Origin: Phallusia mammillata | Lineage: Eukaryota | DNA length: 64,000 nt | Assembly: GCA_965637545.1 (NCBI GenBank) | Contig: OZ281495.1 | Span: 14,136,001 to 14,200,000 of the forward strand | Direction of reading: 5' to 3' | Translations under genes and position numbers: made by a program | Notes under the pieces: model-generated | What the model saw: only the letters and a program-made list of their open reading frames with translations | Databases searched by the model: none | Told to the model about the DNA's origin: nothing | Shown: positions 1-64,000 of the stretch, piece by piece | How the letters are laid out: the number at the start of each line of letters is the position of its first letter | Position numbering within the stretch: position 1 is the first letter of the stretch

Positions 1-105
1 ATTGTTTAAAAAGGTAGACAGAATAGAGGAATAATATTCTGAAAAATGTAAGTTTATTTAAATTGATATCTATCTATTTTAGTATTTAAAAACAAATATG
101 TTTAC

Positions 106-2849
106 CCAATCCTAGTACCACGTAGTTGAATGTGTGAGCTAGAATAATCCAAGTGGTGCTAATGAAACGGATTCCATCAAGCACAGGAATACTTCCAGGC
201 CTCTTTGTCATATCCAAGATTTGTTGTCCGTTTGAAATAATTGAAAAACAATGCAAGACTTTTCCTGAAAAGTTCGTAGCTCCATTATTTTTTCACCGCA
301 GGGTTGGTCAGTTACCTTAAATTTCATGACTGGAAAACAGTTGCTTAAATGCTTAAGAAGTGAAAAAGCGCTTTTCGTGTTGTACCGACCTCCTGTCGAA
401 CGATTTTCATCATGTTGTTTGTTGACAACCTCCTTAACCGAAATCCTTTCCACACCATCAACAACAGTAGCGACGCCGACCAATAATACTAAAACAGAGC
501 TAATTGCTCTGCAAATGAAATGCTATTTTATCCAGTTTTGTCCTTTTATTGGTGTTGGCTGAATGTGCAAAAAAGAACAATGTCTCCAAAATATACTAGC
601 ATACATTTTTTACTGCTGGCGGCTATGCTACTCAAAAAAATGTCTTAAAAGTCTTTTTATCATTCTGTAATTAACAAAAATCATTTTGATATGATAAAGC
701 GTTGGTATTGTTTTATTTCTTGCCTAGTTTTACAGGCTTGTGACTCCAAAACATAATAATAATTTATCACCAGCACAAGCTTATAAAATAACAAGTCGTA
801 TTTTTTTATTTAACTGTATTTGGGAATAATTTACTTACATTCCAATTATATCGGTTGTTGAAAGATTGTAATGTGGAACTGGACATGTGACTTCAAGGAG
901 TAGGGAAGAAGGATAAAGTTGGTTAAGAATCGATTGCACCGAGGTTTCGGAACAAATCAGTGGAAAACAAGATCCCAAGGTAATATCTATTGGATAGGCT
1001 CCTGGATACGGCTTATTACAAAGCACAACGGACATTGGTAAAGTTAGGTAAGTTGGGTCACATTTAGATTTATATGGTTTGTGTAAACTTATCTAGAATA
1101 AGATGAGAGCTCTCTCTCTTACCACGTAACGAAATCCCAAATACGAGTTGCACCATTTTCCACTTGCAGCTTCACCCACCGCCGACCAACATTCGTAGTA
1201 ATGACCAGGCCATCTTACATTTGCCTCAAGTATCCCATTTTCGGGGGTTCCCCAGGAATCGAACACTGCAAAAGTGTTAAAATATCGTCATCAGCAATAA
1301 GAAAGCGTATTCGTTAAAAACAGCGTTCTCAACCTAAAATGACACAGTTTGCTGGAAAAAAGAAGAAGAAAGCAAGAAACTTGTACATGAACCACAAAAG
1401 TTTTTTTGCAGTATAACACGACTGATGCTCGTTTATTTTAACATTGGCTGCAGGGAGGTAGAAACGGGTTCATTGTACGTGTACGTATGTCGCACTTTTT
1501 CTACATACGGACGATATCGATAAGGTACATTCCATTTATTCGACGTAGATTTTACGTGATCAATGTCCAAATTTGCACAACATATCAAACAGGCCGTTTA
1601 CACTTAGTGATTAAAATCTGGTTCGTTGTAATTTTGTCCAAAATTGGTGATGTAAAGTGCAGCTTTAACCCACTTTTAATACTTAAAATTTGGCTAACAA
1701 TACGTTTAAACAAATAAATAAAAATACCTGTCTGAAGAAAACAGAACATTCAGTGCTACTTGGGGGAATTTCATTTGCTTTTACTGCTGACAAGACTGAT
1801 TTTTTCGAGTGTGCGAAAGATAAAAGAAACTAACGAACAACAAAAAGTCGAAACTCGTGAGACAAAAACGTTTTTGCAGTGGCATATTGATTTCAAATTT
1901 CAAAACGGCTTTTGCTCCCAGTGTTTTTTATAAGTTAAAATATAAAAATAGTCGAAATGGCTCTTAGAGTGGTACAAGTTGGCGATCTCTAGTAAAAGGA
2001 AATGTAAAAATACGTCTGTCACCAATACCCGCCCAAATGCGTAATTTTTTTTCAAAATTTCGCGTAACAATTTCAATTGTTTCACTTTTAGATATTGCCA
2101 AAAACTAGAAACTTTTACATACTTTTTAAGGCATACAGTTGGTGTCGGAAAGTGTCATTTATCACTGATTCAAGTGCCACCGTACAATCCTGTAAGTTGG
2201 TAAGTTCCTCAAGTGTACTTGTGTTATTTTCCTCATTTGCTTTAAAAAGTGCCCTGTTGTGACAAACACTACATGGTGATATTTGTAAATAATAAAATAC
2301 ACGTAAAACTATAGCATTTGGAATTTACGGTCGTCGCGATGCAAGATTAATGTGTCTTTCATTTCAAAGTTTGAGCCGATAACGGTTTTTTAACCACAGT
2401 GTTATAAATAAACGTCTCTTATTAATTTGCCCTTGCACAGTTGATATGACGGCAGCGCGTCAGAAAGTGTACACAAGAAATAAATACCTTCAGGAGGTTT
2501 ACAAAGCTTTTAAAATCCAACCAAATTAGACTTTTTTTGTGTTTTTAGGGCTAGACGTTTTCTTAGTTCAACAAAGGTTTAAAGTTTTAGAAAAAACTAA
2601 CTTTTGAAATAAGACTAGAAACTCGTTGAGTCCTGTCCTCAAAGGTGTTGGAATATTTGCGACGGTTTCGTAGAACAGATTCATGTTCTCTCTTTGCAAC
2701 TTGATCAATTCCTCTTGGTTTTGATTCAATGTTTCCACATCTCTGAAAAGTTTCAAGTGAGCTGGCGGAACATCAAACCCGTTGATTGTCTCGAACCCTT
2801 GTCCCGTAGCCAAGAAAAAAACAAGCCAAAGCAAAAATTTCCAATCCAT
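106..2849 (-). CDS. nrf-6: NRF-6-like acyltransferase-3 gene, paralog A (5' six exons; rest lies beyond the left edge)
   Basis: ATG at 2849 opens a signal-peptide-like MDWKFLLWLVFFLATGQG. Exons about 2849-2602, 2253-2123, 1265-1123 (FDSWGTPENGILEANVRWPGHYYEC...GKWC), 1011-839 (YPIDITLGSCFPLICS), 508-390 (TM), 264-106 (CFSIISNG...IPVLDGIRFISTTWIILAH). GT-AG junctions and intron phases match paralogs B-D. Confidence 0.9.
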
Positions 2850-3542
2850 TATCACCACAACCAAACTAGACCAGCTGCCAAGTTTAAAAAAACATTAAAC
2901 ATTGTTATGCACTAAAATATTTTTGTACCAACAAGGTCTCGTTCAAATATGCACAAATATTAATTGATGACGTCGCATTTCCATAATTGTATGCGAGCAA
3001 ACTATAAGCGCACAATTCCCCACACTGCTCAACCAACTGCGCAATCTGTTACGCAACTGACTAAACTTTCGTCGTCAAGTGACAATTAATGAACTTTGTT
3101 CCATGTTTAAGGAGAAACGGTTTTCGTTAGTTTGTATTCTGCAAACATTTTTGTGTCAAATTATAAACGAAAGCTTACCTTTACCCTACTTGTTCCTAAC
3201 GCAAACAATTGAAGGGAATGTTGCTCTGGATTGTGAAACAAGTATTTAACAAGTCAACAAGATATTGTGTCACCTTTAATTTGTTTTGTGACGGTTGATC
3301 TAAATTAAGCAAGCATATGTAATTAATCGACATTTTGACCATTGAACATTCGGTAGACAGTTTATTTACTAGTGAGGAATATCGTCCTAAAGTCTAAACA
3401 TGAAAAGAATCTATTGAACCTTAATATTTGTCTTTAAACATATGTTTGTGTACAAAAATCAAAAAGCATCATTTCTTGTGAACACAACAAGGTTTAGGGG
3501 AATGCAAAAATACGTTTGTCAGCAATGCCCGCCCAAATACGT
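2001..3542 (+). repeat. Pair of ~42-bp diverged direct repeats (2001-2042 and 3501-3542)
   Basis: aatgtaaaaatacgtctgtcaccaatacccgcccaaatgcgt vs aatgcaaaaatacgtttgtcagcaatgcccgcccaaatacgt (5 mismatches); both contain cccgccc. Confidence 0.6.
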
Positions 3543-3619
3543 GACAATGTTGTTACACTGCTGTACTTTTGCGATAATAGCAGATGATAAGGATTAGGTC
3601 ACCTGACGCCTTTACTGCA

Positions 3620-3690
3620 GTAACGTCACAAATTAAAACCGCACCTAATGAGTTTACGAAGCAACCAAACAACAACCTTTAAACTAATAT
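3620..3690 (+). promoter_or_regulatory. Conserved non-coding block upstream of NRF-6 paralog B (related copies at ~10148-10220 before C and ~20278-20303 before D)
   Basis: Shared core ctt(t)aaa(a)ctaatattt(t/g)ttgtt in all three; B and C also share gtaa(c/t)gtcacaaattaaa just upstream. Regulatory role is inferred only. Confidence 0.45.
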
Positions 3691-4171
3691 TTGTTGTTAA
3701 TCATGAGATCAGCGGAGCAGAGTACGAGTGGTCGACATACGATCACTTAGTTCAGCGCAACTTGGGTGACGAAATCGAATTGGGGTTTGTAATAAAGTTT
3801 AGCATTGTATGTTTAACAATAGGGGTTGTAGAGTGAATTTAACGTCTAATTGTTTAAATTTTTTTTCAAACAAAGTTGCAAAAGCAAACTTTTGTTAACC
3901 TTTTTATAAATCCCTGCAGTCGTATAAATAAATTTTGCTCTATTAAAGTGAAGTGACTTGTAGATTTAAAAGATTTTAAAGTAAGGATTAAATTAGAAAT
4001 ATAACAATTAAAATACTTCTTGTACCGTGAGGGAAATACCCGAAAAAGATGCTGTTTAATATTCTCCTGAAAACCAAACACAGTGTATATTTGATTTATT
4101 CAGGTTACGACGAGTTCTAGTGCAAAGTAAAATACATTCATACAGTTATAATAGTGGTAATTGCAAAGATC

Positions 4172-7100
4172 ATGAGGAGATCATCTTTAATCTTGTCGCT
4201 GTTCATGTGTTTTGTTGCAATATGTTCTGGTGAGAAAAAGATTATGCACGGTAGAATGTCAGCACCAAAAACAGAGAGGGAAATCATTTTGGAAAACATC
4301 CTGTATAAAACAAATTCAGAGTTAAACTACGAAGATTTGTCTAAAGATCGTTTGCTGAAAGTGAGAAGTTTTTTAAAGGAGACGGAATCACCAGGAAGGG
4401 ATTTTGATCAATTCCTCGAAGCGCTAAAACGGTAGGCAAGCATACAGTAGAAGCAAACATATTGCTATTAGGTTTTGTGGTGTAACAGAAGAAAGTACTG
4501 ACCTAAACCAATTTACTGCACCGTGATATGAAACAAAATTCGAAAACAATACTGAGCTTAAAGTTATTTTCTGCAAATCCACACAGAGCCACGATCGCGG
4601 TTCAATCCAAAGCGATCAGAAAATATGAAAGAGCGACCGAAAACCTCAATCAATGCATGCAAGCAATTGATCTTGTCACTGAAGATGCACAGAATCTTCA
4701 ACTTTATGCCTTAAAAAGTAAGTTTCTATTTTGTGGAACTTATCACGTGTTGCAGAATTACAACACGACTTTTACATCTTTAATATCTGCGGCAGCCCCA
4801 TAATCCAAAATATATTAACTTGTCGTTATTGATATAATTTTTAAATTCCACAATTTACATGTTACACACATGTTTTGGAAAAGAAGAAACCTTTTTTTTG
4901 TTTATACGTTTTGGCAAATCTCTTTGATGCTTTCAAAACAGATGTTTGTCGACAGCATGTTGTTATTTTGTAAACCTTCTTTAATTGCCCCACTTACTTT
5001 TCAACTAAGTGTTCACAAACTTATGTCGTTATTTAAAATGTTTTAGTGTTTGATTCTTGGGCGGTTCCTGAAAGTGGAATCTTGGAGGGCAATGTGCGAT
5101 GGACGGGACATTTCAAAGAATGTCGAACAGCTATAAACCAAACAATCCAGGGTAGATGGTGCATCAGCTATTTCGGCTTCAGATACGAGGTATACTTAAG
5201 ATTCAATTAAAAAAGTGAATAAGGCTCATATTGCACGCTTTCAGCCGATGCCACAAGGTTATCCGATTGACATCACTTTAGCCTCCTGTTTTCCTGACAT
5301 TTGCTCGGAGGAATCAATCCAAATAATTCTTGAGCAGTTTTACAACGAATCTCCTTTTCTTCAGCACGTAATGTGTCCACCAACTAAACGGGAGCCGCTT
5401 ACGGCAGCTTCCATAACTGGCATGTAAGTCAATGTACGTGCTTGCTAGTGACATTGTACGAGTATATTTAGCGGTCCAAACTCTTTTTTGCCAAGTTGTA
5501 ATAACCAATCAGTACTTTGTCGTGAAACGTTCACAATATCAGTGGAGTATTTAAAAGCACATAGATTTTGAAGGGCAAAAGCAATTTCCACCTTCCTGGC
5601 TACTTATTTTTCTAGATTCTAGAACCATGTAAATGTTGAGGCAAAACACCACAGTCGCCTACCAAACATAATTATTTTCAAATCAAAGGTGTACGTAAAT
5701 AAAGTTATGATTTTCTTTCGTTTTAGTGCTTTTGCAGCGTTTTTTCTCTACTTGGTCGCGATGGGCACCGCCATTGATGTTGTTCTGAGAGCGAAAAAGA
5801 AGTCAGTTTCCGACGTGGCAGAAGAAAAGCCAACAGCAATTGGAGGTAAGTTGTGAACACCATTGATCATTGGATCATTGGCTTTAACTCACTTGATTTT
5901 GCCTACACTTTGAAAACGATAACAGTTTGCTCAACTGGTTTGATGGTGGTTCTTGTTTCAGTGCAAATCATGTTATGCTTCTCGGTTGTTTCAAATGGCG
6001 AAAAAATTCTCGACATGACCAAGCGTCCAGGAACAATCCCATCGTTGGATGGAATCCGTGTCTTCAGCATGACCTGGGTAGTACTGGGACACTCATACAC
6101 TTTATCTATCATGGTTCTTGGTAAGTGCATCCTCTACTATTGTTTTGCACATACTGTATATAAGTATGGCGGCAATATCTGCATCGATAACTTAAAATAC
6201 AACAGTTTCCGCTTTACATCGCTACTTAGTTTTAGGTTGGGTTTAATAGTCGAAACCAGAAATTTAATGTATTTGTTCTTGGGGTTTGGTAAATACTCAA
6301 ACAAACGGGTTGAGTATGTTCGTTCGATTCGTTTATGATTGGATAAATGCCTGAACAAACTAGGTTATGTTTAATATCAACAACGTTAAAAGGCGCCTAT
6401 GTTTTCAGACAACACATCGGAAGTTGGAAGACTTATCAAAAGCAATGCTGCAATGATGTCAATCATTAGTGGACATTACTCTGTTGACACCTTCTTTTTC
6501 CTCAGTGGCCTACTGGTTGCATACCTCGGAATAAAACATCTGAATAAGACGAAGGGAAAAATCAATGTACCGCTAATGTACTTACAACGTTATCTAAGGT
6601 AAAAGCCATACTTCGTTTGGCTATTTACTAGTTCAGAACTAAAGCTATTTTTTGTATCAGATTGACTCCTGCTTATGCTTTTGCCATTCTATTTTCTGTC
6701 GGTTTGTATCGTTATTGTGGTTCCGGTCCATACTGGACAGAAGTGGCTGACAGAGTTCGTGATCAATGTATCAACGTTTGGTGGACAAATCTACTTTACA
6801 TCAACAACTTTTACCCAGCAATAAACTATGTAAGTACTGTATACGTCAGTAATACATTCTTTCGTACTTTGCAACGCTCAGCAAAAATAACGATTACAAC
6901 TCGTGATATCGCAAATGTATGTCATTGATTATATCCCTTACTTGAATGTAAATACTAAAGATCGTGGTTTGTATACGTATGTTGAAAATATTGAGAAACA
7001 GCTCTTGGGTTACACTTAGTTAGACTTTGATTTACATTTTGTTACATTAAGTCGTTTTACAGTGTTATGGCATCGGATGGTACCTGGCAAACGACATGCA

Positions 7101-9278
7101 GTTCTACATTCTTTCGCCGATCTTTCTCTTCGCCTTCTACAGGTAATCAGTCTTTTGACGATACCCACGAATACAAACATAAAACGTTTTTGCCTTCCCT
7201 TGAAATGTTCTATTTGTTGTCTTGATGGTTGGAAAGTCAAACGAAACCACATACTTTGAACGATTTTGTGCAGACTTGCGCCAAAACTAACGGCATGTTT
7301 TGCAACGAATGATATTGCAGGTCAAAGATAGCAGGCAGTTTGATGATTGGATTCGTCTGTATCGGATCAATGTTAACAACAGGACTTCTCACTTACTTTG
7401 GCGAACTTCAGCCGATCCCGATTGTGTTTTCCCTCCAGTCTTCTGTGTAAGTTTAGTAGCCACCTTGTACAACTTGGCAAGTTATCCTAAAACCAGATAC
7501 ATAGAACTCGGGTCTGCTGAAATACATGTTTGAATTTCCGATTAAATTTAATTAGCAACAAGGATGTCCATGATAACTGTATGTAGTCCAATTGGAAGTT
7601 GCTGGAATGCTTAATTCAGAAAAAAAACTAGACCCGATGTAATAATTTTTACAACTTAATTCCTGCATTTTAACGCAAGCGTAGTTTCTCAAAAGGTAGG
7701 TACTTAAATCCAATATTACTTTACTTTGGACAATGCCAGGAAGCGTTAGGTCAGGTAGCGTAAAAATCATTAGCATGTTTATCTCCTACAGTTTCTATCG
7801 TTTCTTTATCAACACAAGTGTTCCAATGGAGTTATCCTACTCTGATAAGTTTCAGCTGGATACCTACTCCACACCATGGTGTCGCATTTGTGTCTACATG
7901 ATTGGAATGGCGACAGGTCTTCTTATCTATGAGAGAAAAGGGAAAATCAAAATGCATTGGGTATGGACAAGAAGCAATTTCTGTATGCTGCCTGTAAATC
8001 AAAACAAGGGTTGGGAATTGGTTTAAATCTATGTTTACAAAATATACGAATATAAATGCATCGTAACGTTCAGACAGGAAACCACGCAATCGATCAGTTC
8101 TGTCAGTTCGTTAAATAACCCACAGTGTTTAGTAGGTTACTATTTTACGACCCAAGTTGCAATCTTGCATTACATGTCTACAGGCAGTCGCGTTGATTGG
8201 TTGGATTTCAGCTGGGGCAGTTGCCTGTGCTATCGTATACAGTTTGTTTCCCCAAGTCCGTGATTTTGAAACTTTGAGTCCCAATCTCTCAACCTTCTTT
8301 GAAACTTTTGCACGACCTGTGTGGGCGCTGTGTTTAGTATGGCTGACTGTAGCATGCATAAGTGGATATGGTGGTAAGCATAGTTTAAGTTTTGAAATAA
8401 TTTGAGTAATTGACCAGCATCTCATTTCATCTTAAAAAACGAATTTGGTATTGAGCTAAAGCTGTTACAAAAACTGCTTATACTTTAGTATATCGTCCAT
8501 CTTTTTAACCACAACGTACTGTTTATTCAGGACCAATTGCAACATTCCTTGACTGGTCGGTGTTCAAACCACTTAGTCGTCTTACATACTCAGCTTATCT
8601 GACTCATTTTCTGATACTGACGTGGTATATGACAATCCAAGAAAAACCTTTTCATATCTCTAACGTTAATGTCGTCTATTACTTCTTTGGTAAGCGTTTA
8701 TTTGTAGTTTATTCATTGTCTATTTCTTTCCTTGATTTAAAAATACAAAAGTGCAACAAATCAAATATGAATCCAAAATCTTTGAACAATAGCGGATGTC
8801 GCAAATGTGTTTTACATGCCTAAATTTTGTCAATGTCTGCAACTGTTTTGGGACACTATGTTGGGTATTACATTATAAGATTATTAAGAGATAATAAGAT
8901 TCATTATTACATTATATAAGATTCAGTGCATGCACTGTTGTACCGATCCTTTATGTTAATATAAGTTGCATATAACCAATTGCATACATTTAAGGTACCC
9001 TGTTCCTTGCGTTTGGAAGTGGTTTCGTGTTGTCAATCTGCATAGAATGGCCGATGATGGGTCTAGTGAAACTGGCTTTTCCTGGCGCAAAGCCGAAACC
9101 CGTAAAACAGACGAGCAACGGCTATTCTCAACCGGAAGAAAAACCTGTCGTAAAAACTGACATAGCAAAAAGCAAACCTGAAATCGTTATTAACGGAAAC
9201 AGAATTAAAAAACCTGAATTGCACATTAATGGCGGATTTGTTCCCGAAAAACAAGCGTTGGATCAAACAGCTCTGTAA
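4172..9278 (+). CDS. nrf-6: NRF-6-like acyltransferase-3 gene, paralog B (14 exons, appears intact)
   Basis: Exons about 4172-4431, 4587-4717, 5047-5189, 5245-5423, 5727-5845, 5962-6120, 6409-6598, 6661-6829, 7063-7142, 7321-7446, 7792-7960, 8184-8373, 8531-8689, 8995-9278. Signal peptide; NRF-6 domain FDSW...GN..W.GH..EC; acyltransferase-3 motifs LDGIR, LGH, VDTFFFLSGLL, RYLRLTPAY, WWTNLLYINN, WYLANDMQFY, PWCR, PLSRLTYSAYLTH, IEWP. Confidence 0.93.
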
Positions 9279-9614
9279 AAAAAATGAAATTCATCTATTT
9301 GAATAAGGAATTCACAATGTCATTCAGGCGAAGTTCACATTTACAAGTTGTTGTTCAATTGATTAGTTTTGTTTCTTGACATTTTGTTCCCATATCAAAT
9401 ATTTAATGGTTTTAGTTGGCTGGTATATGAAACGATTATGGCAGTTGATAGAATATTTATATTATGTTTGAGTGTCCTGGTTATTATTTTCTAATTTCAT
9501 AGTTGCCGAACTTTTATTGAAAACTTTAACCTTACAAGAAGCATTTCCCACACGGGTAACCTAGGGGCATTTGTCTGCTTTTTTAGTGTATTATCACGGT
9601 TTATTGCTTTTTGT

Positions 9615-10950
9615 TTGGTGATGCAATATTTACGTAACATGTAATTCCACTTTGTAAAAGGTGGCCAGCTGCTAAATCAACATTAGCTTGATGCTGCCAA
9701 CTCGAACTGATATTTTGTTTGCCAATTGGTTCGCCATAAATGGAGAGACAGATTTATAAGGACTGTAGTGCAACTGTGTGCCTGCGTTTTGTCTCACCGA
9801 GCAAAATAAACTTAACCCAACTCAAGATGACAAGGTCACTATACGCCCCGATCTTCGTTTTGTAGAGGGTCAGAGCTCGCGTTTCGAGAACATTTTGCCG
9901 AATGCCGGTTGTTTTTTATCACCATTAAAAAAAAGAATAATATTACTTTTTACTTCACACTCTCTCTTCGCGTTTGAACGTTGGCCGATTAGCATGTTTG
10001 TGTATTTTTAGTCATATAACCTAAAACACAGGGTTTAGCTATTTTGAGTATTGCTTGCCTTTTTAAGGGCAAAGTATTGATTTTGCCCTGTTGATTAGAA
10101 GCTACAAAAATGGCTGATTATAATTTCATCAAACGTTTTAACTACGGTAATGTCACAAATTAAACCTAAGGGTTGTGAAGCACCAAAACAACGGCCTTTA
10201 AACTAATATTTTTTGTTATTCATCAGATAAGCAGAGAAGAGTACAAATCCCAGGAGCAAAGTTTGCGTAATGTAGGTCAAGAGAGATAAAGGATAAATAA
10301 TAAGAAATGGTATCGTATGTTTGCTGTGTGTGGAAGGAATTGTTGCCAGCGATAAAAGCTTTCGAACCTGAAGAAGTGATAAATGGAAACAATTAAACAC
10401 GGGAATACATGTTAACGGTTAATTTGTGTCAGAAAAACAAACTTTGGATCATATTATTTTCAGTTATAACACTTCAGTCAGAAGAAACATATTTTCACAA
10501 CTCTTTTATTCTTTCAACCAGCTGATTCTTTTCAACTTTGCATAATTGCTATAAATAACAAGTTTGTTTATGGTGCAACCGTTTTGTCCAAGAACACTGA
10601 GAATATGTTAAAAATATTGTGAACTACCCCATATTTGCAAAACAAGCATTTATCAAACATCCAAAACCTAAAAAAAAATTTTTAAATGCTTTTTAATGTC
10701 ATCTGATCTGTTTTTTTAATGTGATCTGATCTGTAATTTTAACAAAAACGTTTGTTCGTTTATTTGTTTTTGACATTTTCTGATGTTGTATTGGCTTCCT
10801 GGTACATGCCGCAATATTTATGCAACATTTAATTAAAAAGGTAAAAGGTGGCAAGCCGGTAAGCCAATATTAGCTTAAAGGTGATGTTATCAACTAATGA
10901 TGGTGGAATTTGTTTGCCAATAGGTTTACCGAAAAAGGAGAAACAGACTG
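9615..10950 (+). repeat. Diverged ~140-bp direct repeat in the B-C intergenic region (about 9615-9750 and 10808-10950)
   Basis: Co-linear blocks gcaatattt...aaaaggtggc...attagctt...tttgtttgccaat.ggtt...ggaga.acaga occur twice. Confidence 0.5.
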
Positions 10951-11726
10951 AAGGACAATGTGTTTTTGCGAAAAAAATGCGACAGGCGCTTTACGTGGAG
11001 TCTGTTACGTACCACTCGATTTGATACGTTGCTTGTGGATTTTATTAGGTTTGTAAATTTTGCACCATTGAAAACGTAATCATGTTTTGACACAAAAAAT
11101 ATTATGTTTGTTGTGCACAGAGTGTAACAAAAGAGTTCATGTCAAATTGACCATTTATAATGCTGCAATACTGGTAAAGGAAATGAACTGTTGATCCTAC
11201 TGTAGAGCAAATACGGTTAACTGCTCTTTAAAACCCTCGCTGGAACCACACTTCCAATGCAATATTAGTTTAGGAACACTGTAACGATATGGCCGTTATA
11301 AAGCTTCCCTTATTTGGTGCACGAGCGAGTTTAAACTCTTCGCATGACCCGAAATGTGTGTTTACGATTTGTTTATCCATAAATGGCAGTTGATCGCAGC
11401 AAATAATGCGTAACGGTTTAGGTGCTGCCTTAGCATGTAATGTTGTCAAGAGAGCAAAGTTCGCACAAAAAATAAAGACATTTAACTATTAAACTTTAAA
11501 CCAATGTTTACAGATAATCGAGTTACAAGCTGGGTAAAGCGCAAGCAGAGTACTTGGGATCACCATACTTAGGTCAAGGTACCAAAAACAAAAGTGGTTT
11601 CAAAACAAAAAGCTGGAATCGCGTAACTATTTGATAACTAGATAAAAAGCAAAATCGGCAGCATTTTTGACAAAAAGTGTTTTGTAGATCAGTGCACATA
11701 GGTAACTGCAGTGATTGTTCGCTATC

Positions 11727-14700
11727 ATGAAAAGAGGTTTAGTCTTTACACTGATTATAAGTTTCGTGGCAATATGTTCGAGTGAGAAGAAAATTACATT
11801 AGGTGGAATCTCAGGACCAAAAACCGAGCATGAAATGATTTTGGAAAGTTTTTTGTACAAGACAAAACCAGAGTTAAACGACAAAGATCTGGCGAAAGAT
11901 CGTTTGCTGAAAATAAGAAGTTTTTTAAACAAGGTCGAAACGCCGGAAAGAGATGTTGACAGCTTTCTCGCGTCGCTGAAACGGTAGGTAAACGTATACT
12001 GATAAGCTATGAAACTTAATTTTAGATTCGGTCTTAGATTAGCCTTCAAAAAGTGCTACAGAATCGAAAGCACAGTCTGCTGATTTGTCACATATAGGCT
12101 CGTATGCTTTCAATATTGAAAATCACAGCAAAGTGTAATTGGTCGTAAGCATTGTACTAAAACGAGAGGATTGTTCACAGAGCCACTGGTTTAGCACAAT
12201 CAAAAGCAACAAGAAAATCAGAAAGGGCAACAGATAATCTCAATCAATGCATGCAAGCAATTAACCGTGTCATTGAGGATGCACAAAATCTGCAACTCTA
12301 TGCTTTAAAAAGTAAGTTAAGGGTTTGATGTCACTTTGCTTGAGATGAAACAATAAACAAAATATATTATTTAGCATAAAACTGTAAAACCTTATGTCTT
12401 GTTTACCTTTTAAACCCTACGATTGATTTGTGGTGTTCAGTTGTTTTTGTCAACTTCATGCTACCATATCTGCGAAATTTCGGAATCATCTCACCTCTTT
12501 GGTTCAGTATCTATATTTGTATTCAATTTTAAATCTCGACATATCTTCTACATTAACATATATGTTACCTTCATCACCTTCGGTATACCTTCATGCACTG
12601 TCCCAATTTCCTAAAAAAACATGAAATCTGGTGCTTATTCCCATCAATAGAATGCGTAGTAATAAAGTAATGACATCAGTCTACAATCAGACTCCACATG
12701 CAACTTCACACAACTAACAGCAAATTTACAGTGTAAGCATTACAATACGAACTAACAACGTTACGCTCACGCTTTTTGCACTTATAATCGGGGCGAAACG
12801 TGCCAAAGGCAAGCAACCCTCAGGTTGTAGCAAAACCTGCAGTGGAACAGACTTGCTGCGATCCTGATAACGTTTCTAAAGTATGAGATATGTCACGTGG
12901 TTATCGACCTACGTGACTTTAATGATTTCAAAAGTTCCCCTTATCTGATGTGAAACAAGTTTAAGTGAATATTTAAAGTTTGTAACCTTTGGTTTTGGAT
13001 ACAAATAAATTTGGTTTCTCAACTTTTTAGTGTTTGATTCTTGGGCGGTGCCTGAAAGTGGAATCTTGGAGGGCAATGTGCGATGGACGGGACATTTTAA
13101 AGAATGTCGAACAGCTAGAAACCAAACAATCACGGGTAGATGGTGCATCAGCTATTTTGGCTTTAGATACGAGGTTAGCCTGTGCTCAATGTTACCTGAT
13201 AGATCAAATTATGTAAAATTTTACACTTGATAAATGAAGTATAGTGTACAGTCTGACCGCAATTTTCTTCCCGACCTAATTCCGAAACATCACAAAGCAG
13301 TTTTAAAGACATCCCTTGATTTTTTAGCCGATACCACCAACTTATCCCATCGACATCACTTTAGCCTCCTGTTTTCCTGACGTTTGCTCGGAGGAATCAA
13401 TCCAAACCATTCTTGAACAGTTTTACAACGAATCTCCTTTTCTTCAGCACGTAATGTGTCCACCAACAAAACGAGAGCCGCTTACGGACGCTTCCATAAC
13501 TGCCATGTAGGTGATAGTGCTCGCTGGTGTTAGTTTACTAAATACCACGACACTTTCGGTGCTTTTAATAACATACAGATTTTAACCGCAAAGGTAACAA
13601 CCGTTTAAAAACTTGTTGTGTGTTTAATTAATACCTACCCCAAATAGAACTATCATAATAAACGTGTATGATATTGATTTTAGTAATTGTAATCTAATTC
13701 TTAACAGAGCTATTGCGGCGTTGTTTCTGTACCTAGTCGCGATGGGAACTGCTATCGATGTTACACTGAGAGCAAAAAATAAATCCAATTCGGAAACCAA
13801 ATCACAAAAACCTGCATCAATCGGAGGTCAATTGAGAATTAAGTTGTTTCAAAAACAGGTGTTTTATATGTGCCAAAATAAAGATAAAGTAGGTTTACTA
13901 TTTTAGTGCAAATGATGTTATGCTTCTCGGCTGTTTCAAACGGGGAAAAGATTTTCGATATGACGAAGCATCCGGGAACAATACCGGTGTTGGATGGAAT
14001 TCGAGTCTTCAGTATGACTTGGGTGGTTCTGGGACACGCATACAACGGTGCACTATACGGTCTCGGTGAGTGCAGTACATTTCTGTTTGGGTTAGGTATA
14101 TTCCCGCCCCACATTTTTGATTAGGTATGTTATAATCACAAACCCGTGATCAAAAGAATGTTTAAAACAAGAACTATTTTTGAAATTCTTTTGTCAAGTA
14201 TTTTTTGCACCGCAAATAAACAATGGGAATTTGAAATTTGCAATAATAGGTCAAATACTTAATCACGCTATCTATAGAGTTTTGTAAACGTTTAAATCGT
14301 TTAGAACAGTGATCGGCAACATTTTTCTGCACTGCGGGGCGGTTTGAAACTGAAATTTTTATTACGGATCGGCCTTTGAAAACCACAAATGTTCAGCACT
14401 GAAAACTAATTACAGTTATTACAACTTTGAACCTGCAGAAAGTTTTCTGCGCCTGGGTAACGAACCCCTGGCGGACCCGGTGGTTGCCGACCACTGGTTT
14501 AGAAATTCCAAGAAAAAGAACCACTGATTTGTTTAGAGAATGCTACGGAAGTTGGAAGGCTTATCAAAAGCAATGCAACAATGATGTCAGTCATAGGTGG
14601 GGTTTTTGCTGTTGATACTTTCTTTTTCCTCAGCGGTCTATTGGTTGCTTACCTCGGAATAAAACACCTAAATAAGACAAATGGGCGCATCAACGTACCG

Positions 14701-17700
14701 CTAATGTATTTGCAACGTTATCTCAGGTGAGAAATAATAATACTTTACTAGAAAAAAAAACATTTATTAAAGTATTAAGAACTAAATTTATTTCCTGAAA
14801 CAGATTGACTCCTGCTTATGCCTTTGCCATTCTCTTTTGTATGAGTTTGTATCGTTATTGTGGCTCCGGTCCATACTGGACAGAAGTGGCCGATTCATTT
14901 CGAGAACAATGTATCAACATTTGGTGGACAAACCTGCTCTACATTAACAACTTTTACCCAGCTATTAACTACGTAAGTATATCAATATCTTACCTAATTT
15001 TACCTCACTGTGCTATGAAACAGAATCCAACGCTATATGTGCTGATGCTTTAGCAACAACTGTATATTGGTTAATATAAAATGTGATGGTTTGGTTTATA
15101 ATATGGAAAACAATAGCAAATGTTCAAGAATTAAAAAAATGCTATTAACATATTTCTGCTGAGGTTATTGATAAGTGTCCATTTAACTACTTTACATATA
15201 CTATTTAAATGTTACATTTCTCAATTTAGCCGTGTTTCAAGTTTTATATTATATTGTTGTTGCAGTGTTTTCCCGTGGCATGGTACCTGGCAAATGACAT
15301 GCAGTTTTACATTCTGTCACCGATTTTTCTCTATGCATTCTACAGGTAATGCACAGGATCCTGCGACTAATTTGGCCTTTAAAAGGTTGTTGCTCGTAAT
15401 TTGGCCTATAAAAGGATGTTGCCCGCAAATAAGTTTTTGTCTGCGGTCTCAATCAATCATTCAATTTTATTTTGTTTACAGCACCCATAAATGTGCATAA
15501 TAATTCACAGAAAGAAAACAAGTCAAAGCGTTGCAAACAAAACGTTGATTTAATTTGCTTATTGCATAATGGTCAATAAGTGATAAATGATTTACACACC
15601 TGGCTTAAAGAAACGTCAAAAACTTAAATGATCTTTAAACAAAAAACTTATTGGCGACAAATACTATAACAGGTCAAAGATAGCAGGCAGTTTACTGATT
15701 GGATTTATCTGCTTTGGTTCCATGTTGACAAGTGGACTTCTCACCTACTTTAGCGAACTTCAACCGATTGCGGTCCTGTTTTCCCTCCAGGCATCTGTGT
15801 AAGTTTACTGTATACCCTATAACGTGACAATTAAGTATTTTGACCGCCGGGATATGATCATCTAACTCGGTATCACTTAATACAAAGTTTGTTACACATT
15901 TATAAATCGACGAAGTTTGCTTAAAATTAGTGATGCACCGAAGTTTCGGTTGGCCGAAACATTTCGGCCGAATACGCTGTTTTCCGATGTTTCGGTTTCG
16001 GCCCGAACTGTTTTGAAAATTCGGCCGAAACCGAACTTTTTGATTGTATGGAATTAATGCCCAAACTATCATTTTCACCAATACAAAACTTCATAATTAA
16101 ACTATTTGTTGTATCTATAAAATGCGAGCCACGTTGTCTGCAATATATTGCAAGTTTAGTAAAGCTTCCGCATTGTGGAAGCGATTTCGATTTGTCATAA
16201 TTGAGTTTACTCGCATCAACGACACAAGGTTCAGTTGAAAACATCCATAAGAACAAGATTTTAGGTTCGACCTCATTCGGCCGAAATTATTCGGCCTCGT
16301 GGCCGAATATTCGGTTTCGGCTCGAACCATTTTAGGTGGGTTCGGTGCATCACTACTTAAAATGACAGAATAAAACACATACATTGATCGTTTAGAAGTG
16401 TTTATCACATACTGACAATTATGTTTTTAACAATATATGGGTGTATTAAATCTCCACCGGGTCCAACACGTTGGGCTAAAAAATAAACACCTAAATTGCT
16501 TTACAGATTCTTTCGCTTCTTTATCAACACGAGTGTTCCAATGGAGTTATCCTACGCGGATAAATTTCAAACAGACACCTACACCACACCATGGTGTCGC
16601 ATTTCCGTCTACATGATTGGAATGGCGACAGGTCTTCTTATCTATGAGAAAAAGAGAAAGATCAAAATGCATTGGGTATGTAGCCCTCCCCTGATAAATC
16701 CCATACGACCGGGTAAAAGCTTATTAAACCAAACCTGTGGTCGGATTTAAACCTGCGACAGAATATCTGTGTGGGTTCAAATGCAACTACTGGCAAGTGA
16801 CACAAACCAACAAACAAATAGCAATCATGAGATGTTTACAGGCGGTCGCTTTGCTAGGTTGGATTGCGGCTGTGGGAACTGCGTGTGCAATTTTATACGG
16901 TTTGTTTCCACAAGTCCGTGATGTGTCTCTTTTAAGCCGCGACCTCTCAACCTTCTATGAAACGTTTGCAAGACCCATGTGGGCGCTCTGTGTGGCGTGG
17001 CTTACAGTAGCTTGCATAAGTGGATACGGTGGTAAGTAGTTACGGTGCTAAATCTGCTGGTTTATTTAAATGCAAACTGAAAAAAATGTTAAAACACTAT
17101 ACACAGATCGGATGGATCGTGCCTGCTACAACATATTCATAAAAAAGATAAAAATACACAGTTTTTTCTATGTTAGTTCTGATCCGTTAAAATACACAGA
17201 ACTGTATAAATATGTTTTACGATTACAGACTTCGTTTTTAACCTAATCAATGTCAACATTCCATGCTTCTTGCTGCTATTGCAATGACTTACATATCGGT
17301 TAATTTTGTTTTTAAATAATATGTGTTGTTTGATCAGGACCAATAACAACATTCCTTGATTGGTCGGCTTTTAAACCACTCAGTCGCCTCACATATTCGG
17401 TTTTTCTGATTCACTTTCTTGTACTCACGGGATACTTAACAGTTCAAGAAAGACCTTTTCATCTCTCTCACGTCAATGTCGTTTTTTACTACCTAAGTAA
17501 GATATTTTTGTATATTATAAGCATATTTCTTTGCTAAACGTGATAACTACATACAGTTTAAAAACCCAAAATCAAACTGTTGGGCTTTTCGTTTTCAATC
17601 TAATGCATATACATTTTAGGTTCTCTGGCTATTTCCTTTGGTTGTGGTTTTGTGTTGTCAATCTGTATTGAATGGCCGATAATGGGTTTGATGAAACTGG

Positions 17701-17903
17701 CCTTTCCAGGCGCAAAACCGAAACCCGTAAAACAGACGAGCAATGTCTACTCACAGCAGGAAGAAAAAACGGCCATGCAAACTGACGTGGAAAAAAGCAA
17801 AGCAGAGGTTGTGGTTAATGGAAACGGTATTAAAACACATGAAGTCCATGATAACAGCGGATTTGAAGCTGAAAAACAAACCATGCAACATACAGCACTT
17901 TAA
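11727..17903 (+). CDS. nrf-6: NRF-6-like acyltransferase-3 gene, paralog C (14 exons, appears intact)
   Basis: Exons about 11727-11983, 12181-12311, 13031-13173, 13328-13506, 13708-13826, 13907-14065, 14537-14726, 14804-14972, 15266-15345, 15673-15798, 16507-16675, 16842-17031, 17338-17496, 17620-17903. Same motifs and intron phases as B. Confidence 0.93.
14307..14496. mobile_element. hAT-type MITE (190 bp) in intron 6 of paralog C
   Basis: TIRs cagtgatcggcaac / gttgccgaccactg (1 mismatch); perfect 8-bp TSD gtttagaa on both sides. Confidence 0.85.
15928..16355. mobile_element. hAT-type MITE (428 bp, TAG-ended) in intron 10 of paralog C
   Basis: Perfect 15-bp TIR tagtgatgcaccgaa / ttcggtgcatcacta; perfect 8-bp TSD cttaaaat; clustered subterminal (t)tcggccgaa motifs at both ends. 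Confidence 0.9.
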
Positions 17904-18526
17904 ATTTCAACATTTATCTTTATTTGTCATTTAATAATTTATGTTAATTTCGACCATGTGAAATTCGTTTCCTCAAATATGTCTTGCTGTCTTACCAAAT
18001 AGTAACTATCGACACACTTTTACCCGGTGTTATAAATTTTAAACTCATATTGTTTATTTATGGGCCGAAATTTTTTTAGGGGTAAAAATTCAAGCGATCC
18101 AAAAGGTTTTGATCGATTTAGTATACCTGCAACTAAAAAATCCCCTCTGCTTTCTACCAGCTTAAAGTGCTTACATATTTTTCATTGAAAAGCGTTTGTG
18201 AATAAAGAACCGGTTAACGGAAATTGTTATTAGCCACTAGTCCTGAAGTTAACACACATCACATGATTTAATCATTAAAACGTTTATTTATCAAACTTGG
18301 TTGCTTGTCCGCAATTAAATTGTGTAAAATGAACAAAAAAGCAACCGCGAACACCAACAGAAAAACAATCAATAAAACACATATACAAGTATATAGGTTT
18401 GGTGGTAACACAAGACTAGCTGGGAAGAACACATAACATTGCAAAAGCCCTAATATCTTAATGCACCTGTTTTACAATCAAATATTAAGGGAATAAACTA
18501 AGTTACAACTGATTTAGCTCGTTGTT

Positions 18527-19360
18527 CTTCCATAATCAGAGCTTTTCTCGTAAAGGGCAACTCCTTAGAAACCTTAGCGTCTTTCAGCATCTAACGAACT
18601 TCAACATAAGTTGACAATTGTCATTTGAGCCACTTCGGCCCTAAAGAAGTTGTTTCCTGGCTCAAACAAGCGAAACGGCTCTCTAAGTCGCTAGGGTGCA
18701 GCACATGGTTAGCAAAGTTGCCAATTAGTTGACAATGTTTTCAAAGTAAATGACGGGAAACTCCCATCAGCCTTATCAACCGTAGCGGCTATCTACGCTT
18801 TGTTTATCTGCAAGCAGCAGTTGCGAACTAGTCACGCGTGACACTAGCATAAGGTAAGGTGACGTTGTAAAAAAACTATTTCAGTAAAACTATTTCATTT
18901 CAGTAAACGCCGTATACGGCGTGAGTCACCATTGAAATAAACAGCCAAATTTGCCTTGATTGTTTGCTGGTAGGCCAAATAGCAACTGAGAATAATATTT
19001 CTACTGCATGTAAAATGCAAAGCAAATATTAATCCAGGAAGACCCTAAACAAGCCAAATCACGAATGTGATTCTTTGAAACACGAATTTTAAAAAAAAAA
19101 CTGACATGTCATGAAAGAAAATTCACAATTAGGGAAAGAATTTGATCTAGACAAGGAACAAAACAGGGTTGCAGGAAAAAGTTTTGTGGTAGAGAGCCAG
19201 TATGGTAACTTTCGGAAATGGATATATTTAAGATAAACGAGCAAAGCACGATAGGGATTTCGTTTCACCACCACAACTCGTGATTCAGCCGGGTGGGAGC
19301 TCCCAAAATGATGACTTTAAATGAATTCACCCCTTGCACTGGGCATCTCACCAAGTAAAC
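18527..19360 (-). pseudogene. Inverted relic of a WSCD-like sulfotransferase gene (last two exons)
   Basis: Reverse complement of 19360-~19170 aligns to exon 34784-34984 (GLLGEM.SARGEFI*...[12 protein letters not shown]) with intact acceptor, TAA at 19319-19317 and a later frameshift. Reverse complement of 18720-18527 aligns to 35635-35870 (ccctagcgacttagagagccg) with a 40-nt deletion and an in-frame TAG. Confidence 0.88.
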
Positions 19361-19659
19361 CTGTCAGAACAAAAAGTTGGTATAAAAGAGTCAATCTATG
19401 TAGGGATTAAATATCTGAGTGAACCAAATTCCAGGCAATTTTAATAATAACTTTCTCCTAACTAACTTAATGCCATATTGCGTTTTATAGCACCGTGTAT
19501 CAAAAACCACACACACAAACATCCTTGTACACCGAAATAAGGAAGAAACCAAGCAGTCGGTTTTCAACATTAACGTCGTGAGATATTTGCCCCCTTGCTT
19601 GAATCACCCTAGCAAGGCAATTTTGGCCACTTTAAGAACTTATACTAAGATACCAAATT

Positions 19660-19700
19660 TTGGACATGTCCGGAAAATTCCGGACGTGTGGCAATCCTAA
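19660..19700. mobile_element. Possible orphan end of a DNA transposon
   Basis: ggacatgtccggaaaattccggacgtgtggcaatccta resembles a ggcaacccta-type hAT terminus with subterminal ccgga repeats; no matching other end or TSD found. Confidence 0.3.
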
Positions 19701-20295
19701 TGTATGATATTATATAATCCTGAAAATCCGTAACGATTTATCTTAACTATATATTCACCGTATTATGTTGATAATATATGTAGGAGAGAAAATAAGAATT
19801 AAAACATTTATCTGTATGTGTGGAGTTTAAACACACCTGACCACAAATTCAGAAATAACGAATTTAAAAAAATTCGTAATGAGTTTTCTTAATTTTCTAG
19901 TAAAACCAAACAAGGATCTGCGGCAGAAGCGTAGGCCCATAAACTCGGTGGTAAGTCTATGAAAAGTCGAATCACAATCACCGTTGCCTGTCTAGAAAGC
20001 TGCACATATATCCCGGGCGTTTAATTTCATTCTCTTTAATAAAGCAAAACGTTAAAATTACATCAACTTAAAGTTTGGGTTGGTAACCTGTTAATTGGTT
20101 TTACGTCATAAAGATATCGCCTATTTTTACCTCCTTTGGTAGATCCAGTGTCTCTGAGTGGCGTTGGAGACTAAACTTCAGCCAAAGTATTTTTAATTTG
20201 TTCTTTCTATACAGACTTAAAATGTTCCAACCTCGAGCACCGGTTTACTGCAACCCATCGGGTTTATAAAGTCATCAAACCTTAAAACTAATATT

Positions 20296-23200
20296 TGTTG
20301 TTTGCCGTGCAATCGTACAGTGAAAACTGAAAGGGCGTCAATATGCATTGTTCAATACTGGTAAAATGAATCAAACGAGTCAAATAAGAAAGAAAAGAGT
20401 ATTATCATCTGACATCTTGCGAATCGCAATAAGTTGGTTGGAAAAATAAACGAAAAAAAGCTCTGGAATACCATCTTACTTTCTTACGTGACATGTTTTC
20501 CTAGAAAGGAAAACAACCCAATAAATGCATTTTTAGCCACTTGTGAATCAAATTTAAAATGTTGGTTAGTTACCATATCTTCAAAAGTTATATGAGTATA
20601 TTTTTGTAAACAAACTAGTTTTTTGCTCCTTAGCCGGTTAATGTCAGTCAGCACAAGTTATATGTAGGCCAAATATAAATTGTTCTAAATCATGAGGAGA
20701 TCATCTTTAATCTTGGCGCTGCTCATGTGTTTTGTTGCAATATGTTTGGGTGAGAAGAAGATCACGCTAGGTGGAATGTCAGCACCAAAAACTGGGCGGG
20801 AAATGATTTTAGAACATTTTCTGCACAAGACAAAACCAGAGTTGAACTACGATGATTTGTCAAAAGAACGTTTTCTGAAAGTAAGAAGTTTCTTGAAGAA
20901 CACGGAATCGCCTGGAAAGGATATAGACAGCTTTCTCGCAACGCTTAAACGGTAAACACACTCGCATGACCATGCTTTACATTGTCACTTGGTAAACACA
21001 GTTTGTGATTAACATTGCACGTAAAGTGAAATAAGAGGTAATGTTTCATCAAATGTAATATAAAAAGAACGCATCTCGTCCATCTGGAAGTAGGATAGGA
21101 TGAAAATATTTTCATGTAAACTTTAACTTGTAATTAGGCTATAAACCAGCAGTTCACACCACAGAGGTGAAAAGGTTATCCTTGTTAATGTGTCATTGAA
21201 CCAGAAGATTTGTTTGGATAAGAATAGTTCACAGGGCCACGAGAGACGTCCAATCCAACGCCAAGAGAAATGGAGAAAGAGTTACAGAAAACCTCAACCA
21301 ATGCATGCAAACAATGGACCGGATTATTGAGGATGCAAAACGTTTGAAACTTTATGCTTCAAAGAGTAAGTTTTAAATTGTCAAAACCAGTGGAAATTAA
21401 GGCACTGTTTCTTTTCAGTGTTTGATTCTTGGGCGGTGCCTGAAAGTGGAATCTTGGAGGGCAATGTGCGATGGACTGGACATTTTAAAGAATGTCGAAC
21501 AGCTAGAAACCAAACAATCCAGGGTAGATGGTGCATCAGCTATTTCGGCTTCAGATACGAGGTATACTTAAGATTCAATTAAAAAAGTGAATAAGGCTCA
21601 TATTGCACGCTTTCAGCCGATGCCACAAGGTTATCCAATCGACATCACTTTAGCCTCCTGTTTTCCTGACATTTGCTCGGAGGAATCAATCCAAATAATT
21701 CTTGAGCAGTTTTACAACGAATCTCCTTTTCTTCAGCACGTAATGTGTCCACCAACTAAACAGGAGCCGCTTACGGCAGCTTCCATAACTGGCATGTAAG
21801 TCGATGTTGATGCCGATTTTATTCTGTAGAATAAGGGCGTTTGTTTTCAACTTTTTTGACTTGTAGAGTAAGTGACTGTGCAAACTGACATGGATTTTTT
21901 TTAATCTGCCTTGAACGGCTTTACTATTTCCGACAATATTTTCTCGTTATGTCGAAAATGCGCAATTAAATAGCAAGTTTGTTTTTTTCTAGCCGAGTTG
22001 CCAATCATCGGCTTTCAATTGAACGTTATGCAACTTAACACTGCTCGTGCAACTTTTACAGAGCTTTTGCGGCGTTCATTCTGTACTTAGTCGCGATGGG
22101 CACCGCCATTGATGTTACTTTAAGAGTTAAAAAGAAACCCAATTCTGAAGACACGAAGCAAAAGCCAAAAGCAATCGGAGGTTTATGACATTTAACTTCA
22201 GTTACATCGTTTGTCTAACATTAAAAGTAAATAAAACAGATAGCAACCTGATCGTAACATACTGCAACACATAACTGTTCAATAAACATGCATTCGAATT
22301 TCGAATAACATTAATAAATGTGTACTTATTTCAGTGCAAATCATACTATGCTTCTCAGCTGTTTCAAACGGCGAAAAAATTCTCGACATGACGAAGCGTC
22401 CAGGAACAATCCCATCGCTGGATGGCATTCGGGTCTTCAGTATGACCTGGGTAGCCTTGGGACACGCATACTCAGTTGCACTTTTTGCTCTTGGTGAGTG
22501 CGTTTTATGTTGCAGTTAAGCTTCTATTCAACTTTGTGTCTTGGATACCCAAAGCAAACTGGTTCAATACAAAAAAGGCTTTGTACAACAAAACAATAAA
22601 CTCGCCAGTTATTTAGACAACGCATCGGAAGTTGGAAGGCTTGTTAAAAGCAATGCAGCAATGATGGCAGTTATAGGTGCCATTTACGCTGTCGACACTT
22701 TCTTTTTCCTCAGCGGTCTACTGGTTGCTTACCTCGGAATAAAACACCTGAATAAGACGAAAGGGCGCATCAATATACCGCTTATGTACTTGCAACGTTA
22801 TCTCAGGTTGGCTCAGTTGCTATATTTGCTCAAAAGAAAAATATTTATGCAGTCAGTTGTAAGTTATTCTTGCACGACGTCGAAACGTCGGAATAAAAAA
22901 TACTTTTGCCAGAAGAACTCTGTTGTTTGCCGTGCAATCGTACAGTGAAAACTGAAAGGGCGTCAATATGCATTGTTCAATACTGGTAAAATGAATCAAA
23001 CGAGTCAAATAAGAAAGAAAAGAGTATTATCATCTGACATCTTGCGAATCGCAATAAGTTGGTTGGAAAAATAAACGAAAAAAAGCTCTGGAATACCATC
23101 TTACTTTCTTACGTGACATGTTTTCCTAGAAAGGAAAACAACCCAATAAATGCATTTTTAGCCACTTGTGAATCAAATTTAAAATGTTGGTTAGTTACCA

Positions 23201-25545
23201 TATCTTCAAAAGTTATATGAGTATATTTTTGTAAACAAACTAGTTTTTTGCTCCTTAGCCGGTTAATGTCAGTCAGCACAAGTTATATGTAGGCCAAATA
23301 TAAATTGTTCTAAATCATGAGGAGATCATCTTTAATCTTGGCGCTGCTCATGTGTTTTGTTGCAATATGTTTGGGTGAGAAGAAGATCACGCTAGGTGGA
23401 ATGTCAGCACCAAAAACTGGGCGGGAAATGATTTTAGAACATTTTCTGCACAAGACAAAACCAGAGTTGAACTACGATGATTTGTCAAAAGAACGTTTTC
23501 TGAAAGTAAGAAGTTTCTTGAAGAACACGGAATCGCCTGGAAAGGATATAGACAGCTTTCTCGCAACGCTTAAACGGTAAACACACTCGCATGACCATGC
23601 TTTACATTGTCACTTGGTAAACACAGTTTGTGATTAACATTGCACGTAAAGTGAAATAAGAGGTAATGTTTCATCAAATGTAATATAAAAAGAACGCATC
23701 TCGTCCATCTGGAAGTAGGATAGGATGAAAATATTTTCATGTAAACTTTAACTTGTAATTAGGCTATAAACCAGCAGTTCACACCACAGAGGTGAAAAGG
23801 TTATCCTTGTTAATGTGTCATTGAACCAGAAGATTTGTTTGGATAAGAATAGTTCACAGGGCCACGAGAGACGTCCAATCCAACGCCAAGAGAAATGGAG
23901 AAAGAGTTACAGAAAACCTCAACCAATGCATGCAAACAATGGACCGGATTATTGAGGATGCAAAACGTTTGAAACTTTATGCTTCAAAGAGTAAGTTTTA
24001 AATTGTCAAAACCAGTGGAAATTAAGGCACTGTTTCTTTTCAGTGTTTGATTCTTGGGCGGTGCCTGAAAGTGGAATCTTGGAGGGCAATGTGCGATGGA
24101 CTGGACATTTTAAAGAATGTCGAACAGCTAGAAACCAAACAATCCAGGGTAGATGGTGCATCAGCTATTTCGGCTTCAGATACGAGGTATACTTAAGATT
24201 CAATTAAAAAAGTGAATAAGGCTCATATTGCACGCTTTCAGCCGATGCCACAAGGTTATCCAATCGACATCACTTTAGCCTCCTGTTTTCCTGACATTTG
24301 CTCGGAGGAATCAATCCAAATAATTCTTGAGCAGTTTTACAACGAATCTCCTTTTCTTCAGCACGTAATGTGTCCACCAACTAAACAGGAGCCGCTTACG
24401 GCAGCTTCCATAACTGGCATGTAAGTCGATGTTGATGCCGATTTTATTCTGTAGAATAAGGGCGTTTGTTTTCAACTTTTTTGACTTGTAGAGTAAGTGA
24501 CTGTGCAAACTGACATGGATTTTTTTTAATCTGCCTTGAACGGCTTTACTATTTCCGACAATATTTTCTCGTTATGTCGAAAATGCGCAATTAAATAGCA
24601 AGTTTGTTTTTTTCTAGCCGAGTTGCCAATCATCGGCTTTCAATTGAACGTTATGCAACTTAACACTGCTCGTGCAACTTTTACAGAGCTTTTGCGGCGT
24701 TCATTCTGTACTTAGTCGCGATGGGCACCGCCATTGATGTTACTTTAAGAGTTAAAAAGAAACCCAATTCTGAAGACACGAAGCAAAAGCCAAAAGCAAT
24801 CGGAGGTTTATGACATTTAACTTCAGTTACATCGTTTGTCTAACATTAAAAGTAAATAAAACAGATAGCAACCTGATCGTAACATACTGCAACACATAAC
24901 TGTTCAATAAACATGCATTCGAATTTCGAATAACATTAATAAATGTGTACTTATTTCAGTGCAAATCATACTATGCTTCTCAGCTGTTTCAAACGGCGAA
25001 AAAATTCTCGACATGACGAAGCGTCCAGGAACAATCCCATCGCTGGATGGCATTCGGGTCTTCAGTATGACCTGGGTAGCCTTGGGACACGCATACTCAG
25101 TTGCACTTTTTGCTCTTGGTGAGTGCGTTTTATGTTGCAGTTAAGCTTCTATTCAACTTTGTGTCTTGGATACCCAAAGCAAACTGGTTCAATACAAAAA
25201 AGGCTTTGTACAACAAAACAATAAACTCGCCAGTTATTTAGACAACGCATCGGAAGTTGGAAGGCTTGTTAAAAGCAATGCAGCAATGATGGCAGTTATA
25301 GGTGCCATTTACGCTGTCGACACTTTCTTTTTCCTCAGCGGTCTACTGGTTGCTTACCTCGGAATAAAACACCTGAATAAGACGAAAGGGCGCATCAATA
25401 TACCGCTTATGTACTTGCAACGTTATCTCAGGTTGGCTCAGTTGCTATATTTGCTCAAAAGAAAAATATTTATGCAGTCAGTTGTAAGTTATTCTTGCAC
25501 GACGTCGAAACGTCGGAATAAAAAATACTTTTGCCAGAAGAACTC
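20296..25545 (+). repeat. Direct tandem duplication, unit 2,625 bp (20296-22920 and 22921-25545)
   Basis: Constant 2,625 offset of identical ORFs (20692/23317, 21587/24212, 22334/24959, 22541/25166); no differences seen in spot checks; 3-bp tgt microhomology at the junction. Confidence 0.97.
20692..22806 (+). pseudogene. NRF-6-like paralog D1: 3'-truncated copy (exons 1-7 only) created by the tandem duplication
   Basis: Exons 20692-20951, 21235-21365, 21419-21561, 21617-21795, 22062-22180, 22335-22493, 22617-22806; after intron 7 begins, the sequence returns to the upstream region at 22921. Confidence 0.8.
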
Positions 25546-28500
25546 TGTAAACTTCAAACATATAACTTAGACAATTTTTGTCTGCAAGATATTTCTATGA
25601 AGAAACACAAAATCCCTTTGTTTGTTTAAAACAAATTTTCCGGATTTTTGCTAGCTTAGAAATCAAACTTTTTCAATAGATTGACTCCTGCTTATGCCTT
25701 TGGCATTCTTTTTTCTGTCGGTTTGTATCGTTATTGTGGTTCTGGACCATACTGGACTGAAGTAACTGACAGAGTTCGTGAGTTGTGTATAGACATTTGG
25801 TGGACAAACCTGCTTTACATTAACAACTTTTATCCATCTATCAACTATGTGAGTGCTTTAAATATCTGGTAAATATACTGCCCTAATTAGCTGCTCTATT
25901 ATTGCAAAACTGGTTTTTCAATTCGGTGCCTGTTGTTGGAAATGGTAGAGCCGGACCTTTTATTATAAACTCTAAAAAATCAATAAGCTTTAAAGCAGTG
26001 GTTCTCAACAGGGGATCCGCGGACCCCCAGGGGTCCGCAAAGCGTTTACAGGGGGTCCGCGACAACTTCCTGATTTTGCAGACAACGATATTGATAAATC
26101 GCTATTTAAAAAATATGTCTCAGCGTTTTAAAATAGCATGAAACTTGTTTAAAATCGTTCTTCATACGCGACAAACCAAAATGCATTGTGACATTATAAC
26201 CCCATTGTGATGTAACAGAGGTAAATTTTCAGTGGCAAACAACGTCACGTCATAATGTAATGGCTTTTTATTATTGAGTTCCGATGTCGTAGCCCAGTCA
26301 AAGTGATTGGATTTTTGGTCCTGGACCAAACGTGGTTGGTATATTCTGCACCATTTTTGGGTTGCTTAATAAAAAAAGGACAAAAAATACCAAAACCTTC
26401 AAAGGGGTCCGCGATTAGCTTGACAGTACCAAAAGGGGTCCGCAAAGGCAAAAAGGTTGAGAACCACTGCTTTAAAGGCTTGGATTAGGTGCCTTCAATG
26501 CTAGTTTACCAAACATAATAATTTGACAGAGAGTCTTAAGAAATAAACTGGCAAACCGTGTCGATTATGTTTTTTTTTCCTTACAGTGTTTTCCTGTCTC
26601 ATGGTATCTGGCAAACGACATGCAGTTTTACATCCTTTCGCCAATCTTTCTTTTGTTCTTCTACAGGTAATACACTCAATATAAATAGACGAATAAGCTC
26701 CATACGGGAACAATAAACACAACCATTTGCAATTTTAACTAAAAACGCAAAAATTCTCGTGCATTTAAAATAAAAGATTGAGTGAACATTATACCTCTCC
26801 CTTCCAATGAATTTCTGATTTGGTTGTTATTATTAATTGTTTAAACAGGTCAAAGATAGTAGGCAGCTTGCTGATTGGATTCATTTGTATCGGATCAGTG
26901 TTGACCACAGGTCTTATCACTTACTTTAACGAACTTCAGCCGATTGCAGTTCTGTTTTCCTTTCAGTCCTCTGTGTAAGTTTACCTATATCATCTTTAAA
27001 AGCTATACTTGTTTATGTGCACACTTGATTAAAAAAATAATAATACGAAAATTTGAGTACGAGTGCTGATCAGGGTGCTTGTGGCAGTTAATCTGATTAA
27101 TACACGACCCTCTAGCGTCACCACGTGTCAGGTCTATCAGATCTATTAAGTCAATTGTTTCGCAGGTTCTTTCGTTTTTTTATCAACACGAGTGTCCCGG
27201 CAGAACTCTCCTACACAGATAAGTTCCAAACGGACACATACAACACACCGTGGTGTCGCATTTGCGTTTACTTGATCGGAATGGCGACGGGTCTTCTCAT
27301 CTACGAGACAAAAGGAAAAATAAAAATGCATTCGGTACAAAAAATCAGAATGATATATTGCTATGGGTGTAAGCGAAACAAAATGTGGCTTGAAAGCCCC
27401 TTAACGACAAATCTTACTGTCAGCAACCACAATTTTTTTACCATATTAAACTTTTGTATCTAAATTAAACGGGTTACATATTTTGTGACCAAAGTAACTT
27501 GGTTTATTCACAGCTAGTCGCGTTGATGGGCTGGATCTTATCGGGGGCCGTTGCCCTGTGCCATTGTATACAGCTTGTTTCCACAAGTTCATGATACTGA
27601 CTTTTTAAGTGGTAACCTCTCAACCTTCTATGAAACCATGGCACGACCCATGTGGGCTCTCTGTATGGCGTGGCTGACTGTCGCTTGCATAAGTGGATAC
27701 GGTGGTAAGCATATTTTTTACTTTATTTTTGCAACAAAACTGAAACAACAGTCAGCATATTCAGTCTAAATATCAAATGTTGTTTTAACATTTTTCCTTG
27801 ATATGTACGGAAATTGGAAAGTATTTTGACGGTCGTGATTGTCTGCAACTTATGCTTTTGTGACGTGTATATACGCCTGTTGCAGTTACTAAATTGCGTG
27901 GAACCAGCAAGATATTTTAACGTCCTGATTATATACGCCTGTTGCTGTTGTTAAATCCATTTATATCCAAACGACATGTGTTGTCTAATTAGGCCCAGTT
28001 GCTTCCTTCCTTGATTGGTCCGCGTTCAAACCACTCAGCCGTCTCACATACTCGGTATTCCTGACTCATTTTTATGTATATATGTGGTTCTTTGCCGTGC
28101 AAGAAAAACCTTTTCATCTGTCTAACGTCAATGTCGTCTATTACTACTTAGGTAAGAAGTTTATTTAAGAACTTTTGAAAAGACCATAAAACAACAACGT
28201 ATTATGCCAACCATGTGAAACAGAGATTTTCCATTGCCTAGTTTTTGCCTATTGAGTGGAAATTTTACAAACGTTTTGTCACTTGTATTGAATTATTGCT
28301 CCCTTTAGGTTCATCCAACAACATTTTATTTTTCATTAAATGCAAGTCTAATCTAACGTATTTTGTTTATTAGGTACGCTTGTTCTATCCTTTGGAATTG
28401 GTTTTGTGTTGTCAATCTGTATTGAATGGCCGATGATGGGTTTGGTAAAATTGGCCTTTCCAGGCGAGAAACCGAAACCCTTAAAAGAGAAAAGCAACGG

Positions 28501-28651
28501 GTACACATACCAGAAAGCAAAACCTGTCATGCAAACTCACGTGGAAAGAGGCAATGTCGATGTTGTGAATAATGAAATTACCCAGTGCGTAGAACATATA
28601 AATGGCGGTTTTGTGCCTGAGAATCAAGTTACAGAACAAACAGCACTGTAA
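23317..28651 (+). CDS. nrf-6: NRF-6-like acyltransferase-3 gene, paralog D2 (14 exons; +1 frameshift in exon 12, so pseudogene or sequencing error)
   Basis: Exons about 23317-23576, 23860-23990, 24044-24186, 24242-24420, 24687-24805, 24960-25118, 25242-25431, 25680-25848, 26587-26666, 26849-26974, 27166-27334, 27514-27704, 27993-28151, 28374-28651. Exon 12 is 191 nt vs 190 nt in B and C (gccctgt vs gcctgt). Confidence 0.8.
25996..26469. mobile_element. hAT-type MITE (474 bp) in intron 8 of paralog D2
   Basis: Perfect 14-bp TIR cagtggttctcaac / gttgagaaccactg; perfect 8-bp TSD ctttaaag; repeated ggggtccgc subterminal motifs. Confidence 0.92.
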
Positions 28652-29679
28652 ATTCTGGAAAAAAAATTAGTTTTCGCTGAGTTATTAATTTAAATAAGTT
28701 CTGTTTGGTTTGCTTGACAAACATTATCATTTATACATATTATTACAATTGTATTTCAATCGCAATACATGGCCCGTTTGATGTGTTAAGTCTCGAACCA
28801 ATCACACTTTCCCTGGTGTCTATAATTATCGCAGATTATCCCAGAGTTTCCATAAGTTGAAAATGTAACAGCATACTTCTTTTACGGAGTAAAAATAAAT
28901 CTATAAAGTACCCACAAGTTAATAGTGAAAACTATACATGAGTTTTAGCACAATTTTCTTTAATCAAGGTTTCCGCAACGTTGTATGTTTAACAACCTCG
29001 TCGCTTGATAGGCACTTTCTTGCTTTAACTTGAGTAATGTTTAATAAACCTCATTTCTGTCCACACTGAATCACATTTCTGTTCACACATCATTGTTTGT
29101 TTATTGTGCAATACTGCAATGTGTTATGACTTTTAATTTGTTAAGTAAAAGCTCATTTCGACAAGGGTGTTTAAATTTACTCAGTTTGGGTTCCAACAAA
29201 CATAGTTTTTGTATCTAACGGCAATAAACTGTTTTTTTTTCCAAATCACCTTCTACACCAGCGGTTGCTAAACAAGTGGCAGCCATTTCTTTGCGGTCCG
29301 CAGAGCGGTTTTTAGGGCCTCCAAAAGCTTAGAGCAGTGGTTTTCAACGTTTCATAGTTAGTGCCTCCTCAGGTAACTCTTAAAATCCGTTACCCCTGCT
29401 ATTCAACAAGAACCATAAACTTGCTATATACAGTTATACACTATACTACACACCATGTTTTGTTTTTTTCTTGTGCACTTTGTTTAAGTAATTCCAATAA
29501 AGCCCTCACACGTTATTCAGTCAAAGAAAAGCGTGTTTTGAAGTCAAAATAAAGGTATTTTAAAACAAGTATTTATAACGTAGGAAAACATTTGCAGGTC
29601 CGCGCTGAGTAAAATGATATTTATTGTGAAAGCTTATTGCCCCAGTTACATAAAGTATATATGCATGGGTGACAGTATA

Positions 29680-29745
29680 AGTGGTGACGTATCGCTGCAC
29701 CATAGCCAATGACGCCACGTTGCTTGTCACATAACCAATAGTAGC
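29680..29745 (+). promoter_or_regulatory. Promoter-like motif cluster (two CCAAT boxes plus bZIP-type cores)
   Basis: tgacgt 29685, agccaatga 29704-29712, gccacgt 29714-29720, aaccaatag 29733-29741; CCAAT boxes 29 bp apart. Target transcript unknown. Confidence 0.35.
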
Positions 29746-31316
29746 ACACAAACGTTAGCTCTGTTAAAACGCAAGCAAGAGATTTATGACGCGACTTTAT
29801 GTACAACGACAGGATTTTATTTTATTCCTGTCTCAATATATAAGACCATTGTGCATGTTAACAGAGTAGAAATAAACGAAAACGTACGCCAGTTTGACAA
29901 AAGCAGATGGAGATTCTGTTAAACAGTCCTCAAACGGAAATGCTTAGCCGCACAGGTTTTTGAAACAAAAGGTACCACACAATAGCTGCATGATTTGTTC
30001 TATTCACACGAACGTAGAAACAAGCGCATTGTGTGCAACAGCTGTCAGGATTGAAAAACAAGTGCTATACGTTTGTAAGAGGGCTGTAAATTGTAACATA
30101 ACATTTTGTCAGTGTTTTTGTGGGCAAAGTAAAACCTAAAGAATTTGTTTTACGTACAGCAAACCCTGTTTTGGATAACCTTCTGGAGTGAGATGTAGTG
30201 AGGTTTTGTTCGTACTTACTGCTGAAATAATCCTTATTCTGATGTATTAAAGTTTATCTTGGCCCTTTACCGTCTAAGCTGCTGATTTACTGGGCTCAGT
30301 CTGATAAAGAAGCGGCATTTTAAGGTTAGCATTAAAATTAGTTTGTTCAATTCTTGTGGAGAATTGCTCTGTTAAACAACGCATGCGAATATATAGCGAG
30401 AATAGTAATGACAACGTAATAGTACTGCGTCGCTCTAGCGTACATGTGAGCGTGTGCAGATGGGTTATGTTGACACACGAAACTCCCAAACTTTATTTTA
30501 GTTCCAAGGTTATACATTGGCAACACTTAGCATATCGATCATTCAAATAATAGCAATCGTAACGTGACAAAATATTAAATGTAATTGCAGCCTACAGCAA
30601 AACGTTTCATGACAACAATCATGTCAACATGTTGTACTGCAAAGTCTTTGCATCAGTCTGGGTTGTTAAAAATTAAACCGATCGTACCAACAACAAAACG
30701 AAATCGAACTTATTTCGTCAAGTTCGACTTCAAAACCGAAAATAACATTTTCAGCACAACCACCAACTGAACTGAACTTTGTACTCATGTTCGTTATTGC
30801 TGATAGAATAAAAATAGTAAATATATTTCATGTTCCTATAAGTCAGAGTCATACTTAATTTTGGTCTTTAAACTGACATAAAATATTTACTTGGTTTAGA
30901 ACTGAACGGGTTTGCTGACTGCCCTCAACGTCTTGTCACTGTTACCTTGAACAATAAAGCCTTGTTCTCTGAGAGGATCTCGAATGCTGTTCATGTCCAA
31001 CTGCTCTTGTCGGGACGGTCAATATTTGTTCTGTTCGCACAGCTTGGCCCACAGCTCAGTGGAATCAAAGTCTTGCTGTGGTAGTACGTGTAAGCTGTTT
31101 CTGACCAACGCGGTTTAGCTTATATAAGAAGAATGGTCAAAGAACCACATTGTAGACGATTTAAATGGTACGGCTGATTTAATGCCAGGACAACATTCTT
31201 ATGCGAGTATGAACATTGCGATGATTATTGATTAGGTTAAAACATCAAGTAAAAAAACATAGTGTGACAGAATGTTGCTCGAATATTAGACTCAAACTTT
31301 GTTGTAGGCAGTACGG

Positions 31317-31793
31317 CAGGGGTGGCCAAACTTTTTTACCAGAGGGCCAAATTTGCAACTGTCTTGCCACTGGAGGGCCGGATTCAATGAGATTTACGTA
31401 AAATTTGTCGTAACTGGTTGCCATCTTTATTAAAATGTATATTATTGTAGTAGAATAACAATAAATAGCACCATCTTGTTTACACTTGTATTTAATAAAA
31501 GGTTTATATATCAATGAGATAAATGCAACTGTCCACAATTTTGAACAAGCCTTTCAAAGTCTGGAGTAAAACTCGTGGCAGACTGTTCTAAAAATAACGC
31601 TGCAAGGGCATTTATTCTAAAAATAACAACGCTTGCCACAAGCTACTGCTAGTAGCAGCCAGCGCTGTTGCATTGCTTGTTCACAGTGGTAAATATGGTG
31701 CTTGGAAAAAAACCAGGCAAGGTGTTTGGCGGGCCGGATGAAACAGGACTGGGGGCCGGATGCGGCCCGCGGGCCATAGTTTGGCCACCACTG
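31317..31793. mobile_element. hAT-type MITE (477 bp) about 220 bp upstream of the WSCD-like start codon
   Basis: TIRs caggggtggccaaact / agtttggccaccactg (1 mismatch); perfect 8-bp TSD cagtacgg; subterminal ggccgg..gcggcccgcgggcc. Confidence 0.92.
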
Positions 31794-32016
31794 CAGTACG
31801 GCTACCATGAGCTACAGTTTTAACTTTCGAGCAGTGGTTTTAGATGGTTTAGTTTTGTTCTGTTTCTAATCGATAGCACTCAGGTTTTTGCATCACAGTT
31901 GAAAGGCATTTAAAATGTAAAATCGACCCCAGAAATTTATGTGACGCACAATATTTTTTTTGCAGAAACGAACCAGGAGCCGAAAACCTCTAGCTAGTTT
32001 TGTGTTTGCAAATGCA

Positions 32017-35000
32017 ATGGTCTTGATAAGGCTAAAACGGTTAAGTAAACGTCTGATTGTATCCATTGTAATCGCCCTAGCAGTTGTACACACAATACGG
32101 ATTGTTCTAACTTCTCCTAATCATGATTATGACGAAAATGTTGAGATTCCATTGAAAAGGTAAGCGGCTTTTACATTTGAGACAAGCAATACCGAACAAG
32201 CTATGGCATAATGTATGACCTGTGATGCAATATTTGGAGCTATTTGGGGGTTTGCTTTAAAGCAACTGAAATTAAACACCTCTTAACAATACTATTTCAG
32301 AACAATGTGATTAGAAAATCAACCTTGTTTGTTCCAATTTGTAGGTTACCGCCACACGACCAACTGAATATGTTGAGGTTTAAGACAGTGGCTAAGAAAT
32401 ATATTTGATTGACGTTACATTAAAACTGCATATACCGATGGAAATTCATTTCCCTCGAACAAATTACCAACCCTCACTAGGGCGAAGCGATATTCGAGAT
32501 TTACAATGTCGCTTCTACAAATATTTATTGTCATTGGGTCTGGTAAACAGAGGATACACATTTCACAGCTTCTTTCTCATAGTGTTAAGGAAGACCGGAA
32601 TATGGCAGCGTTTGTAGAACCCGAAGTTGTTGAGAAGGTTAAACAGCCAACGTCATCGCAATCTATCTTTTGTGAAAGTAAGTTGACATTTTAAAGTAGA
32701 TTATCAACACTGTTGATGACAACAGTAATTGTTAAAACGTCTGTAGATTGTATTCTGCTAACACTTCAGCAGTATTTTTTATCAGATTACATTATCCATA
32801 AATGCAGAATTCAATGTTGTAAATACCTTACCAAATTTGGACATTTAGTTAAATCACTAAAACGGTTTAATGGTTTACAGCTACTGATCTTGGTTGCTTT
32901 AAACCGGCGGCTACGAACGGGCACATGACTCACAATGACATGACACTTACGTGGTGCGCAAACTATTGCTTCAAACGGTGAGACTATGAAAGAACTGTTG
33001 ATTTTCTGACGTTCAATTATAAACCCTTTTGTGTTGTGTCATGTTTAGAAACAAACAATACGCTGGAATTACGCAAGCAATAAAGTGCGTATGTGGCGAC
33101 AGAGCCAATCAACTTGTTGACCTTACATTAGATGGAAAATGTAATGTTCCATGCCCAGGAGATGAAAAGGAAAATTGTGGTGGATCTGACAGTATAAGAG
33201 CGTACAGATTGAAAGGGCAGTGTGTAAACGGTAAGCACGTGCTCTTACATAAGAGCTTAAAGAGGTCAGTATGTAAACAGGTTTGGATTTTTTTGTTATA
33301 GGGCAGAGACAGCAAATCTCACTACAGGGTACTATAACACGCGTTAAATTATCTTATAATTAGTATCATTCCAATGTTATGTTAAACAGACAAAATCGAC
33401 AACATTTGTTGTTGTTTGTCTAGAATGTTAAGCCTTTTGCAACATCGGTGATGTGACTCAACCTTTTACCGTGTTTGCCAGTTTCGCCCTTTACTTATTT
33501 GCACTATGTGCGTTTAACCCTTGTGATTCTTTTGTCTTCTTTTGCTGCCATTGCCAGTTAAGATCGGATTCTTCCACTGAGTTTTGAAAGCAATTTAAAG
33601 TCAAACTGCACCATTCGTATGTTTGTGCAGAAAAATGCGATGTTTGAAAGTAATTTCTTCTTAAAATTTTCCTGTTTGATTTAGACTTGATTTTTTACCT
33701 TCATCATCCACTGAAAGTGGGAAGTGCAAACTCATGACAAAAATCAATGCATTTTTAGACTCGTTCACCGATGATTTTGCCGAGACACGGTGGAGGGGGT
33801 GTTTTTCTGCACCAAGACCCGATGCTGCCTTCAGATTCTTCTCCATGGCAATCACCACTTCCCAATGCCTGCTGACATGTGAACGCTCGTATTACCCGAT
33901 TGCTGTAGTGGCTGATAGTGGAAGTTCATGTAGATGCGGACATATGACAGCAAGGTATGATCTGACCCCTACTGACAACACAACTAGCGTTTGTTTTGGG
34001 GTGCTATGTAAACTTGCCCAAAAAGGGTTTGTATGAAGAGTTGTAGGCACCCGATGAGTAACGATTCGCAAACAAAGTAATTCAACTTTTTTGTGATAGT
34101 TTATGGGACCAACCAAACCAACAGTTACTTACAGACTTTTGTTGCTTACAGATTTAACCTTACCCAAAGGCTCAAAGACTGTGATGCAGTTGGAGCTGTT
34201 AAAGTTTATCGGACAATGGTGGAAGATTCGAGATGCGGCAACATCCATCTTCTTCCACCAGGATCTTACTCGAAAACTCTTCTCGCTTCCTACCCTGGTT
34301 CGGGCAATACCTGGACAAGATATCTGCTTGAAAAAGCAACTGGGATTTACACTGGAAGCGTGTTTTCGGATAGCAATTTATACCGAGATGGTAGGAAAAT
34401 TCATAATCATATAGTGGCAAATTATATTTTCAATCAATCAATTGTCTTCTGTTTAATTTGAACTGCAATAAACAGTTTATCATTACCTTGGAAGTGTGGG
34501 TGTAAAGCATACCCCAAAGCACGTGGTGGAGCAAGAGATTCATTTCAGTAACCATTGTCACATTTTGCTGGGAAGTAATTTCGTATAAAAGTGACCAAAT
34601 GACATTTAATATGACATCCAACCCTAAAAGTCCATAATAGTGCTTCAGTTTTTTTAGTATGAAGCCCTCATAAAAAGCGATAAACACAATGATCACGCAA
34701 GTACAAAACTTGTACACCAACAATAGCTTGTTTGGTGGGAAAATATATCTGATGGATCGGACCAATACATTGTTTTTTGACAGGTTTGCTTGGTGAGATG
34801 CACAGTGCAAGAGGTGAGTTTATTAAAAATCATCTTTTTGGAAACGGTCGCCCGGGTGAATCGCGAGTTGTGGTGGTGATACGAAATCCTTATCGTGCTC
34901 TGCTCGCTTATCTTAACTACTTATATTCCGGAGGCTTCCATACTGGCTCACTGCCGCAAGATTTTTTTCTACAACCTAAATATGGTAAGTTACAACACCT

Positions 35001-35874
35001 TTCAAAACTTTTACACAGAACAAATATTTCTGGCAAGTGTGAACTTATTTTGTGTACCCAGTTTCATTTTCAAATCTTGTGTTTTGTGGCATTTGACTTT
35101 TTGTCACTGGCTTATTATGTTACTTCGTATTTTAAATACGGTATAAAATATCAGTCACCATATACCAGCAAACAATCAAAGCAAATCAAAAACTGTGGAC
35201 AAGTTTCCCTTATAACACTTCTACCGAAACCAAATAGTTGATTTTCTTTATTCCTAGCCCTTAGAATCAGTGAATAAAAATGTTTTACTATAGCGCAGTG
35301 CTTATTGCATAACGTTAAAGGATGGTGTGGTATTATTTTGTTGTTAACGGCTTCCTACTCTGAAATGACTTCCTACCCTGATTTCTGCCAGTGTCCCGCC
35401 TGATTTGTGCTTGCTCAAGGTAAACAAACCGTTACGGTTGATGGGAACCGTACCACCCTCGAGGGCACCAAACACTCAGTTGTTTTTGCAGCTATTACTC
35501 AACAGTCTATTCGTGAACCTATTCGTCACTGGAAAGCAGTTCCTACGCAGGTGATTAAGAGCGGTAAACCCTATCTCATCATTTACTTTGAAGACATCGT
35601 GAGCGACCCGATCGGCAGCGTTCGGGAAATGGTCAACTTTGCATCTAACCCTCTGCTGCGCCCTAGCGACTTAGAGAGCCGGCTCGCTTGCTTGAGCCAA
35701 GAAACAACTGGCCAGTTTAAACGCAAGTCGAAGAAATTTCCGTTTAATCCCTTTAAGCCCGAAGTGGCTCAGATGCTTAATACTGCGATTGTTGAAGTTA
35801 GGCAAATGCTGAAAAACGCTGGGGTTAAAAAAGAGCTGCCCCCTTACGAATATGATCCCGATTACGCAAGATAG
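32017..35874 (+). CDS. WSCD: WSC-domain-containing sulfotransferase (WSCD1/WSCD2-like), type II membrane protein
   Basis: Exon 32017-32159 gives a basic tail plus TM anchor ([16 protein letters not shown]). WSC domain 1 in 32881-32977 and 33049-33231 (LGCF...[10 protein letters not shown]...CVCG...[15 protein letters not shown]). WSC domain 2 in 33759-33954 (WRGCF...CLLTC...CRCG). Sulfotransferase in 34152-34390 ([28 protein letters not shown], 5'-PSB), 34784-34984 ([14 protein letters not shown], 3'-PB) and 35492-35874 (FEDIVSDP). Small exons at ~32345-32377 and ~32481-32541 are phase-compatible but uncertain. Confidence 0.9.
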
Positions 35875-37099
35875 GTGTTACTTCAGCACCCTGGATACAT
35901 AGTGATTTTGCACTACACGAAATATTGTCAAGTATAAATTGGTGGGTACAGATAGTTTTTGATGTCAATTTACAATGCTGAATGACTTGGTTTCGACATA
36001 TCGTCCAGTCTGTTTGACGGAACACAACAACATGCTCGTAAAGAAGAGTACCGAACTGATAGGGTTTCCGGTTCAACCACTTGCTTTTGCAACTTGTAAA
36101 TCGGTCCAACAACTTTCGAATGTTTTGGTTTGTTTGTTCTAATTCGTGCTACATTTATTTTATTGTCTCCAAAGAATAAAAATATTTATTTCATTTTTCT
36201 GCTTATTTTTTATAGTGCTGTACTTTAAATTTATGTCATTGTACTTCATTGTAACAAGCTTATTGAACGGATGTTTTGTCATTAAATGACTAATAAAAAA
36301 TTTCTGCGTCCAGTCTAGGCTGTAGCCGTGACCTAAATATTTAAAGATGCTTTTCTTTGATTTCCGTAAACATCCTAGTGAATCCCCAAAAACCATCCTA
36401 TAGAAAAGACGTAGTGATATATTTATCAAAAATAGAGGTAGAACCGTTGGGCCGGAATTTAATTATGGAGGAAAGAAATTGTAAGTTGACATAATAGCTG
36501 CGTCAGACCCCAACAAATTCGGCATGTTATAAGCGTATCTACGAAGACTCACGTTCATTTACAAAAACATAATTTAAATACTTTGACTGGCCTATAGTAA
36601 GGTAAAATTTATATGTTTAAGTTAGTTTTGGCACCACTACAATGAGTAGAAAAAGAATCCACAAAACTCTTGTTTTAAAAAAATGTAAATAAACTTTGAC
36701 AAACCACGCTTAGCGCCATATCCACTTGTATGTATGTCCACACAAGCCGTACCAGGATTTCCCCATAAAGGTTAAGAGGTTGCGATTAAAAGTAACAAAA
36801 TCATAAATCCGCAGAAACAAGCTGTATACAAACACAACGCCAAAAACTTTGGTTTGGCAGCTTTCAATTCTCCAGTCTGTTCTGATTTGTTGTAGCTGTT
36901 TAGTTCAGTATTTGACTCATATGCATTTAAATTCAAATTATGAGGTACATTCTTATGCTACAAAGCAGAATTCCAACTCGACTTGTGATTCTTTATAGTA
37001 CGTTTAAATCGAATACATTAGAGGTATTATTAGTCTGCATTAAGACTTCACACTTCATACAACCTCACACAACTAACATCAAACGTACAGGGTCTAGGC

Positions 37100-37702
37100 C
37101 AGGGGTTCCCAACCTGTGGTACGCGTACTACTAGTGATACGCGAAGGTTTTTCAGGTGGTACGCGAGTAGCTTCCGTTTTTTTCACAAAAACAAAATACA
37201 GGTCACGTCATGTCAATTGTCAACAAGAAGCACAGTTGCTTTGAAAACCCGTATAACGCTGTGGGACAGTGGGCGTTAATTATGTTGCTCTTGATAGATA
37301 TCGTTTTATAGCTTAAGCTACAAATGGCGTTGAGTAATGCTGGTTGTAAGCTAACAATAGATCGGAATAAAATGTTCAATAACAGTTACATTTGAAGAGG
37401 TAGTTTATGCTTCATAGTATGTTATAGTTCTATGAAAGTACCGATACTGGTGGTAATGTGATAATGCAGGAACGTGAGCAGCAAAAATGCAAGAAACTAA
37501 ATTTGAAAAAGTTGTAACTAACATTTTGTTACCAACTTTAGACTATCACATTTGTAGGTTTGGCTATTTTGGTGGACAGTAAAAACAACAATCTCATCAA
37601 ATTTAGTTGTGGTGCTTTAGTGTTATTTTAGTAAGAAGTGGTACGCGTGACAGTACAGAGCGTCCACGTGGTACGAGATCATAAAAAGGTTGGGAACCCC
37701 TA
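37100..37702. mobile_element. hAT-type MITE (603 bp) between the WSCD-like gene and GPCR1
   Basis: TIR caggggttcccaacct / aggttgggaaccccta (terminal mismatch); perfect 8-bp TSD gtctaggc; same family as 50630-50941. Confidence 0.9.
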
Positions 37703-38250
37703 GTCTAGGCGCTATACAAACTGACCACGCAAAAACGACGTTAATTACACACGTGTTTTTCGCACGAAGTGGATGGCACCAAAGACAAGAAATAGTCTGT
37801 AATTAGTAAACATAGAATACTGCAGTTGATGGTTGCCTAGCAAAATAGAAATCAATGGCACCGTACAAAAATGGAAGTATGCTCTCAGGTAATGCGTAAA
37901 AAACGTTTGTAACACATAATATACGAAGTAAGCAGAATAGTTAATGGCAGAGGCAAACACAAAATATTTTGGTAGCGTATTTTACCCCTGTTTGTTGAAT
38001 AATGTTGAATTAAAAAAATATATGCTGCTAATACTGGTCACTTTTATAACGACTAAATATTACCTGACTTACTCGCAATTTCATTATAACCCAATCAAAA
38101 AACTAGATTACAAAAAGATGGCGTCACGAAACCAAAAAAATGTCTAATGACCTCTTTGGGGAGTAAATACCCAAAGGTTAAGAACCACTGCGATTTTAGA
38201 AGCCCCTTTATGTGATTTGTTTACATTTTTACACAACTGTTCTTAAACGA

Positions 38251-41080
38251 CTAGGTGGAAGAAGTTTTAGCGTTTTTTCGGTGTCTGCTTTTGCTTTGTA
38301 AAGAAACGGACAATGCTGGATTTAAAACATCTGAAGTTTTTCCGCATGTAAGGGAATTTAACAGCTGCTTCAAACTCGAACGAAATTCTTCATCTCGTAC
38401 GCTGTATACAAGAACGTTCACAAAGCTGCGAGGAAAACAACGAAATAGGCATGGAAAAATAGTTTATAAACAGCGTCAGTGTTTTTAAATTTCAACATAT
38501 CGACAAAGTATTTTTATTTGACGTCAACCGTGAACGTTTGTTTTGTGTTTTGATTTACCTGTTGGACATGCTGAGGTAGACACAGATAAGATAGGGAAGG
38601 GAAATATTGTTGCAATCCAAGTACTTGACGTAGGAAAGAATAGCAACTACCACGATGGGAACTGCAATGTATAATAGCTTTAAACTGCTAGGTTTGTTTG
38701 TATGTTAATGTGTATCTTAATTTGTACTTAATTTATGAAACGTTTTTCTTACTTAAGGTTATTGTAAATCCGAGCTGCATAACAGCCACTGTTTTAAAAA
38801 TGTAAAACTCTTTTCTCAAATTATTTCCCGGTCGCAAGTCGCTGCCTGTAGATGATCTTCGTAACGCCGTGCCTTTGCGCAATTCATACCAACCATGCGA
38901 CAAAGTTGCAACAGAGATGCCAATCTAAAAAAATCAAAAACGTTTGTACACCTCAAACTTCAAAGCTTCACACAAACATAAGGGACTCAGAATGGTAGTT
39001 AAATAGTAAGTTAAAATATGTTGTTCAACTTCCAAAACACACGTGAGGCTATCATAAGAATTAAGTATCAAATACAACAACGATACACATATGTACTAAT
39101 TCATAGTGTACAGTTAACAAGGTGTTCCAATTTCACTACAATTCTTGACCACGTACACTTTGTTTCAACTCATAAACAGCATAAAAATTGAAACTAACCA
39201 TTAACAGGTAGGGCAGGACCGTGGTCACAAGCACAAGGATACCGGCAACGATTCGCGGCCACTGGTTTGGCTCTGGAGCGTCCACCACAGCAATTGAGAA
39301 TATGAACGCTGTATGGTAGTAGGTAAACACCAAAGCGTTGGGAAACCAAACTGAAATACAGACAGTCATAATGCTTTTGAACTTTTGGTTGACAGAAAGT
39401 TTTGGCTAAAAATCGTTTGATTTGTCAGATACGTTGTTGGTCACAGAAGATTTTTGTCCATGGCAGAAGTGATTTCATATTATGACACTTAGTACTAATA
39501 AGATACCTACGCAATGTATCCTTAATGATGGCCTAATTGACCACTATCACGTGGTTTCGATGTCAAGAGAAAATGCAGCACAAACATGGCCCAATTTTCC
39601 ATGACATTACAGTAATCGAATTACATTCAAAAAGGCCTTTTAGCTTACTTACATATGTCAAGTATGTACAAGAAATCAAACAGTTCAACAAAAATTTGCA
39701 GTTATTATGTTTCTTTGTTTGCCATCTACCCACTTTCTGGTCAACCGTTACTGTATTGGCAACTAAGTGCTTCAGGTCACTAATGGTTTAATCCGGTCCT
39801 GACCTATGGAGTTAAATGTATCGCAATCTTTACTTACGAGGCACGGTTGTCGTGGCAAATGAGCAGATCCACACACACGCTAGACTGGCCCAAAGTCGTC
39901 CTGATTTTTGCAGCATATAACGAAACGGCCACCTGATGGCGTAAAGGCGCTGGAGGGCGAGGAGCACCAGGTGGTAGAGGGAGGCAGTAAAACTAACCAA
40001 GTAAAATATTCCGCCAATAGTCGCTTGTGTGGAGCCATGTAATTTCAGTTGGCGTTGCTCGATTACGTTAGCCGTTGAGTTGATCATCCATGAGAAATTA
40101 AAGATGGTCACGAACAAGATTTGGATTCCTGTACACAAAACTAAATAGGAAGAAAGGTTTCATTCTTAACATGCTGGTCCACATTAAACTAATACACCAA
40201 AGAGATAAGTTTTATTAGATGTTTCGCCATGCATCTTTTAAAATCGGCCGTCAATGAAAAGGGAACAAGCTGTTGGCAAACATAAATCTGCACCGATTAG
40301 AAGGACGTGGAAGTGGCAATGGCTTTGCGGACAGATAACGGTTGGACGACAAGGCTTACAGTAGGTTGCCATGCAGACCGAAACGCTAGATGCAGTGGGT
40401 ACCTTTTCTTTTTTCTCAGTGCAGTTTCGAGTACATGATGCAGTTTAAACCAATGTACTAACGTTGATATTTGTACTCTACAATGTTTATGAAACGTTGC
40501 ATTCCTACTTCTGGCTTAATGCAACTCGACATAGCATTTAAACTTGGATAAGCTATAACGTCGGTTTGACTATGCAAATTTTGCAAAATAAAACGGTATA
40601 TAAGATAAGATATATTTTAATACCTGTAAGTAAATCAGCAACCGCCAGAGAACACTTGATACGGTAACAAAATTTGGGTTTCGTCGTCTTCAAGGCGCTA
40701 TAAATTACCAATAAGTTGCCGGATACAATCAGAAGACCCAACAAAACGGCAACCATTGCAAAGAAGCCCGCTCCTACCATGCTACATTGTGCACAATCTC
40801 GTAACGCAGTAGCATCGCACTCCGTTCTGGCAGCTTGAGTACAAAATCCTGGAAAACCACAAATGCTGAAATCTTGTGTTTCAGTGCTGAGGCGTTGAGG
40901 AAGTCTTAAATTCACAGTTGTTGAAACGTTTGATGCTAGTTTCTGATCAGATTTGTTTCCGATCAGTGTGTGTACTCCCGGCAAATCTCTTGTGTCTGCC
41001 GATAAAGACGGACTAGTTGTGCTCGTTTCTTGAAAATGAACAAACACAAATTGCCGAACAGTATCCGGATTCCTTGACAT
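38251..41080 (-). CDS. Orphan class-A (rhodopsin-like) GPCR1, 6 coding exons, short ectodomain
   Basis: Exons about 41080-40624, 40128-39838, 39350-39199, 38924-38753, 38661-38559, 38425-38251. TM1 GN, TM2 SLAVADLLTG, TM3 LQRLYAIRWP, TM4 VW, TM5 LP, TM6 QLGFTITLxP, TM7 SNSFVNVLVYS, helix 8 FRSSLKQLL. Start codon placement tentative. Confidence 0.88.
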
Positions 41081-43538
41081 CGTTGGAAATGCTTTTTTTC
41101 CGATCTTGAAAACTGTAGTAATGCTCACTTTAAAACATTGTATGATCCAATATGTTTTTTTCCTCTTTTACTAAACTACAACTAGCAACCAAACACGATT
41201 ACCCTGTTTTGAGTCTTTTTCAGGCAGAACAAACTATCTCTACAGTAAACGTGTCCAACTCCGTTTAAAAAGTTTGCATGTAAATCAGTCTTGCCACAGT
41301 TTAGGTAAAAGGTGACAAAAAAAGATCTTGTTTCTGTCTAATTTTCGTCCGGTACGCTTGAGGCCCAACCACAATATACGGAACAATGCCTAAGGCTACG
41401 TTAACATTCCTCTCAAAAACAAAACCCAGCATCAAGATAATGCGCAGTGTCGCCAACGCATTTCGAAGATGACTGAAACTAATGCAGTTGGTTTCTTTTT
41501 GGTTATGGTAAGCTGGATTTTAAAGTATCTAGCAACAGCTTAAAGCTGTCATAGTAAATTGGGAATACGCTGGCACAAAAAAAAGAACACTTTTAAAAGA
41601 TTAAATGAAGATTAGTTACTCAGGAGCGTACTCAATTGAAACCCTTTTTTCAACGACATGCAAAATTATTAATTAAATCGTGCAAAATGATATAAAGACA
41701 TACTCCAAGCCCTATGGGCATTGTTTCATCTACGCGAAAAAACGTCGCTGGCTGCTGACTTCTCCGAAGCCTCACGCACCGACTTAGTGATGGTTTCTCC
41801 TTCGTCGGGTGTCGGATGAAAACAATGCCCATAGCATAATATTGTGCTTTCGCAGCAATTATCAATTAGTGTCATCAGCATATGTATTCTTTTTCTTAGA
41901 AATGTCATGAAAAGTTAGTCTACACTGGAAGGAATAATCCCGTTTGTTTCCATAATTTTGAGTTCCTGTTCGTTAAAATATTACTCATACTCAAGATAAT
42001 AACTTAGATGGTCATTTTCCATGATCTGTTCAAATTATTTTTATACATCACTCTTCACGACGTGTTTGGCGTTGTTGATGTATTGTTGGCATTCGACACA
42101 TTTATCCGCCTGTCTGCAACCATTTCTAAAATTCGGACTAGTATTCTGTAAAGCAGTGATCAATGTGTCTTGATCTTAAGCAATTTATTCTGTTTATGGC
42201 GAGATTGGTTAAATTGTCATCTAATTGGTGCTTTGTAGTCTGTTGGTTGGCATACAAGTAGACGTAGCCTGTGGCCGACATCTTCCAAGCCTCGGGCTCC
42301 TCGATTATTTGGTTATGTGATTGCCTCATTTCAAAACCGAAAATCTTATGAAATGTTTTGAAGCCGATTGTGATTACCTACCCAGAGTACACTAGGTGGT
42401 TGATGCAATACCTATTGTTTATTGTGCTTTCGTTCAATTTAAATTTACGTTGTCTATGTTTTAATATGAGATTGTTCGGGAAAATAGTGGTGTGTTTTAG
42501 GACATACGCATGGTTGCAACAAAGTGGTCTGACCATGAAAATAACGATCATTACGATAACAGCTAATGGTGTTTTCGTTTTTTAGCCAATTACGTTTAGA
42601 GTCCGCGGGTCAATAGGTGACTGTGTGTGTCCGTTACATGTTAATTGAGAGGTTGCCAGCCGATTTGCAAAAGTAGTTAAAAAAGGAAGTTAGTCAGTAA
42701 ACAGCAACTGTCAGTGTCGATAGACATCGGAACACGAAATAATTAAAACTTAGACAACTCAGTTATTAGCGGTTGCAGAGTTGTAACCATGCCTAAATTC
42801 TCGACTCTAACCCGGTTCGAACCCGATTTAAGAGTTAAATCCAAATTAGATTTAAAGGTTGTTGGAAGGGTGGCAAAAAATGATGCTGAGTGTTAAGTCA
42901 GGCCCGAATCAAACCCGTTTTATTAAACCTCAAGCCCGAACTCGACCCGAAAAGCCCGGCCTGACTTACAGCTGTGAGCGACAAACGTTTAGTCATTCTC
43001 ATTTGCCGTTTCTCCCTCACAAGTATGATTACTGATGACTAAACGGGAATCTCAATGAGCTATCATGTGATAAGAGAATGCGACTTGGGTACGAAAACGT
43101 CGAAACTTGGGATTAGAGAAGGAATCTATTGAACTTGTTCTGTGCCCGCTTGCTTTTTTAGGTCTAGCAGCTTTAAGGAGCAAAGTGAATATATGGGGTC
43201 AAGAAAAGAATATTCAGAAATAATCAGAATGTTACTTAGGATAAAGGCGTAAAAAGACTCTTTAGGTTCAATTTATTGTTTTAAAACTCGCTTGCATAGA
43301 TTGAAAAGTTAGAAGTTGTCGGTTGCAGCATTCAGAGATAAATAAATACAGTAACTTTGTGGCTATTTTAGTATAGAATGTAGAGTTATACTTACGCGAG
43401 CTTTTCCGTACGTTATAGGGTTGAACCAGCTGTAGTTGGGTGTGATGCTCTTCGTCTTGTTTGACTAAGGCAAATTAATATATTGTGTCATTTTATTTGT
43501 AAAGATTTAGAAAATAAAAGTGTCATACAGAAGTGACT

Positions 43539-46500
43539 ATGTCCGGGGAAAGTAGCATGAAAACCGTCTTGGAAACTGTGACAATATCTGACATTTTATT
43601 GCCAACTGCAACCTCAGAAGATTTGGTAAATTTAACAAGTTCTTCAATTATTGATTCGGAACTTCCATTAACAATTCATGAAGTAACATACGTTCAACCC
43701 GAAACTCACAAGTTCATATTTCCAGTCGTAGCCAAGGCACATCCAGTGCCAAGAACATTTTCAGATGATTTTTTAACTACCTCGTCTTCTGGATCTGGGT
43801 TTACACTAAGCTATACTCACGACAAATTGCTTTCTGGATCTGGACTTCCTCAATACCTTTTACAAACTAGACATGGAATAGATTTTGAACCCCCACCAGA
43901 AGACTTTCAAGCGATACCGTTTTCAGGATCAGGATCCGGTTCAGAGGATCTAGTCTTAAGTGAAACACTAAGTGTTCCCATGGAAACGAGTTTCCATTTT
44001 CAACAAATTTTCCATTTTCAACAACCTCAAACTGCACAGTTTGAAACGGATTCATTTATGCCTTCCCACGTAATACAAGACCGCCAACCAATGCTGGCAC
44101 CCGTTCAGTTTCCTTTCCAACCTATTCAGTCATTCAGTACGGAATCATTTGAGGCCCTTTCTCCTTCATTCATTGGAGAGAATGAGTTATTGTTTCAACT
44201 TCCAGTCCAAGAACCGTCGCCCATAGATTTAACCCCTTACTTGCATCGCATCAATGCTAGTGAACTGCTGCATAGTTACGGTGGAGAACTTGTTAATGAT
44301 AACACAACATTAGGACAATTTCCAACCGCTTTCTACGATCCAACTACCAACACCTTGGGTTCAACTTTAAGAAACGCGTCTAGGCTTTGCGGATTTCCAG
44401 CATTTTGTTCTGTTGAAGCACATAAAACATGTGCAGGAACGGTTTTATCAAATTGTGATGAGTGCAGTATGTCCGGAGCAGCCTTGTTTGCTTCAGTCGC
44501 AATTTTTCTGGGAGTTCTAATATTGCTGGGAAACGCAATTGTGATTCGGAGTGCGTTGACAAAAAACAAGAAAGACAAAGATTTCTTTTCTAAAATCAAA
44601 TGTTCTTTGGCATTGGCAGATATGCTTACTGGTAAGTAAAGTTTGCTTGTTCTCCGCTCAATACCCATTGCCTAAAACAAATACTATTGACAGAAGTATA
44701 ACAAGAAAAGACTAAAAAAGTTTAAAATTAGCACTATTCCATTCATGTTCTAATTTTTCCAAGGTATTGAAATCTTGTGCGTGATCATGTACAACTTTAG
44801 CTGGGCGGTCAATTCAACAGCGAAAGAGATTGATCATCGACAGTTGCAGTTAAGGGGATCCACCCAGGCCGTCGTAGGTGGAATATTTTATTTGCTTGGG
44901 TTCACGTCATCTCTCTATCATCTCGTCTTGCTTGGCGGACAACGCTTGTACGCTATCTGGCGGCCAGTTAAATACAAGCTTCAGCCCACAAGGGTTGTCT
45001 ACATAGGACTTGCTGCTGTCTGGGCGTTCGCTTTGGTTACAGCAACAATTCCACGTAAGCAATTAAATGAAAACAAAAATCAAGGTTTTCAAATTACATG
45101 GACATTTTTTTATTTTTTACAGTACCTTTCGATATAGATTGTCAATAGTAACTAATTTTTCGTTTACTGCCTTGTAATGATATACTAACTTACCTTAATT
45201 TTTTTAACGTTCTTTGCTCACACCTTACCAGAAGCAACAAAATCATAACGTTTTCTGATAGATGTATAAAATATGCTAAAAAGAGGGGCAGACTATCAGG
45301 ATCAGTGTTACCTTGTATTTACGAAACAGAAATATTCATTTCGTCTACTTAGAAGGCATCGTCAGTTTCCGTCTTTTTCTTATAAGTTATGTTTGTTTGA
45401 TAGATAATAATCTTTCTTTCTACAATTAACTGACAATGTGACAATTAAAACAAGGTTCCAAATAAGATGGCGCTTGCCTTTACTGAAACTGAGTTGCATG
45501 TATTTCTTTACAGTTTGGATTCCTGACGTTTTTACATTTTCCTACATTCACACAAATTTTATTTATTACGTCGCTATTTCCGATATCGAACCAACACCTA
45601 AACGATTTGCCGAAGCAATGGCGATTCCTGTAGTTACAATCCTTGTTCCTTTTATTTTTATGGTAAGTGGCAAGAATCTCCTATTGTCCTATTATAAAAA
45701 TAGTTCACCAAGTATGCGTGATAAGTGTCGGTATTTATACCGGCTTTGTTTTGTTTTTCTTCTTACACAGTGACTTTCCTTTTCTCTTTAAGAGCCTATC
45801 TTAAGCACGGTTCAAACTCATTTGAAACCCTGCACGGCCGATGAGAAAATGGATTGTCCAAACGAATTCTTTTTTATTTATCTTTTTGTTTATTAATCTC
45901 TCCGGCTTTTTTGTTCTACATCAAGCTCATGTCCCTATGGGTGACATTATTAATTCAAGTTGAACTTTGGTGTCACAGACTTTTTTCACCGGAGTCACCG
46001 CTTTTCTTGCAAAAGGTAGAATTCGCCAAAGTCGCCGCTTGCAAGGAAATCAGGGAAGGCTAAGGAACAACAACACTGAAACCGATCTTTTCAAAACTGT
46101 CGCGTGCATGCAAATTGGATTTACAGTCACATTGAGTGAGTATAAACAAATCACAAAGCCACAATGGATAAGATTAAAGTAGACAGTATTTCACCAATGA
46201 AAACGATCTGTTGTTCTATACGGAATTTGTTTTTGTGGCCCTTTTCGATCCAATCTGTTTCCTTCAGGCACAAATTGTATCAGAGTGAAACGATAATCAG
46301 GTTTATATTAATTAACTGAATTTTGGTACTTTTTCTCTAGTTCCAGTGCTGGTTGCGACTTTACTGTCCTACACTGATAGATTGACTTGTGATAATGTTT
46401 CCCTACCTTATCTCATCTGCTTTTATATAAGCATGTCCAACAGGTAACATTTTGTTGTCCAAAAAAAAATATATTTACCAAACCGTGTGGTTGAGTTGTA

Positions 46501-47018
46501 ATAATGATGAATATATCCCATGTTTACGTTGTCCGCCTAAAAGTAAGCAAAATGGCATGCATTAAAATAAATTGCCATAATTTAAATATAATTGAACGAG
46601 TAAACAAACAAGATAACTTGAACCGAAAGATTCTCACTTTTACGTGGCGTCGCAGTTACACTTGCGTCGCCTTTACGGTCTAATTTTTGAAATTCGTTTA
46701 CCCCGAAGCTGTTTATTTTTAAATCAGCATTGCTACGTTCAACGAATGTCGTTAAAACTGATCTATTGTGTTTTGGATAAATTTTTGATTGTGTCCACAT
46801 TTCTAAACAACTGTGGAAAATCATTCCTAAACATTGTTGTAATTTGTTGTTTTAGCTTAGTCAATGTTGTGGTCTACAGTGCAAGGGACGCGGGATTTCG
46901 ATCCACTCTCCGCGAAATGTTTTGCATCAAATTGCGGTTATCATCAAAATCAAGCAGAACGCAAACTACCAGGGTGTGTCGTCAGAAAGAAAGTGGAAAA
47001 ACAACTTTACCAGTATAA
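43539..47018 (+). CDS. Orphan class-A GPCR2 with ~310-aa Ser/Thr/Pro-rich ectodomain
   Basis: Exons 43539-44631, 44764-45054, 45514-45662, 45979-46135, 46341-46443, 46856-47018. Same intron positions and motifs as GPCR1; start MSGESS matches MSGK starts of GPCR3/4. Confidence 0.92.
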
Positions 47019-48119
47019 CTTACCCAAGCAAAAATGCCTTGATGGATTGATTTTGATCGTGAGTTTGTGTCATGGCCGTCAAGAGCAAATTGACTTCAGA
47101 GAGTTCTCACTGTATTATTGTCTGGTTCTACGTTTATATTGCTATTTTGTCGTTGTTGTTTCAGCAGCGTACGGCTCATTCCAACTCGCAGAATTCCTTT
47201 TCTAATTGCAAGACATCGACACAGCGCAAATTTCTCTTTTAACATTTTGTGCTTTATATCCCCTTTATATTCCGATTTTGCCAAAATAATGTTACATAGT
47301 TTAATCCGCTACTAGCGGGCTTAAATTCAGACTAACGTAATATGTGTATTTTTTAATTCTACAATATTCTGCATAAAAATTTGAACTTATACTGGCTGTG
47401 AAGTCTCCATTTAAATTTGTAAACTTTAAAGGGCAATAAGCAGTGTGTGACCAGATCGAAAAGCAATAGTATCTCACATTTCCCATATTTCAATCTGTTT
47501 CCTGTGCGGTTGTTTCAAAAGCAGTTTTGACAAGTCAAAGCCTGTTTGTCGGCACACTAGTAAATGTTGGTCGATATACCAGCAGTAATATTAGCTTACA
47601 GCGAACTAATTCCGAGCCTCGGGCTTTTTACCTGGGTTGCTTAAGCGGTTGACTTATTGCCAAACGGGCACGTTCAGAAATAGTAAGGTCTACAAACAAC
47701 AGAGCTTTTCAGACATTGCGCAAAACAGCACGTGCGAAATGGTCGACTTTCAAAACTAACATAGTTGACATTTTGTTCCACAATGTCTATTATTGAGTGT
47801 CGTTTAAAACGTAGTTTGTCATACAGCAAAAAATATCAGTCGTTTCGTAGCATTTAAAAGATAGATAATTATCTAATCGATTATAATTGTTTACCGACCG
47901 AACTTGTGGCTGTTAGTTAGTCAGATAGTTGACAAATGTACTTCCTTAATCGACAGCAACGGGCGATCTCGATTAGCGTCAACATGATGTAGTTTTATAG
48001 GAGAGGTTTTTTTTAACCAATAGCACGATGATAGTTTGGGAATCCCATTGTGCCAACGTATCACAATTTTGCATCTCATTAGGTAAAGTAATTTGAAGTG
48101 CTGTTCCACTAAAACGATT

Positions 48120-51100
48120 ATGTCCGGAAAAAGTGGTATTGAAGCAGATGGAGGAAATTTCTCATCATTGGACGCAACAAGAACCTCAAAAACGTTGCTC
48201 AGTTCAACACTTTCTACAAACAATAAATTGGATCTTTTACCCATAATTCATGATATCACACTTCCCCAAACAAAAACGTATGGAAATCCATATCAAGCAC
48301 CACCGGTTATGGGCTCTGAACCACCTAAGGAATATATGCAAACTAATAGGTTTTCTGGTTCATCAAATAATCAAGATGATTTTGCTGCAACTTCGTTTTC
48401 CGGTTCTGGATTTTCCGGTTTTGGGTTTTCCGGATCTGGGTCTGGTCATTCTTCAGAGATCATTCAAACAAGCAGCTTTTCGGGATCTGGAAAATCACCA
48501 GACACATTAACATGGATACCTCATTTTGAATCAGCATCTGGTTCTGGATTTATTTCATATAGCGAAAACTATGTTCCGTTTCCAACATGGACGTACGTTT
48601 ATATTAAACGTACTACACCAAAACGACTTCAAAACGTCATACAAGACCGGAAGCCAATTTTACCCACTATGTTGTATTATCGTCCAAAGTTATTGGCGCG
48701 ACTACCTTCAAAAGTACTTCACTTTTCGCCGCAAGAATCAGTGCCTATATATTTAGACCCGGACTTGGGCAACACCACCGCTACTGATATTCATGACAAC
48801 AATTTTAATGAGCTCGACAATGTTAACACAAGTTTAGCAAAAATTTTAACCCCTTCTTATAATCCAACTGGAACCATGATACTGGATTCGACTTTAAAGA
48901 ACTCGTCCGAGCTTTGCGGATTTCCAGGATTTTGTTATGTTGAAGCACAGAAAACATGTGCAGGAACGCTTTTATCGCATTGTGATGAGTGTAGTATGGC
49001 CGGAGCAGCTTTGTTTGCTTTAGTCGCAATTATCCTGGGAGTTCTAATATTGCTAGGAAACGCAATTGTGATTCGAAGTGCGTTAAAAACAAGCAAGAAA
49101 GGAAAAGATTTCTTTTCCAAGATTAAATGCTCTTTGGCATTGGCAGATATGCTTACTGGTGAGTACTCCTAAGTAATGGTTTTTTTATTTCGCTTTATAT
49201 CCAATACATAAAACATTACTAAAAGTAGTGTAGTTCATCACGCAAAATATAGACAAACATTGGTTTTCAAATTTGGACCATTGTACAGACGGGCAGCACT
49301 ATTGATGCACCAAATTTGCTGCTTTGTAAACAACAGATCATATCTATTTAATTTTTAAGGCATCGAGATCTTGTGCGTGGCCATGTATAACTTTAGCTGG
49401 ACGATCAATTCAACAGCGAAAGAGATTGATCATCGGCAGTTGCAGTTCAGGGGATCCACCAGGGCCGTTGTCGGTGGAATTTTTTATTTGCTTGGGTTCA
49501 CGTCATCTCTCTATCATCTCGTGTTTCTTGGCGGACAACGCTTGTACGCCATCTGGCGGCCAGTTAAATACAAGCTTCAGCCCACAAGGGTTGTCTACAT
49601 AGGACTTGCTGCTGTCTGGGCTTTCGCATTGGGTATAGCAACCATACCGCGTAAGTGTTTCACTGTCAAAAGAGTTTGAAACTGGTTTTGCGCTATTCAT
49701 AGTTTTGAAAGAGAAAGTACGTACTTTTATTATATTGTTCGGCAATAAGCCAACCTTATTTTAAATGTCTTTACATTGAATTAGTAGTGACCGCTATTTC
49801 TTTTCGATTTAGCTGTTTCCGGCTTGATGAAAAAGTTTTCCGGCAAACGCCATTTTTGGCAACTAAACCAAACTAAACTAAACTTTTTTCTTTGCAGTTT
49901 GGATTCCCGACGTTTTCACATTCTCTTATATTCACACAATTTTTCTCTTTGCGGTCGCCATTTCCGACATCCAACCAACACCTAAAAGATTTGCCGAAGC
50001 AATGGCAATCCCTGTGGTAACAATCCTTGCTCCGTTTATTTTTATGGTAAGTCTTTCTTTCTTGTATCATTATCTTATCATGCATGATGCACATGTGTTT
50101 ACGGAGACCATTAGAAACTGAAATGCTTCAAATAGTCGAAAAATTTCACTAAAAAAATTAATAGATTGAAGTGCTTTACTTAGTACTTAGTACACAAAGG
50201 CTACATAAACATAGATCAGTCGTAAATACCTAACACTTGAGTTAAAAACGCCTATTTCACAAGAACGAAGAAAAGTACTCTTGCGTTTCAGACTATTCTG
50301 ACTGGATTCACAGCCGTTCTTGCAAAAAGACAAATTCGAAAAAGACGCAATCTTCAAGAAAATCTTGGAAGGTTACAGAACAGCAACGCTGAAATGAATC
50401 TTTTCAGAACTGTCGCGTACATGCAGATCGGATTTACAGTCACATTAGGTGAGCGAAAACTAGAGAAACTGGTGTAGTACCTCAAGACATAAGACGAAAG
50501 AAATCAAAAATGCCATTTATAACAAAATACGAGTGGCACTGCACTGCTAGATTATTTAAGATTAAACGCAATTCAGTAAACCAATTTAGTGATATTAGGG
50601 GTGTTTGTAGGAGTATCATCAATCTAATGCAGGGGTTCCCAACCTTTTTACGATCTATTACCACTTGGACGCTCTGTACTGCCCCGCGTACCGAACTTGA
50701 TCGAGTCATATTTTCGTCAGAAGAAGAATATTGGCCTACTAAAATAACACTAAAGCACCACAACTAAATTTAATGAGATTTTTGTTTACTGTCCACCAAT
50801 TAGTCGATGCGCGGTGCAAATTTGCTAACAGCGCTTCGAAAGTCATTTCCGGGCGCACCTATAGTTTTTGGTACTCCCGTATCACCTGAAAAACATTTGC
50901 GTATCACTGATGGTACGCGTTCCACAGGTTGGGAACCCCTGAACTAATAAAAGGGTAAATATGAGTGTTTTTTCTTGTGATAAAATGTGCATATAGTCAT
51001 CAGATTTGTGCTATTTTAATGAAATATGCTACATACATTGCAGTTCCGGTGCTGGTTCCGACTGTGCTGAGCTACACCTATGGATTGACTTGTGATAACG

Positions 51101-51619
51101 TCTCTCTGCCATTCCTTATTTGCTTTTACATGAGCATGTCCAACAGGTAACGATAACCTAATGTGTAACCTAAACAACCTTTATTAAAAACCTGTGCAAT
51201 ATTCTAAAATGAATTAACATTACTATGATCTTGTTTGCTTATATGATGTTGATATGGTTCACTTTATCCATGTAATGCAAGAAACAAAAATAGCTTAACA
51301 AAAGTTTAAGATGAGTCGAAGCTAATTGAATTTGATAGGTTTTTAAACTCCAATCAGGGTTTTATGATGTGTCTGAAATTGCCACACAGTAATAGAAGGA
51401 ACTTTGGTTCTGAAACCAAACCCTAGTTTCTAAAAATGTTTTTTTTTTCTTCTTAGTTTGGTTAACGTGGTGGTCTACAGTGTAAGGGATGCGGGTTTTC
51501 GATCTACTATTCGCGAAATGTTTTGTTTCAAATTGCGGTTGCCATCACGATCGACCAAGTCGCAAACTACCAGACTCACTCACCAGAAGGAAAGTGAAAG
51601 ACCAACTTCACCAGTTTAA
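48120..51619 (+). CDS. Orphan class-A GPCR3 with FSGSG-repeat ectodomain
   Basis: Exons 48120-49158, 49360-49650, 49898-50046, 50292-50448, 51044-51146, 51457-51619; open frame across all junctions. Confidence 0.92.
48396..48440 (+). repeat. Coding 15-bp tandem repeat x3 (F-S-G-S/F-G)
   Basis: ttttccggttctgga ttttccggttttggg ttttccggatctggg. Confidence 0.9.
50630..50941. mobile_element. Shorter (312 bp), inverted copy of the 37100-37702 MITE family in GPCR3 intron 4
   Basis: Perfect TIR caggggttcccaacct / aggttgggaacccctg; degraded TSD atctaatg / aactaata; paralogous GPCR4 intron has a single atctaata at ~57044 with no insert. Confidence 0.88.
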
Positions 51620-52252
51620 ACATTACCCAACATAAGTTCTCATGAAACATTTCTTTTGTTTTGTTACGCATTTTGACAGGGTATATATTGTACTTTTACT
51701 CGCTTTTTTTTGTGACCTTCGACGACACTTTGATTTAGGGTAGTTGTTCACTACCTGGTGTTAACGGTACCCCCATGGTCTGTGGAGCCTTCAGGAATAC
51801 GTGAACGCGAAAACTGTGAAATATTGTGAAACGTCTGAATGGGGTGAAATACACGTATAGGGTTCAACAGATGTAATGCTTATAGAAAGGGTCAGTAACT
51901 ATTCTAAAAGGCTAAGAAATCCTGATTTAGAGCGAGTATTTGTTGTTTTACTGTTGTCAACTTACATTTTGATAAATGTTGTTTATTGAGTCGACAACAC
52001 TAAAAACACGGATTCTTAACACCTAAAATGTCGTTTTATAACACGCTAGAGTACGATAAATTGAATGAATCAAAAACACAATTGCAGCTCAGTTGGTATG
52101 AAGCCAGCCTGGATTCGCACGTAACAAACCTTTTACTCTCGTAAGCAAGAAGCAAAAAAACAAAAATAAATGTCAAACCTTGCACCAATGTAGTGCTGCA
52201 CATCTCCATTGATGTACAAATTTGATATTAAATCATCTTTGTAATTTCGAAG

Positions 52253-53552
52253 GCATTGAGAGCTTGTGCGTGGCAATGTACAACTTTAGCTGGATGGGCA
52301 ATTTAACAGCGGACTAAATTCATCGGCAGTTGCAGTTAAGGGAGTCCACCCGGGACGACGTGGGAGAAATTTTTGTTTGCTTAGGTTCACGTCATCTTTC
52401 TATCATCTCGTTTTTATTGCCGGACATAGCTTGTACGCCATCTGGCGACCAGTTAAATACAAGCTTCAGCCCACAAGGGTTGTCTACATAGGACTTGCTG
52501 CCGTATGGACAATCGACTTTATTACAGCAGTCAGCAATCCTTTCTAAGAATTCTGTAGACCAATCTTTCGTTCACTATCTTGTAACGATGCACAAACTGT
52601 TTTTCTACGTGGTTTGCTCATTCCCTACCAAAAAATACAAAATCATAATGTTTTCTGGTCAATATACAGAATATACTCGGCAGAAGAGCGCCAGTGTAAT
52701 TATTTATTTACGAAACAAAAGTATGAGTGATTATAAACCAAGCACAAAACCACAATGGATTAGTTAAAGCAGACAGTAAAACCACATATCGTAAATACAC
52801 ATAAGTGCATTACTCATAATCGTGTTGTGCTGGCTTACATAGAATCCTAGTCATTATTAATGCAGGAAAACAATTTACTAAATCACATTCGTAAATTTGA
52901 TGGCTAAAAAAATATAAAATATGTTGTGCTATGCGGAATTTTCTGTGGCTCTTTTTGATTCTCATCTATTTTCTTCACGCACAACTCGTATTAGAGTGCA
53001 CGATCATCATGTCTATACTATTTTACTAAAGTTTGTTACTTTTTCTCCAGTTCCGGTGCTGGTTGCGACTTTACTGACAACGTCCGTCTAATAAAGATAT
53101 CCACAAAACAGTGTGTTTGAGTTGTACTAATGATGATTACATCCCGTGTTTACGCTGTCCGCGTAAAAAAGTAAAAATAAATTGCCATCATCCAAATATA
53201 AATGCACGAGTAATACACAAACAAGATAACTAACTACAAGTCTTTCACTTTTTACGTGACGTCGCATCGACGCAATGGTCTAATTTTCGGAATACGTTTA
53301 CCCTAATCTGTTTATTTTGGAATCAGCATTGAAGTGTAATACTGTGAAATCATCTTATTTCTAAACATTGCTGTACGTTTTTGTCTCAGCTTGGTTAAGG
53401 TTGTGGTCTACAGTGTCAGGGACGCGGATTTTCGATCTAATCTCCGCGAAATGTTTTGCATCAAATTGCGGTTATCATCAACATCAAGCACAACGCAAAG
53501 TACCAGGGTGTGTGATAAGAAGGAAAGTGGAAAAACAACTTCACTAGTATAA
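52253..53552 (+). pseudogene. GPCR pseudogene relic (exon 2, part of exon 5, exon 6; exons 1, 3 and most of 4 missing)
   Basis: 52253-~52520 is exon 2 with TAA at 52315 and indels; 52720-52780 and 52920-53330 match GPCR2 introns 4-5; 53051-53076 is truncated exon 5; 53390-53552 matches GPCR2 exon 6. Confidence 0.88.
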
Positions 53553-53639
53553 CTTACATACTGTAACTTTTGTCATGGTGTGTTTTTTCTGTTTCCGCAT
53601 TTTAGAACGGCGTTTCTGGAACTTTTTTCTTTTGTCGTG

Positions 53640-54430
53640 TGTTTTGATAGTGAGCTAGAATCATGGCAGTCAAAACCAAAGTGACTTCATAACATTTTCA
53701 CTGTATTCTTGTCTAGTTTAAATAGCAATTTTGTCGTGTTTTTCGGGCGAACGCTGCCAAAACACCTAATTATTTTAACTCGTAGAATTCCTTTCCCAAA
53801 TGTAAGACACAGCGTCGTTTTATGTTCCTACATTTTGTGCTTTGTATTTGGTAATTATTCCGATTTTACCATGATAATGTTACATTATTTAATCCACTAC
53901 TAGCCGGCTTAAATTCAGACAAACGTGATGTGTCTTTAACTTGTTAAGTATAATGGTCTACATAAAAGTTTGAACATAAACTTGCTTTAAAGTTTTCCTT
54001 GGGGCAATAAACAGTAAGCTACCTGAACGCAAACCCATTGTATCTGACATTTCCATTCTCTCAATCGGTTTTCGGTGCGGTTGTTTCAATACCTGTTTTA
54101 AGCCTCGGGCTTTTTACTTGGGTAGCTTAATCGGTTGAATCAATGCCAATCGGGTACGTTCAGGTATAGTCCATGGCAGAGGTAATAAACAACAAAGTTT
54201 TTCAGACATTGCACAAAACATCATGAGTGAAATGGCGGGCTTCAAAACTAACATAGTTAGATATTTTCTGCTACGGTCACTATGATTGACCGTCGTTAGA
54301 AACGTAGTTTGTCATACAGCATAAATGTAGGTCGTTTCGAAGAATTTAAAAAATAGACAACGATTACAGGCCGAACTTGTTACTGTTAGTCAGATGGTTG
54401 ACAAACGTATTTCGTCTATTGACAGCAACG
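53640..54430 (+). repeat. Paralogous copy of the intergenic spacer 47040-47975
   Basis: Long co-linear matches, e.g. ttttgat.gtgag...tcatggc.gtcaa, ctactagc.ggcttaaattcagac, gcctcgggcttttta, aaacgtagtttgtcatacagca, gacagcaacgggc. Confidence 0.85.
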
Positions 54431-54613
54431 GGCACAAATCGAAGTAAAAATAAGCATTTGAAATGGTAATTTTAACCACTATCAGTTGTAATAATTTAGT
54501 CATGCTGATTTGACATTTCTTTCTCACAATGAGATTGAAGATGTCTTTATAGACTGTTTTAAGGTATGACAATTTTTCATCGTTTTAATTTTAAGTGCTG
54601 TTACACTGTGATT

Positions 54614-57600
54614 ATGTCCGGAAAAAATAGTATTGGAACAGATCTGGAAACTTCCACGGGGTTTGACGCAACAAGAACCTCCATAACGTTGCTCACTTCA
54701 ACATCTTCCACAATGATTGAATTGGATATTTCACCCACAATTCATGATATCACAGTTCCACAAACAAAAACGTATGGGAATCTATATCAATCACCATTGG
54801 TTATGGGCTCTGGACAATTTAAGGAATACGTGCAAACTGATGAATTCTCTGGTCCTCCAATTAATCAAGATGATTTTGCTGCAACTTCGTTTACCGGTTC
54901 TGGATTTTCCGGTTCTGGATTTTCCGGTTCTGGGTTTTCCGGATTTGGGTCTGGTCATTCTTCAGAGTTAAATCAAACCATCAGTTTTTCGGGATCTGGA
55001 AATTCACAGAACAAATCAACATGGATACCTCATTTTGAATCAGCATCCGGTTCAGGAGATATTTTATATAACGAAACCTACTTTCCGAAAAAAACACGGA
55101 CAAACACATATAAAATCAAAATCGGATTTTCGAATAATCCAATACAAGACCGGATGCCAATTTTGTACACGTCACTGACACACGTTATTAAGACCGAAGT
55201 ATTTTATTTTGTGCCCCAAGAATCAATGCCCATATCATTAGACCCGGACTTAAATTTAACCGTTCCTTACGATCCAACTGGTACCATGATACTAGATACG
55301 ATGTTAAAGAACTCGTCTAAGCTTTGCGGATTTCCAGGATTTTGTTCTGTTGAAGCACAGAAAACATGTGCAGAGACAGTTTTATCACATTGTGATGAAT
55401 GTAGTATGGCCGGAGCAGCCTTGTTTGCTTCAGTCGCAATTATCCTGGCAGTTCTAATACTGCTGGGAAACGCAATTGTGATTCGAAGTGCGTTGAAGAG
55501 AAAGGGAAAAGATTTCTTTTTAAAGATTAAATTTTCTTTGGCATTGGCAGATATGCTTACTGGTGAGTACTCCTTAGTAATTGTTCTTTTGTTTTGCTTC
55601 ATATCCAATAACTAAAAAATCACTGAAATGAGTGTAGTTCATCACAAAACATGTACCTTCAAAAGCAAAATAATGACAATGCTTAGGTTTTCAAATTTGA
55701 ACCATTGTATACAGAAGGGTAACGCTATTGATGTACCAAATTTAGGGCATTGAACACAACAGATCATCATTTATTTAATTTTTAAGGCATCGAGATTTTG
55801 TGCGTGGCCATGTACAACTTTAGCTGGACGATCAATTCAACAGCGAAAGAGATTGATTATCGGCAGTTGCAGTTCAGGGGATCCACCCGGTCTATTGTCG
55901 GTGGAATTTTTTATTTGCTTGGGTTTACGTCATCTCTCTATCATCTCGTGTTTCTTGGCGGACAACGCTTGTACGCTGTCTGGCGGCCAGTTAAATACAA
56001 GCTTCAGCCCACAAGGGTTGTCTACATAGGACTTGCTGCTGTCTGGGCTTTCGCTTTAGTTACCGCAACCATACCGCGTAAGTGTTTTACCGTCAATAAA
56101 ACTCGAAACAGGTTTTGCATTATTCAGAGTTTCGCCAGGTAAAAAAAAACATACATTTGGAATCCCGTTTCTCGCCAATGTCGACCTTATGGTTTGTTAG
56201 TCTTTACAATAAACCTTTACTATAGTGCCCTCTACTTTTGTGCCATCTACATAATTTAAAATTGATCAACTTTTTCCGGCTTGATGAGAAACTGGTAAAG
56301 CTGCAAATTTTAGCAACTAAAACAAACGTTTGTTTGCAGTTTGGTTTCCTGACGTTTTTACATTCTCCTACATTCATACAATCTTTCTTTTTGCTGTCGC
56401 TATTACCGACATCCAACCAACACCTAAAAGATTTGCCGAAGCAATGGCAATCCCTGTGGTAACAATCCTTGTTCCTTTCATTTTTATGGTAAGCCGCATT
56501 ATTTTCTTACTTCTAATTATGCTCGCAGCAATTGTTTTGAGTCCATGAGAAACTCGTATATTGCTCCATATAGTCGAAAAATTACGGTCAAAATTAACAT
56601 AATTGATCGGACAGTTACAAGTTGCGAAGTTAAAAATACGTGTTCAACAAACTCAACAAAAAGTTTATCAAAGGTAACGACAATGTTTTTATGCTGTGCG
56701 AATCAGACTGTTCTCACCGGATTCACGGCTTTTCTTGCAAGAAGACAAATTCGAAAACGACGCCTTTTGCAAGAAAACCTGGGAAGAGCGGGACGGTTTC
56801 AGAATAACAACGCCGAAATAAATCTTTTCAAAACTGTGGCGTACATGCAGATCGGATTTACAGTAACATTAGGTGAGTAAAAATATAGAAACAACTGCAG
56901 AAGTACCCATCAAAACATTATCCGGGATAAATCAAAAATACCATTTAGAACAATATGCCAGTCGTACTGCATTGCTAGATTATATTTAAGATTAAAGTCA
57001 TGGTAATTCAGTAAACCAATTTAGTGGTATTTGGGGTATTTAACAATCTAATAAAAGGTAAATATATGTGTTACAAAAATTTTGCATCGTTTCATTATCA
57101 CCTTGTTTCACATTAGTCACCTATGTCTTGTAGTCCTTATATCAGTGGTGGGCAAACTACGGCCCGCGGGCCGCATGCGGCCCGGCAAAGGAGTTCATGC
57201 GGCCCGCCAAATGTTTCCGAGTAACGCTGAATAGTACTATGAGCACAGGCGCAGAGTTTTAAAAATACCGGGGGGTGCGACTTGCCGATACCAATACCAT
57301 GTGCAGTATCTGTACCCGTACGATACTTTGGAACTAAACACAGATACTTTTCACGTGCTTTAGCCTGCCACGTTATTATGCAAATCGTCACTTGACACAA
57401 TTTCTTCGTTCGATGAAAGTAAAAGCGATTCACGTTTTCAAATACAGCCCACTTTGCACTGGTGACGCCCAAACTTTGGCACAAGGACTTTATCAACAAA
57501 AAACGTGGTTCAGCCTTTGTTGCAACAAACGCTTGTTTTTTTGAAACAATTACAATTGTAGCTTTTCAACCACTGTTTGTACAATCATGAACAAACGTAT

Positions 57601-59177
57601 TTGCATAAAGCTGAAAATATACTATGTAATAATTTTGCGCAGGGGTGCACAACCTGCGGCCGCAATCTATTAATATTTTGATTTTCAAACTGCTAAAACA
57701 GATTTCGTGGGACTGGAAAAAAGATTACCAGTCTAGTAACCATATGCGCCAGGCTTTTTATGTGCAAACAATGCGAAAAGAACGGGCACTGCAATCGTCA
57801 CAATACAGTTTTTGACGTCATAAACAGTTAGCTCCGTTCAGCTAAACTTATGCACAAGTTAGAAATTGTTAATCAGAGCATTTTAGGCGACTTTAAATGG
57901 TATATATATGATACAAACCTTATTTTTTACATCAGTTGTTTTAAAACAAAACAACAAGCAAGCAATTGGCGGCCGTTGGTGAAATACCATGCGGCCCGAT
58001 AAGATTATAAACTTTTGAATGCGGCCCTTGCACTGAAAAGTTTGCCCACCCCTGCCTTATATGATCTTTAATTTACTAAGTTTGTTTGTCGTAAGTTGTT
58101 TCCTATGTGTGCATATAGGCCCAAAACGTGTTTATCTTAATTTCACGATGTGGATTTTATGTATTTCACGTTGATCCCTATTCACATTTTTTGTTACGTT
58201 CACGTTTGTTTTTAACTGCTTTAATCCCCGGCACACTTTGCGCTCATCTATCCTTGCGTTTCGCAGCATTCCAAGTACAATTTCAGGTGTAACCATCCTC
58301 GTTAGGGCGATGATAATTGACAGTGGGTTTCTACCATGTGACTTGTGAGTTTCCTTGTTTCTTTATTATTTCTGTCGCGAGCTTTTTTCGTGTGTTTCAA
58401 GCTCTTTTGCGGACCACGTAAGGTTGTGAGGAGTTATTCCCCTGCTGTTTATGTTTTGAAATTTGTGATGCGCAGTGACCTTGCCAATATCGTACAGTTT
58501 TATATACTGTTTTTAAATAAAGACAGTAGTGCTCGAACGCGTCTAAACTATACTAGCCGTTACTGCTGCGTTTAAAGGCTTTTGGCAACCATTAAAGTAA
58601 GCGTCAAACAAGTTTTTCTTTCGTCTTGTGATGAAATGTTCATGATTAACAGATTTGTGCTGTTTTACTGAAATATTGCTACATGCTTTGCAGTTCCGGT
58701 GCTGGTTGCGACTGTGCTGAGCTACACGTATGAATTGACTTGTGATAACATCTCTCTGCCATATCTCATTTGCTTTTACATGAGCATGTCAAACAGGTAA
58801 CGGTAACCTAACGTGTATCCCTAACACAACAACCCAAAACGTAGTAAATAAAAATAACTAAAACAAAGTTTTGAATGGGATAAAGCTAATTGAATTGAGA
58901 AATATTAAATAAAATCAGGGTTTAATGACGTGTCTGAACTTGACACACAGTTATAGAAGGAACTTTGGTCCTAAAACCAAGCCCTTCTCAACTTATCTTT
59001 TTTTATCTTAGCTTGGTTAACGTGGTGGTCTACAGTGCAAGAGACGCGAGGTTTCGATCTACTCTCCGCGAAATGTTTTGTTTCAAATTGCGGTTGCCAT
59101 CGCAGAAGAAGAACAAGTCGCAAACTACCAGACTCTCTCATCAGAAGGAAAGTGAAAGAACAACTTCAACAGTTTAA
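54614..59177 (+). CDS. Orphan class-A GPCR4 with FSGSG-repeat ectodomain
   Basis: Exons 54614-55562, 55787-56077, 56340-56488, 56707-56872, 58694-58796, 59012-59177; closest to GPCR3. Confidence 0.92.
54890..54949 (+). repeat. Coding 15-bp tandem repeat x4 (F-S/T-G-S/F-G)
   Basis: tttaccggttctgga ttttccggttctgga ttttccggttctggg ttttccggatttggg. Confidence 0.9.
57143..58054. mobile_element. hAT-type non-autonomous element (912 bp) in GPCR4 intron 4
   Basis: TIRs cagtggtgggcaaact / agtttgcccacccctg (1 mismatch); perfect 8-bp TSD ccttatat; ends resemble the 31317-31793 element; an internal TIR-like caggggtgcacaacct at 57640; absent from GPCR3 intron 4. Confidence 0.92.
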
Positions 59178-59299
59178 ATTTTCCCAATGATAGTTCACAT
59201 CAAACATTTGTTTTGTTTCGTAACTGCATTTAGACAGGCTGTATATTGCAATTTTACTTGCTTCTCATTAAGCAAGTGACAAAGACCTTCAACGACACC

Positions 59300-59465
59300 G
59301 TGACTTGGGGAGGTTGTTCCATTCCCGGGATTTACGGTACCCAAAGGGCTCTGTGGACAGATTGGGGGTGAATGCGAAAAATTTAAAATATTTTTAAACT
59401 TCCACAGATGTGATAAACCAGTAGAAAGGGTTAGCAACTATACTAAAAGGTTAGAAACCACTGCT
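59300..59465. mobile_element. Degenerate DNA-transposon end shared by the 3' flanks of GPCR3 (~51740-51930) and GPCR4
   Basis: Ends in aaaggttagaaaccactg (hAT-like terminus); paralogous degraded copy after GPCR3; no left TIR or TSD recognised. Confidence 0.4.
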
Positions 59466-59734
59466 TTAGTGCGAGTTGTTGTTGTTATACTGTCCACTTG
59501 CATCTAGATGATGTTTTTTTCACGACACTAATTCTTAACACCCAAAATGACATTTTGTAACAGATACAGCATGGGAATATTATTTCCACTGTCAACATTT
59601 GCGTTTTATTTTCAACAAAAATACTAAAGTGCTGTACAGAACATTATGGCCATGAAAATTCGACAAATCCACCATTAGCCGGTCGTTTTCTTTTTTTGTA
59701 AAACGTGATATTTCCATGCGGCTAAAAAACACAC

Positions 59735-59780
59735 GCTCAGTTGGTGTAAAGCCAGCTCCGGACTCCTGGCTTCGAACCCC
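59735..59780 (+). other. tRNA/SINE-like Pol III A-box and B-box relic (paralogous relic at ~52085)
   Basis: gctcagttggt (A-box-like) and ggcttcgaaccc (B-box-like), too close together for a full cloverleaf. Confidence 0.3.
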
Positions 59781-61341
59781 ATCACAGGCTTTTTCTTTTT
59801 TAGTTTAATTTATAATTGCCGCATGGAAAGGCGTATAAGACTGACTTGATGAAACAACGCCTCTTCCGGGCCTGGCGTACACTATCGATGATATGTATTA
59901 CCTTTTACATTATTAAATCATACAACCGTATGATTTTTGTGAGCATAATCTTAAATAGCATCTTTATTAATTTTATATTTAGCTTACAGTGCAGCGCGGT
60001 TCACCACCAACGACCTCGCGCTTTATACAAATCGTGTATTACGCTTGTGGTATATTTACTGCATGAGCGTGATAGACAAACGTAATAGGGTAATGAGTTC
60101 TTCGTAAAAATTGTTCTGGACCCTCATAAACTTCGTGTCCAAAAACGATTTTCGATGATAGTTTGTAACAACGGTTTCCAATTCATAAAATTAAATATTA
60201 AATAATTTGGTATTTATACAGAGTTACCTCAACGATACGTTTTAACCTGCAGGCAATTGCACTGCAACAATATCTAAATCGAAAATAGCTGCACAACGTT
60301 AGAACGTTTTGTGGCGGAAAAAACGCACCATTGGTGAGTCACGGTTGAACATGTTGCAGCTGCACCAGATCGCTTTGTAGTTTTGTAGTATTTATTGCTT
60401 GTCCTTTGTGGTATTTATTGCTTGTCAAATATCCGGGGGTCGCAATTCAGAAACATTGTTAGAAAACCATACTTTTATGTTGAAAAGGACAATGACAAAA
60501 TGAAACGTCTTGTGTTTTTAAGTTACGAGGAAAATGCGCCAAAAAAGTTTTTTTAGTAGTCGCGTGAGTTGGCAAATGTTGCACTGACGTTTGCCCATGT
60601 TCGTTGGATGAACTTTATTTGATTTATTCCGACCACTACCTTAATATACATTACCAAAGATGCGACCAAGGTGGTGTGGCGGTTTCAAAGTGTTAACGGG
60701 ACCTGAGTCACGAAACCCATGGAGTCAGGCTAAACCGGTTTGAACGAAATCATATAGTACACTTAAACTTCTCGCTTAAATGGAGCGCGTTCGTATTTTC
60801 GAGAAAAACATGTTTTGAGCGCAGGCGCCTTTCCATGCAAGACAAAAATAAAATAATAAAAAAACGCATTGCATAATATAAGTGATTTACAGGTTATGTC
60901 GGTTCTGAATTTAAAATGTCATGGCAATTCAGAGTTCATGTTAAAGACTTGCCAGGGTAAGATGATAACTATAGCTTCATAGCATAGTAAGGAGTCGCAA
61001 ATCAGTAGGTCATCGTTGGTTGTTGGCTTAGCAACCTATATTTGGAATATAAGAAACAGAAGAAGTTTTCCAGACGCGGTACAAACCAAATGCAGATTAT
61101 TGCGTTAAAAATACAGCTTAACGCTAATCGGTTGAGTGTGCTTGAACCGCACCGGTAAAAACTTGTTCAAAGAAGTGAATAGTTCGGTCCGAGGACACAG
61201 CTGCACTCAGTTCATGTGAGGCCACATTCTTGTGCGTTTGCAAAAAAGCTCCAGCAAATAAACGGGACCAAAACGACTTTGTTTGTCTACGTCGAACCCA
61301 AGCGCACGAACGAAGGCACGCGATAGTTTCGCGCAACTGAA

Positions 61342-61347
61342 TATAAA
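61342..61347 (+). promoter_or_regulatory. Candidate TATA box for NRF-6 paralog E
   Basis: tataaa in a relatively GC-rich island ~400 bp upstream of the first recognisable coding exon. Confidence 0.25.
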
Positions 61348-61739
61348 GTCACGCATGGACAGAGAAATAGAACATTCGCTTGTACGCAATGAAGGAGCTC
61401 TGGACATGTTGGTTGCTGCACAGACGCTCTTTCCTAATTTAAGTTCGACATTGCAACTCTTGCACTATTACTTTCATTGATAAGATTTTTTTCCTTTGGT
61501 AGAATAATTCAGATAGATAGTTATCTAGAGATTGCACAATAGTTCTGACGACTTCGGGTATTTGTTTAAACGTTTACGTATCACAGTCAAATACGACATT
61601 TAACAAATTAACAGACAAGATTTGTATCAGTTTTAATCGTTTTTTTGTAACCTGACTATGTTTTGTTTCCTGATTACTTTAGGTGAAATATACAGTTAGG
61701 CAGTAACCAGCCGACAAAGGACCAGAACTGATTACAAGA

Positions 61740-64000
61740 ATGCTCTCGCGTTGGCCTACGTCCAGGATGTTCCTGGCGCTATTGCTTGAAAGTTTAAACC
61801 AAAACGTAACTGATCCACAACTGCAAAGAGACTGGCAATCATGCAGCGATGATTTGACAAGAGTAATTGAAGATGCGCAAAACCAAAAGTCCTACGCAGT
61901 TCAAAGTAAGTTTCAAATAACTTTTAGTTTATGACTAGGTGACATGTATATTGGCTACCCGAAGGGTGTAAAACTTGTTTTAATATGTTTTATTAAGCTG
62001 CAAAACTCAGCAATGTCAAACATGCGTTGTCAAAATACTAAAGAACGTTAGTTAACATCGATCATAAACGACCGTGTATAAAGGTTTTAGTAATGAATAA
62101 CTTGTACCATATTTTAAAGTTGGGTTTGTCATTTGTAGTGTTTGATTCCTGGGCAAAGCCTGAAGGCGGCATTATGGAGGGAAATGTTGGATGGCGGGGA
62201 CATTACTACGAATGTTTGGACGCCAAGAATAAAACGACGCCAATCTATGGCAGGTGGTGCATGTCCACGATGGGTTACACGTCCTTGGTGAGCAGCTGAG
62301 TTCACATCCATCAAATAATCTTCACAAATAAACGAACTGCCAGCGATAGTGATGAAATGACGAAAAATAAATGAACAACGACTTAAAAAGGCACTGGTGC
62401 CTGCTCCTGTAACAATAAATATACGCCATGGCAAGTATTGCAGTAGTTATTTTGCAAATAGGCCTGAAAGAGCTATTGTTTTGACATCCCAGCTTCTAAT
62501 AACCCCCGCTAACCCCCTAAGTTGTTTCAATGGGGGTCATTTTTATCGAGTGATGACGCCCGCGTTCCAACGTTTTTTTTTTTTTTTAAGTTTGAACTGT
62601 AATATTAGAACACAAAATATACGGGTTTTAAGGAAATTGTGGGATTTTGTACGTCAGCATCATGTATTCGGCTTTTTAACCGGTAAATAGAGTTACATGG
62701 AAAGCTTTTGCATAAACAAGCTCAAAGTTAATCCAAATTATGATGGGCAATAAGCAACACAATTTAAAACAATGTGAAATGGCGTCGCAACCCGCAATTT
62801 GAACACCCCAGCCCAGGTGTTACATGCGCCTTGTTTAAGAATCCCTGCTCGTGACACTTGTCCCTATTTATAATTTCAAAACTTTTTGTTGAAATTGGTC
62901 TTCCATTTGTTCGCTTTTACTCACCAATCTGAGTTACATTTGTATCATTTATTTAATCAGCCGTACGTGTATGGTTATCCAATGGCTGCCACAATCGGAA
63001 CCTGCTTTCCCACTTCATGCTCAGAGAAATCGGTTGAAACAATATTGAGGAGTTTTTACGCAAATCTAACAAACTCACCTTTACTATCGGTGAGCTGCCC
63101 CGTACTTGATCAGACATTCGGTCATATGGAAATTCTTGGCATGTAAGTTCTTAGTTTCTTTTATTAGCCCGCGACAGAAAAATGTGATAAAAAAACGTGT
63201 TATTTTTAACTGTTGCATAATGCTTAAATTAACCATTTTTTCGATTATGCCAGGGGTGTCCAAACATTTTTCAATGGGGACCAATTTATATCAGGTGAAG
63301 ACGCCGCGGGCCAACGTATTTTTGCAAAGTTTTTAACCGGAAAAAAATAACACAAAATTTACGGCATTTAAGGAAATGTTGGGATTTTGTTGCGTCATTA
63401 CCATGTTTACTTCCTTTTTACCGGTATATAAAATTCCATGGAAAAGTTTTCGCGCGAAGTGGCAAGACGCCACAACCAAAAATCAAATTATGATTCAAAT
63501 TATGGCGGGCCATACGCAGCAAAATTTGAAACAACAGCTGCGGGTCACTTCAAATGCCCTCGCGGGCCGCACTTTGGACACCCCTGGATTAAGCAATACT
63601 AATAATTTTCATAAACATAATTAACTCTCATTGTACTTTTGTACAAATCCAAAAAATCAAGGTATTGAAGTCCTAGCAGCTCGTTTTTAACAGTAAAGTT
63701 GTTGCTAAGTCTAATCGAGAATGTTATCTTAGGCTGGTGACGTTGATTTTTCTTCTCCTCGGTCTAGTGGCCACCGTGGCTGACTTGTACTGGCAGCACT
63801 ACAAAACCACAGCGCAAGAAGATGTTCTCAAGCCCACTCGCCCAAGTAACGTTGTTTTTAGCTCAAGACAAAACATGAACAAAAACAGTGATTTTGTATT
63901 TGTTTATATGTAGTTCTGCCGCGTCTTGCTGAATGCTTTTCGTTCGTGTCGAACGGCAAAAATATATTAAGCACTCGACGTTTACCCGGAATGATACCAG
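61740..64000 (+). CDS. nrf-6: NRF-6-like acyltransferase-3 gene, divergent paralog E (5' part; runs off the right edge)
   Basis: Exons about 61740-61905 (QSCSDDLTRVIEDAQNQKSYAVQ), 62139-62287 (FDSWAKPEGGIMEGNVGWRGHYYEC...GRWC), 62961-63142 (YPMAATIGTCFPTSCS), 63733-63845 (TM), 63914->64000 (CFSFVSNGKNILSTRRLPGMIP). Start codon uncertain. Confidence 0.85.
62510..62812. mobile_element. Degenerate copy of the 63251-63586 MITE family in paralog E intron
   Basis: Co-linear similarity (tttcaatgggg, gacgcc, ttaaggaaat.ttgggatttt, ttttaaccggta, catggaaa) ending in ttgaacacccc; left TIR lost. Confidence 0.6.
63251..63586. mobile_element. hAT-type MITE (336 bp) in paralog E intron
   Basis: TIR caggggtgtccaaa / tttggacacccctg; TSD gattatgc / gattaagc (1 mismatch). 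Confidence 0.85.

Follow-up and report, generated by a model that had tools for sequence, protein, structure and literature searches.

The window analysed here is a 64,000-nucleotide stretch of the Phallusia mammillata genome. On its forward strand lie three tandem six-exon genes for class-A-type GPCRs, hereafter called G2, G3 and G4, each with a long exon 1. Exon 1 of G2 (43539–44631) opens with a Met start (MSG...) and encodes an ectodomain of ~311 residues, a 5-Cys module, TM1, ICL1 and the beginning of TM2; it was delimited by the ORF translation, the gene model and a cDNA contig with a donor joint at 44630>44763. Exon 2 (44764–45054, bounded by joints) runs from TM2 to the beginning of TM4. 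ECL2 and TM5 are encoded by exon 3 (45514–45662, from an acceptor joint and the model), ICL3 and the beginning of TM6 by exon 4 (45979–46135, with a donor joint at 46135>46341), and the rest of TM6, ECL3 and the beginning of TM7 by exon 5 (46341–46443), where a cDNA contig (run X11) has a loose end that matches the start of exon 6. That last exon (46856–47018, from the loose end and the model) supplies NVVVY, the C-tail and the stop. In the G2 model, TM1 to TM6 were recognised by peaks of hydropathy and TM7 by its sequence, NSLVNVVVY.

The other two genes were modelled in silico. G3 has exons at 48120–49158, 49360–49650, 49898–50046, 50292–50448, 51044–51146 and 51457–51619, encodes 633 residues and has no internal stops. 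G4 has exons at 54614–55562, 55787–56077, 56340–56488, 56707–56872, 58694–58796 and 59012–59177, and encodes 607 residues. The Ser-Gly (SG) zones that concern us here occupy 48354–48548 in exon 1 of G3 and 54809–55057 in exon 1 of G4. A sister paralog on the reverse strand, G1 (exon 1, 40598–41080), has a tail of 101 residues with no Ser-Gly at all and serves as an internal negative comparison. G2, G3 and G4 are all intact and arose by recent duplication within one family.

The SG region of G2 is transcribed. cDNA-like contigs from three runs span 43649–44054 without a joint, that is, unspliced, and other G2 contigs carry GT..AG joints at 44630>44763, 45054>45514 and 46135>46341. This puts the region within an exon that is transcribed and belongs to a spliced gene. 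We considered and rejected the idea that it is an overlooked intron or non-coding DNA: all three genes keep an open frame over more than 300 codons, and the cDNA contigs cross it joint-free. The Ser-Gly peptides quoted for G2, G3 and G4 in the preliminary description all proved to be in frame. Among the cDNA-like contigs, none reaches into the first 110 nt of the G2 ORF (the 5' end of the mRNA) and none links the SG region with the TM1 part. An AG at 43529–43530, upstream of the G2 start, is a possible cis- or trans-splice acceptor, with a poor pyrimidine tract and no RNA cover.

A tunicate receptor family

Profile searches place G2–G4 in a tunicate-specific orphan family of class-A-type GPCRs found in Ciona, Phallusia and Clavelina. 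The family marker is a 5-Cys module (C-x-x-P-x-x-C ... C ... C-x-x-C) immediately before TM1. Exon 1 ends after A-D-x-L-T-G, and the marker columns are invariant in G1–G4. A profile search returned 148 cluster representatives, all matching at profile positions ~233–326; the named ones all come from Ciona, Phallusia or Clavelina, and many of the 148 are exon-1-only ORFs ending in ...LTG. The family homologs also share QRL(Y)A instead of DRY, and their long N-tails contain no recognisable domain. When G2 exon 1 was used in a word-indexed protein search, nothing matched, a result of little weight since the collection probably holds neither full-length relatives (it has a length window) nor the proteins of this genome.

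By these sequence comparisons the family is a divergent class-A clade. G2 exon 2 alone matches Pfam 7tm_1 at 4.2e-5, below the cut-off, and full-length family members score 58–70 bits against a cut-off of 30.5. The canonical microswitches are absent from G2–G4, with GQRLYAI in place of DRY and NVVVY in place of NPxxY. A PDB search gave generic class-A receptors only (CB1, NPY1R and the beta-1 adrenergic receptor, E ~1e-8), and NCBIfam found nothing on the homologs. Phallusia members have been automatically named 'relaxin receptor 2'. Membership of the LGR/relaxin-receptor or chemokine-receptor groups, as the automatic names of homologs suggest, is unsupported, the PDB similarity being generic to class A. 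Kamesh et al. (2008, PMC2396169) described 14 sequences from Ciona whose TM regions resemble those of relaxin receptors and whose N-termini are short and devoid of domains; compared by description, the present family may correspond to their 'Unclassified LGR-like' or 'Other Rhodopsins' group.

Acidic N-terminal tails

Each of the three genes has gained a long N-terminal tail. The tails of G2–G4 are ~265–310 residues long, strongly acidic, rich in N-glycosylation sequons and fast-evolving, and Ser and Thr make up ~22–26% of them. The G2 tail has 36 Asp and Glu against 11 Lys and Arg (net charge −25), and the K/R-rich parts of the receptor are the intracellular loops and the C-tail. Sequons occur at 2.7 per 100 residues in family tails versus 1.1 in the remaining protein, and 58 of 92 family members have one directly before the Cys module. 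By the positive-inside rule and this sequon density, the tail should be extracellular. AlphaFold2 gave residues 1–260 no secondary structure (pLDDT ~30), which is weak evidence of disorder because the alignment held just four sequences. No Pfam domain was found in the three tails; the sole match, DUF3675 at 0.019 on G4, is noise.

Could the tail be missing from the mature surface receptor, left in the cytosol by failed translocation, removed by proteolysis or bypassed by a downstream translation start? We found no signal peptide or hidden TM segment in it (the highest 19-residue hydropathy over residues 1–300 is 0.83), the contigs leave the 5' end and the join to TM1 uncovered as described above, and the G3 tail contains KR dibasic sites. 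Nevertheless, the MSG start is common to all four paralogs, G1–G4, the long open frame persists in three of them, and the dibasic sites are not conserved in G2. RefSeq and transcript-based homologs also have tails of 70–230 residues that lack a signal peptide. Together with the sequon enrichment, the conserved sequon adjoining the Cys module and the strong charge asymmetry, these observations make loss of the tail very improbable.

Ser-Gly clusters in the tails

The enrichment of Ser-Gly in these tails is non-random. The region before TM1 contains 8 SG dipeptides in G2 (shuffle mean 2.0; P = 2.5e-4), 13 in G3 (mean 3.2) and 14 in G4 (mean 3.4), the last two counts being reached in 0 of 20,000 shuffles each. 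Each tail groups them into three or four clusters of the type (F/L/S/A)-SGSG. In G2 the first cluster, SSSGSG with DDF before it (43782–43799), aligns with DDFAATSFSGSG of G3 and G4. The second, LL-SGSG-L, is defined by translation and alignment, with the SGSG itself at 43833–43844. The third, EDFQAIPFSGSGSGSED (43899–43949; EDFQAIPF, then SGSGSGS, then ED), is covered by the cDNA contigs 43808–43940 and 43899–44054. G3 and G4 share the order DDFAATSF(S/T)GSG, three or four FSGSG units, and finally FSGSG with ESASGSG.

The acidic context is uneven. Clusters 1 and 3 have DDF or EDF 7–9 residues upstream, and cluster 3 itself has acidic residues (SED, E-S-A, SGD). Most of the central FSGSG units in G3 and G4 have no acidic residue within ±7 positions, and Lys or His lies near some SG sites.

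Part of the pattern is carried by tandem repeats. The central block of G3 is a 15-bp FSGSG repeat (48395–48441, 3.1 copies), that of G4 is another (54889–54950, 4.1 copies), and cluster 3 of G2 contains a 6-bp repeat (43923–43944). The clusters could thus be a low-complexity flexible spacer made by slippage in a fast-evolving mucin-like tail, perhaps carrying N-glycans or O-GalNAc but free of glycosaminoglycan (GAG), with any likeness to syndecans a convergence of composition. We consider this a serious possibility, if short of an even chance. It accommodates the 15-bp and 6-bp cores and their variable copy number, a dN/dS of 0.5–1.0 over the whole tail, the abundance of Ser and Thr, the weak acidic context at most SG sites, the motif-free G1, and the plainly mucin-like T/S/P-rich tails of other family members.

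It leaves unexplained, however, the conservation between paralogs. The preliminary description had held that the motifs persist despite heavy divergence of the ectodomain, and this is borne out for the clusters, three of which occupy the same position in G2 and in G3/G4; it is less true of single sites, as only 5 of the 8 SG serines of G2 align with SG serines of G3. Tail identity between G2 and G3/G4 is 33–36% (33% overall with G3), compared with 86% across the Cys module and TM1. The codons for the Ser and Gly conserved between G2 and G3/G4 show synonymous differences, and dN/dS is 0.5–0.6 in the SG zone versus ~1.0 in the first 90 alignment columns. Judged from these codon differences, the clusters are kept at the amino-acid level. 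A profile search detected no homolog of the SG-rich tail of G2–G4 beyond this gene cluster.

SGSG across the family

The short motif itself is more widespread. A count over 114 N-tails of the family, all from beyond this window, found SGSG 9 times, where 0.32–0.37 occurrences would be expected. SGSG is the most over-represented tetrapeptide of the form XYXY, and other permutations of two Ser and two Gly occur at most once each. An aromatic or aliphatic residue with Asp or Glu nearby is the usual context. Slippage does not account for a strong enrichment of SGSG alone, and not of GSGS, TSTS or ASAS, nor for the fact that most family occurrences are isolated 4-mers rather than runs. The motif is scattered across the family tree, where its distribution takes nine changes to explain; well-supported branches force at least four of these, so it has been repeatedly gained or kept. 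It is also absent from ~90% of family members and from G1, and is therefore dispensable for receptor function.

Conservation and family-wide enrichment would be expected of any selected motif, and SGSG might instead serve in docking of a ligand or partner, in phosphorylation by a Golgi kinase, or as an acceptor of xylose that is capped and never extended. We think such a role improbable. SGSGSED and ESASGSG do hold S-x-E/S-like contexts that would suit a Golgi kinase, but Glu stands at +2 in only a few sites. We know of no protein or enzyme, the GAG-initiation machinery aside, that specifically recognises aromatic-SGSG. In favour of the capped-xylose variant, not every site that the xylosyltransferase XT1 xylosylates may go on to be elongated (PMC5992326).

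Discussion

We propose that the tails of G2–G4 are modified with GAG chains, a prediction that fits the data and to which we give a probability of roughly 45%. TM1 would act as a reverse signal-anchor, so that the tail enters the lumen of the ER and Golgi. There, the Ser-Gly serines would be O-xylosylated and at least some of them extended into heparan sulfate or chondroitin/dermatan sulfate, making the receptors full-time or part-time proteoglycans. Their polyanionic chains might concentrate or present cationic ligands for the 7TM core, or they might anchor the receptor to matrix, in the way that syndecan or betaglycan chains serve their partner receptors. Among the observations that count against GAG attachment, a 300-residue tail with no signal peptide may translocate poorly, the repeat core is slippage-prone, with unequal copy number among paralogs, and G1 and most family members do without SGSG.

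How far does the Ser-Gly motif predict such chains? XT1 has a sole firm requirement, a Gly or Ala directly after the Ser, and an aromatic residue at −1 is tolerated (PMC5992326). That acceptor, with a +1 residue that is not bulky, is present at 8, 13 and 14 SG sites of G2, G3 and G4. Xylosylation is favoured by acidic and disfavoured by basic surroundings (PMC5992326; PMC13038410), and Asp or Glu lies at −4 to −2 in only 4 of the 35 SG sites of the three tails. Moreover, no consensus predicts GAG addition, and prediction from motifs only is unreliable (PMC13038410; PMC8418075). The earlier view of Ser-Gly near acidic and aromatic residues as an established xylosylation signal is thus supported for the acceptor and its tolerated aromatic neighbour, and overstated for the acidic flank and for predictive power. 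Repetitive Ser-Gly favours heparan sulfate assembly, according to Zhang, David & Esko (1995) as cited in PMC13038410, and every known chondroitin sulfate site falls in a region of disorder or low complexity (PMC10424144). Ascidians make heparan and dermatan sulfate and possess syndecan, glypican and GAG-synthesis genes (PMC6627333, PMC7352385, PMC3127831, PMC5612238).

Like G2–G4, syndecans have an acidic, disordered ectodomain (predicted to be disordered in G2–G4) with clustered SGSG near aromatic and acidic residues. Syndecan-1 has DNFSGSGAG and syndecan-4 has DDFELSGSGDL. Syndecans, however, cross the membrane once, in type I orientation, and possess a signal peptide as well as a conserved C1-V-C2 cytoplasmic domain, whereas G2–G4 have seven TM segments, no signal peptide, an unrelated C-tail, weaker acidic flanks and no sequence homology to them. 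By this measure G2–G4 are not syndecans; the resemblance is one of motif only.

A closer counterpart in receptor class is CXCR4. In 2002 Farzan and colleagues are said to have found chondroitin sulfate on CXCR4 at Ser18, a chain reportedly with no detected role. CXCR4 is a class-A GPCR with a short, acidic, signal-peptide-less N-tail and, reportedly, a GAG at an SG site; by this case, GAG-bearing class-A receptors, called unusual in the preliminary description, are not without precedent. CXCR4 has a single site, on an N-tail of ~40 residues, whereas G2–G4 have 8–14 SG sites in three or four clusters over ~300 residues, and the two share no kinship beyond the class-A fold. Betaglycan/TGFBR3, CD44 and neuropilin-1 are part-time proteoglycan receptors whose own GAG is carried on SG sites of a disordered linker or juxtamembrane stretch. 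They share with the proposed G2–G4 arrangement the concept of a receptor bearing its own chain or chains; all are single-pass, and none is a 7TM protein with a multi-cluster SG tail. To our knowledge, no 7TM receptor design with several built-in GAG chains has been described.

A broader reading is that the family has repeatedly fitted its signal-peptide-less N-tails with polyanionic modules (SGSG clusters, putative tyrosine-sulfation tracts and mucin-like stretches), and that G2–G4 are true heparan/chondroitin sulfate proteoglycan GPCRs with several built-in GAG co-receptor chains. We regard this as doubtful. On this reading the modules would include the multi-site SGSG clusters of G2–G4 and of at least eight other sub-branches, and Tyr/Asp/Glu tracts resembling tyrosine-sulfation sites, for example in the Ciona member P0006.

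Even if no chains were attached, it would still have to be explained why exact SGSG is in excess in receptor tails across the family. Were they real, G2–G4 would be the first 7TM receptors to be multi-chain proteoglycans, and a single polypeptide would unite ligand capture of the syndecan and glypican kind with G-protein signalling. The receptors would also provide a natural test of how a GAG site is defined when acidic flanks are weak and aromatic flanks strong. Finally, cationic, GAG-binding ligands would then offer a route to de-orphanising this tunicate-specific family.

Genomic setting and gene models

Four paralogous six-exon receptor genes, G1 to G4, are clustered at ~38.3-59.2 kb of the window, which has a GC content of 36-40% and contains no N. 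G1 (exon 1, 40598-41080) is on the minus strand, and G2 (43539-47018), G3 (48120-51619) and G4 (54614-59177) are on the plus strand. The segment at 43770-43960, for which the preliminary description proposed syndecan-like Ser-Gly motifs, lies within the long first exon of G2. Between G3 and G4, also on the plus strand, is a partial fifth copy (52252-52532 and 53388-53540). It has exon-2-like sequence in two reading frames (a frameshift), a last-exon-like piece and no exon 1, and is probably a pseudogene remnant of tandem duplication. The upstream neighbour gene (33029-35874, plus strand) encodes a WSC domain (Pfam 2.6e-8), and its later exons add a P-loop-like motif (PGSGNTW) and a weak match to Sulfotransfer_1, the architecture of a WSCD-like sulfotransferase. 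That it neighbours candidate proteoglycan receptors may be fortuitous.

Contigs of four public runs from the same organism were mapped on 42600-47300. Unspliced contigs from three runs cover the whole Ser-Gly (SG) region of G2 (43649-44054), other contigs have GT..AG joints at 44630>44763, 45054>45514 and 46135>46341, and the loose end of a contig matches the start of the last G2 exon. The model of G2 built with these joints is stop-free over 651 codons. The initial 110 nt of the open reading frame lie outside all contigs of the four runs, and no contig connects the SG region with the TM1-coding portion of exon 1; we take these two parts to be continuous because the frame is open. Contigs of runs X6 and X10 have a T>C difference at 43807, within the SG region, that is probably an allele. 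In-silico models of G3 (633 aa) and G4 (607 aa) have canonical splice sites and no internal stops.

Receptor type and topology

The hydropathy peaks of G2, and its loops, are those of a 7TM receptor. The N-terminal tail of G2 (317 residues) contains 36 D+E and 11 K+R, whereas K+R number 7 in ICL1, 5 in ICL2, 8 in ICL3 and 12 in the C-terminal tail, so that the positive-inside rule places the N-terminal tail outside. The distribution of N-glycosylation sequons further supports an extracellular tail: these are denser in family tails (2.7 per 100 aa) than in the remainder of the full-length proteins (1.1 per 100 aa), and 58 of 92 members—with the conserved NSS/NAS sequon of G2-G4 among them—have one at most 15 residues ahead of the Cys module, a five-Cys segment directly before TM1. 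Neither a signal peptide nor a hydrophobic segment was found in residues 1-300 of G2, and all four paralogs share a conserved Met-Ser start. That the tail is absent from the mature surface protein is very improbable. AlphaFold2, run on an alignment of only four sequences, gave residues 1-260 no secondary structure (pLDDT ~30) and placed the first helices at the Cys module and TM1; a Pfam search of the tails returned nothing.

G1-G4 and their family homologs have QRL(Y) in place of DRY in TM3 and NVVVY or NVLVY in place of NPxxY in TM7. These activation microswitches are rewritten throughout the family, and G-protein coupling is therefore not to be assumed.

A tunicate receptor family

A profile built from the first exons of G1-G4 matched 148 proteins among 1.84 billion cluster representatives, each of them in the Cys-module and TM1 part only (profile positions ~233-326). 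No homolog of the SG-rich tail was detected outside the cluster in this search. Named matches are all ascidian (Ciona intestinalis, Phallusia mammillata and Clavelina lepadiformis), with automatic names that disagree with one another; this distribution also identifies the window as tunicate DNA. Full-length members score 58-70 bits with Pfam 7tm_1, above its cut-off, and the nearest solved structures are generic class-A receptors (E ~1e-8). Together these results indicate a tunicate-specific orphan class-A clade. It may coincide in part with the groups that a survey of Ciona GPCRs (PMC2396169) called 'Unclassified LGR-like' or 'Other Rhodopsins'.

Within the family the module stays constant and the ectodomain ahead of it is exchanged, as shown by representatives from Clavelina and others (P0052, P0091, P0096, P0104 and P0125) that have 5-7 Sushi repeats before the shared Cys module and 7TM core. 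Another representative, P0006 (Ciona XP_078484227.1), has a Tyr/Asp/Glu-rich tract at residues 1-40 (YEDYEEYSYYDY...), reminiscent of the tyrosine-sulfation sites in chemokine-receptor N-termini and possibly another route to a polyanionic tail.

Ser-Gly motifs and their conservation

The peptides quoted in the preliminary description are all in frame in G2, G3 and G4. Before TM1 there are 8, 13 and 14 SG dipeptides, respectively, against composition-preserving shuffle means of 2.0, 3.2 and 3.4 (P = 2.5e-4 for G2; the G3 and G4 counts were reached in 0 of 20,000 shuffles); the same region of G1 has zero. The dipeptides group into (F/L/S/A)-SGSG clusters. Their central block corresponds in the DNA to a 15-bp tandem repeat coding FSGSG in G3 (3.1 copies) and G4 (4.1 copies), and to a 6-bp repeat in G2.

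Identity between G2 and G3/G4 is 33-36% in the tail versus 85-86% in the Cys-module and TM1 part. Three SG clusters hold their alignment position, 5 of the 8 SG serines of G2 align with SG serines of G3, and the conserved Ser/Gly codons have synonymous differences (for example, TCT GGA TCT GGG vs TCC GGT TCT GGA). The dN/dS ratio is ~1.0 (G3/G4) and 0.9 (G2/G3) over alignment columns 1-90, then falls to 0.5-0.6 across the SG zone and to 0.18-0.30 over the Cys and TM1 part; this contrast indicates that the SG zone is moderately constrained and the rest of the tail nearly free. At synonymous sites, G2 and G3 have diverged by ~0.23 in the Cys-module and TM1 part and by ~1.1 over the 300 codons before it; for G3/G4 the values are ~0.26 and 0.36. 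The G2/G3 difference suggests gene conversion between paralogs in the 3' part of exon 1 (44400-44631 vs 48930-49158). Alternatively, the N-terminal part is misaligned or the tail has a separate origin.

Stronger evidence of selection than this comparison comes from the family. In 114 N-terminal tails of other representatives (12,480 residues) SGSG occurs 9 times, with 0.32-0.37 expected; any other XYXY tetrapeptide occurs at most twice and other S2G2 permutations 0-1 times. The original observation is confirmed, and with this excess it is firmer than its author could have known. Most occurrences are isolated tetrapeptides with aromatic or aliphatic flanks and D/E nearby (I-SGSG-W, Y-SGSG-Y, F-SGSG-G, L-SGSG-SDE). 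On a Cys and TM1 tree—95 columns only, and poorly resolved—the trait requires 9 changes, at least 4 of them forced by well-supported branches. Slippage alone does not easily account for an exact SGSG recurring in this way in extracellular tails.

Are the tails glycosaminoglycan acceptors?

Structure and peptide arrays of human XT1 show that the serine must strictly have a small residue, Gly or Ala, directly after it, that even an aromatic at -1 is tolerated, and that acidic surroundings are generally favoured and basic ones disfavoured; Gly is at +1 in nearly all known sites (PMC5992326; PMC13038410). Known CS sites are all in disordered or low-complexity regions (PMC10424144), and repetitive Ser-Gly favours heparan sulfate (Zhang, David & Esko 1995, as cited by later work). 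Ascidians, the genus Phallusia included, make HS and DS (PMC6627333, PMC7352385, PMC3127831), and Ciona expresses syndecan, glypicans and GAG synthases (PMC5612238). These points all accord with GAG attachment.

Other evidence counts against it. GAG sites have no predictive consensus, and calls from the motif alone are ambiguous (PMC13038410, PMC8418075). Only 4 of 35 SG sites have D/E at -4 to -2, no acidic residue lies within +/-7 of most central FSGSG units in G3/G4, and the motif is absent from G1 and ~90% of the family. It is quite conceivable that the tail is a plain low-complexity or mucin-like spacer; that the SG motif has another function is unlikely.

The proposal of GAG-bearing receptor tails stands as to the motif, which is in frame and non-random; GAG addition itself is a plausible hypothesis, and we give such modification of the tails a probability of roughly 0.45. 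It was fair to call a GAG-bearing class-A receptor unusual, though not in an absolute sense: Farzan et al. (2002) are said to have found a single chondroitin sulfate chain at Ser18 of CXCR4. We consider it plausible that the window encodes a candidate part-time proteoglycan receptor, within an undescribed tunicate GPCR family.

Follow-up and report, generated by a model that had tools for sequence, protein, structure and literature searches.

The window, by which we mean the whole 64 kb stretch of Phallusia mammillata DNA analysed here, contains four intact six-exon genes, G1 to G4, predicted to encode class A GPCRs, and one pseudogene remnant of the same family (Table 1). In brief, exon 1 of G2 encodes an N-terminal tail, a cysteine module, TM1 and the start of TM2, exon 2 encodes TM2-TM4 and exon 3 encodes ECL2-TM5. 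G3 and G4 have the same six-exon plan as G2. The window genes were compared exon by exon, and full-length database homologs were used in place of spliced window proteins.

Table 1. Genes, cysteine modules and ECL3 cysteine codons in the window (e, exon; C1-C5, module cysteines)
Feature	Position	Strand	Details
Gene G1	38359..41128	-	e1 ~41128-40622, e2 40129-39842, e3 39354-39196, e4 ~38822-38754, e5 38662-38561, e6 38451-38359; ends approximate
Gene G2	43539..47018	+	six exons, approximate limits; e1 43539-44633, e2 44763-45050, e3 45498-45665, e4 ~45979-46130, e5 46316-46441, e6 ~46782-47015
Gene G3	48120..51620	+	e1 to 49160, e2 49359-49646, e3 49885-50049, e4 50277-50429, e5 51019-51144, e6 51452-51616; 3' end approximate
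Pseudogene remnant, same family	52252..53540	+	exon-2-like piece (stop and frameshift), exon-5- and exon-6-like pieces; without exon 1 or module
Gene G4	54614..59180	+	e1 to 55564, e2 55786-56073, e3 56333-56491, e4 56701-56853, e5 58672-58794, e6 58992-59165; 3' end approximate
Five-cysteine module, divergent G1	40784..40861	-	
Five-cysteine module, G2	44388..44465	+	C1 44388-90, C2 44406-08, C3 44430-32, C4 44454-56, C5 44463-65
Five-cysteine module, G3	48915..48992	+	
Five-cysteine module, G4	55325..55402	+	
ECL3 Cys codon, G1	38612..38614	-	LDCNNIS; inside exon 5 (~38662-38561)
ECL3 Cys codon, G2	46388..46390	+	LTCDNVS, N-x-S sequon next; inside exon 5 (~46316-46441)
ECL3 Cys codon, G3	51091..51093	+	LTCDNVS; inside exon 5 (~51019-51144)
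ECL3 Cys codon, G4	58741..58743	+	LTCDNIS; inside exon 5 (~58672-58794)

In all four genes, one exon encodes both TM1 and the module, five cysteines (C1 to C5) with the spacing C-x5-C-x7-C-x7-C-x2-C, and the gap between module and TM1 is 2-3 residues (approximately three codons from C5 to the TM1 start in G2). A six-frame regular expression search of the whole window gave exactly four matches to this pattern, and all 20 cysteine codons were checked in the window sequence. Shuffling the window 200 times (mononucleotide) gave a mean of 0.005 matches, the four real copies being paralogs and hence non-independent. All four modules begin with C-G-F-P-x-F-C and end with C-S. Identity among G2-G4 is 81-88% in the module, 82-88% in TM1-TM2 and 28-56% in the N-terminal tail. 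The agreement of G2-G4 says little by itself, because these genes are 76-94% identical in their conserved exons. G1 is 48% identical to G2 from the module to TM2 and retains all five cysteines.

Each window gene has one cysteine in ECL3, within LTCDN in G2-G4 and LDCNN in G1. In the exon 2 and exon 3 translations of all four genes, the TM3 top and ECL2 are free of cysteine. The residues for the canonical Cys3.25-ECL2 disulfide are absent from the window genes; this feature is common and not obligatory in class A, where it occurs in approximately 88% of receptors (PMC7460885). Of 25 full-length family members, 24 lack the TM3-top cysteine, and no ECL2 cysteine is conserved among them. A preliminary description of the window had reported the module before TM1 in every paralog, G1 included, and a lone ECL3 cysteine with none at the start of TM3 or in ECL2. 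The pattern search, the codon check and the exon translations confirm both observations for all four genes, and the module coordinates given there were correct to within a few bases.

The receptors are members of class A (rhodopsin-like GPCRs). Against Pfam 7tm_1 (gathering cut-off 30.5), full-length family members reach 57.8-70.1 bits; among single window exons, G1 exon 2 reaches 30.7 bits and G2 exon 2 reaches 23.6 bits. The class A seven-helix fold was recovered through generic class A matches in Foldseek (E 1e-9) and in VIA-align, where opioid, beta1, 5-HT and A2A receptors gave Z 24-26. Searched against the sequences of solved structures, a whole-length family profile gave beta2AR, A2A, D2, rhodopsin and CB1 as best matches (E 4e-22 to 1e-17). 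N1.50 (GN) and D2.50 (LAxAD) are kept; R3.50 is kept but in a Q-R-L motif, and the TM7 motif reads N-V-V-V-Y, with the proline lost.

The module itself matched no catalogued domain. A profile of the 37-residue module alone had no significant match among PDB sequences (best E 0.17), and 62 module sequences had none in Pfam (best E 0.046, in three of the 62). The earlier impression that the module corresponds to no recognised domain thus held when a profile was built and searched. Pfam searches of window exon 1 and of ten family members found no LRR or LDLa, only Sushi repeats or nothing. Kinship with the LDLa-GPCRs was considered and rejected: the LDLa-bearing Ciona protein ci0100142353 (Kamesh supplement) lacks the five-cysteine module before TM1.

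We searched a profile of the module plus TM1 exhaustively against 1.84 billion proteins, counting matches as cluster representatives at 50% identity. At E<=1e-3 the search returned 154 representatives, of which 85 pass E<=1e-10; those that are named all come from ascidians (Ciona, Clavelina, Phallusia or Styela). The five-cysteine-cap receptors are an orphan GPCR family, so far found only in sea squirts. All five cysteines are present in 120 of 150 representatives, which span several ascidian genera at 22-60% identity; C1, missing in approximately 13%, is the only variable one, the other four being nearly invariant. We define the family by C-x5-C-x7(10)-C-x7-C-x2-C located 2-3 residues before TM1, an ECL3 cysteine co-occurring with C1, and no TM3 or ECL2 cysteine; all four window genes show every one of these features. 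They match the module profile, of which they are themselves the source, at E 1e-48 to 1e-54, and a TM2-TM4 profile built from other species at E 5e-34 to 3e-38.

Family members were recorded in the Ciona survey of Kamesh et al. 2008 (PMC2396169), where proteins such as ci0100154142 and ci0100142144, both with EST/cDNA support, were filed as unclassifiable 'Other Rhodopsins'. We assign ci0100154142 to the family since it contains LCGFPSFC...C...C. Neither the cysteine module, nor the ECL3 cysteine, nor the lack of the canonical bond is described in the survey, and the word 'disulfide' is absent from its main text (PMC2396169).

The ectodomain is variable. The window genes encode a long Ser-Gly-rich tail, and their conserved MSG start is not followed by an evident signal peptide; in the Clavelina members the ectodomain consists of as many as seven Sushi repeats in a row, with the module placed between these and TM1. 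We found no earlier description of a Sushi-repeat ectodomain joined by such a module to a class A core. A word-index search with exon 1 residues 270-368, covering 202-644-residue proteins that share exact words, gave no match, a blank of little weight beside the exhaustive profile search. Throughout the family, ICL1 after TM1 is strongly basic, and conserved N-glycosylation sequons lie within or next to the module, in ECL1 and directly after the ECL3 cysteine. The module therefore lies on the oxidising, extracellular side.

The variability of C1 allowed its presence to be compared with that of the ECL3 cysteine, in the 43 genes where both sites were readable. The C1-less loci L002/L003, L004/L005, L007, L010 and L012 were left out, as the contig ended too early or the ECL3 exon was unrecognisable. 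The ECL3 cysteine is present in 28 of 29 C1-bearing genes and absent from all 14 C1-less genes, so that 42 of 43 are concordant (Fisher p 2e-10, uncorrected). The single exception is the divergent Styela protein P0142, with a C1-like cysteine and no ECL3 cysteine. Where the cysteines are lost, diverse residues replace them. By parsimony, coincident changes at the two sites number five on a 7TM tree and eight on an exon-2 tree. It should be noted that an independent-pairs test is underpowered and cannot reach significance, because only two pairs lie on well-supported branches. This joint retention and loss points to a disulfide between C1 and the ECL3 cysteine. The preliminary description had clamped the ECL3 cysteine to the module as a sixth cysteine without naming its partner; the co-variation suggests C1.

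A clue to the inner bonds comes from two genes. In P0019, C3 and C4 are replaced together with the spacing kept and the other two of C2-C5 retained, and P0121 retains C1, C2 and one late cysteine. The joint loss of C3 and C4 in these two genes suggests a C3-C4 and C2-C5 pairing, which we put forward as tentative and somewhat less likely to be right than wrong. Two AlphaFold models of family members gave pLDDT 96-98 for the module and 92-97 for ECL3 (pTM 0.84), with the approximately 30-residue ECL2 modelled as a two-stranded beta-hairpin. On the C1-ECL3 bond the models do not discriminate, because the C1-less control P0028 is equally confident in the segment before C2 (pLDDT 90, versus 80 in the C1-bearing model).

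We propose that the five cysteines form a small, disulfide-stapled extracellular hairpin that would be part of the receptor core and end two residues before TM1. The most N-terminal hairpin cysteine, C1, would pair with the single ECL3 cysteine, and the remaining four would staple the hairpin internally, most likely as C2-C5 and C3-C4. The C1-ECL3 bond would close a covalent ring from TM1 via the cap and ECL3 to TM7, anchor the variable ectodomain by its base at the corner of TM1 and TM7, and substitute for the canonical TM3-ECL2 disulfide that is missing family-wide. We consider this architecture probable, at roughly 65%.

Co-variation shows partnership only and does not distinguish intrachain from interchain bonds, so the same counts would be expected if C1 and the ECL3 cysteine were partners in trans, linking two receptors or a receptor and an accessory protein. 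We regard such a link as unlikely. TM1 and TM7 are adjacent in every class A fold, which brings a segment six residues ahead of the TM1-proximal hairpin within reach of ECL3 of its own chain. The pre-TM1 segment and ECL3 are positioned confidently in both AlphaFold monomer models, and the known N-terminus-ECL3 bonds are intramolecular (MC3R, PMC10390531).

The module could also be a degenerate hinge of LGRs and glycoprotein-hormone receptors (Cys-box 3 plus the internal agonist segment), which would make the family a stripped-down LGR. In these receptors too, a cysteine-bearing juxtamembrane segment lies between a large ectodomain and TM1, and several family members are auto-named 'relaxin receptor 2' in databases. 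FSHR and TSHR topped the structural re-alignment (309 aligned residues, Z 26.1 and 25.8), which extends through the pre-TM1 segment, but these Z values are tied with those of aminergic receptors. The best solved-structure matches of the family profile, listed above, are not LGRs, the profile search of PDB sequences found no similarity of the module to the LGR hinge, and neither LRR nor LDLa domains are present. LGRs differ further in that their hinge cysteines form bonds with the LRR cap rather than with ECL3, and in keeping the TM3-ECL2 bond; the Ciona survey, likewise, put members under 'Other Rhodopsins' and not in LGR-like groups. An LGR origin of the module is, in our judgement, improbable.

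We reject, as similarly improbable, the reading of C2-C5 as a zinc-knuckle-like metal site or a redox-active CxxC instead of two structural disulfides. C4-x2-C5 is indeed a CxxC, a set of four invariant cysteines in 20 residues is reminiscent of small zinc sites, and one window copy matches PHD_2, at noise level (E 0.13). However, the module is extracellular, with an N-x-T sequon conserved between C3 and C4, no Pfam zinc finger was matched significantly, and the loss of exactly two cysteines in P0019 at unchanged spacing fits the loss of one bond of a ladder better than damage to a four-ligand metal site. Finally, mere retention of a functionless pattern in recent duplicates, which the high identity of G2-G4 would allow, can be dismissed given the five cysteines of the divergent G1 and of most representatives at 22-60% identity, and a module conserved like the helices beside a tail that falls to 28%.

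The proposed stapled cap has partial parallels among known receptors, among them the melanocortin receptors. MC3R and, according to the same paper, MC1R and MC2R have no TM3-ECL2 bond and a disulfide from the N-terminus to ECL3 (C35-C276 in MC3R; PMC10390531). These receptors share with the ascidian family class A membership, the absence of cysteines at 3.25 and in ECL2, and a pre-TM1 cysteine paired to ECL3, a pairing that is predicted in the ascidian proteins. For its TM1-TM2 part, the window profile also has MC4R and MC5R as best solved-structure sequence matches, weakly (E 0.004), but none of the top 60 matches of the whole-length profile is a melanocortin receptor. They have a three-residue ECL2, a second disulfide within ECL3 and no four-cysteine hairpin, whereas the family has an ECL2 of approximately 30 residues and a single ECL3 cysteine. 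Melanocortin receptors are reported absent from Ciona (Kamesh et al., PMC2396169).

Other receptor groups share some of these features. Chemokine, P2Y and angiotensin-type receptors have a second extracellular bond from the pre-TM1 segment to ECL3/TM7; they differ in keeping the canonical TM3-ECL2 bond and in having a single N-terminal cysteine and no stapled hairpin. Lipid-type receptors (S1P1, LPA and CB1; the MECA cluster) lack the TM3-ECL2 bond and carry an ordered N-terminal cap beside TM1, but this cap is helical and without the five-cysteine pattern, and the extra disulfides are within loops. CB1 is just one of many equal matches of the family profile. The absence of the bond from S1P1R is documented (PMC7460885). 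The preliminary description held that the combination and spacing in the window match no recognised domain. This was too broad for the N-terminus-ECL3 bond without a TM3-ECL2 bond, already present in MC1R, MC2R and MC3R (PMC10390531), and holds for the hairpin: the new part is the four-cysteine hairpin fused to TM1, with its spacing, which has no known counterpart.

With regard to function, it is conceivable, if rather doubtful, that the cap is a rigid, glycosylated and stapled foot serving as an adapter for interchangeable ectodomains, whose state would be passed to the helices through the C1-ECL3 latch in a hinge-like manner. The cap might have a role in ligand access, for instance as the lid suggested in the preliminary description, or in coupling ectodomain and helices, and subfamilies that have lost both C1 and the ECL3 cysteine would be 'unlatched' and gated in another way. 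In the window genes these ectodomains are proteoglycan-like Ser-Gly tails; in Clavelina they are rows of as many as seven Sushi repeats.

Few features of GPCRs are as conserved as the TM3-ECL2 disulfide, and only a few groups are without it, each of which shows another way of holding the extracellular face together. The ascidian receptors, with at least 154 sequence clusters, form a large animal family that would have a different and apparently modular substitute. Natural 'knock-outs' of one of its predicted bonds have arisen several times within the family, and the structural role of an N-terminus-ECL3 bond can therefore be tested by comparing paralogs. The module itself offers a compact, putatively disulfide-rich motif for structural study.

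The window is AT-rich (GC 0.35-0.40) and animal-like in composition. Its segment between 38.3 and 59.2 kb contains four genes, G1 to G4, all intact and all from one class A GPCR family, together with a pseudogene remnant of that family. G1 is located on the minus strand and G2-G4 on the plus strand, and all four follow a common six-exon plan. In brief, exon 1 spans a long N-terminal tail, the cysteine module, TM1 and ICL1 and runs into TM2; TM2-TM4 are on exon 2, ECL2-TM5 on exon 3, and ICL3, TM6, ECL3, TM7 and helix 8 on exons 4-6. In the remnant, the exon-2-like piece is interrupted by an in-frame stop and a frameshift; exon-5-like and exon-6-like pieces follow, and there is no exon 1. The tails of G2-G4 all open with M-S-G, which is conserved, show no obvious signal peptide and contain many Ser-Gly repeats and N-x-S/T sequons. 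Two class A microswitches are changed family-wide: Q-R-L replaces D/ERY (E-R-x in some relatives), and the NPxxY position reads N-V-V-V-Y, with no proline.

Features of the receptor cluster and of related contigs (window positions unless a contig is given)
Feature	Location	Strand	Remarks
G1 gene	38359-41128	-	
G2 gene	43539-47018	+	
G1 module, C-x5-C-x7-C-x7-C-x2-C	40861-40784	-	
G2 module, same pattern	44388-44465	+	
G3 module, same pattern	48915-48992	+	
G4 module, same pattern	55325-55402	+	
G2 N-terminal tail	43539-44380	+	before module
G3 N-terminal tail	48120-48910	+	before module
G4 N-terminal tail	54614-55320	+	before module
Pseudogene remnant	52252-53540	+	between G3 and G4
ECL1 sequon motif, N-F-S-W-x-x-N-S-T	e.g. 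44790-44815		exon 2, all four genes
Q-R-L	e.g. 44950-44965		exon 2
C-x-N-x-S at ECL3 cysteine	e.g. 46388-46402		exon 5, all four genes
N-V-V-V-Y	e.g. 46880-46895		exon 6
Tandem cluster, six family genes	L001:532-21184		Clavelina lepadiformis CAUIVY010000002.1
hAT-type transposase dimerisation domain	L004:11946-12437		adjoins family gene

The preliminary description placed a five-cysteine module before TM1 in every paralog, divergent G1 included, and this was confirmed: a six-frame translation holds exactly four matches to the pattern, against 0.005 expected by chance from shuffled window sequence. All four modules share C-G-F-P-x-F-C and C-S, and end two to three residues before TM1. The module is conserved in a helix-like manner, with 81-88% identity among G2-G4, falling to 28-56% in the adjoining, fast diverging tail. 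Module and TM1 are always found within one reading-frame block, indicating that the module behaves like an integral piece of the seven-helix unit rather than a shuffled domain. It also holds for all four genes, as first described, that ECL3 carries a single cysteine, in LTCDN or LDCNN, and that there is none at the top of TM3 or in ECL2. An N-x-S sequon comes next after the ECL3 cysteine.

A module-to-TM2 profile built from the four genes was run exhaustively against 1.84 billion cluster representatives. At E<=1e-3 it matched 154 proteins, mostly exon-1 fragments from raw assemblies, and 85 of them reach E<=1e-10. Every named relative is ascidian: Ciona intestinalis, C. savignyi, Clavelina lepadiformis, Phallusia mammillata (three proteins) and one divergent protein of Styela clava. 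One metagenome contig with a family gene, L004, is evidently ascidian host DNA. The automatic names conflict (relaxin receptor 2, TAAR-like, adenosine A3-like, apelin receptor-like and octopamine receptor-like), and thus recognise no real orthology to any named vertebrate receptor. With a full-length profile, E falls from 8e-65 for the family to 2e-29 at the next match, and among solved structures many aminergic, opsin, cannabinoid and peptide receptors match about equally.

A Pfam search with exon 1 of the window genes gave no match. For 62 module sequences no Pfam family was found (best E 0.046), and the corresponding module-only profile gave nothing significant against PDB sequences (best E 0.17). 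Ten full-length members matched only 7tm_1, besides N-terminal Sushi repeats in several Clavelina proteins. In C. lepadiformis P0043, P0106, P0107, P0128, P0129 and P0118, one to seven Sushi (CCP) repeats precede the same five-cysteine module. We found no published description of Sushi repeats joined to such a module and a class A receptor, and literature searches for ascidian class A families that carry Sushi repeats or a cysteine-rich juxtamembrane module gave no result. In a 2008 survey of Ciona GPCRs, family members ci0100154142 and ci0100142144 are placed under 'Other Rhodopsins' and are backed by ESTs and cDNAs; the module is left undescribed (PMC2396169).

The segment after TM1 is strongly basic. 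Conserved N-glycosylation sequons occur in ECL1 and immediately behind the ECL3 cysteine, and most members have a further one between C3 and C4 of the five module cysteines, C1-C5. Together these place the module on the lumenal or cell-exterior side, where cysteines form disulfides. The sequon within the module reads C3-x-N-x-T and is not present in the four window genes.

All five cysteines are present in 120 of 150 representatives (roughly 22-60% identity). C2, C3, C4 and C5 are each absent from at most three sequences, whereas C1 alone is absent in about 20 (13%) once two sequences in which it has only moved are not counted. That only C1 varies while the other four stay fixed suggests mutual pairing within C2-C5 and a partner for C1 outside this set. 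In Clavelina P0019, C3 and C4 are both replaced by Leu with the spacing intact, while C1, C2, C5 and the ECL3 cysteine are kept; P0121 retains C1, C2 and one late cysteine, more likely C5 from the TM1 register. Both would fit a ladder whose tip is the C3-C4 pair and whose base is C2-C5, although two cases are a thin basis. Single inner cysteines are lost in P0112 (C4 to R) and P0133 (C2 to Y), near-identical to intact P0080 and P0064 respectively; these may be pseudogenes of recent origin or reflect sequencing errors. C1 of P0105 and P0131 has moved, giving C-x7-C, and both have an extra cysteine between C2 and C3.

The presence of C1 and of the ECL3 cysteine was compared among full-length proteins, the four window genes and genes rebuilt exon by exon from contigs fetched for C1-less fragments (L001, with five genes of a Clavelina tandem cluster, L006, L008, L009 and L011). 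The ECL3 cysteine is present in 28 of 29 C1-bearing genes and absent in 14 of 14 C1-less genes (uncorrected Fisher p 2e-10). The sole exception is divergent Styela P0142, where the module spacing also differs (C-x5-C-x4-C-x10-C-x2-C); it has a cysteine near the top of TM3. The L001 cluster mixes genes having both cysteines with genes having neither, and one exon 1 in it is truncated. The replacing residues vary (F, R, T, N, P, D, S, W and A at C1; N, S, T, Y, K, R, W and G at ECL3), which argues for several separate events. Trees were inferred by maximum likelihood with the trait columns left out. On them, parsimony gave five changes per trait for the 7TM region (25 rows) and eight for exon 2 (41 rows), and the changes coincide except on the P0142 branch. 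Resolution of the trees is poor, with just two independent pairs on well-supported branches, so a formal sign test cannot reach significance. From this co-variation, the case for C1 and the ECL3 cysteine as putative bonded partners is good but not conclusive.

An AlphaFold2 model of Ciona P0005, from a 131-row alignment, has a mean pLDDT of 87.3 and a pTM of 0.84, with 96-98 for the module and 92-95 for ECL3. DSSP assigns isolated bridges to C2 and C5 and a short helix to the C2-C3 interval; it also gives a bridge from the C3-C4 loop to ECL1 and a beta-hairpin in ECL2. In a control model of the C1-less Phallusia paralog P0028, the module has the same secondary structure, and confidence before C2 is even higher. 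The hairpin fold is predicted regardless of the putative C1-ECL3 bond, but the models do not discriminate on the bond itself.

In the preliminary description, the combination of an N-terminus-ECL3 bond with no TM3-ECL2 bond, with its spacing, matched no recognised domain. The combination is not new, since MC3R lacks the TM3-ECL2 bond and has an N-terminus-ECL3 disulfide, C35-C276, as do MC1R and MC2R (PMC10390531); in MC4R this bond was proposed, but the crystal structure did not show it (PMC7460885). Unlike the ascidian family, melanocortin receptors have a three-residue ECL2, an intra-ECL3 bond and no four-cysteine hairpin, and the two are not specifically related. FSHR and TSHR head a structural re-alignment, being aligned through the segment before TM1, with scores tied with those of aminergic receptors; profile comparison with PDB sequences gave no support for kinship.

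The module is a real feature and sets apart a large class A subfamily that is so far known only from ascidians. The proposal that it is clamped to ECL3 is the best-supported explanation, to which we give a probability of about 0.65. C1 and the ECL3 cysteine are kept or lost jointly in all genes read at both sites, P0142 excepted.
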